NCBI GenBank assembly: GCA_965116875.1
Contig: OZ220733.1
Coordinates: 1,120,001 to 1,184,000 of the forward strand
Length of the DNA stretch: 64,000 nucleotides
Direction: 5' to 3'
From: Candidatus Latescibacterota bacterium
Lineage (GTDB): Bacteria > Latescibacterota > UBA2968 > GCA-2709665
Every line of letters starts with the position of its first letter. Position 1 is the first letter of the stretch. The notes beneath the pieces were generated by a model, which saw nothing but the letters and a program-made list of their open reading frames with translations, did not search any database and was not told the origin of the DNA. Below, in pieces: positions 1 to 64,000 of the stretch. The translations under genes and the position numbers were made by a program.

Positions 1-228
1 GAAATCGTAATGTATCCCACCTCCACCGTTTTCGACGCGGGCCACCGGATCCGGGTGGACGTCTCCAGCAGCAATTTTCCCAGGTTCGACGTCAATCCGA
101 ATACGGGGGGCGCGCTGGGACGGGACCGCCGTGTCGTACTCGCGGAAAACGCGTTATTTCACGATCCGGAACATCCTTCGCACATCGTCCTTCCCATCAT
201 TCCAGGATATCTACAGGCAGATGGATGA
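1..228 (+). CDS. CocE/NonD (X-Pro dipeptidyl-peptidase C-terminal) family hydrolase, 3' part only
   Basis: FDAGHRIRVDVSSSNFPRFDVNPNTG...HPSHIVLP is the typical C-terminus of the CocE/NonD family; the ORF is open at the window edge. Confidence 0.85.
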   Translation, partial: EIVMYPTSTVFDAGHRIRVDVSSSNFPRFDVNPNTGGALGRDRRVVLAENALFHDPEHPSHIVLPIIPGYLQADG

Positions 229-1162
229 CGAATTCGAGATCAGGTACTGGGATCGAAGAACGGGACGGACGATAACCGAGCCGCTGTCCTATACGTTTTT
301 TCAAAGGGCCTTCCAATCTCCGTTCATCCTCGGGCTCTTCCACCTGCTGCTGAACCATTCGATCTTCTGCCGGCTGTACGGCTGGATGCAGGCGCGGCCC
401 GGAAGTCGCCGCAAGATTTCCCGTTTCGTGCGGGAGTACGGCATCGACGTGGAAGAGATCGAATATCCCCTGGATCGCTATCCGAACTTCAACGCGTTCT
501 TCACCCGCCGGTTGAAACCCGACGCGAGGCCGTTCGCCCCGGAACCCGACGCGTTAAGCTGTCCCGCGGACGGAAAGGTGTTGGTCTTTCAGCATCTCCT
601 GGAGGGCGCCCGGATTCCTGTCAAGGGGGCGCCCGTTCCATTGGAGCGCCTGCTGGATTCCGAGACGGAGGCCCGCCCCTATCGGCACGGTTCGGCACTG
701 GTGGTGCGGCTCGCGCCGTACGACTACCACCGTTTCCACTTCCCGGATTCGGGAACGGCCGGGCCCGCGCGCGTCGTCCCCGGGCGGTATTATATCGTCA
801 ACCCGCTGGGCCTTGCGAGGGTGCCGGGCGTGTTCTGGCGGAACGGACGCGCGGTAACCGGATTCGATTCGGACCGGTTCGGAAGGATTGCCTATCTGGA
901 AATTGGCGGCTTTGCGGTTGGGAGCATCGTTGAGACGTACACGCCGGGGCCGGTGGAACGGGGTCAGGAGAAGGGCTATTTTCAGTTCGGCGGGTCCACG
1001 CTTGTGCTGCTGTTCGAACCGGGAGCGGTCGTTTTCGACGATGACCTGAAGGAGTACTCCGGGCGGGGAGTCGAAGTACACGTGAGGGCGGGAAGCCGGA
1101 TCGGCAGCCGAATTCAGGATCGGGAAAACGGAACCCGTAAAGCTGCCGGGGCGTCCGTTTGA
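221..1162 (+). CDS. psd: Phosphatidylserine decarboxylase proenzyme
   Basis: FNAFFTRRLK, CPADG, RLAPYDYHRFHFP and self-cleavage motif YFQFGGST; ATG at 221 overlaps the upstream stop. Confidence 0.9.
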   Translation: MDDEFEIRYWDRRTGRTITEPLSYTFFQRAFQSPFILGLFHLLLNHSIFCRLYGWMQARPGSRRKISRFVREYGIDVEEIEYPLDRYPNFNAFFTRRLKPDARPFAPEPDALSCPADGKVLVFQHLLEGARIPVKGAPVPLERLLDSETEARPYRHGSALVVRLAPYDYHRFHFPDSGTAGPARVVPGRYYIVNPLGLARVPGVFWRNGRAVTGFDSDRFGRIAYLEIGGFAVGSIVETYTPGPVERGQEKGYFQFGGSTLVLLFEPGAVVFDDDLKEYSGRGVEVHVRAGSRIGSRIQDRENGTRKAAGASV

Positions 1163-1201
1163 AGCGTTTTGTAAGCGTCGGACAGACTCTCAGCGAACTC
1201 G

Positions 1202-1239
1202 GGGCCGATGTGCTATTGCACATCGGCCCTATTTTTCTT
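1202..1239. terminator. Hairpin between convergent genes, probable intrinsic terminator
   Basis: GGGCCGATGTGC-TATT-GCACATCGGCCC perfect 12-bp stem followed by TATTTTTCTT. Confidence 0.6.
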
Positions 1240-3283
1240 CAGGTCCAACGCGGACGAATTCAGTCGGACTCGCAAGGTTCTGACGGGTCGCATCGATCCA
1301 CCGATCCGACCGGGCGGCAGTTGAGATACGGACTTCCCCGATTTCGCCCTGAAAAGGCGCTCCCCCGGCCGCAAGGCGACCGATGGCCACCGGTGCATTA
1401 CCTGACTGAACGGGACCGCTTGCTTCGGCAGAACCCACCGCCGCACCATCGATGTAGAGGGTTACCCGTTCGCCGTCGTAGACGCCCGCAAGGTGATGCC
1501 GGCCGGGTGGGAGCGTCCTGTTTGCGCGCACGCTGCGGGTGCCGTTTTCCGTGTCGATGGTGAAGGTCGGTCCCGGCAGCGACGCGCAGAGGCCGCCGTT
1601 GTGACCGCATTCCGCGTATTTGAGGATGAAGGAAGCGTCGTCCGCGGTGTCGTAGCGCAGCACCTTTCCGTGTGGGGTGTATTCACGTTCGTCGCTTTCG
1701 TCGGGGTCTTCGCGCCACGGGGAGAAGTACACGTAGCGTCCGTCGAACGCGCCGCCGTTGAATCCGCCGGGGTTCGGTGGAAAGGTAAAGACGCCCCCGT
1801 CGGCGGCATCCCACGCGACCTTGTCGTTAAAGTTCATGCAGGTATCGTAACGCAACACGCGACAGTGGAACCCGCGTTGGTCTTCATCGCCCTCGTAGAA
1901 AGGAATATAGTAGACGTACCGGCCGTCGTAGGCCGCGCCGTCGTAGCCCTTTGTATGCAGGCCGGACGTTCCGGCCGCATCCCAGGCTTCCCAGCTCTCC
2001 GGGTCCCTGAAGTCGCCCCGGGTATCGTATCTGACGGCGTTGCTGTGGGCGTATGGAACGTAATAGACGTAACGGCCGTCGAAAACGGCGCCCACGCACA
2101 TCCCCATCCCATGAACGCTGGCATCCAGGGCTTCCCAGGCGGCCGGATCGTCGAACCCGGCGTGGGTATCGTGGCGGAGGACGATTCCGCGGTCATTGAG
2201 CGGCGAGTAATACACGTAACGTCCGTCGAAGGTGGCGCCGTCGTAGTTCTTCGACTCCAGTCCGTCCGTGTTTCCGGCATCGAATATCACGTAGCTGTCC
2301 GGATCCTTGAAGCCGCCCCGGGTATCGTGGCGCACGGCCTTCCCCGATTCGCCCGAATCACCGTAATATCCCGGTGAGAGGTAGATATACCGACCGTCGT
2401 ACGCGGCGCTCTGGCAGGCCATGGTTCTTCCGATGTCGTACGCCTCCCAGCTGCCGGGATCCCTGAATTCCCGGCGCCGGTCATATCGCAGGATGCGGCT
2501 GTGCAGGGTCTCGCCGTCGGTGCGCGGGACGAAATAGATATGGTCTCCGGCGTGAACGACGCCGTAATACCCTTTCGTATTGAGGCCGTCCGTACATCCG
2601 GCGTCGTACCCCTGCCAGCTTTCCGGATCGTTGAACCCGCCACGGGAATCGTATCGCAGGACCTGGCCGTGGCGCTCCTGTGAAGCATTGCATTGCGGCG
2701 CGAAGTAGACATACCGCCCGTCCGAGACGGCGCCGAAATAACCCTTCGTGTCCAGGCCGTCCGTTTCTCCGGCATCGTAGGACTCGAATGCATCCATCGT
2801 GGAACGCAGCGACCACCTGGACACCAGCGCCTGGAAGGCGTCCGTATTTGCCTGATTGCTTTCAACCCAGGCTTCCACGGTCAGGGCTTCAATGCGGTCG
2901 AGCGGTTCGGAACGGATCGCGTCACCGTTACATTGGACCAGCGCAAAGTGCGAATCCCAGACCGGATCCGGGCACGAAACCGCTCCCTCTCCATAGCACA
3001 GATAGAGTGTCGTGTCGGCGCAGAGAGAAGGAACTCTGACCCGTGCCCTGAGGGCGCCGTCTTCGGCGTTGTAGGACTCGATTCTGTACGCCAGCGCGTC
3101 GCCTTCGCCGGATGCGAAGTGGATGTCGCTCCCGTCTTCCCTGAGAACGTGGCCGCCCTTCTCGATTGTTTTCAGCGCGTTGTCCCGGACGACCACGAGA
3201 AGCGGAAAGTCCCGGAGGCTTCCTACGTCGCGCGCAATGTCGATCGTGAGTCTACGACGGAACCGTTTCCCGTTTTCTTCCAT
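1229..3283 (-). CDS. DUF2341-like + split LamG domain protein with an inserted 7-bladed DGRYVY beta-propeller
   Basis: N-terminal DFPLLV...DGSDIHF...VRVPSL...LYLCYG (DUF2341-like); LTVEAWV, then seven (F/Y)DGRYVY-type repeats, then HHLAGVYDG..LYIDG..GEVRIS (LamG C-half). Confidence 0.75.
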   Translation of the reverse strand: MEENGKRFRRRLTIDIARDVGSLRDFPLLVVVRDNALKTIEKGGHVLREDGSDIHFASGEGDALAYRIESYNAEDGALRARVRVPSLCADTTLYLCYGEGAVSCPDPVWDSHFALVQCNGDAIRSEPLDRIEALTVEAWVESNQANTDAFQALVSRWSLRSTMDAFESYDAGETDGLDTKGYFGAVSDGRYVYFAPQCNASQERHGQVLRYDSRGGFNDPESWQGYDAGCTDGLNTKGYYGVVHAGDHIYFVPRTDGETLHSRILRYDRRREFRDPGSWEAYDIGRTMACQSAAYDGRYIYLSPGYYGDSGESGKAVRHDTRGGFKDPDSYVIFDAGNTDGLESKNYDGATFDGRYVYYSPLNDRGIVLRHDTHAGFDDPAAWEALDASVHGMGMCVGAVFDGRYVYYVPYAHSNAVRYDTRGDFRDPESWEAWDAAGTSGLHTKGYDGAAYDGRYVYYIPFYEGDEDQRGFHCRVLRYDTCMNFNDKVAWDAADGGVFTFPPNPGGFNGGAFDGRYVYFSPWREDPDESDEREYTPHGKVLRYDTADDASFILKYAECGHNGGLCASLPGPTFTIDTENGTRSVRANRTLPPGRHHLAGVYDGERVTLYIDGAAVGSAEASGPVQSGNAPVAIGRLAAGGAPFQGEIGEVRISTAARSDRWIDATRQNLASPTEFVRVGPEEK

Positions 3284-3309
3284 TTTATCCTCTCCCGGTC
3301 AACGCTGAA

Positions 3310-3401
3310 TCCGGGACGTGGCTTGGCTGTAAGCAAGTTAGAATCCCGAAAAAGCACAAAACGACGTCACCGCGTTTACAGGTTGGATTTGGCTGCGTCA
3401 T
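3310..3401 (-). pseudogene. mazF: Truncated, frameshifted MazF/PemK-like toxin
   Basis: Overlaps the antitoxin stop; reads MTQPNPTCKRGDVVL, then after a one-base shift LFRDSNLLTAKPRP, which is the MazF N-terminal signature; the rest of the gene is missing. Confidence 0.75.
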
Positions 3402-3636
3402 AGTTGTCATAAACACTCATTTCCGGGTTTTCCCAGTCTTCGGCAAAGGTCGTCAGGCGTTCACGCAAATCTGCTGCCTGTGGCTTGTCAATACCGCGTT
3501 TTTGCAAATCGATGGAATTAGCTGGCAGAAATGTGACAATGACGGGCGTATCTTCAAGAATATCGCAGGGTAATTCCAGCAGTTCAATTTTACCGCCGCG
3601 AAACATTCCTTCAATCGTTGTGAGCATGGCGATCAC
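3376..3636 (-). CDS. Putative antitoxin of a MazF-type TA pair
   Basis: 86 aa, lower GC, TIEG.F..GKIEL start and acidic DWENPEMSVYD tail; directly upstream of and overlapping the mazF remnant. Confidence 0.7.
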   Translation of the reverse strand: MIAMLTTIEGMFRGGKIELLELPCDILEDTPVIVTFLPANSIDLQKRGIDKPQAADLRERLTTFAEDWENPEMSVYDNYDAAKSNL

Positions 3637-3933
3637 TCCTTCTCAATCAATGGTCTGTCAATTGTTCATTCTCAATTCACAATGGACTTGTCTGTACTGC
3701 GACTGTTTCTATACCGTACCGTGATTCCTCGCACCCGTGGATGCACCGGTCGACAGGCTTTTTTGACCGTTCAACACTCAATCGGACGATCACCGCGTAC
3801 CGTTTTCCTTCCCGTTTCGAACCTCGCCAATTGAAAATGTCGAACGGATTTTGTTCCAAATTTTGACAATGATAGTCACAACAATCTCCTTTGAAAAGAC
3901 CAATCTGTGCGAGGGGATTATGCAGTGTCTGCC

Positions 3934-4081
3934 GGAGCGAGGGCATCCTGCCCTTGAACTTCGCGTCACCTACCCCTATTCCCGTCGAGAGACTGCCGGG
4001 GCTATTGAATCCGACACCGGTTCGCGGAAAACACCGTGTGCGACGAGTTATCCAATGTCGAGGGCAGGATGCCCTCGCTCC
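3934..4081. repeat. REP doublet (REPIN-like), copy 1
   Basis: GGAGCGAGGGCATCCTGCCCT ... CGAGGGCAGGATGCCCTCGCTCC inverted pair; a second copy at 51555-51628 shares the inner CTTCGCGTCACCTACCCCT. Confidence 0.8.
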
Positions 4082-4097
4082 TGCGAACGCCAACCAA

Positions 4098-4164
4098 ACC
4101 TGTCCCAAATCGGTTTCAGCCTTGGACAGCAGTGGTATTGAATCAAACCCGATTCGGGACGGGT
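4098..4164. repeat. Short imperfect inverted-repeat element
   Basis: ACCTGTCCCAAATCGGTTT ... AAACCCGATTCGGGACGGGT. Confidence 0.5.
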
Positions 4165-4287
4165 GTGGGCTCATCTGACACTTCGAAATCAGCAATAAAC
4201 GTATGACAGGTAAAGGAAACGCCGCGTTCGTAGAGTCGGGACATGGTGGAAGGATTCATCGCCATAATCCGGAACCGCTAGTGGCTT

Positions 4288-4320
4288 TTATCCTGTACAT
4301 CCTGTTCATCCATGTAAGTT
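4288..4320 (+). repeat. 9-bp periodic ATCCTGnnn arm (copies also at about 31330-31365 minus and 42660-42690 plus)
   Basis: ATCCTGTAC ATCCTGTTC ATCCATGTAAGTT, nearly identical to the other two copies. Confidence 0.7.
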
Positions 4321-4346
4321 TCTCCAAATGAGTTCAATAAGCCCTT

Positions 4347-4475
4347 CTACGGCTCAATCGTTACCTTGATCGAACGGTCACCCGTCGCGACGAGATCGAT
4401 CCCGTCCTGGAATTGTTCGAGGGGCAGCCGATGGGTCACGATACGATCCATCGGCAGGGGACCCTTCTGAATCAT
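4347..4475 (-). pseudogene. C-terminal fragment of a zinc-dependent (MDR) alcohol/polyol dehydrogenase
   Basis: Translates as MIQKGPLPMDRIVTHRLPLEQFQDGIDLVATGDRSIKVTIEP*, a typical MDR C-terminus; no upstream part of the gene. Confidence 0.7.
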
Positions 4476-4642
4476 ACAATCGCGCGTTTGCCGGAGACAT
4501 CAAGATAGGTCGAAACAAAACGGATGGCAACCGAATCGAATGGATTGGTCGCCGGGGTTTCTTCTTGTGTCCGCGTTCACTGTCTTTATACATTGCGTGT
4601 GTCTATAATCGTGATTCCAATTTCAATCGAGAGGAGTGGTTG

Positions 4643-7600
4643 ATGGACCGTCGTGATGCGATGTGGCTGCTGGTTTTCGTGGTACTGGGCGTGGTCGGGC
4701 TGGCGGTATTCCTGAATTTCTATACCGAGGCGATTCCGTCCGCGTCGCTGGATTTCAAGCTGAGCCGCGACGAAGTACACCGAAAGGCGCAGGGCTATCT
4801 GGAGAACCAGGGATACGATCTTGCTGACTACGAGAACGCCCAGATATTTTCGAGCAGCCAGATGCAGCAGGTCTTCCTGGAACAAACGCTCGGCCTGGAG
4901 GAGACCAGCCGGCTGGCGCGGGAATGGCTGTCGGTCTGGTCCTGGAGCGTGCGGTGGTTCAAGCCGCTGCAGAAGGAGGAACTTCGGGTGGGGCTTGATC
5001 CGGGCGGACGGGTTGTCGGATTTTCACACCGCATCCTCGAATCGGACGAAGGCGCAAGCATCGCGCAGGACGACGCCCTTGTCATCGCATCCGGTTTCCT
5101 GCGGGAAACGCAGGGGTACGACCTGGACGCCTACGAGTTGATCGACCGGTCCAGCACGGAACGCAAGGCCCGGGTCGATCACCGGTTCGCCTATCGGAAG
5201 AAGGACTTCACGGTTGGAGACGACGGGCACTACCGGCTGGACGTCGTGGTCCACGGGGACCGCGTCGGGAAGTTCAGCGAGTACCTGAAGGTGCCGGACA
5301 GTTTCTCCCGGAGTTACCGCGAGGTGCGCTCACGGGCGAACCTGTTGACGCAGGTCTTCCTGCCGTTCTGGCTCGCGCTGGGCGTTGCCATGCTTGTGAT
5401 TCTGGTTAAGAACTACCGTCGAAAGCGGTTGCACTGGCAGGCCGGACTGATCGTCGGGACGCTCGTGGCCGTCGCCTGGCTTGCGGCGAATGTCAACGCC
5501 CTGCCTCTTGCGTTGTATAGTTTCGACACAACGATTTCCTACGGCGCTTTTCTGGTGACGCTTCTGTTCAGCGCCATTCTGGTCGCGGCGGTGAACGGCG
5601 GCATCGTCTGCCTGGCCGGGACGGCTGGCGGGGTTCTCGAGAGGGACGTGTTGTCCGAAAAACGCGTGAGTCCGCTCGGGCGCCTGTCGCTTCGAGGGGT
5701 TTTTTCGGCCGGGTTCCTGCGGTCAACGATTGTGGGCTACGGCGCCGCCGGGGCCGTTCTTGGTTACGTCGCGGTGTTCTATCTCCTGGGCGGGCGGTAT
5801 TTCGACGTCTGGGTACCCGCTGACGTCAGCGAGTACGACAACGCGTTCAGTACCGCCATTCCCTGGATTTACCCGCTGCTGGTAGGACTGTCAGCCGCGG
5901 CGGTCGAGGAATTTTTCTTCCGTCTGCTGGCGATTCCCCTGTTGATCAGGTGGCTGAAACGGCCGTGGCTGGCGGTGTTGCTCCCGGCAATCGTGTGGGC
6001 GTTCCTGCATTCAAACTATCCCCATGAGCCCATATACATCCGTGGCATTGAGATCACGGTCATCGGGATCGTCTTTGGCATCCTGTTCCTGCGTTTCGGG
6101 ATCTGGGCACCCATCATCGCCCATTATGCGATTAACGCGTTCATCGTGGCATTGCCCATGGTGAAGTCATCCAGCCTCTACTTCCAGGTGTCCGGCGTAC
6201 TCGTGATCGGAATCCTGCTGGTGCCGGCCATCCCCGCGGCGTTCGCGGTACTGACGGGAAGGGCCCGACCAGGGGAAGTCGAAGACGTCGTCGAGGAAGA
6301 GGCGCCTGACGAACCTGCCGAAATAGAGGAACCTGCGCCCGAGCCCGTACGTCCGGACGTCATACAAAAAGACACGGATGCCTATCTGCCGGACAAGAAG
6401 AGATGGATTGTCGCCGGCCTCTGCGCCGTCGCGGGAATCGCGCTGATGATCGGGTTCCGCGTGGACCGGTTCGGCGCCCGTTCATTGAAGCTGGAGGTGA
6501 CCCGGAGTCAGGCGGCGGGTATCGCGGAGGCCTTCTGTACCGAACTTGGACTGGACGCGTCGGATTACCGCCAATCCGTCCAGTTTCGAAGCGGGGTCGG
6601 CTCCTCCCATCACACGCATCTGATCCGAAACGCGGGGGTCGCGCACGCGGATTCCCTGATGGTGGAGAACACATCGCCGTGGTACTGGCACGTGCGATGG
6701 TTCAAACCGATGGAGAAGGAGGAAATCCAGGTCCGCGTGGACGCGTCCGGGCGCGTCGCGGGATTCAACCACATCATACCCGAAACGCGCGCAGGGCCGG
6801 AGCTGGAAACGGACGACGCTCGCGCGAAGGCGGAGGCGTTCGTCGAGCGGAATTTCTCCCGGTCCGTTACGGATTCGGCGCAATACAAGCTGCTGGAAGC
6901 CCGATCGGAAAAAGAAAAGGACCGGATGGACCACCATTTCGTGTGGGAGCGGATCGACCGGAAGATCGAAGACGGCGAGTTCCGGCTGAAGGTTCGCGTG
7001 CAGGGCGACGAAGTGGGTCTCTACAATGCGCACTACAAAGCGCCGGAGGAATTCCTTCGATCGCTCAAACAACGGGGCGCCAGACACGCATTGGCTTCGA
7101 TCGTTCCGGTTCTCCTGTTGCTGGCGACGTTCATATTGGCGGGGATCTATTTCTTCCGTTGCTATCGCGCAAGGGAGATTCGATGGAAGCTGCCGATTGG
7201 CATCGGCATTGCGGTTGTCCTGTTGACCATGTTGAACTGGATCAATTCCCTGCCCGCCTTCTTCCACGGTTACGACACAAGCCAGGCGATGATGACCTAT
7301 CTGGGTATCCAGGGCGTCGGCCTGCTTATCGGGACGCCGATGATGGGACTCGCGATAGCGGCGATGTTTGCGCTGATGATGGCGATGAAACGGTCGCTCT
7401 ATCCGGAGGAGATGGGCGCCGGCGGATGGCTTGGACTCCTGCGGATGCGGGAAGGCGGCCTGCGCTTCTGGGCGGGTACGCTGGTTCTGGCGGCGGCGTT
7501 TCTGCTTCTTCGGACCGGCGCGGACAGTATCGCAATGTGCGTGAAATATAACGGCTTGACGGAGTATCTGGAGGCGGGCGGGTTCAGCCTGCCCCGAGTC

Positions 7601-8053
7601 AATGTCTTTGTTCCGCTGTTCAGCGCCGCCATCGACACGGCCCTGGAGTTGGTCAATCCGTTTGCCGTACTGGCGATTCTGCTGGTCTGGAAAGCCGGCG
7701 TCAAGCGACCGTGGCTGATTGTGGCCGGAATCGCCGTTGCCATGCTGTCTTCGGAGGCGATCGCGCCGGCCAGGAGCACCTATCATTTCGCCGTTCTGGC
7801 CGGCCTGGAACTATTCGATCTCGGCATACTGGTTTTCCTCGTCGCATGGCTGGTCCGGTTCAACCTGATGGCGTATATCGTCGCCGTCTGGTCCGGCAAG
7901 CTCATCCTTGGGCCGGGAATCGCATTCATGCAACGGACAACGGATGCCGTTTATCATTGGAACGGGATTGCGATGATCGCGCTCGGCCTGGCGCCCCTGC
8001 TCTACCTGCTGGCTGCCGGTCTTCGCGAACGGCGCGAGCGCAAGGAGGGATAA
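4643..8053 (+). CDS. Large CPBP (Abi/CAAX) family intramembrane glutamic endopeptidase with internal duplication
   Basis: EEFFFR, WAFLH and HYAIN motifs; many TM helices; duplicated W.VRWFKP..KEE extracytoplasmic domain; GAGGAG RBS. Confidence 0.85.
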   Translation: MDRRDAMWLLVFVVLGVVGLAVFLNFYTEAIPSASLDFKLSRDEVHRKAQGYLENQGYDLADYENAQIFSSSQMQQVFLEQTLGLEETSRLAREWLSVWSWSVRWFKPLQKEELRVGLDPGGRVVGFSHRILESDEGASIAQDDALVIASGFLRETQGYDLDAYELIDRSSTERKARVDHRFAYRKKDFTVGDDGHYRLDVVVHGDRVGKFSEYLKVPDSFSRSYREVRSRANLLTQVFLPFWLALGVAMLVILVKNYRRKRLHWQAGLIVGTLVAVAWLAANVNALPLALYSFDTTISYGAFLVTLLFSAILVAAVNGGIVCLAGTAGGVLERDVLSEKRVSPLGRLSLRGVFSAGFLRSTIVGYGAAGAVLGYVAVFYLLGGRYFDVWVPADVSEYDNAFSTAIPWIYPLLVGLSAAAVEEFFFRLLAIPLLIRWLKRPWLAVLLPAIVWAFLHSNYPHEPIYIRGIEITVIGIVFGILFLRFGIWAPIIAHYAINAFIVALPMVKSSSLYFQVSGVLVIGILLVPAIPAAFAVLTGRARPGEVEDVVEEEAPDEPAEIEEPAPEPVRPDVIQKDTDAYLPDKKRWIVAGLCAVAGIALMIGFRVDRFGARSLKLEVTRSQAAGIAEAFCTELGLDASDYRQSVQFRSGVGSSHHTHLIRNAGVAHADSLMVENTSPWYWHVRWFKPMEKEEIQVRVDASGRVAGFNHIIPETRAGPELETDDARAKAEAFVERNFSRSVTDSAQYKLLEARSEKEKDRMDHHFVWERIDRKIEDGEFRLKVRVQGDEVGLYNAHYKAPEEFLRSLKQRGARHALASIVPVLLLLATFILAGIYFFRCYRAREIRWKLPIGIGIAVVLLTMLNWINSLPAFFHGYDTSQAMMTYLGIQGVGLLIGTPMMGLAIAAMFALMMAMKRSLYPEEMGAGGWLGLLRMREGGLRFWAGTLVLAAAFLLLRTGADSIAMCVKYNGLTEYLEAGGFSLPRVNVFVPLFSAAIDTALELVNPFAVLAILLVWKAGVKRPWLIVAGIAVAMLSSEAIAPARSTYHFAVLAGLELFDLGILVFLVAWLVRFNLMAYIVAVWSGKLILGPGIAFMQRTTDAVYHWNGIAMIALGLAPLLYLLAAGLRERRERKEG

Positions 8054-8136
8054 ACGGAAACGCTGCCCGGATGGATTCGTCCAGCGCGCCGTAAGACCGG
8101 ATTTTTCGATCCGCCACGCCGAGACGGATGAAACGA

Positions 8137-8172
8137 CCCCCCTCCGAAGGACATCGGAGGGGGGCCTTTTTT
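8137..8172 (+). terminator. Intrinsic terminator
   Basis: CCCCCCTCCGA-AGGACA-TCGGAGGGGGG followed by CCTTTTTT, between convergent genes. Confidence 0.7.
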
Positions 8173-8194
8173 CGTTCCGTCCCATCCAGGATTT

Positions 8195-9211
8195 TTACGG
8201 AAGCACCCGTTCGACCTCCACGCTCTCCCCGGTCTGCTCCGCCTTTCTGATGGCGTCCGAGACGGCCACGGCGGCGACCATGTCGTCCCCCAGAGGATGC
8301 GGCCGCCCCGTTCGGACCATTTCCCTGACGTATTCGAGGATGACCGCGGAGCCTTCACAGGCGTTGAAGTCGTTGAGCACCAGACCCTGGATGGCGCCCT
8401 CGGGGCCGAACACGTGAGTGAACATCTCGGTAAATCGGAAGTCGGCCACGCCGCTGTTGATGACCACACCGTGTTCCGGCCGGCCGGGCGCGACGCCGTA
8501 GTGGAGATGATAGACCGTATGGTTGGGCGCCTTCAGACAACTCACGGATTGAATCCCCGTACCGAACACGTGGTGAGCAATCGAAATCGCGTGGATCAGC
8601 GCGGCAAGGTGCGTGGAGGCGCAGGTGATGGTGCCGAACGTGACGCGGCCCACCTCGTCACGGCGGCGGACCAACTGAGCCACCGCCGGGTTCGTCTGCA
8701 GCATGGACAGCGACATGACCGGGGCGTCGTTCGCATTCGCAAGTTCCAGGATCGCGCGAACGTCGGCGATGCAATGCGCGAAGGGTTTGTCAATGAAGGT
8801 GGGAACGCCTTTTCCCAGACCCGGACGCGCCAGTTCCAGGTGATCGGAGCCGTCGTAGTTGCAGTTCGCAATCAGCACCAGATCCACGTCATCGCTCACC
8901 TGCTCGAAGCTGTCGCAGACTTTCGGCCTGCCGTAGAAGACGTTTGAGAACATCTCAGCGTTGCGACGCTGTTCATCCCAGACCTTCACGATCCGGAAGC
9001 CGTCTACCCTGGGCGCGGTCATCCGGGTCGGTTCGCTGTACTTCGTATAGTAGAAATAGTGCGTCCCGCCGCGCTGCCAGGTATAGGACATGTCGTCTTC
9101 GACGGGCATGGGCTCCCTTAATCGCAGTGGATCGTGTTCGTCCATCTGCGCGCCGAACCACATGCCGTGCATGTCGCAACGGATGATCCCGGTACGGATC
9201 ACATCGGACAC
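8195..9211 (-). CDS. Gfo/Idh/MocA-like oxidoreductase
   Basis: Divergent Rossmann N-terminus; GSDHLELARPGL..GVPTFIDKP. Confidence 0.75.
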   Translation of the reverse strand: MSDVIRTGIIRCDMHGMWFGAQMDEHDPLRLREPMPVEDDMSYTWQRGGTHYFYYTKYSEPTRMTAPRVDGFRIVKVWDEQRRNAEMFSNVFYGRPKVCDSFEQVSDDVDLVLIANCNYDGSDHLELARPGLGKGVPTFIDKPFAHCIADVRAILELANANDAPVMSLSMLQTNPAVAQLVRRRDEVGRVTFGTITCASTHLAALIHAISIAHHVFGTGIQSVSCLKAPNHTVYHLHYGVAPGRPEHGVVINSGVADFRFTEMFTHVFGPEGAIQGLVLNDFNACEGSAVILEYVREMVRTGRPHPLGDDMVAAVAVSDAIRKAEQTGESVEVERVLP

Positions 9212-9264
9212 GGAAGGGATTCCTTTCGTCTACTGCCGAAATGAGGATTGCAGAGCGTTCTCTG

Positions 9265-9633
9265 CTACAATTCCAATGGGTCTGCGGTGCGGATGACGAA
9301 ATATTTCCTTACCGGCTGGATGACGTGCCAGTGGGTCCTGAGTCCCGCGGGAAAGTGCACGGTATCGCCCGGCCCCAGGGTGTAGCTGTCGCCGCCGTCT
9401 TCTTCAATGGCGACCTTTCCCTCGAAGACATGGGCGAACTCGTCCCATCCGAAAGTCCATTCGAATCTGCCTTCGCTACATTGCCAGTAACCGCTGGACA
9501 CCCTCTTGTCCGCGCTCTGGGTAACGATGGCGCCGCGGGCCGTGGGTTCGCCTTCCTGAATCCAGTCGGGATCGATGGGCATGTCGGGCAAATCAACCGG
9601 CATTGCGACCGTATTCATCTTCAACTCGCTCAT
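9265..9633 (-). CDS. Cupin domain protein (EutQ/DUF861-like)
   Basis: GYWQCSEGRF, DEFAHVFEG, GPGDTVHFPAG. Confidence 0.85.
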   Translation of the reverse strand: MSELKMNTVAMPVDLPDMPIDPDWIQEGEPTARGAIVTQSADKRVSSGYWQCSEGRFEWTFGWDEFAHVFEGKVAIEEDGGDSYTLGPGDTVHFPAGLRTHWHVIQPVRKYFVIRTADPLEL

Positions 9634-9663
9634 CTCACGCTCCTTTCCTCTATCAAGGTTAAC

Positions 9664-10674
9664 TTACAACGCCAGGACTTCCCGCCAGCGCTCCGCTTCA
9701 ACCGGGATTCCCAGCGTCAGATTCTCCTCCCGGGTCCTGAACATGCGCTCCCCGGGATAGGACACCGGCTCGCACCCTTCCAGCGGCCGGGCGGCGCGAA
9801 AGTCGGCGAGGGTCTGTTCCACGATTTCCCGCATCCGGTCGCCGGCGACAGCGCTGGCATGGATGGCGATAAAGACCTGGGAGACGCCGTACTCGGCCTC
9901 CTCCTGAGCGATCTGGTACGTTGAACGGCCCCCCGACAGCAGCGATGCAACCAGATCCAGCGACATCGCGAGTCCGATCCCCTTCCAGTGGCCGATGGGC
10001 AGCGGACGGCGGGCGGCCTGGATGGCGCCGGCGTCGTACGACAGGTTTCCGCTTTCGTCGTAACCACCGGGGACCGGAAGCCGCCGGTTGGCGACACGGT
10101 ACACGTCCAGTTTTCCGTGGGAGTACTGGCTCATCGCCATATCCAGCAGAAAATGCCGGCCTTCCGGCCGGGGAATGGAGAAGACCAGCGGATTGTTGCC
10201 CACCTTCCGGTCGGACGAACCGAACGGGGGGATGAGCTGCGTCGTATTCGTCCAGCAGATGCCGATACAGCCCGCGTCCGCTGCCCTCAGACCGTACGTT
10301 CCGGCCCGCATCCAGTGGTTGGTGTTTCTGAGGGACACGCAGCCCATTCCATGTTCATTCGCGATTTCAACCGCGCGGTCCATGCATACGCATGCATTGA
10401 GGATACCGGGGCCCAGTTTTCCGTCCCACTGCTCCAGAACGCCGAATTCGGATGCTTTTTCGGGCTCGGCGTGGAGGTCCATGCCCTTGCCGTTACGGGC
10501 CTGCCCGGCAAAGGACGGGAACCGGTTGACACCGTGGGAATAGACGCCGTCGCGTGTGGTCTCGGCGAAAATTCGCGCCAGGCGTTCGGCGCGTTCGGTG
10601 GTGAAACCGGTCTTGAGCAGGACGCGGTTCAGTTCCGCCACCATTGTGTCGAATTGTATCCGGCGCATATCCAT
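9664..10674 (-). CDS. dlgD: 2,3-diketo-L-gulonate reductase / Ldh_2 family oxidoreductase (DlgD/YiaK-like)
   Basis: DGVYSHGVNRFP, RNTNHWMRAGTYG, GNNPLV, LDMAMSQYS, WKG.GL, YPGE; start estimated. Confidence 0.85.
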   Translation of the reverse strand: MDMRRIQFDTMVAELNRVLLKTGFTTERAERLARIFAETTRDGVYSHGVNRFPSFAGQARNGKGMDLHAEPEKASEFGVLEQWDGKLGPGILNACVCMDRAVEIANEHGMGCVSLRNTNHWMRAGTYGLRAADAGCIGICWTNTTQLIPPFGSSDRKVGNNPLVFSIPRPEGRHFLLDMAMSQYSHGKLDVYRVANRRLPVPGGYDESGNLSYDAGAIQAARRPLPIGHWKGIGLAMSLDLVASLLSGGRSTYQIAQEEAEYGVSQVFIAIHASAVAGDRMREIVEQTLADFRAARPLEGCEPVSYPGERMFRTREENLTLGIPVEAERWREVLAL

Positions 10675-10681
10675 CTGGAGA

Positions 10682-11089
10682 CTAATCCCTTTCGGTGTAC
10701 CCCAGGACGACCAGCAGACACGGCCCGCCCGAGACGACGGCGATGCCGGCGTCCCGTGCATCTTCAACGGCTTTCCGGCTTTCCGCCCCCGGCTGCATCC
10801 AGATAAATTGAATTCCGGCGTCCGCTGCTTCCGTGACGATCCCTTCGGTAACCTCGGGCGGTGTGATAACGGAAATGCGGGTTACCGGTTCCGGAAGCGA
10901 CGCGAGATCGGGATACGCCTTCCGGCCTTCGACTTGTGCGGAACCCGGATTGATCGGGTACGCCTTCAGACCGTGCTGCAGATAACATCGAAGCACCTTG
11001 TTGCCGTATTTGGCACGGTCTTTCGAGGCGCCGACGACGGCATATGGACCGGTCTCCAGAAATGCATCGATCGTTTCGTCAAGTGTCAC
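10682..11089 (-). CDS. CoA-binding protein (YccU-like)
   Basis: AVVGAS.DRAKYG, YPINP, WMQPGAES, GPCLLV; GTG start after GGAG. Confidence 0.85.
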   Translation of the reverse strand: MTLDETIDAFLETGPYAVVGASKDRAKYGNKVLRCYLQHGLKAYPINPGSAQVEGRKAYPDLASLPEPVTRISVITPPEVTEGIVTEAADAGIQFIWMQPGAESRKAVEDARDAGIAVVSGGPCLLVVLGYTERD

Positions 11090-11123
11090 GGACGTTCTCC
11101 CCGTGGTCTGGTATTGCTGACGG

Positions 11124-11576
11124 TTACAGTTCATCGTATCGCGGCAGACTGTCCAGGAAGCGGTAGCTCCGTTCCACGCGGTCAAGGGCGTAGCAGTAGT
11201 GGGTGATCCCGTTGGTGACGACCAGGTAATCCGTCCCGACGGACGTATTATAGCGCGCGATCTGATCGAACGCCTGCTGTCTGATCTTCACGTCGGGCGC
11301 CTTGCATTCGGCCATGAGAACGGGTTCTCCCCTGCCGTTGTAAACGATAACGTCGGCGCGGTGCTGCATGCCGCCGTACGCGAAAGCCGATTCGACCGCG
11401 GTTCGACCCGCAGGATAGCCCAGGTCCCGGACAAGGTGCTGTATCAGGTTCTGGCGGACCCATTCCTCTGGCGTGAGGCGCACGTGTTTCCGGCGAAGCG
11501 GATCGAAAATGGTCCTTCTTTCGCCGCTGGCGCGGATATCGAAGTCGTACTGGCGCGGAAAGTTGAGAGATTGCAT
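11124..11576 (-). CDS. Stand-alone HsdR N-terminal (HSDR_N_2) domain protein
   Basis: IFDPLRRK..LTPEEWVRQ, RADVIV, ECKAP, QIARYN, VTNG (PD-(D/E)XK fold). Confidence 0.85.
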   Translation of the reverse strand: MQSLNFPRQYDFDIRASGERRTIFDPLRRKHVRLTPEEWVRQNLIQHLVRDLGYPAGRTAVESAFAYGGMQHRADVIVYNGRGEPVLMAECKAPDVKIRQQAFDQIARYNTSVGTDYLVVTNGITHYCYALDRVERSYRFLDSLPRYDEL

Positions 11577-11643
11577 GGGAATAGGCTGCAGCGCGCGGGG
11601 TCGCGGTTCAGGAAGTCCATCAAAAAGCCGCCGATGATCTCAG

Positions 11644-12813
11644 CTAGCGGGCGTGCCAGAGTTCGGGACGTTCGACGTGCCGGCGGACGGTGTCCAGGAA
11701 CCGCGCGGCAGGACCGCCATCGACGACGCGATGGTCGAAGGTGAGACTCAGGGCGACCATGTCCCTGGGCACGACCCGCCCCTGGTATACCCCCGGTTTC
11801 GAGACGATCCGGCCCACGCCCAGAATGGCGCACTGCGGCAGGTTGACGATGGGCGTAAACACGTCGATCCCGTACGCGCCCAGGTTCGTAATCGTAAACG
11901 TCCCTCCTTGAAGGTGTTCGGGTTCGAGCTCTCCCTGCCTGGCCTTCAGAACCAGGTCCGCGGTTTCCCTGGCGAGTTCGGGCAAGTCCCTGGCGCCGAC
12001 GTTTGTGATGACGGGGACCAGAAGGCCGGCATGGGTATCCACGGCGATTCCGATGTGGATCTCATCGTGCCTGTGGACCGTCCCGTCCCGCCAGGAGGCG
12101 TTCAGGCCCGGATGTTCGGCCAGGGCGACAGCCGTCAGCTTCACGAAAAGGTCGTTGACCGTGAGGTGGGGAATGTCGAGTTCCGTGCGCAGGGCCGCGA
12201 AATCCGTCGCATCCGCTTCCGTGGAAAGTGTCACCGGTGCGGTCTCGGCGTGACTCTCGGTCATTCGCCGCGCAATGGTCCGGCGGATCGTAGCCTCGGA
12301 TCTGTCCGGGGACGGGCCCGGGGCGGCAGCCCGGACGTCCCGTTCGACAATGCGGCCGTTCCGACCGCTGCCCTGAAGCGTGCTCCAGTCGACACCCAGT
12401 TCCGTCGCCAGGCGAAGCGCCCGCGGGCTGATCGCGGACCGGCCCTTTCTTCCTTTCGGTCGATCCGCGCGAGGCCGGGAAGGGGCGGCCCGTTGCGGGC
12501 TTGACTCCGCTTCCTTCTCCACCGCCGGCGAGGCGGAAGCCGCGGCGGGAGGTTGTTCCCCCGGACCCAGCAGGAAACCCAGCACCGCGCCGATCGGCAG
12601 CGTGTCTCCGGGTTGAGGCGCATCGGGCGGTATATACAGGGTTCCGCTGTCGAAAGATTCGATTTCGTTGATCGCCTTGTCGCTTTCAACGGTGAAGATG
12701 ATGTCTCCTGCCTGGATCTGATCCCCGTCCTGCTTGAGCCATTCGACCAGGGTACCTTCCTCCATGGTCCATCCCAGGCGGGGCATGACGATTTCTGTGG
12801 CCATGGAGATCAT
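11644..12813 (-). CDS. Dihydrolipoamide acyltransferase (E2) of a 2-oxoacid/acetoin dehydrogenase
   Basis: Lipoyl domain VESDKA, E3-binding GSGRNGRI, catalytic FDHRVVDG. Confidence 0.92.
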   Translation of the reverse strand: MISMATEIVMPRLGWTMEEGTLVEWLKQDGDQIQAGDIIFTVESDKAINEIESFDSGTLYIPPDAPQPGDTLPIGAVLGFLLGPGEQPPAAASASPAVEKEAESSPQRAAPSRPRADRPKGRKGRSAISPRALRLATELGVDWSTLQGSGRNGRIVERDVRAAAPGPSPDRSEATIRRTIARRMTESHAETAPVTLSTEADATDFAALRTELDIPHLTVNDLFVKLTAVALAEHPGLNASWRDGTVHRHDEIHIGIAVDTHAGLLVPVITNVGARDLPELARETADLVLKARQGELEPEHLQGGTFTITNLGAYGIDVFTPIVNLPQCAILGVGRIVSKPGVYQGRVVPRDMVALSLTFDHRVVDGGPAARFLDTVRRHVERPELWHAR

Positions 12814-12832
12814 CCTCGTGTAGCCGCCGCGA

Positions 12833-13819
12833 CTATTCCTCCATCAGGTCGCGGATGGCCTGCGATATGGATTCCGGCTGCGGCAGGCAGGCAGCCTCGA
12901 GCGGGGCGCTGTACGGCGTGGGGACATGCGCGCCGTTCAGGCGGCCTACCGGCGCGTCCAGATCGTCGAACGCCAGGCTCTGGACCTGAGCGGCGATTTC
13001 GGCGCCGATGCCGCACGGGCCGAATGCCTCGTCCACGATCAGCAGGCGCCCCGTCTTGTGTACGGATTCCAGTATGGTATCCATATCCAGCGGCGCCACG
13101 GTGCGCGGGTCGATGAGTTCCACGGAGATGCCGTCCCCAGCGAGTTCGTCGCAGAGTTTCCACGTGAGGGGTATCATATTCGCCAGCGCAACAACGGTAA
13201 TGTCCCCACCCTCGCGGCGGACCTCGGCCTGTCCGAAGGGAATGGCGTACGGCGTTTCGGGCACCGGACCCCGATGGTTGAGGATGGACTTGTGTTCGAG
13301 AAAGAGAACGGGATCATCGCCTTCCAGGGCGGTCTTGAACAGGCCCTTGGCGTCGTACGGCGTGGCGGGCAGGGCCACGCGGAAGCCGGGCAGGTGGGCG
13401 AAAACGGGATAGTAATTTCCCGAGTGGTGGGTGGCGGCGGCGCCACCGATCCCCACGCAGCCTCGCAGCACCACGGGCATGGACAGGCGGCCGCTGCTCA
13501 TATATTGCATCTTGGCGATCTGGTTGACCATTTCGCCGAAGCCGTCCAGGATGAAGTCGATGAACATGAAATCCACCACGGGCCGCGCGCCTGCCATGGC
13601 CGCGCCCGTGCAGAGCCCGATAAAGCCCCGCTCGCAGATCGGCGTATCGCACACCCGCATGGGACCGTAGCGTTCGTAGAGTCCGGTGGTGGTGTTGAAG
13701 TTGCCGCCGCGTTCACCCACGCCTTCCCCCACGACGAAGACGGACGGGTCCGCCGCCATGGCATCGGACAGGGCTTCGCGCGCGGCTTCCGTAAACGTGA
13801 TTTCACGCATGGTTCGCAT
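12833..13819 (-). CDS. 2-oxoacid/acetoin dehydrogenase E1 beta subunit
   Basis: DTPICE.GF.G, DAKGL, DPVLFLEHK, IDPRTV.PLD. Confidence 0.92.
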   Translation of the reverse strand: MRTMREITFTEAAREALSDAMAADPSVFVVGEGVGERGGNFNTTTGLYERYGPMRVCDTPICERGFIGLCTGAAMAGARPVVDFMFIDFILDGFGEMVNQIAKMQYMSSGRLSMPVVLRGCVGIGGAAATHHSGNYYPVFAHLPGFRVALPATPYDAKGLFKTALEGDDPVLFLEHKSILNHRGPVPETPYAIPFGQAEVRREGGDITVVALANMIPLTWKLCDELAGDGISVELIDPRTVAPLDMDTILESVHKTGRLLIVDEAFGPCGIGAEIAAQVQSLAFDDLDAPVGRLNGAHVPTPYSAPLEAACLPQPESISQAIRDLMEE

Positions 13820-14792
13820 CCCGGCCGCTGAAAACGTGGTCCGTTACCGTAGCGGGATCCGGCCATGGGCTTTTCCTGGCGAACTCGACGCCCTCTTCGA
13901 CGGCGGCCCTGACCTCGTTTTCAATCCCGTCGAGGGTCTCCCGGCCGGCGATGCCGCCGTCCATCAGTTTTCCCTCCAGCAGTGCGATGGGGTCCCTGGC
14001 CTTCCAGGTCTCGAGCTCCTCCTGCGTACGGTAACCGGTATCCCGCATCCCCTCCGCGTGGGGGCGGGTGCGGTAGGTCTTGCAGTCCAGCAGCGTGGGA
14101 CCGCCCCCTTCCCGGGCGCGACGGACGGCGTCGCCGGCTTTTTCATGGACGTCGAGGACGTCGTTTCCGTCAACCTGAACGCCGGTCACGCCATAGCCTT
14201 CCGCGCGCCTGGCGATATTCGTATTCCGCGTGGCGTACTCGAAGGCGACTTCGGTGGCGTACCGGTTGTCCTCCAGGACGAAGACCACGGGCAGTTGCCA
14301 GATGGCGGCCATGTTCAGGCCTTCGTGAAAGGCGCCGTTGCTAACGCCTCCGTCGCCGAAGAAAGCCACGCTGACGCGGTCGGTCTCGAGCAATTTGAAC
14401 GTATAGGCGGCGCCTGCGGCCTGAAGGATGCAGGGGCCCACGATGCCGCTGGTGCCCATCAGCCCCATTTCGGGGGAGAACAGATGCATGCTGCCGCCCC
14501 GCCCCCGCGCGCACCCCGTGGACTTGCCGAAGAGTTCCGCGATGAGTTCGCGTATGGGAACGCCCTTGGCGAGCGCGTGTCCGTGGCCCCGGTGGGTACT
14601 GAAGATCGTGTCTTCCCCGCGCAGGTGCGCGCAAACGCCCGCCGCGATGGCCTCTTCGCCGACGTACGTGTGGCAGGCCCCCGGGATGAGTCCGGCCTGG
14701 TACGACCGGGCGATCTGCTCCTCGGTGCGCCGGATCGTGAGCATCTGGCGGTAGAGGGACAGGTAACGTTCGTTATCGAGGTCGTCCGGCAT
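13803..14792 (-). CDS. TPP-dependent 2-oxoacid/acetoin dehydrogenase E1 alpha subunit
   Basis: THRGHGH, GRGGSMH, TPP motif GDG...EDNRY. Confidence 0.92.
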   Translation of the reverse strand: MPDDLDNERYLSLYRQMLTIRRTEEQIARSYQAGLIPGACHTYVGEEAIAAGVCAHLRGEDTIFSTHRGHGHALAKGVPIRELIAELFGKSTGCARGRGGSMHLFSPEMGLMGTSGIVGPCILQAAGAAYTFKLLETDRVSVAFFGDGGVSNGAFHEGLNMAAIWQLPVVFVLEDNRYATEVAFEYATRNTNIARRAEGYGVTGVQVDGNDVLDVHEKAGDAVRRAREGGGPTLLDCKTYRTRPHAEGMRDTGYRTQEELETWKARDPIALLEGKLMDGGIAGRETLDGIENEVRAAVEEGVEFARKSPWPDPATVTDHVFSGRDANHA

Positions 14793-14828
14793 GGCGCTTA
14801 CCCTGCCTGGTCTGTTGGTATCACGGGG

Positions 14829-15023
14829 TTAAACCAAAATAAAAAACGGCAACCGGGCGTCGCGATAGAACCCCCCGAAACGGGCTGAAATGGTCGTCCG
14901 GAAGGGCATTTTTTCCGTTCACGTCCATTGACCTAGTGTATCCTGGGTATCCGCAGTTGAATCGCCTTTATCAACTTGCACATTTACGAATTAACATCCA
15001 CGAAAAGTGACGAATCCTGATTA
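14829..15023 (-). repeat. Dispersed ~200-bp intergenic element, copy A
   Basis: Reverse complement aligns with 41298-41450 and 61300-61450 (TTTTCGTGGA.GTTAATTCG..TGCAAGTTGATAAAGGCGATT..CCAGGAT..TGGACG..AACGGAAA..CCCGTTT). Confidence 0.75.
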
Positions 15024-15833
15024 GCCGCTGACGATCGGGCCTCCGGGATAGGTGCCTCCGGCGTTCATCGCGAGATTTCCGCCGTCCATCGGCAACATCA
15101 CGCCGGTGACCCACGCCGATGCGTCGGACGCGAGGAAGATGGCAACGCCCACGATGTCCCGCGGCTCGCCGAACCGGCCCGCCGGAATGCCGCCCAGCCA
15201 GGTATCGGCCATGCGGGGTTCGGCCCGAAGGCGTTTTTCCAGGAACGGGTTCATGACCTGGGCGGGAAGAATTGCGTTCACGCGCACGCCGCGGCTGCTC
15301 CACTCCGTGCTGAGTTCCCGGGTCATCTGGGCGACGGCGCCCATGCCGATGCTGTAAGCGACGTGGCCTCGCCCGATCGCGGTGAGGCTCGCGAGAGAGC
15401 CGATATTGATGATGCTGCCTTTGCCCGCCGCGAGCATCCGCCGGCCTCCCTCCTGGCAACTGCAGAAGCGCGCGATGACCAGAGACTGCATGCTTTCCTG
15501 GAGCTGATCCAGGGTGAGATCCTCGGGTTTGCCCAGCATGGTGGCGCCGGCGACGTTGCCCAGAACGTCGATCCGGCCGAATTCACCATCCAGCCGGGAG
15601 AACATCCCGCGGACCTGGTCCACGTCGGAAACGTCGCACCGCACGGGAATGGCGCGTCGGCCCAGCGATTCGATCTCGTGGGCGGTTTCCTGCGCGCCGG
15701 GCTCGTTGACGTCGGCCAGCATGAGATCCGCCCCGGACTCGGCAAAGCCCACGGCCATCGCCTTGCCCATCCCGCTGGCCGCGCCCGTCACGAGGGCGAC
15801 ACGGTCCGTCATGTCGAATATTGTATGTGACAT
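15021..15833 (-). CDS. Short-chain dehydrogenase/reductase (SDR)
   Basis: TGAASGMG, IINIGS; the catalytic YxxxK appears as YSIGM; DGG near the C-terminus. Confidence 0.9.
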   Translation of the reverse strand: MSHTIFDMTDRVALVTGAASGMGKAMAVGFAESGADLMLADVNEPGAQETAHEIESLGRRAIPVRCDVSDVDQVRGMFSRLDGEFGRIDVLGNVAGATMLGKPEDLTLDQLQESMQSLVIARFCSCQEGGRRMLAAGKGSIINIGSLASLTAIGRGHVAYSIGMGAVAQMTRELSTEWSSRGVRVNAILPAQVMNPFLEKRLRAEPRMADTWLGGIPAGRFGEPRDIVGVAIFLASDASAWVTGVMLPMDGGNLAMNAGGTYPGGPIVSG

Positions 15834-15895
15834 GGTTCATCTCCGCGAATGCGTCTGAATCGGGCGCTTTCTGCTCTGATACAGATGTTGATCGG

Positions 15896-16261
15896 TCAAT
15901 CGCCCAGATACGCGACGGCGTCGATTTCCACGAGGATGCCCTTATACATATCACCGGCGCCCACCAGACGCCTGGTGGGCATCCGGCTCCTGTTTTTGAA
16001 ATACCGCATATAGGTGCGATTGAATCCGTCGCGGTCCGCCATGTCCAGGAGGAAGACGTTGACACGGACGACGTCGTCGAAGGTGGCGCCTTCGCTTTCC
16101 AGCACCTGCACCATGTTGTCCATCGTGAAAACGGTCTGTTCCTCAATATTCTCCCCAACCACCTCGGCGCCGTCGACGGGGCCGAAGCCGGAGAGAAAAA
16201 GCAGATCGCCGGCGCGGCGGGACATCGAATAAAAGGGTTCGGGACTCACCTGTTTTGCCAT
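15896..16261 (-). CDS. RidA/YjgF family protein
   Basis: LFLSG, FN..Y..YF, P.R, LVEIDAVAY. Confidence 0.9.
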   Translation of the reverse strand: MAKQVSPEPFYSMSRRAGDLLFLSGFGPVDGAEVVGENIEEQTVFTMDNMVQVLESEGATFDDVVRVNVFLLDMADRDGFNRTYMRYFKNRSRMPTRRLVGAGDMYKGILVEIDAVAYLGD

Positions 16262-16319
16262 GGAAATCGTCTCCTGAATTGTTTCGTCTGACGCCGGGAT
16301 GATGCGGGAAGCGGCACGG

Positions 16320-17417
16320 TCACAACCGGGCGAACAGCGCGACGTCCTTTCGATGATCGAAAAATGAGGGTTCGTGCTCCTTCAGTGGGAAGCGTGGACG
16401 AACGCCGGTGTTGACGACGTTGTCGGGATGCGGCCAGCGGCTGCCAAGTACCGAGACGAGGTTCTCCACACCCGTGATCGCCACGTCCAGGCTGGCCTGC
16501 ACGGACAGACCGGAGACGTGCGGGGTCAGGATCACGTTGTCGAGCCGGGCGAGCGCGTGGTCGGGCGGCGCCTCCCGTTCGCCGAAGATCTCGATGTCGT
16601 CGAACGTGTCCAGCGCGGCCCCCGCCAGATGACCGTTTCGCAGAAGGTCCGCGAGGGCGCTTTCGTCCGTGATGGCCCCGCGGCAGGTGTTGATGAAAAA
16701 GGACCCGGGTTTCACCTTCCGGAGGGTTGATCCGTCCAACAGATGATGGGTCTCCCGAGTCAGGGGCAGATGCAGGGAGACGAAGTCCGACTCCGCCAAT
16801 AGCGTATCGAGGTCCACGATCCTGACGCCCAGGGCATCGGCCTCGTCCCTCGGCGCGCGCATGTTTTTCCTGGTGGCCAGGAGTCTCAGGCCAAAGGGCC
16901 TTGCCCGTTGCACGACGGCTTTGGCCGAGGCGCCGAAACCGATCAGGCCTAGCGTGAGGCCGGAGATGCGATGAAGGCCGAGACCTTCTTCTCGCGCTTT
17001 CCGGAACCTGCCGGCGTAAAAGTGCCGTGACATTGCGGGAATTCGCCGGGCGAGGCCGAGCAGGGAAGCCATGACGTGGTCGGCCATCTCTTCGTTGCAG
17101 AACGTGGGGACGTTGGAGACGACGATGCCGTCACGCGTGGCGGCCTCCACGTCGATCTTGTCCGTGCCATTGCCCAGACGGGAAATGATCGTGCATCTGG
17201 TGAGGCTCCTGATGACCGGATCGGGGAGGGACGCCGACACGACGGCCAGGGCGTCGCAATCCGCAACACCCGCAATGATGTCGTCCGGTTCGTACGCGTC
17301 CACCAGGACAGGGCTGATACCATAGTGCCTGTACAGCGCCGCTTCGGTCGGACTGACCGGAATGACCTCGGCGTTGAGGCGGACGAATCGGATATGTCCA
17401 AAGTCGGTCCTGGGCAT
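16320..17417 (-). CDS. D-isomer specific 2-hydroxyacid dehydrogenase (CtBP-like)
   Basis: GLIGFG, SLHLPL, INTCRG, LTPHVSG. Confidence 0.9.
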   Translation of the reverse strand: MPRTDFGHIRFVRLNAEVIPVSPTEAALYRHYGISPVLVDAYEPDDIIAGVADCDALAVVSASLPDPVIRSLTRCTIISRLGNGTDKIDVEAATRDGIVVSNVPTFCNEEMADHVMASLLGLARRIPAMSRHFYAGRFRKAREEGLGLHRISGLTLGLIGFGASAKAVVQRARPFGLRLLATRKNMRAPRDEADALGVRIVDLDTLLAESDFVSLHLPLTRETHHLLDGSTLRKVKPGSFFINTCRGAITDESALADLLRNGHLAGAALDTFDDIEIFGEREAPPDHALARLDNVILTPHVSGLSVQASLDVAITGVENLVSVLGSRWPHPDNVVNTGVRPRFPLKEHEPSFFDHRKDVALFARL

Positions 17418-17525
17418 TGGGTCAATTGTGGAAAACAGCCCGCATCCGCGTGACAACGCTCGCGGCCAGGGTTTATTTCCTGATCGGATCACCTTCCTGA
17501 AGGTACGTTCCGGTCTCCCTGTCTG

Positions 17526-17725
17526 TCATTGCGGCGCCGGCGCCTCCGGGGAAAGAAGGAGCAATCCCGGCACGGTTGCAAAATGGCGATCCATCGAGAC
17601 CAGCCGCAAACCGTGCTCCATGGTCTGAGCCGCGATCCAGATATCGTTTGTCGGGATCGGGGTCCCCGCTCGCCTGAACCCGTGTACGATATCGCAGGCC
17701 GCGGGTCAAGTAAGATGCGCTTGCC
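17526..17725 (-). pseudogene. vapC: VapC/PIN toxin remnant with an internal deletion
   Basis: KRILLD (PIN N-terminus) is joined out of frame to GTPIPTNDIWIAAQTMEHGLRLVSMDRHFATVPGL (PIN C-terminus). Confidence 0.8.
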
Positions 17726-17919
17726 GCCGTTGAAACGATGGACGTCTATGGTATCCCGCGCGTTCGAGGTAACCCGCGCCGTCGCCGGTCAAAAACACGA
17801 CATGCCCGTATTCCCGTTGTAATTCAGTGCGGCATTGAGTGGTCTGACATCGCGGGGCAGGCCGCCGCGGTAATGATTCTGTCGACACCGCGTCAAAGTC
17901 GAGATCGGCCGGCAACGAT

Positions 17920-18744
17920 CTACAGTTTCAGGAACAACCCGACTTCCCAGACAGGGGCATCGAGCAGGTTGTGGCTTCGCGTGAACCTCGACATGCCGGC
18001 GGTAATTCCCGCGTTGGGCGAAACATGGAAATCGATCTGGGCGCCAAAGGACAGGTACTCGAGATCGTTGCGCGGGTGAAACTCATCATCTGCTCTGTCG
18101 AGGGCTTCGACCCCGCGGAGCCAGACGGAGACGCCCATTCGCTCGGCGATCGTATATCCGGCCTGCAGACTATATCGCAACTCGTCCGCGTAATTGTCAT
18201 CGCGATTGTCACTGCTCTTTCGGTTGTTGTATCCAATCTCACCTATCAGATAGGCAGGTGCGGGATAGAGCGAATGGCCTACTTGAAAGGAAACATGCTG
18301 ATTGAATTCGCCATCGCCTGTCCAGAGGACGATATCCCCCCCCGATTCGCCCAGCGGCAATCCTGCCATGGCCTGCAGACTGACCACCGTTGGTCCCTTT
18401 GTCAGAATCCCGATCCTGACACCTGCGTCCCCATCGCCAACACCGGCTGTTGAATCGAACCCCTCGACGTCCACGCCGAAGTGCGCATAGACCGGCATGT
18501 AGCCCACCAGCGTCACCCGGTCAGTCAAGCCGAATTCACCGTAAAGGCTTGTCGTATAGCCACTCACGGTCGGGATCTCGGTCTTCGATCCATTCGCCGT
18601 GAAAAGTGACTCGGCGCGAATGACCTGCTGGCTGAGTTTGAAGTACCCCTTACCCTTCGGCTGCGTCCATCCGCCCGCGTGGGCGATGAAGGAATCGGAT
18701 ATCATCACGCACGTGAGCAACGCGGCAAAAACAAACCTGTTCAC
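17920..18744 (-). CDS. Outer-membrane beta-barrel protein, function unknown
   Basis: Signal peptide (AHA-GGWTQPKGKGY), alternating beta-strand pattern, hydrophobic/aromatic C-terminal strand. Confidence 0.65.
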   Translation of the reverse strand: MNRFVFAALLTCVMISDSFIAHAGGWTQPKGKGYFKLSQQVIRAESLFTANGSKTEIPTVSGYTTSLYGEFGLTDRVTLVGYMPVYAHFGVDVEGFDSTAGVGDGDAGVRIGILTKGPTVVSLQAMAGLPLGESGGDIVLWTGDGEFNQHVSFQVGHSLYPAPAYLIGEIGYNNRKSSDNRDDNYADELRYSLQAGYTIAERMGVSVWLRGVEALDRADDEFHPRNDLEYLSFGAQIDFHVSPNAGITAGMSRFTRSHNLLDAPVWEVGLFLKL

Positions 18745-18762
18745 TCAATACTCCTTTGCATA

Positions 18763-18924
18763 GAAGCTGTCTTAAAATTCCCAGCGGTCTTCGCGCGGCT
18801 GCAAGAGCGCCGGTCGGCGTTGGTCAAACCCACCCGTATAACCAAATATGGGCGGATTTTCCCGCCTTGACCACCACTCTTTAGCTCGCGCTCGCGAACT
18901 CACCGGTAATTTTAAGACAACTTC
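18763..18924 (+). mobile_element. 162-bp MITE, copy 1
   Basis: TIRs GAAGCTGTCTTAAAATT / AATTTTAAGACAACTTC; same length as the copies at 50156 and 61969. Confidence 0.88.
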
Positions 18925-18927
18925 CTA

Positions 18928-21702
18928 TCAATTGCCCAATGAAGCGCTTCCGACTGCTCTGTTGATCAGCCTGCAGTGAAGAATGAGGTGGCTCCATGAA
19001 TCGATATTCTTTCCACTGGCGGGAGTAAACGTCCATTCCTTATTCCCTGACTGCCGTGACACTTCACCAAATTGCACGGCGCCGGAAGGTAAAGAACCAT
19101 TTCTGGGCCAGTTGATGTTGCTGCTGGTGTAGAGAGCCACAAACACATCCGGCGCCCCACCCGGCGTTGACAGTCCGGTAATGCTGAGTTTGAGCTTCCC
19201 GTCGGAAGTTTCGCTTAGCGCCACGGATCCACCTGATGAATAGTTGTTCCGACCACTGATCGTACCGGTACGCCTTCGCGGTTCCGATGCGGTCACGGTC
19301 AACGCCGCCGTACCGGATTTGCCGTCCACCGTCGCCGTGATCGTCGTGGAACCGGCGTCCACGCCCGTTGCCAAGCCAGACGAATTGATGGTCGCCACCG
19401 AGGTGCTGCTGCTCGTCCAGGCAAAGGTCTTGCCGGATATCATCGTGTTGTCCGAGGTAAAAGCGGTGGCGCTGAACTGGTGGGTCCCGCCCTCCTCGAT
19501 TGATACGGACGATGGACTCACCGTGACACGGTCCACAACCGGCGGCGGCTCGGTCACGGTCAGCGTCGCCGTGCCGGATTTGCCGTCCACCGTCGCCGTG
19601 ATCGTCGTGGAACCGGCGTCCACGCCCGTTGCCAAGCCAGATGAATTGATGGTCGCCACCGAGGGGCTGCTGCTCGTCCAGGTGAACGTCTTGCCGGATA
19701 TCATCGTGTTGTTCGAGGTATAGGCGGTTGCGCTGAACTGGTGGGTCCCGCCCTCCTCGATTGATACGGACGATGGACTCACCGTGACACGGTCCACAAC
19801 CGGCGGCGCCTCGGTCACGGTCAGCGTCGCCGTGCCGGATTTGCCGTCCACGGTCGCCGTGATCGTCGTGGATCCGGCGTCCACGCCCGTTGCCAAGCCA
19901 GATGAATTGATGGTCGCCACCGAGGTGCTGCTGCTCGTCCAGGCAAAGGTCTTGCCGGATATCATCGTGTTGTTCGAGGTAAAAGCGGTGGCGCTGAACT
20001 GGTGGGTCCGGCCCTCCTCGATTGATACGGACGGTGGACTCACCGTGACACGGTCCACAACCGGCGGCGGCTCGGTCACGGTCAGCGTCGCCGTGCCGGA
20101 TTTTCCGTCCACCGTCGCCGTGATCGTCGTGGAACCGGCGTCCACGCCCGTTGCCAAGCCAGATGAATTGATGGTCGCCACCGAGGGGCTGCTGCTCGTC
20201 CAGGTGAACGTCTTGCCGGATATCATCGTGTTGTTCGAGGTATAGGCGGTTGCGCTGAACTGGTGGGTCCCGCCCTCCTCGATTGATACGGACGATGGAC
20301 TCACCGTGACACGGTCCACAACCGGCGGCGCCTCGGTCACGGTCAGCGTCGCCGTGCCGGATTTGCCGTCCACGGTCGCCGTGATCGTCGTGGATCCGGC
20401 GTCCACGCCCGTTGCCAAGCCAGATGAATTGATGGTCGCCACCGAGGTGCTGCTGCTCGTCCAGGCAAAGGTCTTGCCGGATATCATCGTGTTGTTCGAG
20501 GTAAAAGCGGTGGCGCTGAACTGGTGGGTCCGGCCCTCCTCGATTGATACGGACGGTGGACTCACCGTGACACGGTCCACAACCGGCGGCGCCTCGGTCA
20601 CGGTCAACGCCGCCGTGCCGGATTTTCCGTCCACCGTCGCCGTGATCGTCGTGGAACCGGCGTCCACGCCCGTTGCCAAGCCAGACGAATTGATGGTCGC
20701 CACCGAGGTGCTGCTGCTCGTCCAGGCAAAGGTCTTGCCGGATATCATCGTGTTGTCCGACGTATACGCTGTAGCGCTGAACTGCTGCGTCTCTTCTTCT
20801 TCGATTGATGCCGACGATGGACTTACCGTGACACGGGCCACAACCGGGGGCGGCTCGGTCACGGTCAGCGTCGCCGTGCCGGATTTGCCGTCCACCGTCG
20901 CCGTGATCGTCGTGGAACCGACGTCCTCGCCCGTTGCCAACCCGGACGCGTTGACGGTGGCCACCGAGGTGCTGCTGCTCGTCCAGGTGAACGTCTTGCC
21001 GGATATCATCGTGTTGTTCGAGGTAAAAGCGGTGGCGCTGAACTGGTGGGTCCGGCCCTCCTCGATTGATACGGACGATGGACTCACCATGACACGGTCC
21101 ACAACCGGCGGCGCCTCGGTCACGGTCAGCGTCGCCGTACCGGATTTGCCGTCCACGGTCGCCGTGATCGTCGTGGATCCGGCGTCCACGCCCGTTGCCA
21201 AGCCAGACGAATTGATGGTGGCCACTGAGGTGCTGCTGCTCGTCCAGGTGAAGGTCTTGCCGGATATCATCGTGTTGTCCGAGGTATAGGCGGTGGCGCT
21301 GAACTGGTGGGTCCCGCCCTCCTCGATTGATACGGACGGTGGACTCACCGTGACACTGGCCACGACCGGCGGCGCCTCGCAGGTCGTGCCAAACACTTTG
21401 GCAAAGAGCACAAAATCACGAAAGTCGATCTCGCCATTGTCGTCCGTATCCATCAGCGCGTTGTAATCGGCATCGCCGGAAGAGGCGCCAAACACGACGG
21501 CTAAGGATAGAAAATCCGCGAAATCAACCATACCATTGTTGTCAAAATCACCAGGACAGGCACGATTCCCCACTCCGTCATCGGGGGTCAGATCGTGAGA
21601 CACGACGGTTCTCGCGTTGGGACCGACAGCGGCCGATGCTGCGAAGACGAGCAACAAAACGGCGAAAAGTAACAACTGCCCGTTTGTCCTGTACGTGAAC
21701 AT
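18928..21702 (-). CDS. Secreted adhesin-like protein: dockerin/EF-hand-like tag + 8 Big_2 Ig-like repeats + DM13-like C-terminal domain
   Basis: Signal peptide; paired DFDNNG.VDFADF / DTDDNGEIDFRDF; eight 87-aa VTVSP..WTSS..VAT..G.TTITATV repeats; C-terminal GAPDVFVAL...HC...GSASL. Confidence 0.85.
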   Translation of the reverse strand: MFTYRTNGQLLLFAVLLLVFAASAAVGPNARTVVSHDLTPDDGVGNRACPGDFDNNGMVDFADFLSLAVVFGASSGDADYNALMDTDDNGEIDFRDFVLFAKVFGTTCEAPPVVASVTVSPPSVSIEEGGTHQFSATAYTSDNTMISGKTFTWTSSSTSVATINSSGLATGVDAGSTTITATVDGKSGTATLTVTEAPPVVDRVMVSPSSVSIEEGRTHQFSATAFTSNNTMISGKTFTWTSSSTSVATVNASGLATGEDVGSTTITATVDGKSGTATLTVTEPPPVVARVTVSPSSASIEEEETQQFSATAYTSDNTMISGKTFAWTSSSTSVATINSSGLATGVDAGSTTITATVDGKSGTAALTVTEAPPVVDRVTVSPPSVSIEEGRTHQFSATAFTSNNTMISGKTFAWTSSSTSVATINSSGLATGVDAGSTTITATVDGKSGTATLTVTEAPPVVDRVTVSPSSVSIEEGGTHQFSATAYTSNNTMISGKTFTWTSSSPSVATINSSGLATGVDAGSTTITATVDGKSGTATLTVTEPPPVVDRVTVSPPSVSIEEGRTHQFSATAFTSNNTMISGKTFAWTSSSTSVATINSSGLATGVDAGSTTITATVDGKSGTATLTVTEAPPVVDRVTVSPSSVSIEEGGTHQFSATAYTSNNTMISGKTFTWTSSSPSVATINSSGLATGVDAGSTTITATVDGKSGTATLTVTEPPPVVDRVTVSPSSVSIEEGGTHQFSATAFTSDNTMISGKTFAWTSSSTSVATINSSGLATGVDAGSTTITATVDGKSGTAALTVTASEPRRRTGTISGRNNYSSGGSVALSETSDGKLKLSITGLSTPGGAPDVFVALYTSSNINWPRNGSLPSGAVQFGEVSRQSGNKEWTFTPASGKNIDSWSHLILHCRLINRAVGSASLGN
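19285..21372 (-). repeat. Coding tandem repeat, 8 x 261 bp
   Basis: Near-identical units; units 4-5 equal units 6-7 at the protein level (522-bp higher-order repeat). Confidence 0.95.
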
Positions 21703-21888
21703 GGCAGGCACATCCTTTTTGATGGTTCGGGTCTGAGAAGCTCTGTTCGTGGAAACGTTGTCTTCAGTTACCAGTGGTGCGGATGATGATCTCCTTCTGA
21801 TCGACGCGGCCATTTGCCTGGGATGGACGACCCTGCTCGTCCCGGTGTTTGCCGCCGACATCAGCAGCTTCTTCGAGACAAAGCCTGC

Positions 21889-22950
21889 TCACCTGATCCG
21901 GCCGCGCGCGTGTACCGGCCAAGTCGCTTCGACCGTTCCGTTGCGCGCCACAACCATGACGTCGTGTTCGTTTACGCAGGGACAGGGGTGAACGGGAAGC
22001 ACCTGCACGCGCTCTCCGATCTCCGGCTTGACCGCGCATTGGGAGATGTCCACGTGGCCGTGTTCTTCGGACGCGATCCCGATGAGCGCATCGGGGTATT
22101 CCACGATGTACCCCATGCAGTCTCCCCGGTCCGTCTTGTAGATGGACGCGCTCAACGCCTTGCTTCCCGCATCCAGGAACATACGGTCGCCGGTGGGTCT
22201 GCTCACGACGGTGGTGATCACGCGAAGGGCGCACTGCTCCACGGTGTGCCGGCCTTCGGCCAGGTGCATGGCGCCGCCTACCGGGTATTCGCCGGCGCGG
22301 TATTCGGTGAGTTCAGGGATTTCGTGCGCGTCCAGAGCGTGGGGGGTCCCGCCGCCGCTTACCACGTCGCGAGGCAGGCCGGCCCTGTCGAACAGGTCTA
22401 TCGTTTCCTGAATGAGCGGCCTGCATTCGGGCGGCGTGGGAAAACCCATGAATCCCCTGAGGTCCAGTCCGGGAAGATCGTGGACGAGTTTCGCCAGTTC
22501 CGCCGATTCCCGCGGCGTGGGCACCCCCGTGCGTTCGAACCCCATTTCCACTTCGATCAGGATGCCGATGGAAACGCCCGCGGAAGCGGCGGCGCGGGAG
22601 AGTCCACGTACCGTGAACTCGGAGTCCGGGGCGAGGGTAACCGGCAGTCGCTTCGCCAGGGCCGTAAGCCGGTCGAGTTTCCGTGCGCCCATGATGTTGT
22701 AGGGAATGAGCAGGTCGGTGTGGATGCCTCCCGCCGCCAGGACTTCGGCTTCGCCGAGCTTCTGGCAGGTGAGGCCTATTGCGCCGTGATTCAGTTGCAT
22801 CCGGGCGACGGCGAGGGTCTTGTGGGTCTTGATATGGGGCCGGAATCCGATGCGGTGTCTTTCGAAATAGCCATGGTATCGCTTCAGGTTTTCTTCCAGT
22901 GCGTCCAGGTGGATGACGAGGACCGGCGTGTCCAGTTCGTCGACGTGCAT
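21889..22950 (-). CDS. Fold-type III PLP enzyme (D-threonine aldolase / DSD1-like)
   Basis: LDTPVL, RPHIKTHK, SGGGTP, DAGSKAL, SEEHG, PVHPCP.VN. Confidence 0.88.
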   Translation of the reverse strand: MHVDELDTPVLVIHLDALEENLKRYHGYFERHRIGFRPHIKTHKTLAVARMQLNHGAIGLTCQKLGEAEVLAAGGIHTDLLIPYNIMGARKLDRLTALAKRLPVTLAPDSEFTVRGLSRAAASAGVSIGILIEVEMGFERTGVPTPRESAELAKLVHDLPGLDLRGFMGFPTPPECRPLIQETIDLFDRAGLPRDVVSGGGTPHALDAHEIPELTEYRAGEYPVGGAMHLAEGRHTVEQCALRVITTVVSRPTGDRMFLDAGSKALSASIYKTDRGDCMGYIVEYPDALIGIASEEHGHVDISQCAVKPEIGERVQVLPVHPCPCVNEHDVMVVARNGTVEATWPVHARGRIR

Positions 22951-23037
22951 TCAGGTCTCCTTTGTCGTGACTCGTCGGATTGGCCGTGTCTGTGTAGAGA
23001 TAGCTTGCGCGGCGGCACAGGTCAAGGGATTTCGCGT

Positions 23038-23222
23038 GCAGTCCGGTGAAAGAGTCGCTCTGCAGGCGAGGCTTGGTGTCCCGTCCCGGAAATAGATTGC
23101 CATTGTGGTCGAAGACAAGGCGCGCAACCGAGTCCCATCAAGCGATTCGGCAAGGGCGCGCAACGCAGTATTTCGACCGCAAGGGCCGGCCGCAGCCCGG
23201 ATGGGCTCTTTCATCGGGCTGC
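23038..23222. mobile_element. Putative ~185-bp MITE
   Basis: Imperfect 19-bp TIRs GCAGTCCGGTGAAAGAGTC / GGCTCTTTCATCGGGCTGC; internal direct repeat CAAGG(G)CGCGCAAC. Confidence 0.6.
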
Positions 23223-23250
23223 TAATGGAGCCGGCGGGAACGCTTTTCGC

Positions 23251-23280
23251 TTGACATGCGGCGTCCCCGGCCCAAAGTTT
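23251..23280 (+). promoter_or_regulatory. Possible sigma70 promoter
   Basis: Perfect TTGACA with only a weak -10 at 17-18 bp spacing. Confidence 0.3.
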
Positions 23281-23302
23281 AGTTCGAAAAATAGACAGCA
23301 TA

Positions 23303-23428
23303 AGCCTGTGGATCCGGTTCGCGGCATCGTGTTTCCGGATGCCCGGTTCAGGAGACCTCCCGGCTTGCGGGCGATCGTGGGCTGTTGACCCGGAACTACA
23401 GGTTGGGTCGCTTTACGTTGAACGATCC
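23303..23428 (+). ncRNA. Candidate structured RNA or 5' leader, family unassigned
   Basis: Long imperfect stem AGCCTGTGG.TCCGG / CCGGA.CTACAGGTT with G-U pairs on the plus strand, plus further hairpins. Confidence 0.35.
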
Positions 23429-23482
23429 TCGCTGTATGCTCGACGTCCGAACAAACAGATCACCGGTTCGCGGAGTAAGGCT

Positions 23483-25945
23483 ATGATAAACCAGATCTGT
23501 CATTCCGGCCCCTGCAGTCCGGTCCGCCTGTGCGCCTGGCTGTGTGTTCTCGCCGTTGCCGTGGTGTCTGAAACGCCCGCGGCTGAGCGGTCGGGACCGT
23601 CCATTTCAACGGCCGCGCGGGACTCGCTCGTAACCGCGGCCGAAGAGCACGCGAACTCGGGTGCGCATGGGGAAGCCGTCGAAATTCTCGGCAGGCTTGT
23701 CGAAGCGTTTCCGGACGACGTCAACCTCCTGACGCGCCAGGGGGACGCCCTGCTGAAAGCGGGAGATTTCGAATCCGCCATCACCGCATTTGAATCGGCG
23801 AAGAAGCTCGATTCGGACCTTCCGGGCACGTACGTGGGACTCGGACTCGCCAGATTGCGAAACTCGGGAAGAGGGTTGGAGGCGTTTTTCAATTTTCGCC
23901 AAGCCGTGGGGGAAGCCAGATCGGCTATCGAGATCAACGCGGCCTACGCGCCGGCATACCGGCTCCTGGGGGAGGCGTACGGGCGATTCGAAGAAGACCA
24001 TGAAAAGGCGCTCGGCTATTATACGACCTACATCGAACTGGAACCCGACAACCCCGAAGGTCGCTACGAATTCGGGCTCTCGCTGGTCCAACTCGGGAAG
24101 TTCGAAGAAATAGACCAATACATCACTCCCTTTATCGAGACGCATCCTTCAAGAACCCGGCTGCTTCCACTGGCCGCACAGGCCCACTTCTACCTGGAAC
24201 GGTTCGGCCGGGCCCTGGACCTCTTCGAACGGTATCTGCAGACGCAGGACCCCGCGGAGCGCCGCCTGTTTACGGACATCGCACTGGTCGCCTCCGAGGA
24301 GGAACTCGAAGCATACCGGGCCGCGGCGCCCGAGGAAAAGGCGACCTTCCTCGAAAGGTTCTGGCTGAAGAGGGATTCCGACATTTTGACCGCGATCAAC
24401 GAACGGGTGATCGAGCACTATCGCCGGGTCTGGTACGCCCGGACCTTTTTCGCCACGGGCGCCAGCCTCTGGGACAAACGCGGTGAGGTCTACATACGTT
24501 ACGGAGAACCCGATTACCGGTCCCGGTCCACGCGGAGGCAATTTGTGCAGAATCCGAAGGTCCAGGCCGTCCGGGACCGGATGGCGGTCGCGCTCTACGG
24601 CGACGAGGCCGCGCTGCTGACGTTTACAGGCCCGGTGTTTCCGATCCGGGCGAATCGAAGTCACCTGGCCGCCACGCTCTTCGACGAGCATGTTACCCCG
24701 GAGGCCGCCGACGCGACAACAGCTGACGACGATGCCGGCGTTGACGCCTCCCAGGTTTCCGCACTGGCGGAAAGAGAAGAGGACCCGACGGCGATGATCA
24801 GGGAAGACAGCCGTTTCGACGAGTTCGGGAATCTGAATACCCGGCTCAATTTCGGCGGGTACGCCCCGATCACGCTGGACAACGAGGTCGGCACCGTACC
24901 CTGGGAAACCTGGACGTACACGCGGATCGGAAACGGCATGGAAATCACGTTTACGGACGAACGGGGAACGGGCGCGTTCGACTTCGCACCCATCCCGCCT
25001 CCGTCGCTGGACACGGACGTGTCCCGGATGTCCCGGTTTACGGAATACGCCCCGCGCGTTGTCTTTCGCAACGCGGTCTCCCGCATGCCCGACGTTTACC
25101 GCCCCAGGTTTCACCATCCCCCGATGGACTTCTACTTCGATCTGGCCAGCTTCCGCGCGACGGAGGGCCTGACGACGCTGGAGGTCTACTACGGAATACC
25201 GGCCGCACAGGTTAAGGTCGGGCAGAGACGCAACGTGTCGTACATTCAGGTCAAGTGCGCGCTTGCCCTGGCCCCGGCGGATTACAGCGTCATCCATCGA
25301 ACGTCTTCCAGCCGCGCCTACAGGGTTGTGAGCGATTTCAGCGGCGCCCAGAAAGCGTTTATGCCGGAACTGCTCAAACTCCAGGTCCCGCCCGGGAAAT
25401 ACGACCTTCAGGTCCAGATCAAGGACCTGCTATCCGGCCATAACGGCATCTACCGGCAGACGGTGGACGTGAAGGAGTATACCGAAGATCGGCTTCGGAT
25501 CAGCGATATTCAACTCGCCGCCACAATTGGGGAAACGAAGCTGCAGGAGCGGTTCAAGAAAGGAGAAGTGTGGGTTGTGCCCATGCCAACCCGGAACTAC
25601 CGGGGAGCCCAGCAGGTATACGCATACTACGAGATCTACAACCTGAAGAAGAACCGGTTCGGCCAGACGCGTTACAAGGTAAAGTACGTGGTGCGGTACG
25701 TTTCGAAACCCATCCGCGGCGCGCTCGGTTCGGTGGCATCCGGCCTCCGCTCGCTATTCAGGAGCAAGAGACCCTCGGTCTCGATTTCGTACGAACATGA
25801 GGGTACCGAACCGAACGAACAGAGTTACCTGGAAATCGACCTCGACAAGGTCAAACACGGCGTGAATGTGCTCGAAGTCGAAATAAAGGACCTTGTCAGC
25901 GGCAAGAGCGAGGAACGCGAAATCCGGTTCCAGTACGGAGGTTGA
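23483..25945 (+). CDS. TPR + GWxTD-type domain protein
   Basis: Signal peptide, TPR-like helices, FLERFW..RD, NERVIEHYRRV.YA..F, WDKRGEVYIRYGEPD, WETWTY, C-terminal Ig-like domains (PPGKY.L, ISDIQLA, YYEIYNL). Confidence 0.85.
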   Translation: MINQICHSGPCSPVRLCAWLCVLAVAVVSETPAAERSGPSISTAARDSLVTAAEEHANSGAHGEAVEILGRLVEAFPDDVNLLTRQGDALLKAGDFESAITAFESAKKLDSDLPGTYVGLGLARLRNSGRGLEAFFNFRQAVGEARSAIEINAAYAPAYRLLGEAYGRFEEDHEKALGYYTTYIELEPDNPEGRYEFGLSLVQLGKFEEIDQYITPFIETHPSRTRLLPLAAQAHFYLERFGRALDLFERYLQTQDPAERRLFTDIALVASEEELEAYRAAAPEEKATFLERFWLKRDSDILTAINERVIEHYRRVWYARTFFATGASLWDKRGEVYIRYGEPDYRSRSTRRQFVQNPKVQAVRDRMAVALYGDEAALLTFTGPVFPIRANRSHLAATLFDEHVTPEAADATTADDDAGVDASQVSALAEREEDPTAMIREDSRFDEFGNLNTRLNFGGYAPITLDNEVGTVPWETWTYTRIGNGMEITFTDERGTGAFDFAPIPPPSLDTDVSRMSRFTEYAPRVVFRNAVSRMPDVYRPRFHHPPMDFYFDLASFRATEGLTTLEVYYGIPAAQVKVGQRRNVSYIQVKCALALAPADYSVIHRTSSSRAYRVVSDFSGAQKAFMPELLKLQVPPGKYDLQVQIKDLLSGHNGIYRQTVDVKEYTEDRLRISDIQLAATIGETKLQERFKKGEVWVVPMPTRNYRGAQQVYAYYEIYNLKKNRFGQTRYKVKYVVRYVSKPIRGALGSVASGLRSLFRSKRPSVSISYEHEGTEPNEQSYLEIDLDKVKHGVNVLEVEIKDLVSGKSEEREIRFQYGG

Positions 25946-26064
25946 CGGAAAGCCCGCGCGTGACAGGAACCGCATGGTATCGCTGTGAGAAACGGTACAA
26001 ATGGAGCGAATCCCGCTATGCCGGCACGTCGCCGTTTCGGGAGGGTTTTTCGTACGGGTAACCC

Positions 26065-27660
26065 ATGACCATGGAGACGAAACGTCGCGTCGGATCCGCC
26101 CTTCTCGCGGCGACTATCTTCCTTGCGATTTTCGCGGGCCGGGAAACGACGGCGCAGGTCGCAGGGTTCGACCCGGAAGCCCTGGCGAAGCAATTCGTGG
26201 GCTACGATGTCTCCAGAAACGCGGGAAAGGGGTATTCCGAGAGCGCGAGTTCCGCGACGCTGGCGTGGGGTGAAAGCTATCTGCTGAACGCCTACGTCAA
26301 GATGTACCGGGTTACCCGCTATACACGCTGGCTGGACAAGGTCGTGGACCACTTCGACCGGATGGTCGCCAATATGAGCGACCACGACGGCGACGGAATC
26401 CCCGGGTGGCACACCGACCGGTATTCCGTGTCGCGGATGCGGGCCGAATCGCTGCACAACCGGGGGACGGCGTCGATCACGCCGTTAGAGGCCACCGTCA
26501 CGAATATTCAGAAGGCCCACGAGGCGATCGACGCGGAGTTCATCGTCGAACGGGTGGCATCGAACCGGTACGTGGTGCAGGACCTCACCCGTGGCAAAGT
26601 GGTCTTTGACGGTCCATATTCTTTGGGCCGAAACATCCCGGGCATTCCCGGTTTCGAACTCCGGCTGGACAGGATCCCCGAGATCGGAGACAGGTTCCGC
26701 GTGGAAACGTGGGCGGTGCGCCCCCTGGAATACGCCGTACACGAAGGGATGATCCTGTACCCCATCGCGCAGTTTATCGAACTGGCCCTCAGTGACGAGA
26801 GCCTGATGGCGCGCTACGGGGAAAAGGCGCGCGATTACCTCGGTTTGATCGAAGAGCACGTGTTGAGAAAGCAGGAGCGCCATTGGGTGCAGATGGCGCC
26901 CGGCATGGGGGCCTACCGGTTTACCGAATCGTCGGCCGAACGATACCCCAACCGCATCCTCCCCCACAACCAGTACCTCGCGCTCGGCCGCGTCTATCTT
27001 GTGCTGAAAGACGTGTCGGACGAGCCGCTGTTCGAGGAGCGCGCCCGGCAGATGGCCGCGTACTTCAAGGATTCCCTGAAGGAAACGGGCGATGCGTATA
27101 CCTGGGCTTACTGGGACTGGGTGGAGGCGGGCAGGCCTGATCAGAGCGGCACGGAGGACACGAGCCACGGGCACATCGACGTGGAGTTCGCCGTCGAGGC
27201 CTACCGGCGGGGCGTTGTCTTCACCCGTGCGGACATGCTCCGGTTCGCCCGGACGCTGACGGACCGGATGTGGAACGGGTCGCTTTCGAATCCGACGATC
27301 GGTTCCCGGGTCGACCGGCAGGACGGCGACGCGACGATCATCCGGGGCTGGATCGAGCTGTGCCGCTGGGACGCGCGGATCTGGGACATCTACTGGGCGC
27401 TGTTCAACCGCATCGGCAGACCCGGGCTGGAAATCCCGCACATCCTTCACGCCAGGGCCGTGCTTGACGGTCCCCCCGAGGTGAGATCGGCGGACTTCAA
27501 CGGCGACAGGCAGGTGGATTTCAGGGATTTTCTGGCATTCGCGCGTCATTTCGGTTTGACGTCGGATTCCGCTTCATACGACGGAAGGTACGATCTGGAC
27601 GGCGACGGAAACGTCGACTTCGCGGACTTTCTTGCATTCGCCGACGCATTCGGTACCTGA
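26065..27660 (+). CDS. Secreted (alpha/alpha)-toroid protein with C-terminal dockerin/EF-hand-like tag
   Basis: Signal peptide; LAWGESY, EDTSHGHID; C-terminal DFNGDRQVDFRDF / DLDGDGNVDFADF. Confidence 0.7.
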   Translation: MTMETKRRVGSALLAATIFLAIFAGRETTAQVAGFDPEALAKQFVGYDVSRNAGKGYSESASSATLAWGESYLLNAYVKMYRVTRYTRWLDKVVDHFDRMVANMSDHDGDGIPGWHTDRYSVSRMRAESLHNRGTASITPLEATVTNIQKAHEAIDAEFIVERVASNRYVVQDLTRGKVVFDGPYSLGRNIPGIPGFELRLDRIPEIGDRFRVETWAVRPLEYAVHEGMILYPIAQFIELALSDESLMARYGEKARDYLGLIEEHVLRKQERHWVQMAPGMGAYRFTESSAERYPNRILPHNQYLALGRVYLVLKDVSDEPLFEERARQMAAYFKDSLKETGDAYTWAYWDWVEAGRPDQSGTEDTSHGHIDVEFAVEAYRRGVVFTRADMLRFARTLTDRMWNGSLSNPTIGSRVDRQDGDATIIRGWIELCRWDARIWDIYWALFNRIGRPGLEIPHILHARAVLDGPPEVRSADFNGDRQVDFRDFLAFARHFGLTSDSASYDGRYDLDGDGNVDFADFLAFADAFGT

Positions 27661-27689
27661 GGAAACCGGCAATTCAGGAGATCTCTGCA

Positions 27690-28826
27690 GTGCCAATGTT
27701 CGAACTTCCAGAGGGACGACTTTCGTTTCGGACTTTCGGCCGGTTGACCTGGCTCTGCGCAAAGATCGCCGTAGGCGTCGCTTGCGTCGTGGTACCGTTC
27801 GGTTACGCGATCACCGGCGTACACAAGGACGTCCTCATGGGGGCGGGTTCCGGGCTCGCGTTCGGCATCGGCCTGGGCCTTCGCATGGGACAGCGTGCCG
27901 GTCTGTCCACGGGCATCCTGATCGGTTCGGCGGCCGGGCTGATCACCGCGCTTCTGGCCGGCGTCATTCCCCAGGACGGTACACTCTTCATCGTACCGCC
28001 CGTCGTCGCGCTGGCCGTGGGTCTGGCTGACGGCATTGTTCCGAAAGTCCACAGTGGATACCGGCGCGCCGTCCTCGAGTCCCTGACGATGTCCGTCCTG
28101 CTTGGATTGGGTCTGCTGCCAGGGCTGGGACATTCTGGGCTGGTGTCGTCCCTGATGGTCATGCCGCCAACGGCACTCATCGCCGGCTCGTACGGACAGA
28201 TCGCCGCCAGGCGTCCTTTCCGTCCGCCGGTGTTGCTCATACTTGGATCCGTGGCGATGTGGGCCTCTGTGATCCTCCTGGCGGCGCACGAGTTCGAGGG
28301 GTCCGCTGTCCGGATCAATCACGTCCCGGTCAGTCCGTTTCTGATCTCAACGGTCTATATCGTCGTGTGCATGCTTTTCGTACCCGTCGCCGTGTTCCTG
28401 GCCGGACGGGTTGCAGCGGTGTGGATTCAGCCCCGGCTGCGAGTCTACAGACAACTCACCGAGTACCTGAGGGTGATGTGGGTGCCCATCGGGAGCTTTG
28501 CCATCGGGTACCTGACGCTTATCGTCCTGTTTGCCGGCTTCTACGGCATGCTGGGGCGTTTCAGCCAGGAAGCGTTCTCCGGGGACGCCGCCGCATCCGG
28601 CATCATCGACTGGATTGCATTCTCTTTCTTTACTTCCCTGGCAAGGGACTACTCGGAAATCATCCCCCAATCCCTGGCGGCGCGGGCGCTGGTCGCCGGC
28701 CACCTGGTCCTTTCCATCGGGTGGGGCCTGGTCGTGTTCGCCGCCGTGATGTCTTACATCCAGCCGCAGATCGAGCGGATCGCCAGGCGGGAGAAAACCG
28801 GCGGCGGCGATGCCGCGTCGACATGA
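27690..28826 (+). CDS. Multi-pass membrane protein with a C-terminal ion-channel-like (TM-pore-TM) domain
   Basis: Gly/Leu-rich TM helices; IVLFAGFY...DWIAFSFFTSLARDYSEIIPQS..AR resembles the Ion_trans_2 pore region. Confidence 0.6.
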   Translation: MPMFELPEGRLSFRTFGRLTWLCAKIAVGVACVVVPFGYAITGVHKDVLMGAGSGLAFGIGLGLRMGQRAGLSTGILIGSAAGLITALLAGVIPQDGTLFIVPPVVALAVGLADGIVPKVHSGYRRAVLESLTMSVLLGLGLLPGLGHSGLVSSLMVMPPTALIAGSYGQIAARRPFRPPVLLILGSVAMWASVILLAAHEFEGSAVRINHVPVSPFLISTVYIVVCMLFVPVAVFLAGRVAAVWIQPRLRVYRQLTEYLRVMWVPIGSFAIGYLTLIVLFAGFYGMLGRFSQEAFSGDAAASGIIDWIAFSFFTSLARDYSEIIPQSLAARALVAGHLVLSIGWGLVVFAAVMSYIQPQIERIARREKTGGGDAAST

Positions 28827-28840
28827 CTCGCGCGTGACGG

Positions 28841-31291
28841 ATGAATCGGAGGGCAGCCATGCTGAAACTGGAGGTTTTGCAGATTGCGGTGAACCGCGTG
28901 CGGTTGGGAGTGGATCTCGCGGGTCACCCCGGCGCCCGGATGTACCGGTCGCGGCGCGCATCCGGCCCCTATGAAGAGATCGGGGTGGCGTTCGACGAGA
29001 CATACGACGACACGGTGCATCTGGAGCCTGGCCGGACGTATTACTACCTGGGTGTGGCATGGCGGGCGCCCAGCCTGTATCCGGAAGCGAACAGCCTTAA
29101 AGAGGGAACTCCCATTCGTGTCGCGGTGCCCCGCGCGCAGAAGGAACAGCGTTTCGAGCTGACGGAAAACCGCGGGGAATTCACGATCTCCATGGGCGGG
29201 TACCTGGACGAATCCAACTCGGTTACGGTGGGACCGGAAGTCTACTGTCCCGGTCCGAATTCGAGCATGCCGCCGTACGACCAGGTCTTCGAGCCCAACC
29301 AGTACGTGGTCATCGAGAACCGGGGAGAGACGGACGTGGTGAACCCGTGGGTGGTGGCCAACGGGCAGCGGGACTGGTGGTCCGTGGAGACGATGACGGA
29401 AGAAATCGCCGGCATCGCCGGGGGCGGCCGGTTGAGCGACCGCGACAAGATGATGGCGATCTGGAAATTCGTGGTCGACGAACTCTACGACAGCCGGATT
29501 GGAATGTCCTGGTTCGACCAGACCAGCGATCCGGTCAGACTCTTCAACGTATACGGCTTCGAGGGCTGCGTGGCCAACGCGATCACCAGCCGGCGCCTGG
29601 CGGAACAGATGGGCGTGAAGAGCCGGGAAATCTGGCTGGGCGGCACCGTCGACGGATACGGACGCGGGCGCAGTTGCGGGCACGATATCTTCGAGGCGTT
29701 CGCGGACGGGGCCTGGCATTTTCTGGATACGGACCTGATGGTGTTCTTTCTGAATCGCGACAACACCACGGTTGCCGGCTCCGGGGACCTGTCGCGGGAT
29801 ATCGACCTGCTGCGCCGCTCCCATCGCAATCTGGGCCTGTGCGGGCGAGACATGCCCGAGAAGGACTATTACTACACGCCCTTCCGGGACGGCCAGTACG
29901 TCTATCCGCCCAACAAGGGCGGCGCATGGATGGACCCGGCGGGAAAGATAAAGCAGACGCCAGGGGAATTCCCGCCCGCGCGGACCATGGCGCTGCGCCT
30001 CCGGCCGGGAGAGAAACTCGTCCGCTACTGGGACAACGTTGGCAAGAACGTGATCCGGGGGCGGCGTCTCTATCCGGCGGTTCGCTATTCCAACGGAAAA
30101 CTGGCCTACCACCCGGACCTGCGCAGCCCGCTCGCACTGAACGGGACCGAATCGGCCATGAACGTCACCCAGGAACCCTCAGGCAGACGCGTTGCGCTGC
30201 ATCCGGAGAAGCAGGGCGAGGTTTCAGAGGTGGTGTGGCGGGTGGCGTCGCCCTACGCGATTGCCGGAGCGCGGGTGGGCATCCGGTGTCGATGCGACAC
30301 GCAGGAAGACGGTCTGGAAGTGCTGTTTTCCAAAGACGGCGAGGAGTGGCGGTCCGTGTGGGTCGCCATCGGCCGTCGGCTGGACGCCTGCGTGAACCTG
30401 GACTGGTACCTGAATCCCGCGCTGAACGACTGGCGCGGCGAGACGGACCTCGGATGGCGGATGGGGCCGTGCTATCAGTACTATATCAAGGTGGCCATGT
30501 GGGCGGGGTCCCGGCCCCGCGGAGTGGGACTGGACGCGATCCGATTCGATACGGACATCCAGTGCGCCACGCGGTCCCTTCCGTCGCTGTTCTGCGGCGA
30601 GAATACGATCGCCTACCGGGACCACACGCCGGGGCCCAGAAACGTGCGGGTGACGTACGGATGGCGGGAAGAACGATCCATCCGCCCGCCGGGCGCGCCC
30701 GGTCCGGTCTTTCCCGAGGATGGGTCGGACGTCGACCGGCTGGACTTCGAGTTTCGCTGGAAGCGTCCGCGCGGGGGCAGTGGAAAGGTGGATGACTACC
30801 ACGTCCAGGTCAGCCGGTACGCTGATTTCAGATGGTGCGTATGTCCCGCGTTCGACCGATACGTGGGAAGGACCGCATACGCGGGCGGCACGAAATGGCA
30901 GGCGGAGTTTCCGAATCTCCTGAATCCGGACGAGCTCTATTACTGGCGCGTGCGGGCACGGAACGAAAAGGGCGTGTGGGGAGGCTGGAGCGAAGTGCGT
31001 TCCTTCGTGCCCCACGGCCCGTGTCTCCCGGTGGATCTCAGGGTAGAGGGCCGGGGCGGAAATCGATCGCTGGTCTGGTCCGCGAACGAAAACGGGAATC
31101 CGGCGGTGCGCTATCGGGTTCACGGGTGCGGGGAGCCCGGCGGATTCTCCGCCACGGATGAGAATCAGCTGGATACAGTCGATCAAACCCGCTGGCCGCT
31201 GAACGGCGCGGAGAAGGGCCTGTCCTATCGGGTCGTGGCGGTGGATGCCGGCGGCGTCGCGAGTACGCCGTCGGAATACATAACTGTGTGA
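28841..31291 (+). CDS. Transglutaminase-like core + fibronectin type III domain protein
   Basis: FNVYGFEGC...HDIFEAFADGAWHFLDTD (Cys/His/Asp); YYWRVRARN..G.WGGWS FN3 motif. Confidence 0.65.
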   Translation: MNRRAAMLKLEVLQIAVNRVRLGVDLAGHPGARMYRSRRASGPYEEIGVAFDETYDDTVHLEPGRTYYYLGVAWRAPSLYPEANSLKEGTPIRVAVPRAQKEQRFELTENRGEFTISMGGYLDESNSVTVGPEVYCPGPNSSMPPYDQVFEPNQYVVIENRGETDVVNPWVVANGQRDWWSVETMTEEIAGIAGGGRLSDRDKMMAIWKFVVDELYDSRIGMSWFDQTSDPVRLFNVYGFEGCVANAITSRRLAEQMGVKSREIWLGGTVDGYGRGRSCGHDIFEAFADGAWHFLDTDLMVFFLNRDNTTVAGSGDLSRDIDLLRRSHRNLGLCGRDMPEKDYYYTPFRDGQYVYPPNKGGAWMDPAGKIKQTPGEFPPARTMALRLRPGEKLVRYWDNVGKNVIRGRRLYPAVRYSNGKLAYHPDLRSPLALNGTESAMNVTQEPSGRRVALHPEKQGEVSEVVWRVASPYAIAGARVGIRCRCDTQEDGLEVLFSKDGEEWRSVWVAIGRRLDACVNLDWYLNPALNDWRGETDLGWRMGPCYQYYIKVAMWAGSRPRGVGLDAIRFDTDIQCATRSLPSLFCGENTIAYRDHTPGPRNVRVTYGWREERSIRPPGAPGPVFPEDGSDVDRLDFEFRWKRPRGGSGKVDDYHVQVSRYADFRWCVCPAFDRYVGRTAYAGGTKWQAEFPNLLNPDELYYWRVRARNEKGVWGGWSEVRSFVPHGPCLPVDLRVEGRGGNRSLVWSANENGNPAVRYRVHGCGEPGGFSATDENQLDTVDQTRWPLNGAEKGLSYRVVAVDAGGVASTPSEYITV

Positions 31292-31488
31292 GCGGAATCT
31301 GCATTGGCGTCGTTTATTCAAAGAACCACAACTCACATGGATGGACAGGATAGGCAGGATGAAAACCTTTCGGGATCAAGCAGGACTGGCTCGTCGCCAA
31401 CGCGAATTTATCGAAAAACAACCGGCTAAAAGACACAACCACCTGTCTTCGTGAAAGACTCACCTTTGTTGCAGATAGGGGGAAACGT

Positions 31489-32538
31489 ATGTCAGGACGA
31501 GAATATAGTGCGGTGATCGTGGGGCTGACGGGAATCGGGGCCAGACGTCCTGCGGAGGCGGAGGGATTGCCGCTGTACGGCGCGATGCCCATGTCGCACG
31601 CCTCGGCGTATTACCGGTGTCCCCAGACCCGGCTTGTGGGTGTCTGCGACCTGCGAGAGGAGGCGCTGGACGGTTTCCGGGAAAGCTGGAACGATGTGTG
31701 GCCGGAGATGCGCTACTATGTGGATTATCGGGAGATGCTGGAAGCCGAAAACCCCGATCTGGTGAGCGTCGCCACGTCGGACCACCTCCACGCCGATATC
31801 GTGGTGGACGCGGCAAAGCGCGGTACGGCCGCCATTCTCTGCGAAAAACCGCTTGCAACCACGCTCGAGGACGCCGACAGGATGATTGAAGCGACCGAAG
31901 CCAGCGGGACCGTTCTTTCGGTGGATCACTCCCGGCGGTGGTACCCTCACTACCTCAAGGCGCGCGAGATCCTCCGCAGCGGCGAGATCGGACCGCTGCG
32001 CACCATCGGGTGCGAGATGTTCGGACCTCGCTCGATGTTGTTTCGCAACGGGACGCACGCCCTGGATACGGTCTGTTTTCTTGCCGACGGAGACCCGCTC
32101 TGGCTGGTGGCGGACCTGCAGGACGGCTTCGACCATTTCACGGAGTATCAGGGCGGCGGTGGAAAGGACTCGGGGAGCGATCCCTATGCCTCGGCGTACA
32201 TCCGGTTCGGCAACGGCGTAAGGGCTTTCTTCAACTCCTTCAAGACGGCGTTTTCCGGCTGGCGGTTCGTTATGACGTGCGACGACGGACGGGTGGAAGC
32301 GACCGATTCGTCCGCGAGACTGATCCGCGGCGCCTCGTTCGAGACTTCGGACATCGTCACGGAGCATTACATGCTGCATTCCAAGGGCGCCCTGGTGGCG
32401 GAACTGGTGCATCTGCTGGAACACGGGGGAGACCCGGTGTCTCCCGCGAGAGAGGCGAGAAAATCGCTCGAGATCATCCTGGGTATCTTGAAATCGCACC
32501 ACGCGGGCAACACCCGGGTCGACTTTCCGTTATCCTGA
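31489..32538 (+). CDS. Gfo/Idh/MocA family oxidoreductase
   Basis: VGLTGIG, CEKPLA, NGTHALD. Confidence 0.9.
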   Translation: MSGREYSAVIVGLTGIGARRPAEAEGLPLYGAMPMSHASAYYRCPQTRLVGVCDLREEALDGFRESWNDVWPEMRYYVDYREMLEAENPDLVSVATSDHLHADIVVDAAKRGTAAILCEKPLATTLEDADRMIEATEASGTVLSVDHSRRWYPHYLKAREILRSGEIGPLRTIGCEMFGPRSMLFRNGTHALDTVCFLADGDPLWLVADLQDGFDHFTEYQGGGGKDSGSDPYASAYIRFGNGVRAFFNSFKTAFSGWRFVMTCDDGRVEATDSSARLIRGASFETSDIVTEHYMLHSKGALVAELVHLLEHGGDPVSPAREARKSLEIILGILKSHHAGNTRVDFPLS

Positions 32539-32550
32539 GGAGTACGACTC

Positions 32551-33849
32551 ATGAAAATCGTCGATCCGATTGCGGTCTGGGACGTGCGCCCGTGGGGGTG
32601 TCCGGCATTCACCGTCCAGGACTTCAACGGCGATGGAAAGAACGAAGTCCTGTTCGTACAGAATGCGGGCGCGCATGCCAACGAGGCGTTCGATCCGCGA
32701 TTTCCGGACGTGCAGGGGTACAAGACCGGCGTGGAAGAACAGGAGCTTTTCTGTCTGACGCTTACCGACGGGGAGGGACGGGTACTGTGGCAGGTTGGTG
32801 AGCCGTGGACGCTGGAGAGGCCGTTCTCGTGGAACGGCAGCAATTTCTGCCAGGTGGTGGACCTGGACGGGGACGGTCAGGTCGAGATCATGCTCATCCA
32901 CAAGTCCGAACTGATGGTGTACAAAGGAGCCACGGGCGAGTTGTGCAGCCGGCACAGTCTGCCCCATTCGGGGTTCTATTTCGCCCGCGCGGTCCGGACC
33001 GATCGCTCGGGCAGGTATCACATCTTCACGAAGAGCGTGACCACCTCGGCCACCCATGGCTACGGGAATCCTTCCCTCCTGCTGGACCACAACTTCAACG
33101 TCGTCTGGGAGGTGGAGGTGGATGGCGCAGGGCATGGGGGCAATTACGCCGACGTGGACGGCGACGGGCTGGACGAACTCCTGATCGGCTTCAGCCTGTT
33201 CGACCACGACGGCAGCCCCCTGTGGTCCCACCCCCCGATGTCCGAAAACGATCATCTGGACGATTCCGTGATTGCCGATATCGACGAAGACGGGAGGTTC
33301 GAATTCGCCCTGGCCCACGACGGGCACGATGCGGTCGTACACAATTCGGATGGGACCGTGCGGTTCACCGTTCCGATGCACCACTGCCAGAATATCCTGC
33401 CGGGAAGATTCTACGAGGACGAGCCGGGGCTGCAACTGGCCTTTGTGGATAAGGCGATGGGGCGCCCGGAGGAAAGGGAGGCCGCGATTGTCAACGCCGG
33501 CGGCCGCGAGTTGTCGCGCCACCGGACGATGGGCTACTACTCGGTCATTTCGTGGGCGACCGATCTGGGCAAGGACAGCCTGATGCGCCTGGAATGGCCG
33601 ACCCGGTCCGACGCCGAACATCGCGTAGTGTGGGTGGACCCCGCGGGCAGGGAACTCGCGCGGTTGAAAGCCAGGGAGAACTTTCAGGACCGGATTCAGA
33701 AATTCAGTCTCGAGTCATTTCCCGCCGGGGGACGTTATTTCGGGACGTGCCACAATTCAACCATCGGAGACCTCGACGGAGACGGACACGACGAGTTCCT
33801 GGCAACCGATCGCGAAAAGGTGTGGGTTTTCAAACAGCCGCCGCTTTGA
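32551..33849 (+). CDS. FG-GAP/VCBS beta-propeller protein (PL11-like fold), no signal peptide
   Basis: Repeated DxDGDGxDE calcium motifs; GHG...DVDGDGLDELLIG, DHLD. Confidence 0.7.
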   Translation: MKIVDPIAVWDVRPWGCPAFTVQDFNGDGKNEVLFVQNAGAHANEAFDPRFPDVQGYKTGVEEQELFCLTLTDGEGRVLWQVGEPWTLERPFSWNGSNFCQVVDLDGDGQVEIMLIHKSELMVYKGATGELCSRHSLPHSGFYFARAVRTDRSGRYHIFTKSVTTSATHGYGNPSLLLDHNFNVVWEVEVDGAGHGGNYADVDGDGLDELLIGFSLFDHDGSPLWSHPPMSENDHLDDSVIADIDEDGRFEFALAHDGHDAVVHNSDGTVRFTVPMHHCQNILPGRFYEDEPGLQLAFVDKAMGRPEEREAAIVNAGGRELSRHRTMGYYSVISWATDLGKDSLMRLEWPTRSDAEHRVVWVDPAGRELARLKARENFQDRIQKFSLESFPAGGRYFGTCHNSTIGDLDGDGHDEFLATDREKVWVFKQPPL

Positions 33850-33930
33850 CCTTGATTCGATCAGGTCACGACCGTCGAATGAAAGCAGTTTCCTCGGTTC
33901 GACCGGAAACTCCGGCGCGGACCACACTGA

Positions 33931-34548
33931 TTAATCGAAATACTCGTCTTCGCTGAACTTCGTCCAGGACTTGAAAACGGGGAACGGCGACGGCAGGTTA
34001 CCGTCCGGGTCGTTTACCTTGAATGAAATCTTCCCGCTGTCGAAGAGGTCCCGGATCGAAACGGAAACCCCCGCGGCCTGAACACAGTTATCGCACTTCT
34101 CGGGGAATGACTGCGCCGAATTCGGCGCGAGGAAGGAAATCCTGAATTCCGAACCGTTGCCTGCCCTTTCAATCCGATAGTCTTTCGCCACGACTTCCCA
34201 TTCGTTGACGGCGTGGCCGTCCCTGGCATACTGGGCCCAGAGGCTGAACCCGCCGGTAAAATCGAGGATGACGCCCTTTCTCGGACTCGCGTCTCTGGCA
34301 GGCTCGAACTGACGAAACGACCGACCGTTCATCGTTGTCCTGACTCGTTCTTCTTCGTCCGGGTTCACCGGTTCGAACGGACCGTTCTCCCCGCACGACG
34401 TCGCGGTCGACAAGGTACACAACAACGCCAACAGCGCAATCCACCCGCGTTTCCAACCATCAACCCGTTTCCCGGTGGACGTCGCACCGCGGTTCACGCC
34501 AACGCCCGGTTCGAACGCCACACGCATTCCTTCGGGTTCGTCAGACAT
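33931..34548 (-). CDS. Hypothetical protein, probable lipoprotein
   Basis: GGAGG RBS; hydrophobic stretch ending ATSC; CxxC motif. Confidence 0.55.
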   Translation of the reverse strand: MSDEPEGMRVAFEPGVGVNRGATSTGKRVDGWKRGWIALLALLCTLSTATSCGENGPFEPVNPDEEERVRTTMNGRSFRQFEPARDASPRKGVILDFTGGFSLWAQYARDGHAVNEWEVVAKDYRIERAGNGSEFRISFLAPNSAQSFPEKCDNCVQAAGVSVSIRDLFDSGKISFKVNDPDGNLPSPFPVFKSWTKFSEDEYFD

Positions 34549-34855
34549 GATTACCTCCATGTGGGACCCGGCATCCATCCTGCAGGTCCGGACGCCGCAG
34601 AACCAACGCATCTTCGTTTCTGAATGGGAAATATACCCAAACGTCCGGAAGGGTTCAACCCAGCGGACCGAAACCTCTCCCCCCCGCCCCTCAGAAGCGG
34701 GGAGACGGGAGAGATTACCTGCCTTGTGAGGATTCTTTTCGTGCCGAAGGCAAGGAGGAAGACACATCGTGCAAGGATTTCTTCTACCGTCTTACGTCTT
34801 GCGTCTACCCGGTTTTCTCACCTCTACCCTCTTACCGCATTGAAGGATGTAGACC

Positions 34856-36265
34856 ATGACGCCCGAAGCCATTCTGAACAAGGTCTGCGATTCGATCGAC
34901 GTGCTGATTGAGGCGGGAAAGCCATACGGCGGTCTGTTTCCGTCATTGCTGGATCTCGAGACGCACCGGATGTTGACGGAACTGCCCCCGCCGATCCACG
35001 GACAGCGCATGGGCGACCGCGCCTTTCTGGGCAGCAACCTCATGCATGACCAGCACCTGCTCAAGATCATGTACGCCCTGGACCGCAAAGGATATCGGGA
35101 CGCGGCCGACAGGTACCTGCGCCGGTTCGCGACCCATTGCACCGGTACGGCTACCGGCCTGTTCCCGTGGGGAGAGCACGCGTACTGGCACCTTGAGGAG
35201 GACCGTGTGGGCGACAGCCATCGGCTCGCCCTTCCGGAAAAAGAGCCCGGCACCACGCTCCACGACCATCTGCGGCAGGCGCCCGTATGGCTGTGGGAGA
35301 AGCTGCATACCTTCAACCCCTCGTGCGTCGAGCGGTTTGCCGAAGGCCTGGACTACCACTACAAGGACGGTGAGCCCCGGGAGTATATCCGTCACGCCCA
35401 CGTCGAGCGGAGAGAGCGCCTCGAACACGGACCGGCCTCCTCGGATTTCCCCCGCCACGGCGGGTTCTACATTCTGGACTGGTCGTTTGCCCACCGGAAG
35501 TCGCAGCGCGCGGATTTTCTGAGGCAAATCGAGACGATGTTGGACTACTGGTGGCCCCACAGGGACCCCGCCGGTCTGCTGCTGTCCACGACGCGGGGCC
35601 GTGAAGCGCCTGCGCCCATGCACAACGCGAACACCCCGGCGCAGACGGTTTCCCTGGCGGCCAGCCTGCTGGAAGCCGCCGAAGTGCTCGACGGAAGCCC
35701 GCCGGAACTGGTCGACCGGATGCGGAAGCGCGCCGGCGTGTATATCGGCGGCTTTCTGTCGGCCCCCCACGATCCGGACGCAGGCGTCTTCGTGTCCGCA
35801 TGCCGTCGTGGAACGAATGAAGTCGTGAATACGAACCCCGTATGGGGAAGCATTTACGGAAACTGGCCGCTGGCTTACGTGGCGCTGATCGCCCTGTGCA
35901 TCTTCAGGCTTACGAAGGATGAACGGTTGTTGAAATGGGCGGACGGTGCGGCGCGCTGGCATGTAAGGACCCCCTTCCCCGAGGACGTTCCGGTCCCTGC
36001 GATGGACGCCGGTCTCGCGATCGAACTGCTGGCCGACCTCTACGATCTGACAGGTAACGCCCATTGGCTGGAACGGGGCCTGGATCTTGCACGGACGCTG
36101 ATACCCATCTATATGGATGGAGACCTGGTGCGCGGCGCGGCGGGTATCGACTGGTACGAATCCCAGATGGTTCCGGGGGACCTGCTGCACGGCATGGCGA
36201 GGCTGGCGTTGCTGGGCATGCGAGGCGATGAGAATCCCCTGGAACCCAACTATACAGCGAAGTGA
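34856..36265 (+). CDS. Hypothetical (alpha/alpha)-toroid enzyme (lyase/epimerase-like fold)
   Basis: GLFPWGEH, DFPRHGG, helical ADLYDLTG..WL repeats. Confidence 0.55.
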   Translation: MTPEAILNKVCDSIDVLIEAGKPYGGLFPSLLDLETHRMLTELPPPIHGQRMGDRAFLGSNLMHDQHLLKIMYALDRKGYRDAADRYLRRFATHCTGTATGLFPWGEHAYWHLEEDRVGDSHRLALPEKEPGTTLHDHLRQAPVWLWEKLHTFNPSCVERFAEGLDYHYKDGEPREYIRHAHVERRERLEHGPASSDFPRHGGFYILDWSFAHRKSQRADFLRQIETMLDYWWPHRDPAGLLLSTTRGREAPAPMHNANTPAQTVSLAASLLEAAEVLDGSPPELVDRMRKRAGVYIGGFLSAPHDPDAGVFVSACRRGTNEVVNTNPVWGSIYGNWPLAYVALIALCIFRLTKDERLLKWADGAARWHVRTPFPEDVPVPAMDAGLAIELLADLYDLTGNAHWLERGLDLARTLIPIYMDGDLVRGAAGIDWYESQMVPGDLLHGMARLALLGMRGDENPLEPNYTAK

Positions 36266-36273
36266 GGTGCGAA

Positions 36274-37323
36274 TTGAGCCCGAAGACGTTCAGGCTGTGG
36301 GCGGGAGGCGACGCGCACGTGGGCACGGACCTGGCGGCGGGGAATCGCCGGAGCCTGGCGGATGCGATCATGCAGGCCCAAAAGGGCGGCGCGGAGGGCG
36401 GGCCTCCGTTTGAGTGGGACATCATGCTGGATATCGGAGACCTTTCGGGGTCGCAGACGCCGCCGGACGACGAGGAAGGGCAGGAGGTCGTCCGGCAGTA
36501 CAGCGTGTCGACCCTTCATCCACGGGAAGATTTCTACAATATCGTTGGCAATCACGACGCGAGCGGCCCGGACGAGCCGTGCCAGTGGTGGTTCCGGAAA
36601 TGGGTGGACCCCACCGGGGAAAATACCGGGTATTCCGGCGTCCACGCCGGCAGGCGCCCGTATCCGGTCGAAGGGACCTGGGAGCGGTATTCGTTTCAGG
36701 TTGGGAATATCCTGTTTCTGGCCATGGGAGACCGGAACGACGGGGGGCCGCCGGCGGGCCGGGCCGAAAGAGGCGGGTTTCCGGCCGGCGCGGTGAAGCA
36801 GGAGACGTTCGAATGGTGGAAACAGAGAGTAGAAGCGAACCAGGACAAGATCATCGTCACGGCGCACCACCATATGTTGAAAGACACGACGGTGGCATCC
36901 GGCCCCTGGGAGGGTGTGGACGGCGGGTATCACGGCAGGTTCGAAGCCGGCGCGCCTGTCGGCGCGTCCTACCTCTATTTCGTAGGGGGAAGACCGGACG
37001 CCGGGGCATTCGAGTCCTACCTTGAAGCGCATCCGGGGGCGATCGACCTCTGGCTGGGCGGGCATACCCACACGAATCCGGACGACACCCACGGCGGCCG
37101 GTCCCACGTGGAGCGGAAATGGGGGGTCACCTTCGTCAACGTGGCGGCGATTTCCCGATACCACGGAAAGAAGAATATCTCGATGAGCAGGCTGCTGACG
37201 TTTTCGGAAGGGGCGCCGGAGGTCAATATCAGGTGCTACCTCCATATGAGCGACTACGCGCCCCAGGGGTGGTACGACAGGGCGGAGCGATCGGCGCCGC
37301 TTCGGAAGGCATTCACATATTGA
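36274..37323 (+). CDS. Calcineurin-like metallophosphoesterase
   Basis: DAH, GD, GNHD, HH and GHTH motifs; TTG start after GAGGTG. Confidence 0.85.
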   Translation: MSPKTFRLWAGGDAHVGTDLAAGNRRSLADAIMQAQKGGAEGGPPFEWDIMLDIGDLSGSQTPPDDEEGQEVVRQYSVSTLHPREDFYNIVGNHDASGPDEPCQWWFRKWVDPTGENTGYSGVHAGRRPYPVEGTWERYSFQVGNILFLAMGDRNDGGPPAGRAERGGFPAGAVKQETFEWWKQRVEANQDKIIVTAHHHMLKDTTVASGPWEGVDGGYHGRFEAGAPVGASYLYFVGGRPDAGAFESYLEAHPGAIDLWLGGHTHTNPDDTHGGRSHVERKWGVTFVNVAAISRYHGKKNISMSRLLTFSEGAPEVNIRCYLHMSDYAPQGWYDRAERSAPLRKAFTY

Positions 37324-37356
37324 CGGGCGGGATGGTGACGCCCGACGGAGCGCGGG

Positions 37357-38322
37357 ATGAAGACATTCGAAATCGACGGACGGGACAAGCGGGGGCCCAT
37401 CCGGCTGAGGATCGAAGTGGACAACCCGTTCGAAGGCGGGGGCCGCTGGCTTCGCGGCGGCCTGCATTCCCACGTGGCGCAGATGGGCGAATCCCGCGAA
37501 GTATGCGAGCACTATAGGAACCTGGGATTCGATTTCCTTGCAACAACGGACTACCTCAGCATCACGCCGATGCCGGAAGCAACGGAAGCCTTCCTAACCG
37601 TTCCCGGAGCCGAGGTTTTCTGCCCCGAAGGCGACGATCTGACCCATATTATCTGCCTGGGCCTTCAGCATCTGCCGCGGCCGCTGGACGGCACGGTGGA
37701 AGACGTTTCCCGCCTGGTTCGGGACACCGAGGCGCAGGGCGGACTGGCCGTGCTGGCGCACCCCGCCTGGAGCGACTACTCCTGGGAGAAAGCGTATGCC
37801 CTGGCGCGGTCCGGGCTGGTCGGCCTGGAGGTGAGCAACCGGCTGACCTGGCAGATCAACGGCAAGGAGCGATCGGAGGAACTGTGGCAGATGCTCTTCA
37901 ACGAGGGCGTCCGCCTGGCCGCGATCGGCGTGGACGATGCGATTGTACTGGAGGACGGGGACGTGACGGGACGGACCTGGACGGGGGTGCTCGTCCGGCA
38001 ACCCGGCGTCGAGGGCATTCTGGAGGGCATTCGCGCGCAGCGGACGTACGCCAGCGAGGGACCGGAGATTCACGATTTCCGCATCGAAGCGCGGGGCGCG
38101 GTCGTCGTGGAATGCAGCCCGTGCACGGCGTGTCACGTCCGGTCGAAGGGGTTCGGGGTCCGCAGCCTGCAGTCGGCGGCGCCTTCGAATCGATTCGAGG
38201 TCGACCTGACCGTTGAAGGGTACCGCATGCGGGACTGGGTATTCGCGTGCGTGGAGGACGAAACCGGGCGCCGGGCGTGGACAAGCGCCATACCCGTCCG
38301 CGTTGAGAAAACATCAATTTAG
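37357..38322 (+). CDS. PHP-domain metallohydrolase (CehA/McbA-like)
   Basis: WLRGGLHSH, TDY, GAE, AHP, DDA, YASEGP. Confidence 0.8.
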   Translation: MKTFEIDGRDKRGPIRLRIEVDNPFEGGGRWLRGGLHSHVAQMGESREVCEHYRNLGFDFLATTDYLSITPMPEATEAFLTVPGAEVFCPEGDDLTHIICLGLQHLPRPLDGTVEDVSRLVRDTEAQGGLAVLAHPAWSDYSWEKAYALARSGLVGLEVSNRLTWQINGKERSEELWQMLFNEGVRLAAIGVDDAIVLEDGDVTGRTWTGVLVRQPGVEGILEGIRAQRTYASEGPEIHDFRIEARGAVVVECSPCTACHVRSKGFGVRSLQSAAPSNRFEVDLTVEGYRMRDWVFACVEDETGRRAWTSAIPVRVEKTSI

Positions 38323-38337
38323 TTCCGGGAGGACAGG

Positions 38338-40350
38338 ATGAAAAGGACCATTCGACGGACGGCGATGCTGCACTTTGAACGGGCGAGCTTTTCCAGGGAC
38401 TACGTGAAGTGGGTCGGCGAGGAGGGGTTTACGGACATCGGATTGGGACTGAAACCCGAAGACGATAAGATGACAGGGCAGGGATACGTCTGGGAAAAGG
38501 TCTGCCGGCTGGCGGAATGGGCCGGGGAATTCGGGCTGGGCGTGATCGTGTTTACGGGATACATGAAATACCGCGAGACGTTTCTGCGCACCCATCCCGA
38601 ACGCAGCCTCGTGTGCGTCGGCGGCAGCGGTACCGCGCTGGACAGCGACAATATCGTGAGGACACGGTGGCTCTGCCCGTTCCAGCCGGAGAACAAGGCG
38701 GAATACATGGACCTGATTCACAAGGTGATCCGGCTGCCGGCGCTTCGTGAAATCCATCTCAACGACGAGGCCGAGATCGGGTTCTCGAACGGTGACGTGG
38801 GCTGCTACTGCGAGCACTGCGTTGCGGAATACGAGCGTGACACCGGAGCGCCGCCGCCGCGGGAGGTCGACTGGGCCTCACCGTCCTGGTGGCGGTGGGT
38901 GCAGCACCGCATGGTGGCCTGGACCGCCGTTCACGCGTATTTTCGTGAGGAAATCAAGAACGTGCGGCCGGACGTCGTGGTGGGCATCCAGCATTCACCG
39001 AAGGTGGTGACCTTCAACGACAACCCCTGGCTTTCCGGCATCGACCTGTCCCGCGACGCGGAGGCCATGGACGTCCTGTGTACCGACCCGTACCACCACA
39101 TTCACTATTCTCATTTCACCTATCGTCCCATGCGCCGCATCCAGGCGGAGGCCGCGCGCGCGCTGGCAGGAGCGACCGTCGGCCGTTCCCTGTTCATCTA
39201 CCCCCAGGGCTTCATGCCGCCCTCGGGTAGCCTGGAGTTGACGCGGCGTGACGGATTCATGGCCGGGTCCGTTCCCTTTGCGCTGGGCGCGGAGAATATC
39301 TCGCCCTACACGTTCGATCTGTGCCAGATCATCCCGGGCTACTACGACGGGCTGCAGGACGCCGCGCGGCTGATTCCCTACTTTGAGAAAACCCGGCCCT
39401 ACAGCGCCGCCACGCTGATCAAACCTTCCCAGACGGAAATCTACGGGTATCCCGACAAACGATGGGGCCGGGAGGTTCTGGCGGTCTGGCCGGACGTGAT
39501 GAACCAGGTTGGGCTGCCCTGGCGATGGGTCTTCGACCGGCGGCTTCCGGATGCGGGGGATGCGTTGAGCGGCCCCGTCATCCTGCCGGACACCCACTGC
39601 CTCACGCGTGAACAGCGCGCCGTACTGGAATCGCATTCGGACGGCGGCAACGGGCTGCTCCGGGTGGGGCGGACGCCGTCCGGAGACTGGTCCGGCGAAG
39701 GCGCGCATCCACCCCCGCCCGGCGACGAGACAGGGCCTTCGGAATTGAAGCCGGTCGTTTCCGGCCACCCGCTGCTCGAGGGAATCGATGCGCCCGTCAT
39801 GCTGGGGTCGGCATTCCTGGAACCCGGTTTCGAAGGGGAAACGATCGCCGAAGTGGACGGGCGACCCGCGCTCGTTGCGGGAGAGTCCGGGCGGCGGCGC
39901 GAGGTCTGGCTGGCGGGAACGCCGCTGTTCAACTACGTGGAACCCGGAGACCACGGCGCCGTCCGCACCCCCACCGGCGGGATGACGCTGCTGCGGAACG
40001 CGCTGTCCTGGTTGTCCGCGAAAGCGCCCGTCGCGCGATTGTGGCCGTATCCGCCCAAAAACGATTACGGAGAGTTGCGTCCCTGGGACCGCCGTGACGT
40101 GCCGACAATGGAACTGTTTCCGGGTTTGGGAGACGGGTGCCTCGTCTGTCTGATTTTCAACTATCTGGGTCTGGCTTACGAGACCAGTCTGGAAATGCGG
40201 GTTCCGGAAGGCGCGACGGCAACCGCGTTGGTGGACATATATTCGGGCGAGGACCTGATGGGTTCCGCCGAAGTCGCCGGGCAGACCGTCCGGTTACCGC
40301 TAGACATGCCCGGCGACCAGGATTTCCTGGCCGTTGAACTGCAATGGTAG
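38338..40350 (+). CDS. TIM-barrel glycoside hydrolase-like protein (GH42-like architecture)
   Basis: LCP..P, LNDE, CYCEHC, TDPY, followed by a glutamine-amidotransferase-like trimerisation region. Confidence 0.6.
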   Translation: MKRTIRRTAMLHFERASFSRDYVKWVGEEGFTDIGLGLKPEDDKMTGQGYVWEKVCRLAEWAGEFGLGVIVFTGYMKYRETFLRTHPERSLVCVGGSGTALDSDNIVRTRWLCPFQPENKAEYMDLIHKVIRLPALREIHLNDEAEIGFSNGDVGCYCEHCVAEYERDTGAPPPREVDWASPSWWRWVQHRMVAWTAVHAYFREEIKNVRPDVVVGIQHSPKVVTFNDNPWLSGIDLSRDAEAMDVLCTDPYHHIHYSHFTYRPMRRIQAEAARALAGATVGRSLFIYPQGFMPPSGSLELTRRDGFMAGSVPFALGAENISPYTFDLCQIIPGYYDGLQDAARLIPYFEKTRPYSAATLIKPSQTEIYGYPDKRWGREVLAVWPDVMNQVGLPWRWVFDRRLPDAGDALSGPVILPDTHCLTREQRAVLESHSDGGNGLLRVGRTPSGDWSGEGAHPPPPGDETGPSELKPVVSGHPLLEGIDAPVMLGSAFLEPGFEGETIAEVDGRPALVAGESGRRREVWLAGTPLFNYVEPGDHGAVRTPTGGMTLLRNALSWLSAKAPVARLWPYPPKNDYGELRPWDRRDVPTMELFPGLGDGCLVCLIFNYLGLAYETSLEMRVPEGATATALVDIYSGEDLMGSAEVAGQTVRLPLDMPGDQDFLAVELQW

Positions 40351-40416
40351 CGCGGAAGCCCGATCCGGTAGCGCGAACTGGTACCGCAACCCGGTAGCGC
40401 GAACTGGCAGTTCGCG
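40347..40416 (+). repeat. GTAG-type REP cluster
   Basis: Three GTAGCGCG starts; the last is a full palindrome GTAG-CGCGAACTG-G-CAGTTCGCG. Confidence 0.65.
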
Positions 40417-40454
40417 GCTTATTGTCAGCCCATAACCCACGGAGGAACCAAACG

Positions 40455-41300
40455 ATGTCCGAACGAGCCGACGCGCATATCCATCTGTTCGAGGGAGGCT
40501 ACCAGGATTCCTTTATAAAGCGGTTGAACCGGCCCGTCGACGAAGCCGTCGTCTACGCATCGCTGGCGAAGGACCACGGGGTGAGGGCCGCGTTGATCGT
40601 GGGGTACGCGGACGTTCCATGGGCGGCGGAGAATACCCGCTATCTCACGCAGATGGCGGCCGAATACGACTGGGTGTATCCCGCGGCCTATTTCGACGCC
40701 TCGGAAGCGCCGACAACAGACGAGTTGGCGCGATTGCAGACCCACGGTTTCGTGGGCGTGAGCTTTTACATTTTCGGTCCGGAACGCGTGGATGCCCTCC
40801 TCGGCATTTCGGACGAGGTCTGGGCCTGGCTGGCTTCCAGACGCTGGCTGGTGAGCGTGAATTCGAAGGGCGACGACTGGAACGCCTGGCAGGACGTCCT
40901 CGGGCGGCATCCGGAGTTGCGTCTCGTCGTGTCCCACCTGGGCCTGCCGCCAAGACAGGCGGAAGCGCCCGGCCCCGGGCAGGCCCGAACCGCGATGGCC
41001 AGCGTGCTGGCGCTGGCGGAATTTCCTCAAGCGCGGGTCAAGCTGAGCGGCTTCTACGCGCTGACCGATCCGGGACACGATTATCCGCACCGCGCGGCCT
41101 GGCCGTACGTGGAAGTTCTGCTGGATGCCTACGGCGTTGAGCGGCTGCTGTGGGCGTCGGACTATTCGCCCTGCCTGGACTGTGTGACGTTTCCGCAGAC
41201 GTACGACCTGTTTTCGAAGATGCCGTTCCTCTCGGACGAGGACCGGACCCGCATCGAAGGCTCGAATCTTCTCACATTGCTGGAGGAGATCGAGCATTAA
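40455..41300 (+). CDS. Amidohydrolase_2 family protein (sugar lactonase-like)
   Basis: DAHIH, SHLGLP, VKLSG, RLLWASDYSP. Confidence 0.88.
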   Translation: MSERADAHIHLFEGGYQDSFIKRLNRPVDEAVVYASLAKDHGVRAALIVGYADVPWAAENTRYLTQMAAEYDWVYPAAYFDASEAPTTDELARLQTHGFVGVSFYIFGPERVDALLGISDEVWAWLASRRWLVSVNSKGDDWNAWQDVLGRHPELRLVVSHLGLPPRQAEAPGPGQARTAMASVLALAEFPQARVKLSGFYALTDPGHDYPHRAAWPYVEVLLDAYGVERLLWASDYSPCLDCVTFPQTYDLFSKMPFLSDEDRTRIEGSNLLTLLEEIEH

Positions 41301-41535
41301 CCATGATACGTAAATTTTCGTGGACGTTAATTCGAATATATGCAAGTTGATAAAGGCGATTAGACGGCGGATTACCAGGATTAACCGGGTCACTGGACGG
41401 GAACGGAAATATCATCCTTACGAACGACCTCGATACCCCGTTTGGCGCCGGTCCCTTCTGTGTCTTTTGTGCTTTTTGTGGCCAATTTGCCTGTTGTCAT
41501 TTTTCGAATCGAGGTTGAGACCGGCTTCGTTTCGC
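41298..41535 (+). repeat. Dispersed ~220-bp element, copy B, with a TTTTGTG 9-mer arm
   Basis: Colinear with 61300-61543; ends TAACCATGATACG / CGAATCGAGGTTGA form an imperfect inverted repeat. Confidence 0.85.
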
Positions 41536-41594
41536 GACAAAAAAGCTCACTGGTAACGCATTTGCATTCCGTGGTCTGCACCGGAGGGCCTGTA

Positions 41595-42587
41595 ATGGAA
41601 AAACTGGGCGTTGGGATTGTGGGCATCGGACACGCGGGACGGGAACATTTCAAGGCGTTTGACGAGAATCCAGATGCCGAAGTGCGGGCGGCCTGGGCGC
41701 CGAGCGTGCGCAGACTGGACCTGTTCCCCGGTTCCATGGACCTGTTTACTTCGACGTATGAGACGATGCTGGTACGCGACGATATCGACGTCATCTCTCT
41801 TTGCAGCCCCAACTACGCGCACGCGGATCAGGCGGTTGCGGCACTGGAAGCAGGCAAGCACGTGATCTGCGAGAAACCCCTGGCGACCACGCTGGAGGAC
41901 TGCGAACGGATCGTGCGGGCGGCCGACGCGCAGCCGGCGCTCAAGTTCATGGTGGGGCAGAGCGCGCGGTTCAATCCCATCTGCAAGACAATCAAACGCA
42001 TGTACGACGACGGAGAACTGGGGGAAGCCTTTTACGCCGAGGCGGACTATCTGCACAACATCGGGAAACGGATCAAGGACTGGTGGGTCGACGACCGGAA
42101 TCCGCACTTCGGCCTGATGGGGGGCGGCGTCCACCCCATCGATCTCCTGCGATGGATCGTTGGCGATATCGACGAAGTATTCGCCATTTCCAACCACAAG
42201 GTGCTCGCCGAATTTCCGCATGACGACGCATACCTGATGAATTTCAGATTCGAGAACGGTTGCATGGGCAAGATGGCCGCGTTTCTCGGATGCCAGCGTC
42301 CGTACGAACTGAATCTCGCCATATACGGCACAAGGGGCACGGCGATTAACGACAGGTTATACCTCAGCAAAGTCGAGGAACTGGAGGATTTCATCCGGCT
42401 GCCAATTACGATTCTCGCCGAGCACCCCACGTTCGGCGAAGAGATGGCGCATTTTGTGGACAGTATTCTGAACGACACGACGCCGATGATCGACGTGCGG
42501 GACGGGGCGAAATCCGCCGCCACCTGCATCGCGGGCGCGGAGTCCATCAGGACCGGCAGACCCGTCCGCGTGAGGAACTCGTTTTGA
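41595..42587 (+). CDS. Gfo/Idh/MocA family oxidoreductase
   Basis: GIVGIG, CEKPLA, GGVHPID. Confidence 0.92.
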   Translation: MEKLGVGIVGIGHAGREHFKAFDENPDAEVRAAWAPSVRRLDLFPGSMDLFTSTYETMLVRDDIDVISLCSPNYAHADQAVAALEAGKHVICEKPLATTLEDCERIVRAADAQPALKFMVGQSARFNPICKTIKRMYDDGELGEAFYAEADYLHNIGKRIKDWWVDDRNPHFGLMGGGVHPIDLLRWIVGDIDEVFAISNHKVLAEFPHDDAYLMNFRFENGCMGKMAAFLGCQRPYELNLAIYGTRGTAINDRLYLSKVEELEDFIRLPITILAEHPTFGEEMAHFVDSILNDTTPMIDVRDGAKSAATCIAGAESIRTGRPVRVRNSF

Positions 42588-42725
42588 AATCCGTTCATTT
42601 ATCGTGAATCATTCATTAGAAATGTCGGTTTCTACTCCAGTTCGACCTGGCGGGGCTTTTTCCTGTTCATCCTGTCCATCCATGTGAGTTTGGGTTTTTG
42701 ATTTGAAGAGGTCACGGAGAATCCG

Positions 42726-43523
42726 ATGAAGCTATCGCTGTCCGGTCGGCTGGTTGAAATGACGAAACAGTCCTATGCGATGACGGTGGAAGAATTCCTG
42801 CAGCTTACGGTCAGCGCGGGTTATGAGGGCGTGCACCTGAGGGACGGACAGATCGATCACCTCATCAGGGAGGAACGATTCGATGAGGTTGAAGCCCTCT
42901 ATGCCGGACACGGGCTGGGCTGCAGCATGCTCTGGGGACGGCTGGATTCGGATTCGTTCGACGCGGACCTGACCCGGAAGAAACTGGCGCTGCTGCCGCG
43001 TGTCGGGCTGGACCAGTTGATGATCGGATATCCAACGGACGTCGATTTGATCCGTGAATGGTGCGACCTGGCCGCACGGCAGGAAATCACCCTTGTCATC
43101 GCCTGTCATTTCAACAGCATGTTCGAGGATATCCACCGTGCCCGGGATTTCATCGTAAAGGTGGACCGCCCCAACCTCGGGCTGAACGTCGATCCGTTGA
43201 ATATCCACATGGCGGAACAGGACTACGGGCTGGCCACCCTGGAACAGGTGAGAGATCTGCTGTGCATCGTCAACGTACAGGGCGGCGTGCTGCACCAGGG
43301 CGAGCAGACCATTCGCCGGTACTACCTGAAGACCACTCCGACGTTTCGAAGGGCATATCTTTGCGACGAGGACCATCTCGACGTCCCCGGGTTCATATCG
43401 AATCTGAAAACCATCGGATATCAAGGGTACGTCAACGTCCTCGAACCGTATTCGAGGGACGAAGACCTCTCTCGGGTGGCGTCGGCAACGGCGCGCATGC
43501 TCCGGGGTTACATCGATGGATGA
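42726..43523 (+). CDS. Sugar-phosphate isomerase/epimerase (AP-endonuclease 2 TIM barrel)
   Basis: GYEGVHLR, NLGLNVDPLN, GYQGYVNVLE. Confidence 0.75.
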   Translation: MKLSLSGRLVEMTKQSYAMTVEEFLQLTVSAGYEGVHLRDGQIDHLIREERFDEVEALYAGHGLGCSMLWGRLDSDSFDADLTRKKLALLPRVGLDQLMIGYPTDVDLIREWCDLAARQEITLVIACHFNSMFEDIHRARDFIVKVDRPNLGLNVDPLNIHMAEQDYGLATLEQVRDLLCIVNVQGGVLHQGEQTIRRYYLKTTPTFRRAYLCDEDHLDVPGFISNLKTIGYQGYVNVLEPYSRDEDLSRVASATARMLRGYIDG

Positions 43524-43576
43524 CCACGGGTAATGGCGCCCGGACTTGGTTCCATGCCCGGATGTCGTGTGTGAAG

Positions 43577-43600
43577 GTGGGGCAGACATTCCTGTCTGCC
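43577..43600 (+). repeat. GTGG-type REP (second copy inverted at 53047-53070)
   Basis: GTGG-GGCAGACA-TTCC-TGTCTGCC; both copies are preceded by TGAAG. Confidence 0.75.
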
Positions 43601-43703
43601 GGTCTCCATACGCGTCCTGGCAGGCAGCAAAACAGCGCCCGGGTCGGGGTCCGCACGTTCCTTCGATCATTATAAATTCATCTAATCGCGGTATGAAAAA
43701 TAC

Positions 43704-43754
43704 TTGACAGCGTTAATTTTCGTGCATTAATTGCGATATGTAGTAATCCTACTA
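43704..43754 (+). promoter_or_regulatory. Probable sigma70 promoter with a downstream palindromic operator
   Basis: TTGACA at 43704, AT-rich TGCATTAAT -10 region, and TAGTA-ATCC-TACTA inverted repeat at 43741-43754. Confidence 0.45.
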
Positions 43755-43928
43755 TTGAGAATCGACCGGTACAAATTCCAACCTTTTGATCGAACACGTG
43801 CGCAGAGACAACGGACAACCACACCGCGAGGAGGTGATGATTCGACTGGATTGAGGGTGCGTTTTGCAAAAAGGCGCCGGAGTGTCCGGATGTTGCTCGT
43901 GACATCTGAATCATCAAGGAGGTTGAAT

Positions 43929-44645
43929 ATGCGTAACGGTGTGTTGGTGTGTATGGCGGCGGCGCTGCTGCTGCTTTCGGGGGGAACGGCCTATGGGGGC
44001 GGCGTGGCCGGAAGTTGGGGGCTCGGGACGTTCCTGGACTACAACCGGTCCATCTTCAAGCTGAAGGACTGGTATGAAACCGGCCGGGGGCAGGCCGGCG
44101 TGGTGTTCACCTACGTGATGAGTCCACGCACCAGCGTGGAGATGGAGTTTCACCGGTCCATCTTCGAGAACGGAGTACTGGAAGACACTCCGTTTACCTG
44201 GCCCATAGACGGCAGGGACTACAAGTCCCCCAATGCTGCGAGCGAGATGCGTATCAGCAGCTTTCTGGTGAACGCGGTGGTCAGACGTGGAGGCGGAGGC
44301 ATCCTGGCCAAGGAGAAGTATTCCACCTACGTGACCGTCGGCGCTGGCTTCTACGACTACAAGACGGACGTGAGCGGACTGATCTTTCCCGGTCAGCGTG
44401 AAGCGCCCCTCGACAAGGAACTGGTGATCGAGCCGTTCAGCGATTCGCGCACGGCGCTCGGCGCCAACGTGGGCCTGGGCGTGGAGGCGTTTGTGTTCGA
44501 CAACATTTCGCTGGACGTGCGCGCGCGGTACAACCTCCTGTTGGGCGAGTTGAGGCCGATGGAAGCGTGGGGCCTCGAGGGCCAGACGTTTCCGATGCAA
44601 TTCCTGAATGCGCGGGGAGGCATCCGGTTCTACTTCAAGAAATAA
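43929..44645 (+). CDS. Small outer-membrane beta-barrel protein (OmpA/OmpW-like)
   Basis: Signal peptide; YVTVGAGFY, GANVGLGVE, C-terminal GIRFYF. Confidence 0.8.
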   Translation: MRNGVLVCMAAALLLLSGGTAYGGGVAGSWGLGTFLDYNRSIFKLKDWYETGRGQAGVVFTYVMSPRTSVEMEFHRSIFENGVLEDTPFTWPIDGRDYKSPNAASEMRISSFLVNAVVRRGGGGILAKEKYSTYVTVGAGFYDYKTDVSGLIFPGQREAPLDKELVIEPFSDSRTALGANVGLGVEAFVFDNISLDVRARYNLLLGELRPMEAWGLEGQTFPMQFLNARGGIRFYFKK

Positions 44646-44724
44646 CAACGCAGGCGTGGTGGCATTTTTTAATTAGAGTTGAAATGACCTGAACGTGAAG
44701 CAGACGCCGCGAAAAGGAGGAACC

Positions 44725-47700
44725 ATGAGCAGGCTCAGGATTTTCACGGGCGCTGTGGTCGTCTTGTTTGCCTTGTTCTTTGCAGCCAGTGCGGTCATGG
44801 CCGCGACAACCGGCAAGATCGTCGGTCGCGTGACCGATGAGAAGGGGCAACCCCTGCCGGGGGCGAGTGTGGCGCTTGAGGGAGCCCGGCTGGGTGGAAC
44901 GACCGACGCTGACGGATTCTACGTGATCGTCTCCGTCACGCCCGGCCAGTACAAGCTGACGGCATCGATGGTGGGGTATCACTCGGTGGTCAAAGAGCAG
45001 GTGGGCGTACGGGTGGACTTCACCACAACGGTTGACTTCCAGCTTCGTGAAACCGAACTGGAACTGGAAGAGATGGTGGTGGTCGCCGAGAGACCGCCAG
45101 TGGATCCCGACAAGACGGACAGCCGTTACGTCGTGACCGCCGAGGAGATCGATCGAACGCCCATTCTGAGAAATGTCACCGAGGTCCTGGAGTTGGAGCC
45201 GGGCTATGCCGTTGACGGCAGCGGCGCCATCCGGGGCTGGGTGGCCAGCCACAACGTCGTCTACATCGACGGCGTCCCCGTTTCCGGCAGAGACGGGCGC
45301 GGCATCGGCGGCGGATGGGGCGACGGTGGCGAGAGACAGTGGTACGGCGTCAACCTGAAGGCCGTGCAGGAGGTCTCGGTCATCACGGGCGGAATGAACG
45401 CCGAGTACGGAAACGCGCAGGCAGGCGTGATCCAGATCGTAACGCGCGACGGCGGCGCACAATATCACGGCGAGGCGGAGTATCGTCTCACCCCTGCCGG
45501 CAAGAAACACTGGGGCGAGAATGTCTACGAGGCGCCGGAACTGCGTGGAAACGCGAAGTGGAACGATCCGGCGTGGACGTCCGAGGTGGACCCCGAAACG
45601 GGAAATCTCGTCCACCCGCGAACCAACTACACGGACTGGCGGGGCCACTACCTGGATGGGTTTCTGAGCGGTCCCCTGTTCGGGGAGGCGTCATTCTTCG
45701 CCAGCGCCCGGCACCTGCGTGACGCCGCCGTGCTTCCCGGGCCGTGGCGAACCCGGCCGCCGAACCTCCGGACCACGGCAAAGCTGACGGTCCCGGCGGG
45801 GTCGAACATGAAGCTGCGGATCGGATGGATGTACGACTTCTCCGAGAATGTCAACAACGGACGGCTGTCCCGGTACAGCTTTCCGAACGTCATCCGGGGA
45901 ACGGGACGCGACCTCTTTATTCCCGATGGATCGGTCGCGGGCGAGGAAAAACAGACGGACAACATGATCTATGGCGTTATTACCCATACTATCAGCCCCA
46001 GGACGTTTTACGAGGTAAGCGTGTCGCGCTACCGGAGCGCTACAGACACCAGCGGCGTGGGGAATAAGACGACGGCCGTCAGGACCGACAGCGAAGGGTA
46101 CTTCTACATCGGCCGGGAGGACGTCTGGGCATTCAAGGTCGGCGAGCAGAACCGTTTCAGCCTGAAGGCCGATCTCTCCAGCCAGATGACCCGCGGACAC
46201 TTCGCCAAGACCGGCTTCGAGTTCATGACGTTCGAGAACTGGTGGACGTGGACCGGCATGACGCCCGGCGACGCGAAACGGGATATCCGTTACATCGGGC
46301 AGCCCGAACCCGGCGAGGCCGTGACGCCCAGACAGTTCGGCGCGTACGTCCAGGACAAAATGGAGTTCGAGGGGCTGATCGTCAACGTCGGCCTGCGCTA
46401 CGACCGCCTGTGGGGTCAGGACGTTCAGTTGCTGCCGTCGTTCACGTCGGGGTGGTACAACACAATGGATACGTTCATCCAGGCGCCCACCGGGCCCATG
46501 CGGACCATACAGGGCTGGAGCCCCAGGCTGGGTATCTCACACCCCATCACGGCCAGGTCCAGCATGCATTTCTACTACGGCCGATACATGATGATCCCCT
46601 CCTTCCGGCACCAGTTCGGAAGCCATTGGGAGACGGCTTCCGGGCCGGACGGGATTCCCGGCGTCCCGTGGAGTCATTTCAACGCGAAAGACGAAAGCTA
46701 CGGCGCCAACGTCATCAGCCCGGTCTGGGACCACGGTCACCCCACGACCAGTTTTGAGGTGGGCACCGACTGGAACTTCGTAAGCGACTATGTCTTTTCT
46801 CTGGCGGCGTTCTACAAGAGCGGCCATCTTCAGAGCACAGGCATCTGGCACGACGCCGTCGATCCTGTCACGGGCAGGACGGGCGCCATCGGGGGCACGT
46901 ACGGTTCCGAACGCACGGAAGACGTCAAGGGGTTCGAGTTCAGCATGCGGAAGGGCTTCAGCAACTTTTTCGCCTTCCGCGCCGCTTTGAATCTGGAGTG
47001 GCTGGAAGCCATCCACTGGCTGGGCGACCCGGAGACGGTTGCCAGCGTCCTGGTCTATCCCGACCGGAGTTTCATCGCCAGCGGAAGGTATCACAAGGAA
47101 TGGCGCGTCGCGGGCGGCCGAAGGGAACCGGTCCCGCTTACGGCGGAGGAGATCAAAACGCTTGGCGACAAAGCGGAAGAAAACCTGCAAAAGGTCCGGG
47201 AAAACGTGAATGCCTTCAACGCCCGCGGCTCGGCGCCTCTCCAGCCTGCGTGGGAAGTCGAGGGCCTGACGGACGAAGCGCGGGAATGGCTTCAGGGCAT
47301 CTGGTTTCAGAAGTTCTGGTTCAGTACCGGCAATATCTTCACGCGCGGACGCCGCAGCCAGGGCAGCCTTCAGATGTTCTTCTCCTCCCCGCTCGACTAC
47401 GGTCCGGGCGCAAAGTACGCGGGCGCCACGCTGTTCGGCGGCATCAACGCGAACCTGATCTACCGGATCTACACGGGCAGCAAGTTCAATTACATCAAGC
47501 TGACCGGAGCCAACACGCCGGCAAGACGGCCCTTGCACACGGAAGCCGACCTGAACCTGCAGAAGCACTTCCGGTTCGGGAACGTGAACGCCGATGTGTT
47601 CGTGGAAGTGTTCAACCTGTTCAACCAGCAGGACGCCAGCAGCGTCACCGGAACCGACTACATGTGGTGGGGGCTCCAGCAGCCCAGGCCCAACGACGCG

Positions 47701-47790
47701 ACGTACCTTAATTACGGGGACGTTTCAGACCGTTCGCGCTATATAGGCAATCCCCGGATAACGCACATGGGAATCAGGTTGAGCTTCTGA
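44725..47790 (+). CDS. TonB-dependent receptor with N-terminal carboxypeptidase-regulatory-like domain
   Basis: TTGKIVGRVTD..G.PLPGA, plug motif GG.NAEYGNAQAGVI.IVT, YVQDKMEF..N.GLRYD, SPRLGISHP, FNLFN, C-terminal Phe. Confidence 0.92.
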   Translation: MSRLRIFTGAVVVLFALFFAASAVMAATTGKIVGRVTDEKGQPLPGASVALEGARLGGTTDADGFYVIVSVTPGQYKLTASMVGYHSVVKEQVGVRVDFTTTVDFQLRETELELEEMVVVAERPPVDPDKTDSRYVVTAEEIDRTPILRNVTEVLELEPGYAVDGSGAIRGWVASHNVVYIDGVPVSGRDGRGIGGGWGDGGERQWYGVNLKAVQEVSVITGGMNAEYGNAQAGVIQIVTRDGGAQYHGEAEYRLTPAGKKHWGENVYEAPELRGNAKWNDPAWTSEVDPETGNLVHPRTNYTDWRGHYLDGFLSGPLFGEASFFASARHLRDAAVLPGPWRTRPPNLRTTAKLTVPAGSNMKLRIGWMYDFSENVNNGRLSRYSFPNVIRGTGRDLFIPDGSVAGEEKQTDNMIYGVITHTISPRTFYEVSVSRYRSATDTSGVGNKTTAVRTDSEGYFYIGREDVWAFKVGEQNRFSLKADLSSQMTRGHFAKTGFEFMTFENWWTWTGMTPGDAKRDIRYIGQPEPGEAVTPRQFGAYVQDKMEFEGLIVNVGLRYDRLWGQDVQLLPSFTSGWYNTMDTFIQAPTGPMRTIQGWSPRLGISHPITARSSMHFYYGRYMMIPSFRHQFGSHWETASGPDGIPGVPWSHFNAKDESYGANVISPVWDHGHPTTSFEVGTDWNFVSDYVFSLAAFYKSGHLQSTGIWHDAVDPVTGRTGAIGGTYGSERTEDVKGFEFSMRKGFSNFFAFRAALNLEWLEAIHWLGDPETVASVLVYPDRSFIASGRYHKEWRVAGGRREPVPLTAEEIKTLGDKAEENLQKVRENVNAFNARGSAPLQPAWEVEGLTDEAREWLQGIWFQKFWFSTGNIFTRGRRSQGSLQMFFSSPLDYGPGAKYAGATLFGGINANLIYRIYTGSKFNYIKLTGANTPARRPLHTEADLNLQKHFRFGNVNADVFVEVFNLFNQQDASSVTGTDYMWWGLQQPRPNDATYLNYGDVSDRSRYIGNPRITHMGIRLSF

Positions 47791-47856
47791 CGTGAGTGAG
47801 CCCCTCCGGAGAAGGAGGGACCGAACTCATTGGTCATCTTTGAGGAGGTCAAGGAA

Positions 47857-50127
47857 ATGAACAGGAATATCGTAAGCGGGATTGCGCTCCTGGCTCTGGT
47901 GTTCAGCACCGCGGTACACGCGGAACTCCGGGTCCAGTCCCGTGCGAAAGTATGGGACATCTACTGGAACTCGGGCACCCAGGGTGTGCGCGCCGCCACG
48001 CCCATGAGCTGGTACCGGCCCGTCGGTATGGCGTATCCAGGCAGGTTCTGGGTGCAGTACCCACAGGAATTCATAGACTACTGGGGCACCCGGACCTGGG
48101 GCGTCCGGTCCGAATGGGTGGTTTACTACAACGAATTGTGCGGCACCATGCCCGGCTGGAACCAGTTCATCGCGACACGGGTGGGCGGCGATTACCACGT
48201 TTCCGAATCCAAGGCCACGCTTGAATCGGAGGACGTGGTCCCCATGGCCTACGATCCTTCGCAGGGGCCGGAGAGCAATATCGGCTACCGGAAGGTATCT
48301 CCCCTGGGTCCCGATATGGCCAACTGGTGGCCGGGCCAGGCCGCGCCGGGTCCCGTTTCGCCGGTGGAGATCCACAACTACCGGTACAGCGAATATATGG
48401 AGGCCGACAAGGACAACTTTCCGGAGAGCATTATCGTCAGCAAATGGACCACGAAGAACGGCATCACCGTAACCAAGAAGTCTTACGCATGGAGCTATCC
48501 GGACTTCGACGACTTCCAGATTATGGAATATACGTTCGAGAACACCGGTGATTCGGACGGTGACGGCGTGGCGGACCTCGGCGGCGGCGGGCTGCAGTTG
48601 AACGATACGTTCCTGATCTTCTCCACCCGCTTTTACGCCTCCCAGTGCGGCCAGGCCCACTATGCGGGGGATTCATTCTTCCGGCGTACCATTCCGATCG
48701 CGCTGGACGATTGGTACAAATATACGGAAGCTGCCAACTTCGACGGTCCGGGCGATGCGTTGGGTCTCAAGATGTGGTATGCTTTTGATGCGGACAATCC
48801 CGACCTGCCTGGAAACGACATCGGCAAACCCTATAGTGAGGAACGCGCCAACCAGAGCTGGCACCAGTGCTGTCTCCAGCAGACGAAAATCGAGGGGGAG
48901 ATGGGGGCCTTCCAGTACATCGGCGCCGCCCCGCTGGCGTACACGCCCGGATCGGTCAACGATGCCTCGACCTTTACCTTCGACACCGGCGGAGATGCAA
49001 GCTTTATTGCGCCCCGGGTGGCCGACCAGCCTCATACCGTCAAGTGGTGGGACTACCGGGACCGTACCGATTTCTCGGAACCCGGTTCCGAGAACATGAG
49101 TTCCGAGCAGATCTACAACGAACTCACGAGTCCCGCGCCATTCATCATGGACAATCCCACCACGATTGACGGGCTCGTCGCTTCCTTCGCCTATGGGCCG
49201 TACGACCTGGCCCCCGGAGACAAGGTGAGAATCGTCTACGCCCTGGTGGCGGCCGCGCCGGTGGAGGAGAATATCTATGGTTGGGCCAAGCAGAGCCGGC
49301 AGGAAGATATGCTGTCGGACAAGCCCATGAACAACCTGCTCAAACACCACAAGGCCGCGACCGACGCCTTCAGGTGGAACTACGACTTGCCCGATCCCCC
49401 ACCTGACGTCAAGACGGAAACCACCGCGTCGGTCGACGGATTCAACCTTGTCAAGTGGACCGACGCCGGCGACGACGCGACCGACCCGGACTACACGGGC
49501 GCCGAGGCGCAGGATATCGTGGGCTACCGGGTCTACCGCTCGGACTACAAGATCGACGACTGGAAGCTGATGGCCGATGTCCCGCTGAAGGATCCGGAGT
49601 ACTACAGCGGCGGCACCTACCAGGTTGAAGACCGGAAGTCCGTTGCGGGTTTCGAGTACACCTACCGCGTGGCCGCCTACGACTCGGGCCACGATGACTG
49701 GAATGGAACCGGGATGGCCATTCCGTCGATGGAGGGCGGGAACAGCGCGCCCGAGCAGTGGGCGGGCGGCGTGATGACCAGCGTTCCCTTCGTGCCGGCC
49801 AACGCCTCCGCGGACCAGCTGGCGCGGAACGTGATCGTCGTCCCCAATCCGCACAAGGTGGACGGCGCCCACAACTATCCTTCGGCGGGGTTGATCCGGT
49901 TTACGAATATCCCGCAAAAGTGCACGATCCGGATCTACACCGTGGCGGGCGAGCTTGCCGCCCTGATTGAGCACGAAGACCCCGCCCGGGGCGAAGCCGG
50001 GTGGAGCCAGATCCCCCATTCGCGCGGCGGGGACGTGCCCGCCGGCGTCTACTACTGGATCGTCGAGTCCCAGATGCCGGGGAGCGCGGGCCAGACGCAA
50101 CGGGGCACGTTGATGATCATCAAGTAG
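47857..50127 (+). CDS. Secreted protein with FN3-like domain and T9SS-type C-terminal sorting domain
   Basis: Signal peptide; GYRVYRS..YTYRVAAYD; tail VVPNP..IRFTNIP..IRIYT..GE..W..GVY..G.LMIIK. Confidence 0.8.
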   Translation: MNRNIVSGIALLALVFSTAVHAELRVQSRAKVWDIYWNSGTQGVRAATPMSWYRPVGMAYPGRFWVQYPQEFIDYWGTRTWGVRSEWVVYYNELCGTMPGWNQFIATRVGGDYHVSESKATLESEDVVPMAYDPSQGPESNIGYRKVSPLGPDMANWWPGQAAPGPVSPVEIHNYRYSEYMEADKDNFPESIIVSKWTTKNGITVTKKSYAWSYPDFDDFQIMEYTFENTGDSDGDGVADLGGGGLQLNDTFLIFSTRFYASQCGQAHYAGDSFFRRTIPIALDDWYKYTEAANFDGPGDALGLKMWYAFDADNPDLPGNDIGKPYSEERANQSWHQCCLQQTKIEGEMGAFQYIGAAPLAYTPGSVNDASTFTFDTGGDASFIAPRVADQPHTVKWWDYRDRTDFSEPGSENMSSEQIYNELTSPAPFIMDNPTTIDGLVASFAYGPYDLAPGDKVRIVYALVAAAPVEENIYGWAKQSRQEDMLSDKPMNNLLKHHKAATDAFRWNYDLPDPPPDVKTETTASVDGFNLVKWTDAGDDATDPDYTGAEAQDIVGYRVYRSDYKIDDWKLMADVPLKDPEYYSGGTYQVEDRKSVAGFEYTYRVAAYDSGHDDWNGTGMAIPSMEGGNSAPEQWAGGVMTSVPFVPANASADQLARNVIVVPNPHKVDGAHNYPSAGLIRFTNIPQKCTIRIYTVAGELAALIEHEDPARGEAGWSQIPHSRGGDVPAGVYYWIVESQMPGSAGQTQRGTLMIIK

Positions 50128-50155
50128 GGGCAGATCTCTATTTCTGCTCGGTTAG

Positions 50156-50317
50156 GAAGTTGTCTTAAAATTACCGGTGAGTTCCCGAGCGCGAGCGAAA
50201 AAGCGGCGGTCAAGGCAGGAAAATCCGCCCATATTTGTCTATACGGGTGGATTTGACCAACGCCGACCGGCGCTTTTGCAGCCGCGCGAAGACCGCTGGG
50301 AATTTTAAGACAGCTTC
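50156..50317 (-). mobile_element. 162-bp MITE, copy 2
   Basis: Reverse complement of 18763-18924 with the same TIRs. Confidence 0.88.
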
Positions 50318-50351
50318 TCAGGTCCATACTGAAACTCAAGGAGATGACGCG

Positions 50352-51305
50352 ATGAAACGGACGTTGTGGATCGGACTGACAGCGGCGGTGATCTGCGCCC
50401 TGCTCTACCCCCGGGGGGCGGATGCCCAGGACCAGCGGCGGTTGTCGCGGATGGTCCTCCCTGTTCTGAAGATCGATCACGGGGCGCGAATGGCCGGTAT
50501 GGGCGGCGCGTTCGTGGCCGTATCGGACAATATAGATGCCATCTTTTCGAATCCGGCGGGTCTCACGCATCTCGAACGTGCCGCGTTTACGCTCGGATAC
50601 ACCCGGTGGCTGATGAACGACCACATCCTTACGGGTGGCATGGCTTTCAACACGGCGCACGGCGTTGTGGGTGTCAACGTGGTTACCTTCAGCCCCCACG
50701 AGTTCGAAGAGACGACCATTTTCCAGCCCACCGGGACGGGACGGTATCCTGATATGGGCGATCTCTCACTGGGCGTGGTCTACGCCAGGAAACTGACGGA
50801 CAAACTCTCCGTGGGCTCGATGTTCCGCTGGACGCAGCAGACGCTGGATACAGACCGCCTGAACGCGTGGGACGTGGGCGTATCCACGTTTTTCTACACC
50901 GGTTTCAGGAGCCTGCGTCTGGGCATGACCTTCGAGAACATGGGCAAGGACGTCAAGGTGATTGACGACGTCCGAAAGATGCCGGTTGCCTTCAGCACGG
51001 CCGCGGCAATGGAAATTGTCGGCGCCACCGGCGACCCGACTTATATCACGGTCACCTTTGAAAACACGTACGCCACGGATTTCGCCGACCCGCAGTACCG
51101 TTTCGGCGGCGAACTCTGGCTTCAGAACAACTTTGCCCTCCGGGCGGGCTATAAGGCGAACTTCGACGAAGAGTCCTGGACGCTCGGGGCGGGCCTGAAA
51201 TTCTCGATGCCGAACGGACGGATCGTGCAGGCCGACGTCGCGTACAGCGATTTCGGCACGTACCTGGATGCCCCGCTGCGGTTCACGCTCAGCGGCGCGT
51301 TCTGA
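50352..51305 (+). CDS. PorV/PorQ family outer-membrane barrel
   Basis: LKI..GAR.AGMGGAF.AV.D...IF.NPAGL, LRAGY, D.AY..FG, C-terminal Phe. Confidence 0.88.
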   Translation: MKRTLWIGLTAAVICALLYPRGADAQDQRRLSRMVLPVLKIDHGARMAGMGGAFVAVSDNIDAIFSNPAGLTHLERAAFTLGYTRWLMNDHILTGGMAFNTAHGVVGVNVVTFSPHEFEETTIFQPTGTGRYPDMGDLSLGVVYARKLTDKLSVGSMFRWTQQTLDTDRLNAWDVGVSTFFYTGFRSLRLGMTFENMGKDVKVIDDVRKMPVAFSTAAAMEIVGATGDPTYITVTFENTYATDFADPQYRFGGELWLQNNFALRAGYKANFDEESWTLGAGLKFSMPNGRIVQADVAYSDFGTYLDAPLRFTLSGAF

Positions 51306-51325
51306 GATTCCGGCGGAATTGGTAG

Positions 51326-51366
51326 AAAAAAGAAATGGCGGTCCTCAGGGATTGCCATTTCTTTTT
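51326..51366. terminator. Bidirectional intrinsic terminator
   Basis: AAAAAGAAATGGC...GCCATTTCTTTTT hairpin with a T-tract on both strands. Confidence 0.8.
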
Positions 51367-51410
51367 ATCCTCTTCCCACACCTGCCCAAAATCGCCTTTT
51401 CCAAATAAAC

Positions 51411-51530
51411 GTGGGCAGCGGTGATCGGACCAGGGGTTCTTCCCTTGCGGGTGGCCGCAGAACCTGGCAAAACCCGGAAGACGCTACACCGGACACGTGA
51501 GCCCTGCGACCCAGGGCAATCTGCCCGCCA
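51411..51530 (-). ncRNA. Candidate structured RNA, family unassigned
   Basis: Closing GGGCAG/CTGCCC stem, GCCCT/AGGGC hairpin, CCC-GCAA-GGG tetraloop on the minus strand, possible GGUCGCA/UGCGGCC pseudoknot. Confidence 0.4.
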
Positions 51531-51554
51531 TCACGACGTGATCCACCTGTAACC

Positions 51555-51715
51555 GGAGCGAGGGCATCCTGCCCTCGGACTTCGCGTCACCTACCCCTTT
51601 TGCGTCGAGGGCAGGATGCCCTCGCTCCAGGGAACGCCAACGGCACAGGTCCCTTTTGTGTTTCTGTGCTTTTTGTGGCCAAATTGACGGTGATCTATTT
51701 TTGAATTGAGGTTGA
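51555..51715. repeat. Composite repeat: REP doublet copy 2 + 9-mer arm and right end of the ~220-bp element
   Basis: 51555-51628 matches the arms of 3934-4081; 51642-51715 matches 41446-41518. Confidence 0.8.
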
Positions 51716-51763
51716 TGTTCTGTCATCGGATTCTGCCGCCGGCGCGGTGGTGAGGGATAAAGT

Positions 51764-52987
51764 GTGGGCCGATTTAAAAAGATCTGTCTGACGTGCGATG
51801 CGCAACAGGGCGACGCGACCTTGAATTGCGGTGCCTGCGCCGGACCCCTGGGGTTTCAATACCGCTATCACGACGTTTCATGGGACGACCGGTTCGAAGG
51901 TACCATGTGGCGCTACTGGCCCCTGCTTCCGGTAGACCCTCCCGATGGAGCGGTGATTCTGGGCGAAGGCGGTACCCCGCTGTTGTCCGCACGGAGCTTT
52001 CGCGGGCAGCGGGTCTATCTGAAGGACGAGACCCGCAACCCCACCGGATCCCACAAGGACCGTTCGCTCTCGGTCGCGATCACGCACGCGAAAGCCATTG
52101 GCGCGGACGTTTCCGTCATCGTATCCACGGGCAGCGCGGGCATCTCGAACGCCGCTCTGGCTGCCAGGGCCGGAATGCGCAGTGCGGTGGTCATGACGGA
52201 AGGAACGCCGCCGGAGCGCCTCTACCCCATGTACGGCCTGGGCGCGGTGCTTGTCGAGGTGAAGGCCCCCATCGACCCGATCGTACAGGGGGTGATTGAC
52301 GTCTGTCGTGAACAGGGTCTCTATCTGAGTACCACCAGCCGGAGTTCCAATCCGTACCAAGCCGAGGGGAACAAGACCATCGCCTTCGAGATTGTGGAGA
52401 AGCTTGGCAGAGCGCCGGACTGGGTGGTGGTTCCCGTGGGCGGCGGCGGTACGGTCTCGGGGGTCTGGCGGGGATTCCTGGACTGCCGGACGCTCGGACT
52501 CATCGACTCCGTTCCCAGGATGATCGGCGTGGTACCCGCGGACTACAACGCCCTGGAGGTGGCCTTCGAACGCGGATTGAGGCGATGGGAAGACGTGCTG
52601 ACGTTGCCCTATGACAACCTGCCGCCCTCAATTCTGGTGAAACTCGCCCACAGCTACCCCCCCGACGGCATGGAAGCCATAGAGACCATACGTTCGTCGA
52701 ATGGGTTCTTTGTTTCCGTCACGGACGAGGAAGCCCTTTCGGCCCAGGCAGCCTGCGGCCGGCGGGAAGGTCTGTTCGTGGAGCCCTCAACGGGCGCCTG
52801 CCTCGCGGGCACAACCCGTCTTCTGGATTCGGGACGTGTCGATCCCGAGGATATCGTCGTCGCCATCGTCAGCGGCTCCGGCTATCGTGAAACCGCGTGT
52901 ACCATGGCCGAGCGTCCACTCGCGACACGGGCGATTGCCATAGAGGAACTATCCGATACCCTTTCGGGTTTCGCGGGCGCCGGGTGA
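51764..52987 (+). CDS. Threonine synthase-like fold-type II PLP enzyme
   Basis: N-terminal CxxC..CxxC, LGEGGTPL, NPTGSHKDR, EGNKT, VPVGGGG, EPS. Confidence 0.85.
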   Translation: MGRFKKICLTCDAQQGDATLNCGACAGPLGFQYRYHDVSWDDRFEGTMWRYWPLLPVDPPDGAVILGEGGTPLLSARSFRGQRVYLKDETRNPTGSHKDRSLSVAITHAKAIGADVSVIVSTGSAGISNAALAARAGMRSAVVMTEGTPPERLYPMYGLGAVLVEVKAPIDPIVQGVIDVCREQGLYLSTTSRSSNPYQAEGNKTIAFEIVEKLGRAPDWVVVPVGGGGTVSGVWRGFLDCRTLGLIDSVPRMIGVVPADYNALEVAFERGLRRWEDVLTLPYDNLPPSILVKLAHSYPPDGMEAIETIRSSNGFFVSVTDEEALSAQAACGRREGLFVEPSTGACLAGTTRLLDSGRVDPEDIVVAIVSGSGYRETACTMAERPLATRAIAIEELSDTLSGFAGAG

Positions 52988-53118
52988 ACGGTCCGGGGGC
53001 CCGGGCCATTCTTCCGTCTGCATTCCAGGAGAAGGACGAAAAGAACGGCAGACAGGCGTGTCTGCCCCACCTTCAAACACTTCCTCATCGGCTCGACCCT
53101 GACAAAGGAGCTGATTCC

Positions 53119-54141
53119 ATGTCCCTTCATCTCGCACAATGGCGTCGTCGCGAAGAACCTGTACTGTCCGCGCTGACCACCCGCGAGGACTGGTGCCGGG
53201 TTGAACTCTACAATCCGACAGTTATCCGCGTGGCGGACAGGTACATGATGTGGTACGTCGGCAACAGTTCCGCCACCCGTACCGACGATTCGGTCGTGGG
53301 CTTCGCCGAATCGGACGACGGCATCCACTGGAACGAGCACCCGGACAACCCCATCCTCACCCGCGATGATCTGCCCGCCTGCGACGCCTGGCAGACGCCC
53401 CACGTGATCTTCGACGCGGACGAGGGCCTGTTCAGGATGTGGTTCATCATGTCGACCGTGGTGCGGGGCGGTCCGACCTGGCTCGTCAGCTTCACCCAGG
53501 AACTGGGCTACGCCACCAGCCGCGACGGGCTGAAATGGGACGTTCATCCCGAGCCCATCTACCCCAGCGGCCGGAGGCCGTGCGTGATCAGGGACGGTCC
53601 GGGCGCCTACCGGATGTGGATGAACTCATCGCCGACGCCCGACGGGAGCTTCGACGATCTGGTGCGGCATATCTATCGATTCGAATCCGCCGACGGCATC
53701 GAATGGACGCGGGACCCTGAACCCGCGGTGAGCTTCAACGAGAAGCTCCGGGGCACGGTCTATCCGTTCGTCATGCGCGACGGCGGCGGATACATCATGT
53801 GGTACGGAGCCTGGCCCGCCAACGGCGAGGTCGTGATCGACACGGGGTCCGAATCGCCGCTGGTCCGCCCCGTTTTCGAGATCTACTGCTCCACGTCGTC
53901 CGACGGACTCGTCTGGACCCACCACCACGACACGCCCGCCCTGCCCGCGACGCGGGATCCCAACCACTACGACGGGCGGTATACTTCCACGCCGTGCGTC
54001 GTGGACGGTGGGGACCGCTATCTGATGTATTATTCGGCCCGCGACTGGGGTACCCTCTACAGGACCGGCGCCGACACGCTTGGCATCGACAGAGCCGGAA
54101 TTTACCGCCACGTCGGCGTGGCCGAGTGCGGCAGGACTTGA
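53119..54141 (+). CDS. Five-bladed beta-propeller glycosidase-like protein (GH43/GH130-type fold)
   Basis: Repeated MWY...G.A.S.DG..W blades (Asp-box-like); no signal peptide. Confidence 0.75.
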   Translation: MSLHLAQWRRREEPVLSALTTREDWCRVELYNPTVIRVADRYMMWYVGNSSATRTDDSVVGFAESDDGIHWNEHPDNPILTRDDLPACDAWQTPHVIFDADEGLFRMWFIMSTVVRGGPTWLVSFTQELGYATSRDGLKWDVHPEPIYPSGRRPCVIRDGPGAYRMWMNSSPTPDGSFDDLVRHIYRFESADGIEWTRDPEPAVSFNEKLRGTVYPFVMRDGGGYIMWYGAWPANGEVVIDTGSESPLVRPVFEIYCSTSSDGLVWTHHHDTPALPATRDPNHYDGRYTSTPCVVDGGDRYLMYYSARDWGTLYRTGADTLGIDRAGIYRHVGVAECGRT

Positions 54142-54167
54142 AGTGTCGGCCATTAACGGGAGAATGA

Positions 54168-56162
54168 GTGGAAAACGCTCGAGCACAGGACTCGCAACAA
54201 CGCGCGCAATCGGAGAGCCTGCCGAAACCTTCGGAAGACGGTCTGACCCTTCGCGCATTCCTGATCGGGCTGGGTCTCTGCGCGTTCATGGGCGTCGCGT
54301 TGACCTACAACCGGATGGTCGTCCAGGGTCCCTTCATGGGCAATTACCATATGGACCGGGGCGTGCTGTTCGTTTTCTTTGTGCTCGTACTGGTGGTCAA
54401 TCCCCTGGCGGGAGTCCTGAAGCGCCGCTTCTCACTGGGGCGGGGCGAATTGCTGGCCATCTACGTCATGTTGATGTTTCTGATGCCGTCATGGAAGATG
54501 ACCAAGGCCCTGCTGGGTTTCATGACGGGCGTCACCTACTATGCCTCGCCGGAAATGCGGCACCTGGAAGCCGTGTTGCCCAATGCCCTCCCATGGCTGT
54601 CGATCCTGGACACGGAAACGGTGCGGGGGTTGTACGACGGCCTTCCTGCGGGCGACCCGGTACCCTGGTGGTCGTGGGTGGTTCCCCTGTGGAGCTGGGG
54701 ATCGTTCCTGGTCGTGCTTTACGTCGTGCTCGTCTGCCTGGCGATTCTCATGAGAAAGCAGTGGGAGGAGCACGAGCGCTTCGCGTTTCCGATCATGCAG
54801 GTGCCGCTGGAGATGAGCATGATAGAGGCGCGAAGGGTGGGGCCCCTGTTCCGCAGCAGGATGATGTGGGGGGGATTCGCCGTACCGTTTCTGATCGGAT
54901 TGTTGAACGGGCTTCAGAGGTACTACTATTCGCTTCCGCGTATTCAGCTGCGAACGACTCTCTGGATCTTCCGACGGGCGATTCCCTTGCATATCGGCCT
55001 GCATTTCGCGATCCTCGGGTACTCGTATTTCGTGAATACGGACGTGAGTCTGAGCATCTGGCTGTTCAACGTCATCGCGAAGTGCATCAGCGGGATTCTG
55101 GCCATCGTCGGGGCGGAGACATACGGGGTCTCGGGGGTCGTAGGCCGGCACAGCTCCCAGGGATCCGAGTTCCTGGCGATGATGGGTATGGGGTACATGC
55201 TCGGCCTGGCGGGCTACAGTCTGTGGATCGCGCGGGACCACCTGCGGGAGGTGTGGGCGAGGGCCATGGGCCGCCCGTCGCGCCTGGACGATTCGGAGGA
55301 GGTCATCCCCTATCGGTCCGCGGTTGCCGGGATCGTTGCGGGCACACTCTATCTCGGATGCTGGCTATACCAGGCGGGCATCGCTCCCCATCTCGTCCTG
55401 CTGCTGGGCTTTTTCAGTTTTGTCGTCTTTCTGGTGCTCGCCCGCATCGTGAGCGAGACCGGATATTCCGTAACCTATTCCCCGCTGAATCCGTCTGAGT
55501 TCGTGGTGTGCGCCGTGGGCTCCGCTGCGTTCAGCCCCACGGGGCTGACGTCTCTCGGCGTCAGCTTCGCCTGGACGATGACCCGGTTGAATACGCTCAT
55601 GCCGAGGGCCTCGGGCGCGCTGCGACTCGCACGGGAGATCGGACGCAAGCGTGGGCTGGTGCTGGCGATGGGCGCCGCGCTGGCCGCGGGCCTGATCGCC
55701 GCGAGCTATACCACGCTTCAGCTGGGATACGAACACGGCGGCCGCAACCTGGACTACTGGTTCAGGGACGTGAACGACTGCGCGCTGCCGTTCGACGAAT
55801 ACATCGGGCGCAGGCTGCTTTCCCCCTCGCCCATCTTCTACCCCGGTTTCCTGTATACCGGTCTGGGTATCGCCGTCGTCGTGATGATGATGGCGCTCCG
55901 CTCCCGGCTGCCGTCGTGGCCGCTGCACCCTATTGCGCTGCCCGTGAGTACGATCGCCTATACGCACAACTACTTTTTCAGCGTGTTTCTCGCCTGGGGA
56001 ATCAAGTCGCTCGTCCTGCGGTTCGGAGGCGCCAACCTGTACCGGTTGACCCGGCTGTTCTTTATCGGCATTATTCTCGGGGAGGCGGTCTGCCTCGGGA
56101 CGTGGATCGTCATCGACAGCATCACCGGTAAAGTGGGCGGGATCTGGATATTGCAACCGTAG
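54168..56162 (+). CDS. DUF6785-like / OPT-related polytopic membrane transporter
   Basis: LRAFLIG, VPW..W..PL..W, RKQW...ER..FP, WPLHP, K..VLRFGG..LY...FFIG.ILGE. Confidence 0.75.
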   Translation: MENARAQDSQQRAQSESLPKPSEDGLTLRAFLIGLGLCAFMGVALTYNRMVVQGPFMGNYHMDRGVLFVFFVLVLVVNPLAGVLKRRFSLGRGELLAIYVMLMFLMPSWKMTKALLGFMTGVTYYASPEMRHLEAVLPNALPWLSILDTETVRGLYDGLPAGDPVPWWSWVVPLWSWGSFLVVLYVVLVCLAILMRKQWEEHERFAFPIMQVPLEMSMIEARRVGPLFRSRMMWGGFAVPFLIGLLNGLQRYYYSLPRIQLRTTLWIFRRAIPLHIGLHFAILGYSYFVNTDVSLSIWLFNVIAKCISGILAIVGAETYGVSGVVGRHSSQGSEFLAMMGMGYMLGLAGYSLWIARDHLREVWARAMGRPSRLDDSEEVIPYRSAVAGIVAGTLYLGCWLYQAGIAPHLVLLLGFFSFVVFLVLARIVSETGYSVTYSPLNPSEFVVCAVGSAAFSPTGLTSLGVSFAWTMTRLNTLMPRASGALRLAREIGRKRGLVLAMGAALAAGLIAASYTTLQLGYEHGGRNLDYWFRDVNDCALPFDEYIGRRLLSPSPIFYPGFLYTGLGIAVVVMMMALRSRLPSWPLHPIALPVSTIAYTHNYFFSVFLAWGIKSLVLRFGGANLYRLTRLFFIGIILGEAVCLGTWIVIDSITGKVGGIWILQP

Positions 56163-56203
56163 CCGGGTGCGCGGCGGCTTGCGTTATCGTAGAGGGTACG
56201 TAT

Positions 56204-57025
56204 ATGGAGTCAGGAGCAGATCGGATGCAGAGCGAACTGAACCAGATGCGCGTCAACGGCTGGTGTGTCGTGAAGAACGTCGTACCCAAAGACCGGGTCA
56301 CTGCGGTGAGAGAGAGCGTCCTGGATGCCGTCCACCGGCACGCGAATGCCGAAACGCTCGACGACAAGGGCATCGGCCACGTCTCAGGTTTCGTCGCCCG
56401 TGAGCAGTCATTCGCGCCCTATGTGGCGGATTCTCGCGTCATGGGCGTCGTGGAGGGATTGCTGGGCGAACATGCCAGGATCTCGTTTACGACGGCGACG
56501 GTGAATTTCCCCGGTAATCCGCGCGGCGGCTGGCACGCCGACTGGCCCTTCAACCAGAACAACGCCGGGCATATCCCCGCCCCTTACCCGGACGCGGCGA
56601 TGCACGTCACCACGCTGTGGATGCTCTCCGCCTTCAACCTGCGGAACGGCGGAACCCTCATTCTCCCCGGCAGTCACCGTTCCGACAACAACCCGAGCGG
56701 GGACAACGGTTTCGATCCGCTCGCCGCGATTCCGGGGGAATGTAACGCCGAAGGCGAAGCGGGAAGCGTGCTGATGCTGGACAGCCGGCTCTGGCACGCC
56801 ACGGCCCCCAACCATTCCGACGAGCCCCGCGTTTCCGTCGTGATTCGCTACGCGCCGTGGTGGCTCGATACCGGTGTCCTGATGCCCGGGTCCGAAGCGC
56901 GCGAGCGGATGCTGGAGGCCACCGGACTCGATTCGCCCGAGGTTCCGCCAGTCCCTCAAGAGGTCTATGATGCCATGCATGAGAGGGTGAAGCCCCTTTT
57001 CCGGCACTGGGTGCGGGCCAAATGA
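56204..57025 (+). CDS. Phytanoyl-CoA dioxygenase (PhyH) family Fe(II)/2OG oxygenase
   Basis: WHAD, NGGT..LPGSH, D.RLWH...N.S..PR. Confidence 0.9.
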   Translation: MESGADRMQSELNQMRVNGWCVVKNVVPKDRVTAVRESVLDAVHRHANAETLDDKGIGHVSGFVAREQSFAPYVADSRVMGVVEGLLGEHARISFTTATVNFPGNPRGGWHADWPFNQNNAGHIPAPYPDAAMHVTTLWMLSAFNLRNGGTLILPGSHRSDNNPSGDNGFDPLAAIPGECNAEGEAGSVLMLDSRLWHATAPNHSDEPRVSVVIRYAPWWLDTGVLMPGSEARERMLEATGLDSPEVPPVPQEVYDAMHERVKPLFRHWVRAK

Positions 57026-57047
57026 AGCTCGTCGTGCCCGTCGAATC

Positions 57048-58022
57048 ATGTCACCGGAGGAACACAGAATGGCGGAGGCAGCGACGAAGACCGGATATAC
57101 CGCACCCAATCCCGGGTTCGGGTTCTCTGATGTGCCGCAGAAGGAATTCGACTATCCGTTTCCTGCCCTGACGCTGGAGCAGCGGATGCGGTTCGAGCTT
57201 TTCGGATACACCATCGTCGAGGACCTGTTTAGCGAGCCGGAGTTGCAGTCCATCGTGGCGTCAGCCAGCGAATTGAAGGCGGAAATCCTGGACGCGGCCG
57301 GCGACAGCGAGATCACGCCGCCTCCGCCGCCCAGGAAATACGAGGACTTCAGGGACGGGGCGATCTGGCGGGCGAACCGGAGGAGGACCGCTTCGGGCGA
57401 CCTTCACCTCGAACGTCTTGAAATCGAGAATGTACTGGGGCTGGACCCCATCTACCTGTCCGTGCTGACCAGGCCACGCGTCCTGGGGATCGCAACCGAA
57501 CTGCTGGGGGGAACCTTCCGGTTCCATCAGGTCGCGGTCCGCTTCAACCGGCGTTCCGAAACCCCGGTCCTGGGTTGGCACGGCGGGGTGACGCGGCACA
57601 AGGACCGGGCGGTGCGCAAAAACGGCTGGTTCCATACGCAGATCCTGGGTCTGATTCTCTACCTGACTGACGTCGGCCCCGGCGACGGGGGTACCGGGAT
57701 CTTCGCGGGAAGTCACAGACTGGACCTTTCGTACGACGATCTGAGGCAGTATATCACGGACCATCCGGACTCCGAGTTCTTTCACCAGACCACGGCGAAG
57801 CGGGGCTCGGCGCTGCTGTTCGCCGACGGCCCGCTGATGCACCGGACCATCAACATCGAGACGGACAGGGAACGGCTCATCATGCTCTCGCGGCTGGTCC
57901 ATTCGGACTACGATTTCGGCCAGATGGAGTCGCTGGGTCAGACCGACCACGTACCGCATGAGCTGATGCCGCTGTTCTATGGACGGGCCTTCACGCCCAG
58001 ATATCGGCCCCGCGGGGAATAG
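57048..58022 (+). CDS. PhyH family Fe(II)/2OG enzyme with HxG metal motif
   Basis: FELFGY, WHGG, YLTDVGPGDGGT...GSH, LMH......ER; the start may be 57069. Confidence 0.85.
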   Translation: MSPEEHRMAEAATKTGYTAPNPGFGFSDVPQKEFDYPFPALTLEQRMRFELFGYTIVEDLFSEPELQSIVASASELKAEILDAAGDSEITPPPPPRKYEDFRDGAIWRANRRRTASGDLHLERLEIENVLGLDPIYLSVLTRPRVLGIATELLGGTFRFHQVAVRFNRRSETPVLGWHGGVTRHKDRAVRKNGWFHTQILGLILYLTDVGPGDGGTGIFAGSHRLDLSYDDLRQYITDHPDSEFFHQTTAKRGSALLFADGPLMHRTINIETDRERLIMLSRLVHSDYDFGQMESLGQTDHVPHELMPLFYGRAFTPRYRPRGE

Positions 58023-58029
58023 GTGCAGG

Positions 58030-58135
58030 AGAGAATGGTGAGGAGTGAGGGTTGAGAGCCCCCGCCGCCCTCAGCGCGTCACACAGGTCTCTCTTTCCTC
58101 ACTCCTCTTTTCTCACTCCTCTTTTCTCACTTCTT
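58030..58135. repeat. Inverted 7/14-bp periodic repeat arms
   Basis: GTGAGGAGTGAG facing (CTCACTCCTCTTTT)x2-CTCACTTCTT. Confidence 0.6.
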
Positions 58136-58157
58136 GCAACGGAAGGTGGAAGAAGAA

Positions 58158-59435
58158 ATGGCGGCGCGAGTTCCCGGGATCAAGACGTGGTATGTGCCAC
58201 GGATCTGCGGCGTCGAGCCGGCCGGCCGGACGATTTCGGTCAATGCCGGTGAGACCCTCGACCTTCGTCTCGAGGTAGAGCCCTGTCAATCGCTCCCCAC
58301 AGGGCAGGCCTGGCGGCGCCTGTCCGATCCCATCCTGTCGGCGGCGACCACGAAACAGGACTGGTGCCGGGTGATCCTCTACATGCCCTGCGTACTGAGG
58401 ACGGACGGCATCTTCAAGATGTGGTACGTGGGCAGTTCCGACCACGCGCGCAACCCTTCGTACATCCATCTGGGGTACGCCACGTCGACGGACGGGCTGT
58501 GCTGGGACCCGCGGCCGGAGAATCCGATCGCCACCGACGATGCGATTCCGTGGGGCTGGCGTTTCCAGGCGCCGTACGTACTCTACGATCTGCAGGAAAG
58601 GATCTACAAGATGTGGTTCACCGCCGTCGATGAAATCGACACGGAGGGACGCCCGTGGTTGAACCAGCGGGTGGGGTACGGCGAGAGTCCCGACGGGATT
58701 TCCTGGACCTTCCACCCGAAGCCTGTGTTCCGCACCGGGCGGCGCCCGTGCGTCCTGAAACTGGACGATGGGACGTACAGGATGTGGGTGAACGCGCCCT
58801 CCAACGCGGTTCCGGATCTGCCGATGACCCTGAACGTCGTTTCCGCCCGGTCCGAGGACGGTCTGCACTGGGAACACGAAGGCGACGCGGTGAGGTACGG
58901 CGGGATCTATCGCTCTTGCGTGTATCCCTTCGTGATGCGCGATCGGGACGAACTGGCGATGTGGTACGGCGGTCACCGGGCGGGCGGGCTCTTCGATATT
59001 TCGTTCGGGCGGACGCGTGACGGCCGCACCTGGTACTACCAGAACGACGTGCCGACTTTTCCGCCGAACCCGCGAAGGGAAGCGTTCGACGGCCGGTACA
59101 CGTCCACCCCGCACGTATTGAAGCTGCCGGGAAGATACCTGATGTACTATTCCGCCCGGGACCTGGACGACGCCTGGGTTGCGCCGGACGGGTCGCCCCA
59201 GCGGGACGGCGACGGAGTGTATCGCCATATCGGGTGCGCCGAATTGCCCGTCGACGAAGTGGAAGATCCGGACCTCCGCTTTTCGTGGACGTCCAATGGC
59301 AGAACAATTCCCGGAAACGGCGGATCGCTGCGGTTCGTGGCGGACAGAGCGGGAAGACATTCGATAACCTGCCGCGTGGAAAACGCCAACGGCTCAGCCG
59401 CGTACACCTGGGAGGTGGATGCAGGCAATGGCTAG
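58158..59435 (+). CDS. Five-bladed beta-propeller paralogue within a split Ig/PKD-like domain
   Basis: Shares DWCRV.LY.P, GRRPCV, DGRYTSTP and YYSARD with 53119-54141; has extra N- and C-terminal beta segments. Confidence 0.75.
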   Translation: MAARVPGIKTWYVPRICGVEPAGRTISVNAGETLDLRLEVEPCQSLPTGQAWRRLSDPILSAATTKQDWCRVILYMPCVLRTDGIFKMWYVGSSDHARNPSYIHLGYATSTDGLCWDPRPENPIATDDAIPWGWRFQAPYVLYDLQERIYKMWFTAVDEIDTEGRPWLNQRVGYGESPDGISWTFHPKPVFRTGRRPCVLKLDDGTYRMWVNAPSNAVPDLPMTLNVVSARSEDGLHWEHEGDAVRYGGIYRSCVYPFVMRDRDELAMWYGGHRAGGLFDISFGRTRDGRTWYYQNDVPTFPPNPRREAFDGRYTSTPHVLKLPGRYLMYYSARDLDDAWVAPDGSPQRDGDGVYRHIGCAELPVDEVEDPDLRFSWTSNGRTIPGNGGSLRFVADRAGRHSITCRVENANGSAAYTWEVDAGNG

Positions 59436-61302
59436 AACCGTGGTCCTGGCCGCCGACCGCCGCGCCCGATGTGCGGTGGAGGCGCCTTCGAAACCCGAAC
59501 CGGCCGAAAAGACGGCAGGAGAAGAACTGGCGCATTACATCGGGAAGCTCGCTGGTACGCCCATCGGTCTGCATCAGGGAAAAAAGAGCGGCGCGTCCGT
59601 AAGGATTCTGGTGGGCGCAAGGGCCAGCGAGGAGATTGGCGACCTGCCGCTGGCCGAGGTGCGGGACGACGGCTTTGTGCTGCGCGTATCGACCGACCGG
59701 ATTGCGTTGACGGGCGCCAACCCCCGTGGAACGCTGTATGCCGCGTATGAGCTGATCGAGCGTCTGGGTGTGCGGTGGTACGGACCGAACCCCGAGGATG
59801 AGTACGTGCCGGCGACGGGGGACCTGGTGCTTCCCGAGGGTACGGAGGTGATCAACCCGTCCTTCCGGTTCCGGTTCCTCCGGTGCCTCTTCTCGGCGAT
59901 GGTGGGGTTGGGAGCGTCGGGAATGTGGCAGCCCTTTTCGTCTCCCCGGCGGGAACAGCTGCTGGACTGGGGCGTGAAGAACCGGCTGAACGCGGGCTTC
60001 TGGCCCTTCGACGATCCGGACGTCACGTCGTTCTTCCGAAGGCGCGGCGGCGTGGCGTGCGTGGACCACATTCACGCCCTGCCTTATATGGTGCCGCCTG
60101 CCGAATACTGGGAGTCGCACCCGGAATATTTCGCGGTCGACGAACACGGCGAGTTGTTCCCGAGACGGGCGAATGAGTACGGGATACACGTGTGCAGGTC
60201 AAATCCGGACGTCCTGGACCTGGTGATCCGGAAGGCCCTCGAGACGATGGAACGCGACCCGGACGCAGGCTTCGTGAGCATTTCCCAGGCGGACGGCCAG
60301 TTCCACTGCCGGTGCCCGGCCTGCCTGTCGAAGTGCAACCAGGGATCGCTGGTGTTTCTGGGCGAGGAGCAGATCATCCGGACCGATTGCATGGTGGATT
60401 TCGCCAACCGGGTGGCGGAACGATTCTGCGAGCGCTGGCCGGACGGGAACCTCATGATCCTGGGACACCATCAGACGATTCCGCCGCCGACGATTGCCGT
60501 GCATCCGAACGTGATGGTCAAGCTGGCCTGTTCGCCGCATGGGTTCGTGTCCTTCAACCGGCCCCTCGAGGACCCCGCGGGAAACAGCTGGATTTTCCAG
60601 AGGGCCGTGGAAGGATGGGCGGCGACGGGAACGCCGCTGGCCTATTACGGATACAACCCGCACAGTACCTTTGCCCATGCTCCCTTTTCGGCGGGCCGGA
60701 GGTTCCACAGCGACGTCAGATGGCTACACCGGCACGGGTTCGTTGGGGCCGAATTCCAGGGCGAGGGGACGCTGTGGGGATTCTACGGGCTGAATCACGT
60801 CGTACAGGCCCGGACGATGTGGGACGTCGAGGTGGATTTCGACGCGCTTCAGGCGGACTATTTCCGGTGTCTGTTCGGCGCCGCCGCCGAGCCGGTCAAG
60901 GCGTTGCACGAGGCGTTCGAGCGGGCGCTGGTCGCCCATGAACCCATGTCGAAGGGCCTAGGCGGGTTTCTTTCGTCCGAGGTGATCGATTCGGGAAGGG
61001 AACTGTTGCGCGAGGCTCGCGACGCGGAACTGTCCGAGAACGTTCAGGACCGCCTGGACGTCCTGGACGCGCAGGTTGAGTACGGAGACCGGCTGATGGG
61101 CGCGAGACGGACCGCGGAAACGTATTACCGCACGCGCGATCAGGATCACTTGAAGCGGCTGGTCCGGGAACGGGATGCCATCGTCGACTACATCGCCGCA
61201 AATCCCGTGGAAGGCGCGTATCATCTGGGCGGCATTGGGGGGCAGCGAGGGAATATCAACAACTTCCTGCTGGGGCACCTCTGGGGAGTCGATAAGATCT
61301 AA
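59428..61302 (+). CDS. DUF4838-like protein with GH20b/GH67-type N-terminal domain
   Basis: ELAHYI.K..G, RGTLYA.YE..E.LG.RW..P, P.FRFR, HPEYFA, C.SNP, D....C.C..C, YF...FG.AA. Confidence 0.8.
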   Translation: MARTVVLAADRRARCAVEAPSKPEPAEKTAGEELAHYIGKLAGTPIGLHQGKKSGASVRILVGARASEEIGDLPLAEVRDDGFVLRVSTDRIALTGANPRGTLYAAYELIERLGVRWYGPNPEDEYVPATGDLVLPEGTEVINPSFRFRFLRCLFSAMVGLGASGMWQPFSSPRREQLLDWGVKNRLNAGFWPFDDPDVTSFFRRRGGVACVDHIHALPYMVPPAEYWESHPEYFAVDEHGELFPRRANEYGIHVCRSNPDVLDLVIRKALETMERDPDAGFVSISQADGQFHCRCPACLSKCNQGSLVFLGEEQIIRTDCMVDFANRVAERFCERWPDGNLMILGHHQTIPPPTIAVHPNVMVKLACSPHGFVSFNRPLEDPAGNSWIFQRAVEGWAATGTPLAYYGYNPHSTFAHAPFSAGRRFHSDVRWLHRHGFVGAEFQGEGTLWGFYGLNHVVQARTMWDVEVDFDALQADYFRCLFGAAAEPVKALHEAFERALVAHEPMSKGLGGFLSSEVIDSGRELLREARDAELSENVQDRLDVLDAQVEYGDRLMGARRTAETYYRTRDQDHLKRLVRERDAIVDYIAANPVEGAYHLGGIGGQRGNINNFLLGHLWGVDKI

Positions 61303-61543
61303 CCATGATTCGTTGTTTTCCGGGGACGTTAGTTCGTATATATGCAGGTAGATAATGGCGATTAAACTGCAGATTACCAGGATACACCAGGTCGCTGGAC
61401 GTTAACGGAAATATCATCCTTATGGACGACCTCGATACCCCGTTTGGCACCGGTCCTTTTTGTGTCTTTTGTGCCTTTTGTGGCCAATTTGACTGTCGTC
61501 TTTTTTCGCATTGAGGGTAAGCAGCCTGATGCGGCTTCGTTTC
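61300..61543 (+). repeat. Dispersed ~220-bp element, copy C
   Basis: Colinear with 41298-41535; starts at the TAA stop of the upstream gene. Confidence 0.85.
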
Positions 61544-61558
61544 CTCAGCCGCAACCAA

Positions 61559-61885
61559 TCATGTGACGCCGGCCAGCCGCGCGCTCACCAGCCGATTCAG
61601 GCTTACGCCCTGTTCCGCCGCTTCGATGACCAGGGCTCGGTGCGATTCCGGCGGCAGACGCACCAGGAATTTGCCGCTGTACGCGCGATCCGCCAGTGGC
61701 GCCGGTATTGGCTCGCCAGTGGCGCGCATGTCGTCCACGGATTCCCGAACGAGCCGCTGGATGCCGGACAATGCCTCATCGGGTGACGTCGCGAGCCAGC
61801 TCAGCGACGGGAATTCCGCACAGAGACCCACGTGTTCGCTGTCTTCCGCGGACCACGTGATCCGGTAGGTGTAATGGTCGGTCAT
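61559..61885 (-). CDS. hicB: HicB family antitoxin
   Basis: YRITWS.ED..HVG...EFPSL, YSGKF.VR.PPE.HR.L...A...GVSLN (RHH). Confidence 0.9.
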   Translation of the reverse strand: MTDHYTYRITWSAEDSEHVGLCAEFPSLSWLATSPDEALSGIQRLVRESVDDMRATGEPIPAPLADRAYSGKFLVRLPPESHRALVIEAAEQGVSLNRLVSARLAGVT

Positions 61886-62294
61886 CTTAACTCCTCGAGT
61901 TTTTCGATTGCCTTGATCACCTGGCGGACCTGATATGGCTTCGCCATGCCTTTGTTATTTTGGATGTAGAAGCGGTTTTAAAATTACCGGTGAGTTCCCG
62001 AGCGCGAGCGAAAAAGCGACGGTCAAGGCGGGAGAACCCGACCATATTTAGTTATACGGGTGGGTTTGACCAACGCCGACCGGCGCTTTTGCAGCCGCGT
62101 GAAGACCGCTGGGAATTTTAAGACAGCTTCGTAACGCGTGGATCGCCCGGCCACGGCATCCGGTAGACCCGATGGCTCGTTCCGGTCTGACGTGGTTGCC
62201 CGAAATATTCGTCGCAGACCCTTACAAGATCCGTAAATCGAACTCCATTCGGATTGTTACGTAGCGCTTTGAGAATTTCCGCCGTGCTTGCCAT
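61882..62294 (-). pseudogene. hicA: HicA-like toxin interrupted by a MITE
   Basis: MASTAEILKALRNNPNGVRFTDL...GTSHRVYRMPWPGDPRV | MITE | IQNNKGMAKPYQVRQVIKAIEKL; ATGA overlap with hicB. Confidence 0.88.
61969..62130 (-). mobile_element. 162-bp MITE, copy 3, flanked by GTA/GTA
   Basis: Same sequence family as 50156-50317; 3-bp direct repeat at the flanks. Confidence 0.9.
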
Positions 62295-62299
62295 GTATT

Positions 62300-62328
62300 A
62301 TGATATCAATAATGATACTTTTTGTAAA
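62300..62328 (-). promoter_or_regulatory. hicAB promoter (probably leaderless) with overlapping operator
   Basis: Minus-strand TTTACA-N17-TATCAT ending 5 nt before the ATG; inverted repeat ATATCA-ATAA-TGATAC at 62303-62318. Confidence 0.6.
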
Positions 62329-62472
62329 GTAGAAACGATCCCTGTCTAAAACGCCGGTCGACCTGGAGCCTGCACTCGATATACGTTAAGTGACACGCGA
62401 GACAACGTAATCCAACTTCGAGTCGCCAAGGGTCGCCTTCGTACATAATCGTTAAGCAAGAATGGTGCCTGA

Positions 62473-64000
62473 ATGGAACAACCCATCCTGATTTTGCGCG
62501 CGGAAAGCGATCCGTCGGAGGGTCTGTGCGCGGAGGTACTCCGGTGCGAGGGTTTTCCGTGGCTGGAAGAGCGGCCAGCCCACACATTCGACGGCGTTCC
62601 GCCGGGCGTAAGTGTGGTGATTCTGGCCGGCACCGGCATCGGCCGAACGACCGCGGAGCGCCTGGCGAAGGCCGTCTCCGCGGGCGTGACGCTGATTTCA
62701 ACCTCGCCCGACCCGGCCGTCGCGGCAGCGTTCGGCGTCTCGGTCTCGGATGCCGCAACCGATGCCCACGTGGCCGTGACCGCGCTGAACGGCTGGGAAC
62801 ACGGCGACGTGCCGTTGCTGTGCCCGGACGACACCGCCCGCCCCCTTCGCGGCGGCCAGGAAGCGGCGGCGCTTCGGACCGCCGGTGGAGAGCGATGCGG
62901 ATCCGGACTCGTTTCCGCCCGCGTGGGAAATGGAACGGCCTGGATTTACGGCTACGACCTCTGCCGTACCGTGGCCACGCTGCGTCACGGTACGGGCGAC
63001 GTGCGGGAGCGGCCGGCGAAGGATATGGGGCCGCTCACCGGGCCCCGGCACATCTACGGATTCTTCCACCTTTCTGACAAGCTGCCCCGGGACGTGCCGG
63101 TATGCGATCTGCATCAGGATATCCTTCGGACGCTCGTTCTGGCTTCTCTGGCCGATACGGGTCTTCCTCGACTCTGGCACTTTCCACACGCAGCGCCCGC
63201 GCTCTGGTTCGTGAAGGGCGATGGATGCGGAGAAGCCGGCGCCGACGTGGAGGTGGACGTCGTCGAGGAGTACGGCGCCTATCTGACATTCAACAGACCC
63301 CCCGTGAGCAGGTACGACGGAGACTTGATGAAAGACTGGCACGAACGGGGGCACGGCGTCACCATCGAAGCCAACCTGGACCACGTCACAAGGCCGGTCG
63401 TCGAAGTCTCGGGACAGAAGGTCCGCCGGTCGCGCACCGCACGGGACCTGAACGAAAATGCGCTTCCCGATATCCGCGCCAACCTCGAGGCGCACCGCGA
63501 CAGCTTCGTCCGCGACACCGGTCTGGAGATGGACACCATCTGCATCCACGGCTGCCAATGGTCGGGACATCCGATGGCGGAGATGGTGGTTGACCTCGGC
63601 TGGTACACGCCCACCCACTTCATCTCCCACGATCCGCGAATGCGGCACGATGAGCGCTATGGTCCATACATGATTTCAACCGCCCTGCCGCTCCGATACT
63701 TCCAGCATGGTGTGGGCGTCCTCGACCTGTGGCATATGCCGGCGCAGTGGGACGAGAGCCAGACGCTTGGTGAATGGGACCCCGCGGATCCGAAATCCAC
63801 GGGAAGGGTGTGCCTGTCAACGGAAGCGTACGGCGAGGAGCTCATCCGGTTCGCCGAAGACGCCGCGCATCGCTGGCATGGGGTGCAGATCGCCAACTTT
63901 CACCCGAGTTACGTCGCCATGCCCCAGGACCATCCCAGCGCTTCCCGTCGGTCGCTGGAGATGGGCCTGGACGGCGCCCGGGCGGCCGGATGCCGGTTCG
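62473..64000 (+). CDS. Hypothetical protein, 5' part (possible deacetylase/GH57-like barrel); absent from the ORF track because it has no stop in the window
   Basis: Open frame from MEQPILILRAE to the window end; contains LPRLWHFP..A.ALWFVKGDG and NFHP. Confidence 0.65.
   Translation, partial: MEQPILILRAESDPSEGLCAEVLRCEGFPWLEERPAHTFDGVPPGVSVVILAGTGIGRTTAERLAKAVSAGVTLISTSPDPAVAAAFGVSVSDAATDAHVAVTALNGWEHGDVPLLCPDDTARPLRGGQEAAALRTAGGERCGSGLVSARVGNGTAWIYGYDLCRTVATLRHGTGDVRERPAKDMGPLTGPRHIYGFFHLSDKLPRDVPVCDLHQDILRTLVLASLADTGLPRLWHFPHAAPALWFVKGDGCGEAGADVEVDVVEEYGAYLTFNRPPVSRYDGDLMKDWHERGHGVTIEANLDHVTRPVVEVSGQKVRRSRTARDLNENALPDIRANLEAHRDSFVRDTGLEMDTICIHGCQWSGHPMAEMVVDLGWYTPTHFISHDPRMRHDERYGPYMISTALPLRYFQHGVGVLDLWHMPAQWDESQTLGEWDPADPKSTGRVCLSTEAYGEELIRFAEDAAHRWHGVQIANFHPSYVAMPQDHPSASRRSLEMGLDGARAAGCRF

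Follow-up and report, generated by a model that had tools for sequence, protein, structure and literature searches.

The window, a stretch of 64,000 nucleotides from a Latescibacterota bacterium, carries between positions 43929 and 51305 four co-oriented genes on the + strand, here called A to D, as ORF calling confirmed for an earlier sequence-only reading of this DNA. Their products had been described as exported, which holds for A, B and C, each of which has a single N-terminal hydrophobic segment in a hydrophobicity scan, and for D by eye only, since its N-terminus (MKRTLWIGLTAAVICALL) is signal-peptide-like and lies below the hydrophobicity threshold used. The four-gene unit is closed by an intrinsic-terminator-like hairpin (51327..51371, + strand), which consists of an 18-bp stem with a 4-nt loop (51327-51366) and a T run, and begins 22 nt 3' of the D stop codon. 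Its folding energy of -32.6 kcal/mol (z -4.69) was equalled in 0 of 200 shuffles, in agreement with the strong terminator proposed earlier. The promoter/operator proposed at the other end was not confirmed, as a sigma-70-type scan gave no + strand site 5' of A. Judged by its sequence, the intergenic leader (43524..43928, + strand) is a candidate promoter/operator region, with TTGACA at 43704-43709 as well as, at 43837-43854, a strong Shine-Dalgarno sequence plus 5-codon mini-ORF. The TTGACA is also present in a 94% relative (L002) and more distant orthologues are unalignable there, leader conservation being partial.

A (43929..44645, + strand) starts with an ATG located 7 nt past AAGGAGG and encodes a small outer-membrane beta-barrel protein of 238 aa (PF13505 OMP_b-brl, 29.6 bits, cut-off 28.7). 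Related loci were taken as the best 80 of 292 related stretches, and all counts given here describe those 80. A lies upstream of B in 59 of the 80 and is missing from 17 of the 76 with room for it (four have none), therefore an obligate role is unsupported and A is an optional accessory of the module. B (44725..47790, + strand; its ORF opens at GTG 44695) is a TonB-dependent receptor of 1021 aa, in which a signal peptide is followed by a CarboxypepD_reg extension (aa 32-108, 72 bits), a TonB-box-like motif (EEMVVVAERPP, aa 115-125, nt 45067-45099), a plug (aa 131-234, 45.2 bits for Plug) and a large divergent barrel. V119, A121 and P124 of the motif are invariant in 29 sequences. The N-terminal extension and plug are SusC-style, and the B profile reaches a SusC homologue (8aa4_A, positions 7-482, E 5.5e-10).

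C (47857..50127, + strand; its ORF opens at TTG 47830) is an exported protein of 756 aa that belongs to an unnamed family, and a Pfam scan assigned it to no family. Behind the signal peptide (aa 1-23), the structure model (pLDDT 87.8, pTM 0.88) predicts an all-beta N-terminal region (aa 24-515, nt 47926-49401, + strand), an FN3-like domain (aa 516-612, nt 49402-49692, + strand) and a C-terminal domain (CTD; aa 645-756, nt 49789-50124, + strand), which is modelled as an integral part of C because of the pTM reached by the whole protein. When the last 112 residues were modelled separately (pLDDT 87.7), their best PDB match was PorZ (5m11; E 3.7e-6, TMq 0.66, 24% identity), followed by the CTDs of type IX secretion substrates, NucA (8glk_D), RemA (8gl6_D), RemZ (8gl8_D), PorU (6za2) and mirolase (8qb1). 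In addition, 9 of 42 C-family members match the PorZ model within its CTD (best E 1.2e-7). By its predicted fold, C is thus a protein ending in a type IX secretion system (T9SS) CTD, which bears out the earlier claim of a CTD-bearing cargo. In sequence searches the CTD falls under the curated thresholds, as C of the window matches neither TIGR04183 nor PF18962, the latter being matched by just 1 of 42 family members, and the CTD profile retrieved no PDB entry up to E 1. Since C has no global structure match in the PDB (TMq at most 0.23), its fold is not SusD-like and its Atlas look-alikes are unnamed proteins, the fold offers no clue to a ligand.

D (50352..51305, + strand; its ORF opens at TTG 50235) is an outer-membrane barrel of 317 aa assigned to the PorV/PorQ family by NF033709 (154.3 bits, cut-off 90). 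The only solved relative found with the D family profile is PorV of F. johnsoniae (6h3i_F, E 1.3e-21), and the PorV homology suggested earlier is therefore well founded. D is the proposed cognate partner of the C CTD, and the two were modelled as a complex with ipSAE 0.88 in 3 of 3 runs against 0.00 for the best control. Among 157 solved complexes this mark was attained by 116, and among 215 mismatched pairs by 2. Because PorV-CTD complexes have already been solved (8gl6, 8glk), the score of 0.88 may reflect memory or likeness rather than binding. Contact agreement between the runs was at least 81%, with a partner pLDDT of at least 75. The CTD of C is accordingly placed on D in the models, as the D and CTD part of the earlier multimer proposal anticipated. 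The residues of the modelled interface are slightly enriched in conservation on the CTD (0.66 vs 0.56 elsewhere, p 0.02), and on D they are conserved as the rest of the protein is (0.62 vs 0.62, p 0.50).

The best 80 of the 292 loci derive mostly from Latescibacterota and represent 35 genomes with up to 6 modules each. B is located directly 5' of C in all 80, and D directly 3' of C in 78 of the 78 with room, the two misses being contig ends. Because this order recurs throughout the 80, the B-C-D arrangement goes beyond chance, and the conserved gene trio expected from the window alone was indeed found. Family HMMs detected 87 ORFs with this CTD type in these loci, 83 of which have both partners; three of the other four are truncated where a locus or contig ends, and the last is an 18-bit match. 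Divergent triads exist as well, in which the N-terminal region of C differs; the triad of locus L075 has a C' of 1068 aa with a PorZ-like CTD (E 2.5e-5) and a D' that scores 167 bits for PorV_fam. The three genes also co-diversify, given that the B, C and D distance matrices correlate with r 0.977-0.979 across 76 modules, the distances of 71 within-genome paralogue pairs with r 0.90-0.93, and the cluster partitions agree with an ARI of 0.95-1.0. An occurrence of similar trios in other FCB lineages is weakly borne out, since the 80 loci are labelled Latescibacterota except for one KSB1 locus and some Gemmatimonadota/Gemmatimonas MAGs, and some of the latter labels conflict with sequence identity. 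Furthermore, SusD families gave zero matches among the window ORFs scanned and 134 flanking ORFs of 13 related loci, which upholds the reported absence of a SusD-like gene.

Downstream of the module, the window encodes a polytopic membrane protein of 664 aa (54168..56162, + strand) that matches DUF6785 and DUF6784 (PF20581, E 7e-108; PF20580, E 8.4e-25) and contains no fewer than 8 hydrophobic segments. In 61 of the 80 loci a homologue is encoded within 10 kb, in 57 of them downstream and on the same strand, and this protein would probably serve as an inner-membrane permease. The modules also adjoin GntR or LacI regulators, a TonB_C protein, and GFO/IDH/MocA, PhyH, amidohydrolase and GH130-like genes. 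These enzymes are not classic CAZyme sets, and the setting is PUL-like because the DUF6785/DUF6784 protein stands next to catabolic enzymes and regulators, which supports a reading of the neighbourhood as one for nutrient uptake. As for the secretion system, no SprA, PorKLMN or PorU was found within the window or among the ORFs scanned. A canonical type A sorting domain is present at L014:15606-16412 (TIGR04183, 35 bits, cut-off 23), and this locus belongs to the same MAG as L010, a 97% orthologue of the window module.

Taken together, we favour, with a probability of about 0.55, an uptake module driven by TonB, in which the T9SS would deliver the surface partner C and a PorQ-like barrel, the cognate D, would tether it. 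B would be the energised channel, with its N-terminal extension, TonB box, plug and large barrel. C would cross by Sec and then presumably via the T9SS, and its CTD would be left uncleaved on the extracellular face of the neighbour-encoded D, in the way that the PorZ CTD sits on PorQ. In this way the all-beta region and the FN3 domain may be fixed on the cell surface next to B, and C could there capture substrate or present it to B, either as a lid or as a neighbouring binding protein. The nearby DUF6785/DUF6784 protein would then move the substrate over the inner membrane to the catabolic enzymes encoded alongside, with A as an optional accessory barrel. By analogy, C may stand in for the SusD lid of Bacteroidota. 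In the literature, no description of this set of receptor, CTD protein and PorV-like barrel was found. In uncultured Latescibacterota, a conserved outer-membrane gene set thus seems to couple a TonB-dependent receptor for nutrients with a surface protein that has a PorV-like barrel of its own as holder.

A less probable reading, which still deserves attention, is that C is a T9SS-secreted surface enzyme or a glycan- or peptide-binding protein that is parked on D and merely co-regulated with B, acting upstream of uptake without a complex or lid, in the manner of SGBPs or surface hydrolases from Bacteroidota loci. The CTD fold, the complex model and the PorV homology fit this equally well, and the N-terminal region of C bears a weak likeness to the N-terminal beta-sandwich domains of GH94, GH116 and a polysaccharide lyase (TMq about 0.2). 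In addition, CTD-barrel pairs can exist without a TonB-dependent receptor, because in a KSB1 locus (L067) a PorV-like gene comes after that of a giant cohesin protein whose CTD is PorU-like, and no receptor adjoins it. Among the best 80 of 292 loci, however, the receptor stands directly 5' of every CTD ORF of the C type that has room for it, and B tracks both C and D in its diversification as closely as C and D track each other, which exceeds what mere co-regulation of separable parts predicts and disfavours it.

It is improbable that B works outward and exports C across the outer membrane, with D as the anchor and the T9SS unneeded. Oar of Myxococcus xanthus, a TonB-dependent transporter, is reported to be needed for secretion of the PopC protease (PMC6434023). 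B displays a CarboxypepD_reg extension and plug architecture at about 1000 aa, which Oar probably shares, but the inner-membrane protein, catabolic enzymes and regulators at the loci fit import, the C CTD has the predicted fold of a T9SS signal, and a canonical type A CTD protein occurs in the genome of a near-identical relative. Even less credit is due to the idea that D is a channel of FadL type passing a hydrophobic substrate, with its PorV likeness due to a shared fold alone, and that C ends in an ordinary Ig-like domain. PorV and BamG are FadL homologues (PMC12578637), and D weakly matches Toluene_X (20.7 bits, cut-off 29.7) and UPF0164 (23.1 bits), yet its PorV/PorQ family score is 154.3 bits and PorV is the only solved relative found for it, the CTD has T9SS CTDs rather than generic Ig domains as its best structural matches, and the complex model passes where controls score zero. 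Least plausible of all, C and D would be secretion machinery analogous to the PorZ-PorQ attachment complex, as the CTD match to PorZ and divergent D' proteins scoring higher for PorQ than PorV (106.4 vs 33.6 bits in L078, 88.6 vs 67.4 in L075) might suggest, but the paralogous modules, up to 6 per genome, each have their own receptor in catabolic loci, and C reaches 17.6 bits against a PorZ cut-off of 260, resembles PorZ over the CTD only (107 aligned columns) and has no propeller domains in its model.

The preferred uptake module shares features with several known systems. PorZ-PorQ and PorU-PorV of the P. gingivalis T9SS attachment complex hold a CTD protein via its CTD on a PorV-family barrel, as is proposed here for C and D; PMC10202324 describes the PorZ CTD as retained and bound to PorQ, and reports a proposal that cognate PorV-like barrels shield CTDs from cleavage. 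C is structurally closest to PorZ in its CTD and dissimilar outside it, and the C and D genes are, unlike those of PorZ-PorQ, adjacent, multi-copy and linked to a TonB-dependent receptor in a catabolic context rather than one of secretion machinery. As in SprB/SprF of Flavobacterium johnsoniae, the cargo gene is clustered with its own barrel gene; PMC10202324 reports that type B cargo genes cluster with PorP/SprF barrels, proposed to be surface anchors. D differs in that its family-model matches include no PorP/SprF model, and CHU_C is touched by only 5 of 42 C-family members (best E 1.2e-4). The SprB/SprF type is not known to include a TonB-dependent receptor. In the BAM complex of Bacteroidota, the 14-stranded FadL/PorV-like barrel BamG packs on BamA as a platform for a surface-exposed protein, BamH, a geometry like that proposed for D beside B holding C (PMC12578637), but BamH is a lipoprotein rather than a CTD protein, the function is OMP assembly rather than uptake, and D scores 19 bits for BamG (cut-off 250). 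Oar similarly links a TonB-dependent receptor to a protein that ends outside the cell, with a transport direction opposite to that suggested by the module context, and that system is not known to involve a PorV-like barrel or CTD. A further parallel in layout is provided by SusC/SusD and RagA/RagB of Bacteroidota polysaccharide and peptide loci, which also combine a TonB-dependent barrel of about 1000 aa, a CarboxypepD_reg-type extension and a plug with a dedicated surface-partner gene directly downstream, and which recur as numerous paralogous loci within a genome, next to regulators, catabolic enzymes and a transporter of the inner membrane. In contrast to these, the host phylum is Latescibacterota, B scores 59.9 bits for the SusC/RagA model (cut-off 368.25) within its N-terminal fifth only, the partner C is all-beta and carries an FN3 domain plus a CTD of T9SS type instead of being a SusD-like helical lipoprotein, and a PorV/PorQ-family barrel is the third obligatory gene. 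The module would therefore represent the principle of SusC plus a surface partner, built from type IX secretion parts.

Between window positions 43929 and 51305, four co-oriented genes on the + strand encode a small outer-membrane protein (A), a TonB-dependent receptor (TBDR; B), a protein with a predicted T9SS-type C-terminal domain (CTD; C) and a barrel assigned to the PorV/PorQ family (D). We favour, with a probability of roughly 0.55, a reading in which B imports its substrate with power from TonB, and C, delivered by a T9SS, is tethered beside B through an uncleaved CTD that is held by D. Gene A (43929-44645, 238 aa) has its ATG start 7 nt 3' of AAGGAGG and matches the Pfam family OMP_b-brl with 29.6 bits (cut-off 28.7), B (44725-47790, 1021 aa) carries CarboxypepD_reg and Plug domains, C (47857-50127, 756 aa) is without a Pfam family, and D (50352-51305, 317 aa) matches NF033709. 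A, B and C each have one N-terminal hydrophobic segment, the leader of D is weaker, and no lipobox is evident by eye. The four co-oriented frames had been noticed in the sequence-only reading, and so had the strong terminator, a + strand hairpin at 51327-51366, 22 nt past the stop codon of D, with an 18-bp stem and a T run (dG -32.6 kcal/mol, z -4.69); both are present, and terminator-like sites within the unit occur at chance level (7 vs 6.9). The promoter/operator placed 5' of A in the same reading is unconfirmed, as a sigma-70-type promoter scan gives 3 sites vs 2.3 expected, of which none is 5' of A on the + strand. A mini-ORF in the leader (43826-43854), about 90 nt 5' of A, consists of a strong Shine-Dalgarno sequence (GAGGAGG) and an ATG that opens a frame of 5 codons; its Shine-Dalgarno sequence and start are conserved in the related loci L002 and L005, the start in L004 is ATA, and the mini-ORF could encode a leader peptide or have arisen by chance. 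In addition, an inverted repeat of two perfect 23-nt arms, 28 nt apart and each an 8-nt palindrome pair in itself, lies at 51555-51628 between the D terminator and the next gene.

The closest relatives of C, with 94-99% identity, are found in MAGs labelled Candidatus Latescibacterota. Among the sequences with near-identical modules (97-98% identity) are complete chromosomes, for example OZ242180.1, OZ242358.1 and OZ241917.1. A word-index search retrieves 55 relatives, none with a precomputed Pfam domain, which are named 'hypothetical protein' and, once, 'fibronectin type III domain-containing protein'. A HMMER search against 1.84 billion cluster representatives yields 375 matches at E up to 1e-30, while the weaker tiers, 2383 at E up to 1e-10 and 5689 at up to 1e-3, surely take in proteins that share FN3 or CTD parts alone; many matches of 640-750 aa align to profile positions ~190-754 only. 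When GTDB is searched with one genome per species, 292 stretches encode a relative of C, and the locus counts given here refer to the best 80 of these 292, in which the four window proteins were compared by phmmer with every ORF. B lies immediately 5' of C in all 80 loci and D immediately 3' of C in 78, the two misses being L001 and L071, which end 158 and 39 nt past C. Gene A, by comparison, is found 5' of B in 59 of the 80 loci, is missing in 17 that have room for it, and has no room in the other 4. Of the four-gene module that had been proposed, the triad B-C-D is thus conserved in every locus with room, and A is optional. Loci with room but without A come mainly from a paralogue group about 55% identical to window C, and in one group a further gene intervenes and A lies 450-1800 nt upstream. 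An extra gene between A and B in one paralogue group (L054:5941-6609) encodes a 223-aa protein with Temptin_C, EF-hand/dockerin-like and weak cytochrome-c-like matches. In L051 (9698-12177), two overlapping ORFs (368 and 73 bits) make up C as a result of a frameshift or an assembly error, and this is possibly a decaying copy.

Family HMMs applied to all locus DNA examined detect 87 ORFs with this type of CTD, 83 of which have both partners; three of the remaining four are cut at a sequence end, and one is an 18-bit match. A divergent triad in L075 (5289-12585) comprises a TBDR whose barrel is clearly recognized by PF00593 (E 1.3e-28), a 1068-aa middle protein of no family that is unlike C save for a PorZ-like CTD (E 2.5e-5), and, 3' of it, a PorV/PorQ family barrel (167 bits). 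Another divergent triad is found upstream of the focal triad in L078-L080. The receptor, the CTD and the barrel are thus the constant parts, and the N-terminal region of the middle protein can vary. Members of the family are also present in MAGs labelled Gemmatimonadota (RHO1_bin_28, RHO2_bin_5 and RHO3_bin_7; loci L010, L012, L014, L015, L018, L033, L056, L060 and L065), and the modules of the three RHO bins are 97% identical to those of the window and of Latescibacterota-labelled MAGs. The phylum labels of these MAGs conflict, and therefore 'Gemmatimonadota' is here no evidence of spread to another phylum.

Co-phylogeny, which the sequence-only reading had looked to as a check, is clearly present among B, C and D. 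Their pairwise distance matrices correlate with r 0.977-0.979 across 75 complete modules and the window (34 named genomes plus the window, 35 in all, with up to 6 modules per genome). For the 71 module pairs from the same genome r is 0.90-0.93, a correlation that goes beyond species history because both modules share one genome. Furthermore, clustering of B, C and D at 35% and 50% distance gives concordant partitions (ARI 0.95-1.0), and in 73 of 76 modules the nearest relative from another genome belongs to the same group for all three proteins. The agreement of matrices and partitions indicates that B, C and D have been duplicated and inherited as a unit. Co-diversification of this kind reflects linkage and common history, not contact. 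A less likely explanation is that C is a surface protein that is co-regulated with B yet separate from it.

The receptor of the favoured import reading, B, is composed of a CarboxypepD_reg-type N-terminal extension (PF13620, 72 bits, aa 32-108), a plug (45.2 bits, aa 131-234) and a putative 22-stranded barrel region, and its length agrees with the ~1000 aa of SusC-style receptors. The stretch EEMVVVAERPP between the first two domains, in which V119, A121 and P124 are invariant in 29 sequences (EExVVVAERPP), is a putative TonB box when compared by eye with the consensus. The plug scores above the cut-off in B and is detected in 23 of 29 relatives; the PF00593 barrel is recognized in 1 of the 29 (E 2.3e-17) and has no match in B itself. 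Siderophore receptors are matched by the B profile in their plug domains only (E about 1e-15), and a single SusC homologue, 8aa4_A, is matched over positions 7-482 (E 5.5e-10). The SusC/RagA model TIGR04056 gives 59.9 bits vs a cut-off of 368.25 and is matched at model positions 2-208 of 981 only, and B is accordingly classified, by sequence, as a receptor of SusC-style architecture outside the SusC/RagA family. The claim that a SusD-like lipoprotein is lacking holds for the scanned window ORFs and for 134 flanking ORFs of 13 related loci, none of which matches a SusD-family Pfam model; the place 3' of B is taken by C throughout.

The window module lies in a long + strand run of genes, in which Amidohydro_2 (40422-41300), GFO/IDH/MocA (41442-42587) and xylose-isomerase-like TIM barrel (42726-43523) proteins are encoded before A-D, the last one directly. 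The run continues with a PLP enzyme (51764-52987), a weak GH130-like protein (52897-54141) and a DUF6785/DUF6784 protein (54168-56162) of about 660 aa with at least 8 hydrophobic segments, and further along with two PhyH dioxygenases, another GH130-like protein and a DUF4838/GH67N protein. In 13 representative loci that cover all paralogue groups, the triads are flanked by GntR or LacI regulators, a TonB_C protein, peptidases, amidohydrolases, S-methyltransferases, and PcRGLX-like and GH127-like proteins, and 9 of the 13 also contain DUF6785/DUF6784. A DUF6785 homologue is found within 10 kb of the triad in 61 of the 80 loci, downstream and on the same strand in 57 of these 61, and the protein recurs beside triads across paralogue groups. 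DUF6785/DUF6784 has no mention in the literature searched, and it is a candidate new family of inner-membrane permeases linked to uptake through TonB-dependent receptors. The flanks show the pattern of substrate-specific uptake-and-catabolism loci, which favours import through B, and an Oar-like role, in which B would transport C outward, is therefore unlikely.

A second cluster of exported proteins on the + strand of the window (23339-31291) comprises an 868-aa protein with TPR and GWxTD, a dockerin-like protein of 531 aa, an unknown 378-aa protein and an FN3 protein of 816 aa. The 378-aa frame between the dockerin-like and FN3 proteins (27690-28826) was considered as a second PorV-like gene and rejected, with no NCBIfam, Pfam or D-family HMM match. 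Proteins of these kinds also adjoin triads directly, namely large TPR proteins (L043, L054 and L077) and a GWxTD-domain protein (L036). On the - strand, a HicB-family antitoxin-like ORF (61559-61885; PF05534, E 6.2e-15) adjoins a 100-aa ORF (61256-61558), and the two are likely a HicAB pair.

In NCBIfam, C matches nothing but the PorZ model, weakly and in its final 90 positions (E 0.001), and the whole-protein model NF052228 gives 17.6 bits vs a cut-off of 260, at aa 650-747 only; PorZ itself has two beta-propeller domains. An AlphaFold2 model of C (mean pLDDT 87.8, pTM 0.88) predicts a signal peptide, a large N-terminal region that is mostly beta (~aa 24-515), a helix (489-506), an FN3-like domain (~516-612) and, at the C-terminus, a sandwich of seven strands. 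As a whole, the model lacks a global match in the PDB (TMq at most 0.23) and does not inform function; its fold matches are FN3 tandems and the N-terminal sandwiches of GH94 and GH116. Residues 24-515 find unnamed clusters only in an Atlas search, with scores of 0.92-0.93, and these leads come most commonly from Zixibacteria, Fidelibacterota and Gemmatimonadota.

The CTD profile has no match among PDB sequences at E up to 1, and a fold search was thus needed. Modelled separately from the last 112 residues (aa 645-756) with 31 sequences, the CTD is an Ig-like beta-sandwich of 7 strands (pLDDT 87.7), and its best PDB match is the PorZ CTD 5m11 (E 3.7e-6, TMq 0.66, 24% identity, over 107 columns only), followed by the CTDs of the T9SS substrates NucA, RemA and RemZ in SprA-PorV complexes and then by the PorU and mirolase CTDs. 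Window C has no match to the type A sorting domain (TIGR04183/PF18962) at E up to 0.1, and among 42 family members the sequence models recognize a PorZ CTD in 9 (best E 1.2e-7), CHU_C in 5 (best E 1.2e-4), and Por_Secre_tail PF18962 (E 0.0071) and FlgD_ig in one each. By its predicted fold, C ends in a sequence-divergent T9SS-type CTD closest to that of PorZ, in agreement with its earlier description as a T9SS-CTD protein. According to the available text of PMC10202324, the CTD of PorZ stays uncleaved on PorQ.

The PorV-like nature that had been ascribed to D is supported by 154.3 bits to the PorV/PorQ family model NF033709 (cut-off 90, aa 35-314), and the profile of the D family retrieves PorV of F. 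johnsoniae (E 1.3e-21), as 6h3i_F and in six other entries, with no other credible match. The scores for PorV proper (NF033710, 60.1 bits vs a cut-off of 250) and for PorQ proper (NF033711, 57.4 vs 220) place D, as far as sequence models tell, on a separate branch of the family. No PorP/SprF model is among the NCBIfam matches of D at E up to 0.1, and on the type B side window C has no CHU_C/TIGR04131 match. That D could be a FadL-type channel is very unlikely; FadL/Toluene_X PF03349 reaches 20.7 bits vs a cut-off of 29.7 and aligns with aa 50-83 only.

Tethering of C through D, as favoured here, finds some support in a complex model of D (aa 27-317) with the 112-aa CTD, each with a 31-row alignment. 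The model gives an ipSAE of 0.88 in 3 of 3 runs, and the best of 3 controls gives 0.00; contact agreement is at least 81% and partner pLDDT at least 75. Of 157 solved complexes 116 attain the mark applied, as do 2 of 215 mismatched pairs, and these counts hold approximately for self-made alignments. A pass denotes likeness to solved complexes, and since PorV-CTD complexes have already been solved it may reflect this likeness alone; D may bind the CTD as predicted. In the model, CTD contact residues cover the conserved VVPNP, IRIY..AGE, GVYY.IVES and GTLMIIK stretches. A CTD-D interface had been anticipated and is predicted by the model; the modelled interface of D is no more conserved than its other residues (p 0.50), and that of the CTD is slightly enriched in conserved residues (p 0.02).

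Neither SprA, PorKLMN nor PorU is found in the window or among the scanned ORFs of related loci, and the locus DNA examined has a single ORF of at least 1400 aa, in L067, which encodes a cohesin protein. Indirect evidence for a T9SS in the lineage comes from L014 (15606-16412), where a protein with a canonical type A sorting domain (TIGR04183, 35 bits vs a cut-off of 23) is encoded; L014 belongs to the same MAG as L010, a 97% orthologue of the window module. The L014 protein is a 269-aa cohesin protein, and in L067 (14128-22015, KSB1) a protein of 2249 aa combines six cohesin stretches with a PorU-like CTD and has a PorV-like gene 3' of it and no TBDR. Together with the dockerin-like proteins of the window, these cohesin CTD proteins hint at cohesin-dockerin surface assemblies exported by T9SS. 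A review names several FCB phyla in which a T9SS may be present, but Latescibacterota is not among them in its available text (PMC11285876). In the available text of the Latescibacteria genome paper (PMC4454575), vitamin B12 and iron import are the only roles predicted for plug-domain proteins. A description of T9SS in Latescibacterota was not found in the literature searched, which included few subscription journals and no supplements. C and D as secretion machinery in their own right would be the least probable explanation, disfavoured by the substrate-specific uptake-and-catabolism pattern of the loci.

To conclude, import by B with C tethered to D would proceed in several steps. B would take up the substrate on TonB energy, the T9SS would deliver C, the uncleaved CTD would keep C attached to D beside B, the N-terminal region of C would bind or present the substrate, and the DUF6785/6784 protein would move it over the inner membrane. 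What is understood of TonB-dependent uptake by way of a surface lid comes almost entirely from SusCD and RagAB of Bacteroidota, in which the lid is a surface lipoprotein, and PorV-family barrels are T9SS shuttles and anchors. A broader reading, which we put forward tentatively, is that FCB bacteria outside Bacteroidota, without SusD, build receptor-plus-lid uptake machines by means of the T9SS. A PorQ-like barrel might be docked on the TonB-dependent barrel and permanently hold an interchangeable beta-sandwich lid or binding protein through the uncleaved CTD of the latter protein, and the triad with the DUF6785/DUF6784 permease might form a PUL-like unit diversified into many substrate specificities. 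If true, the triad would be a second, independent answer to the problem that SusCD solves, and PorV-family barrels would gain a new non-secretory role. A conserved multi-copy triad would also show how a large uncultured phylum takes up nutrients without SusD and what structural role PorV/PorQ paralogues play beyond secretion proper, and it would offer the first functional handles on three unannotated families, namely the C family, the PorV/PorQ branch of D and DUF6785/DUF6784.

The literature searched, with few subscription journals and no supplements, contains no description of a unit of TBDR, CTD protein and PorV-like barrel, and likewise none of its PUL-like multiplication or of the link to DUF6785/6784. 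The parts of the triad are nevertheless of known kinds. Precedents for the C-D pair are PorZ-PorQ and the type B cargo with PorP/SprF barrels, as presented in the available text of PMC10202324, and BamG-BamH, in the available text of PMC12578637, is a precedent for a FadL-like barrel that holds a surface protein beside another barrel.
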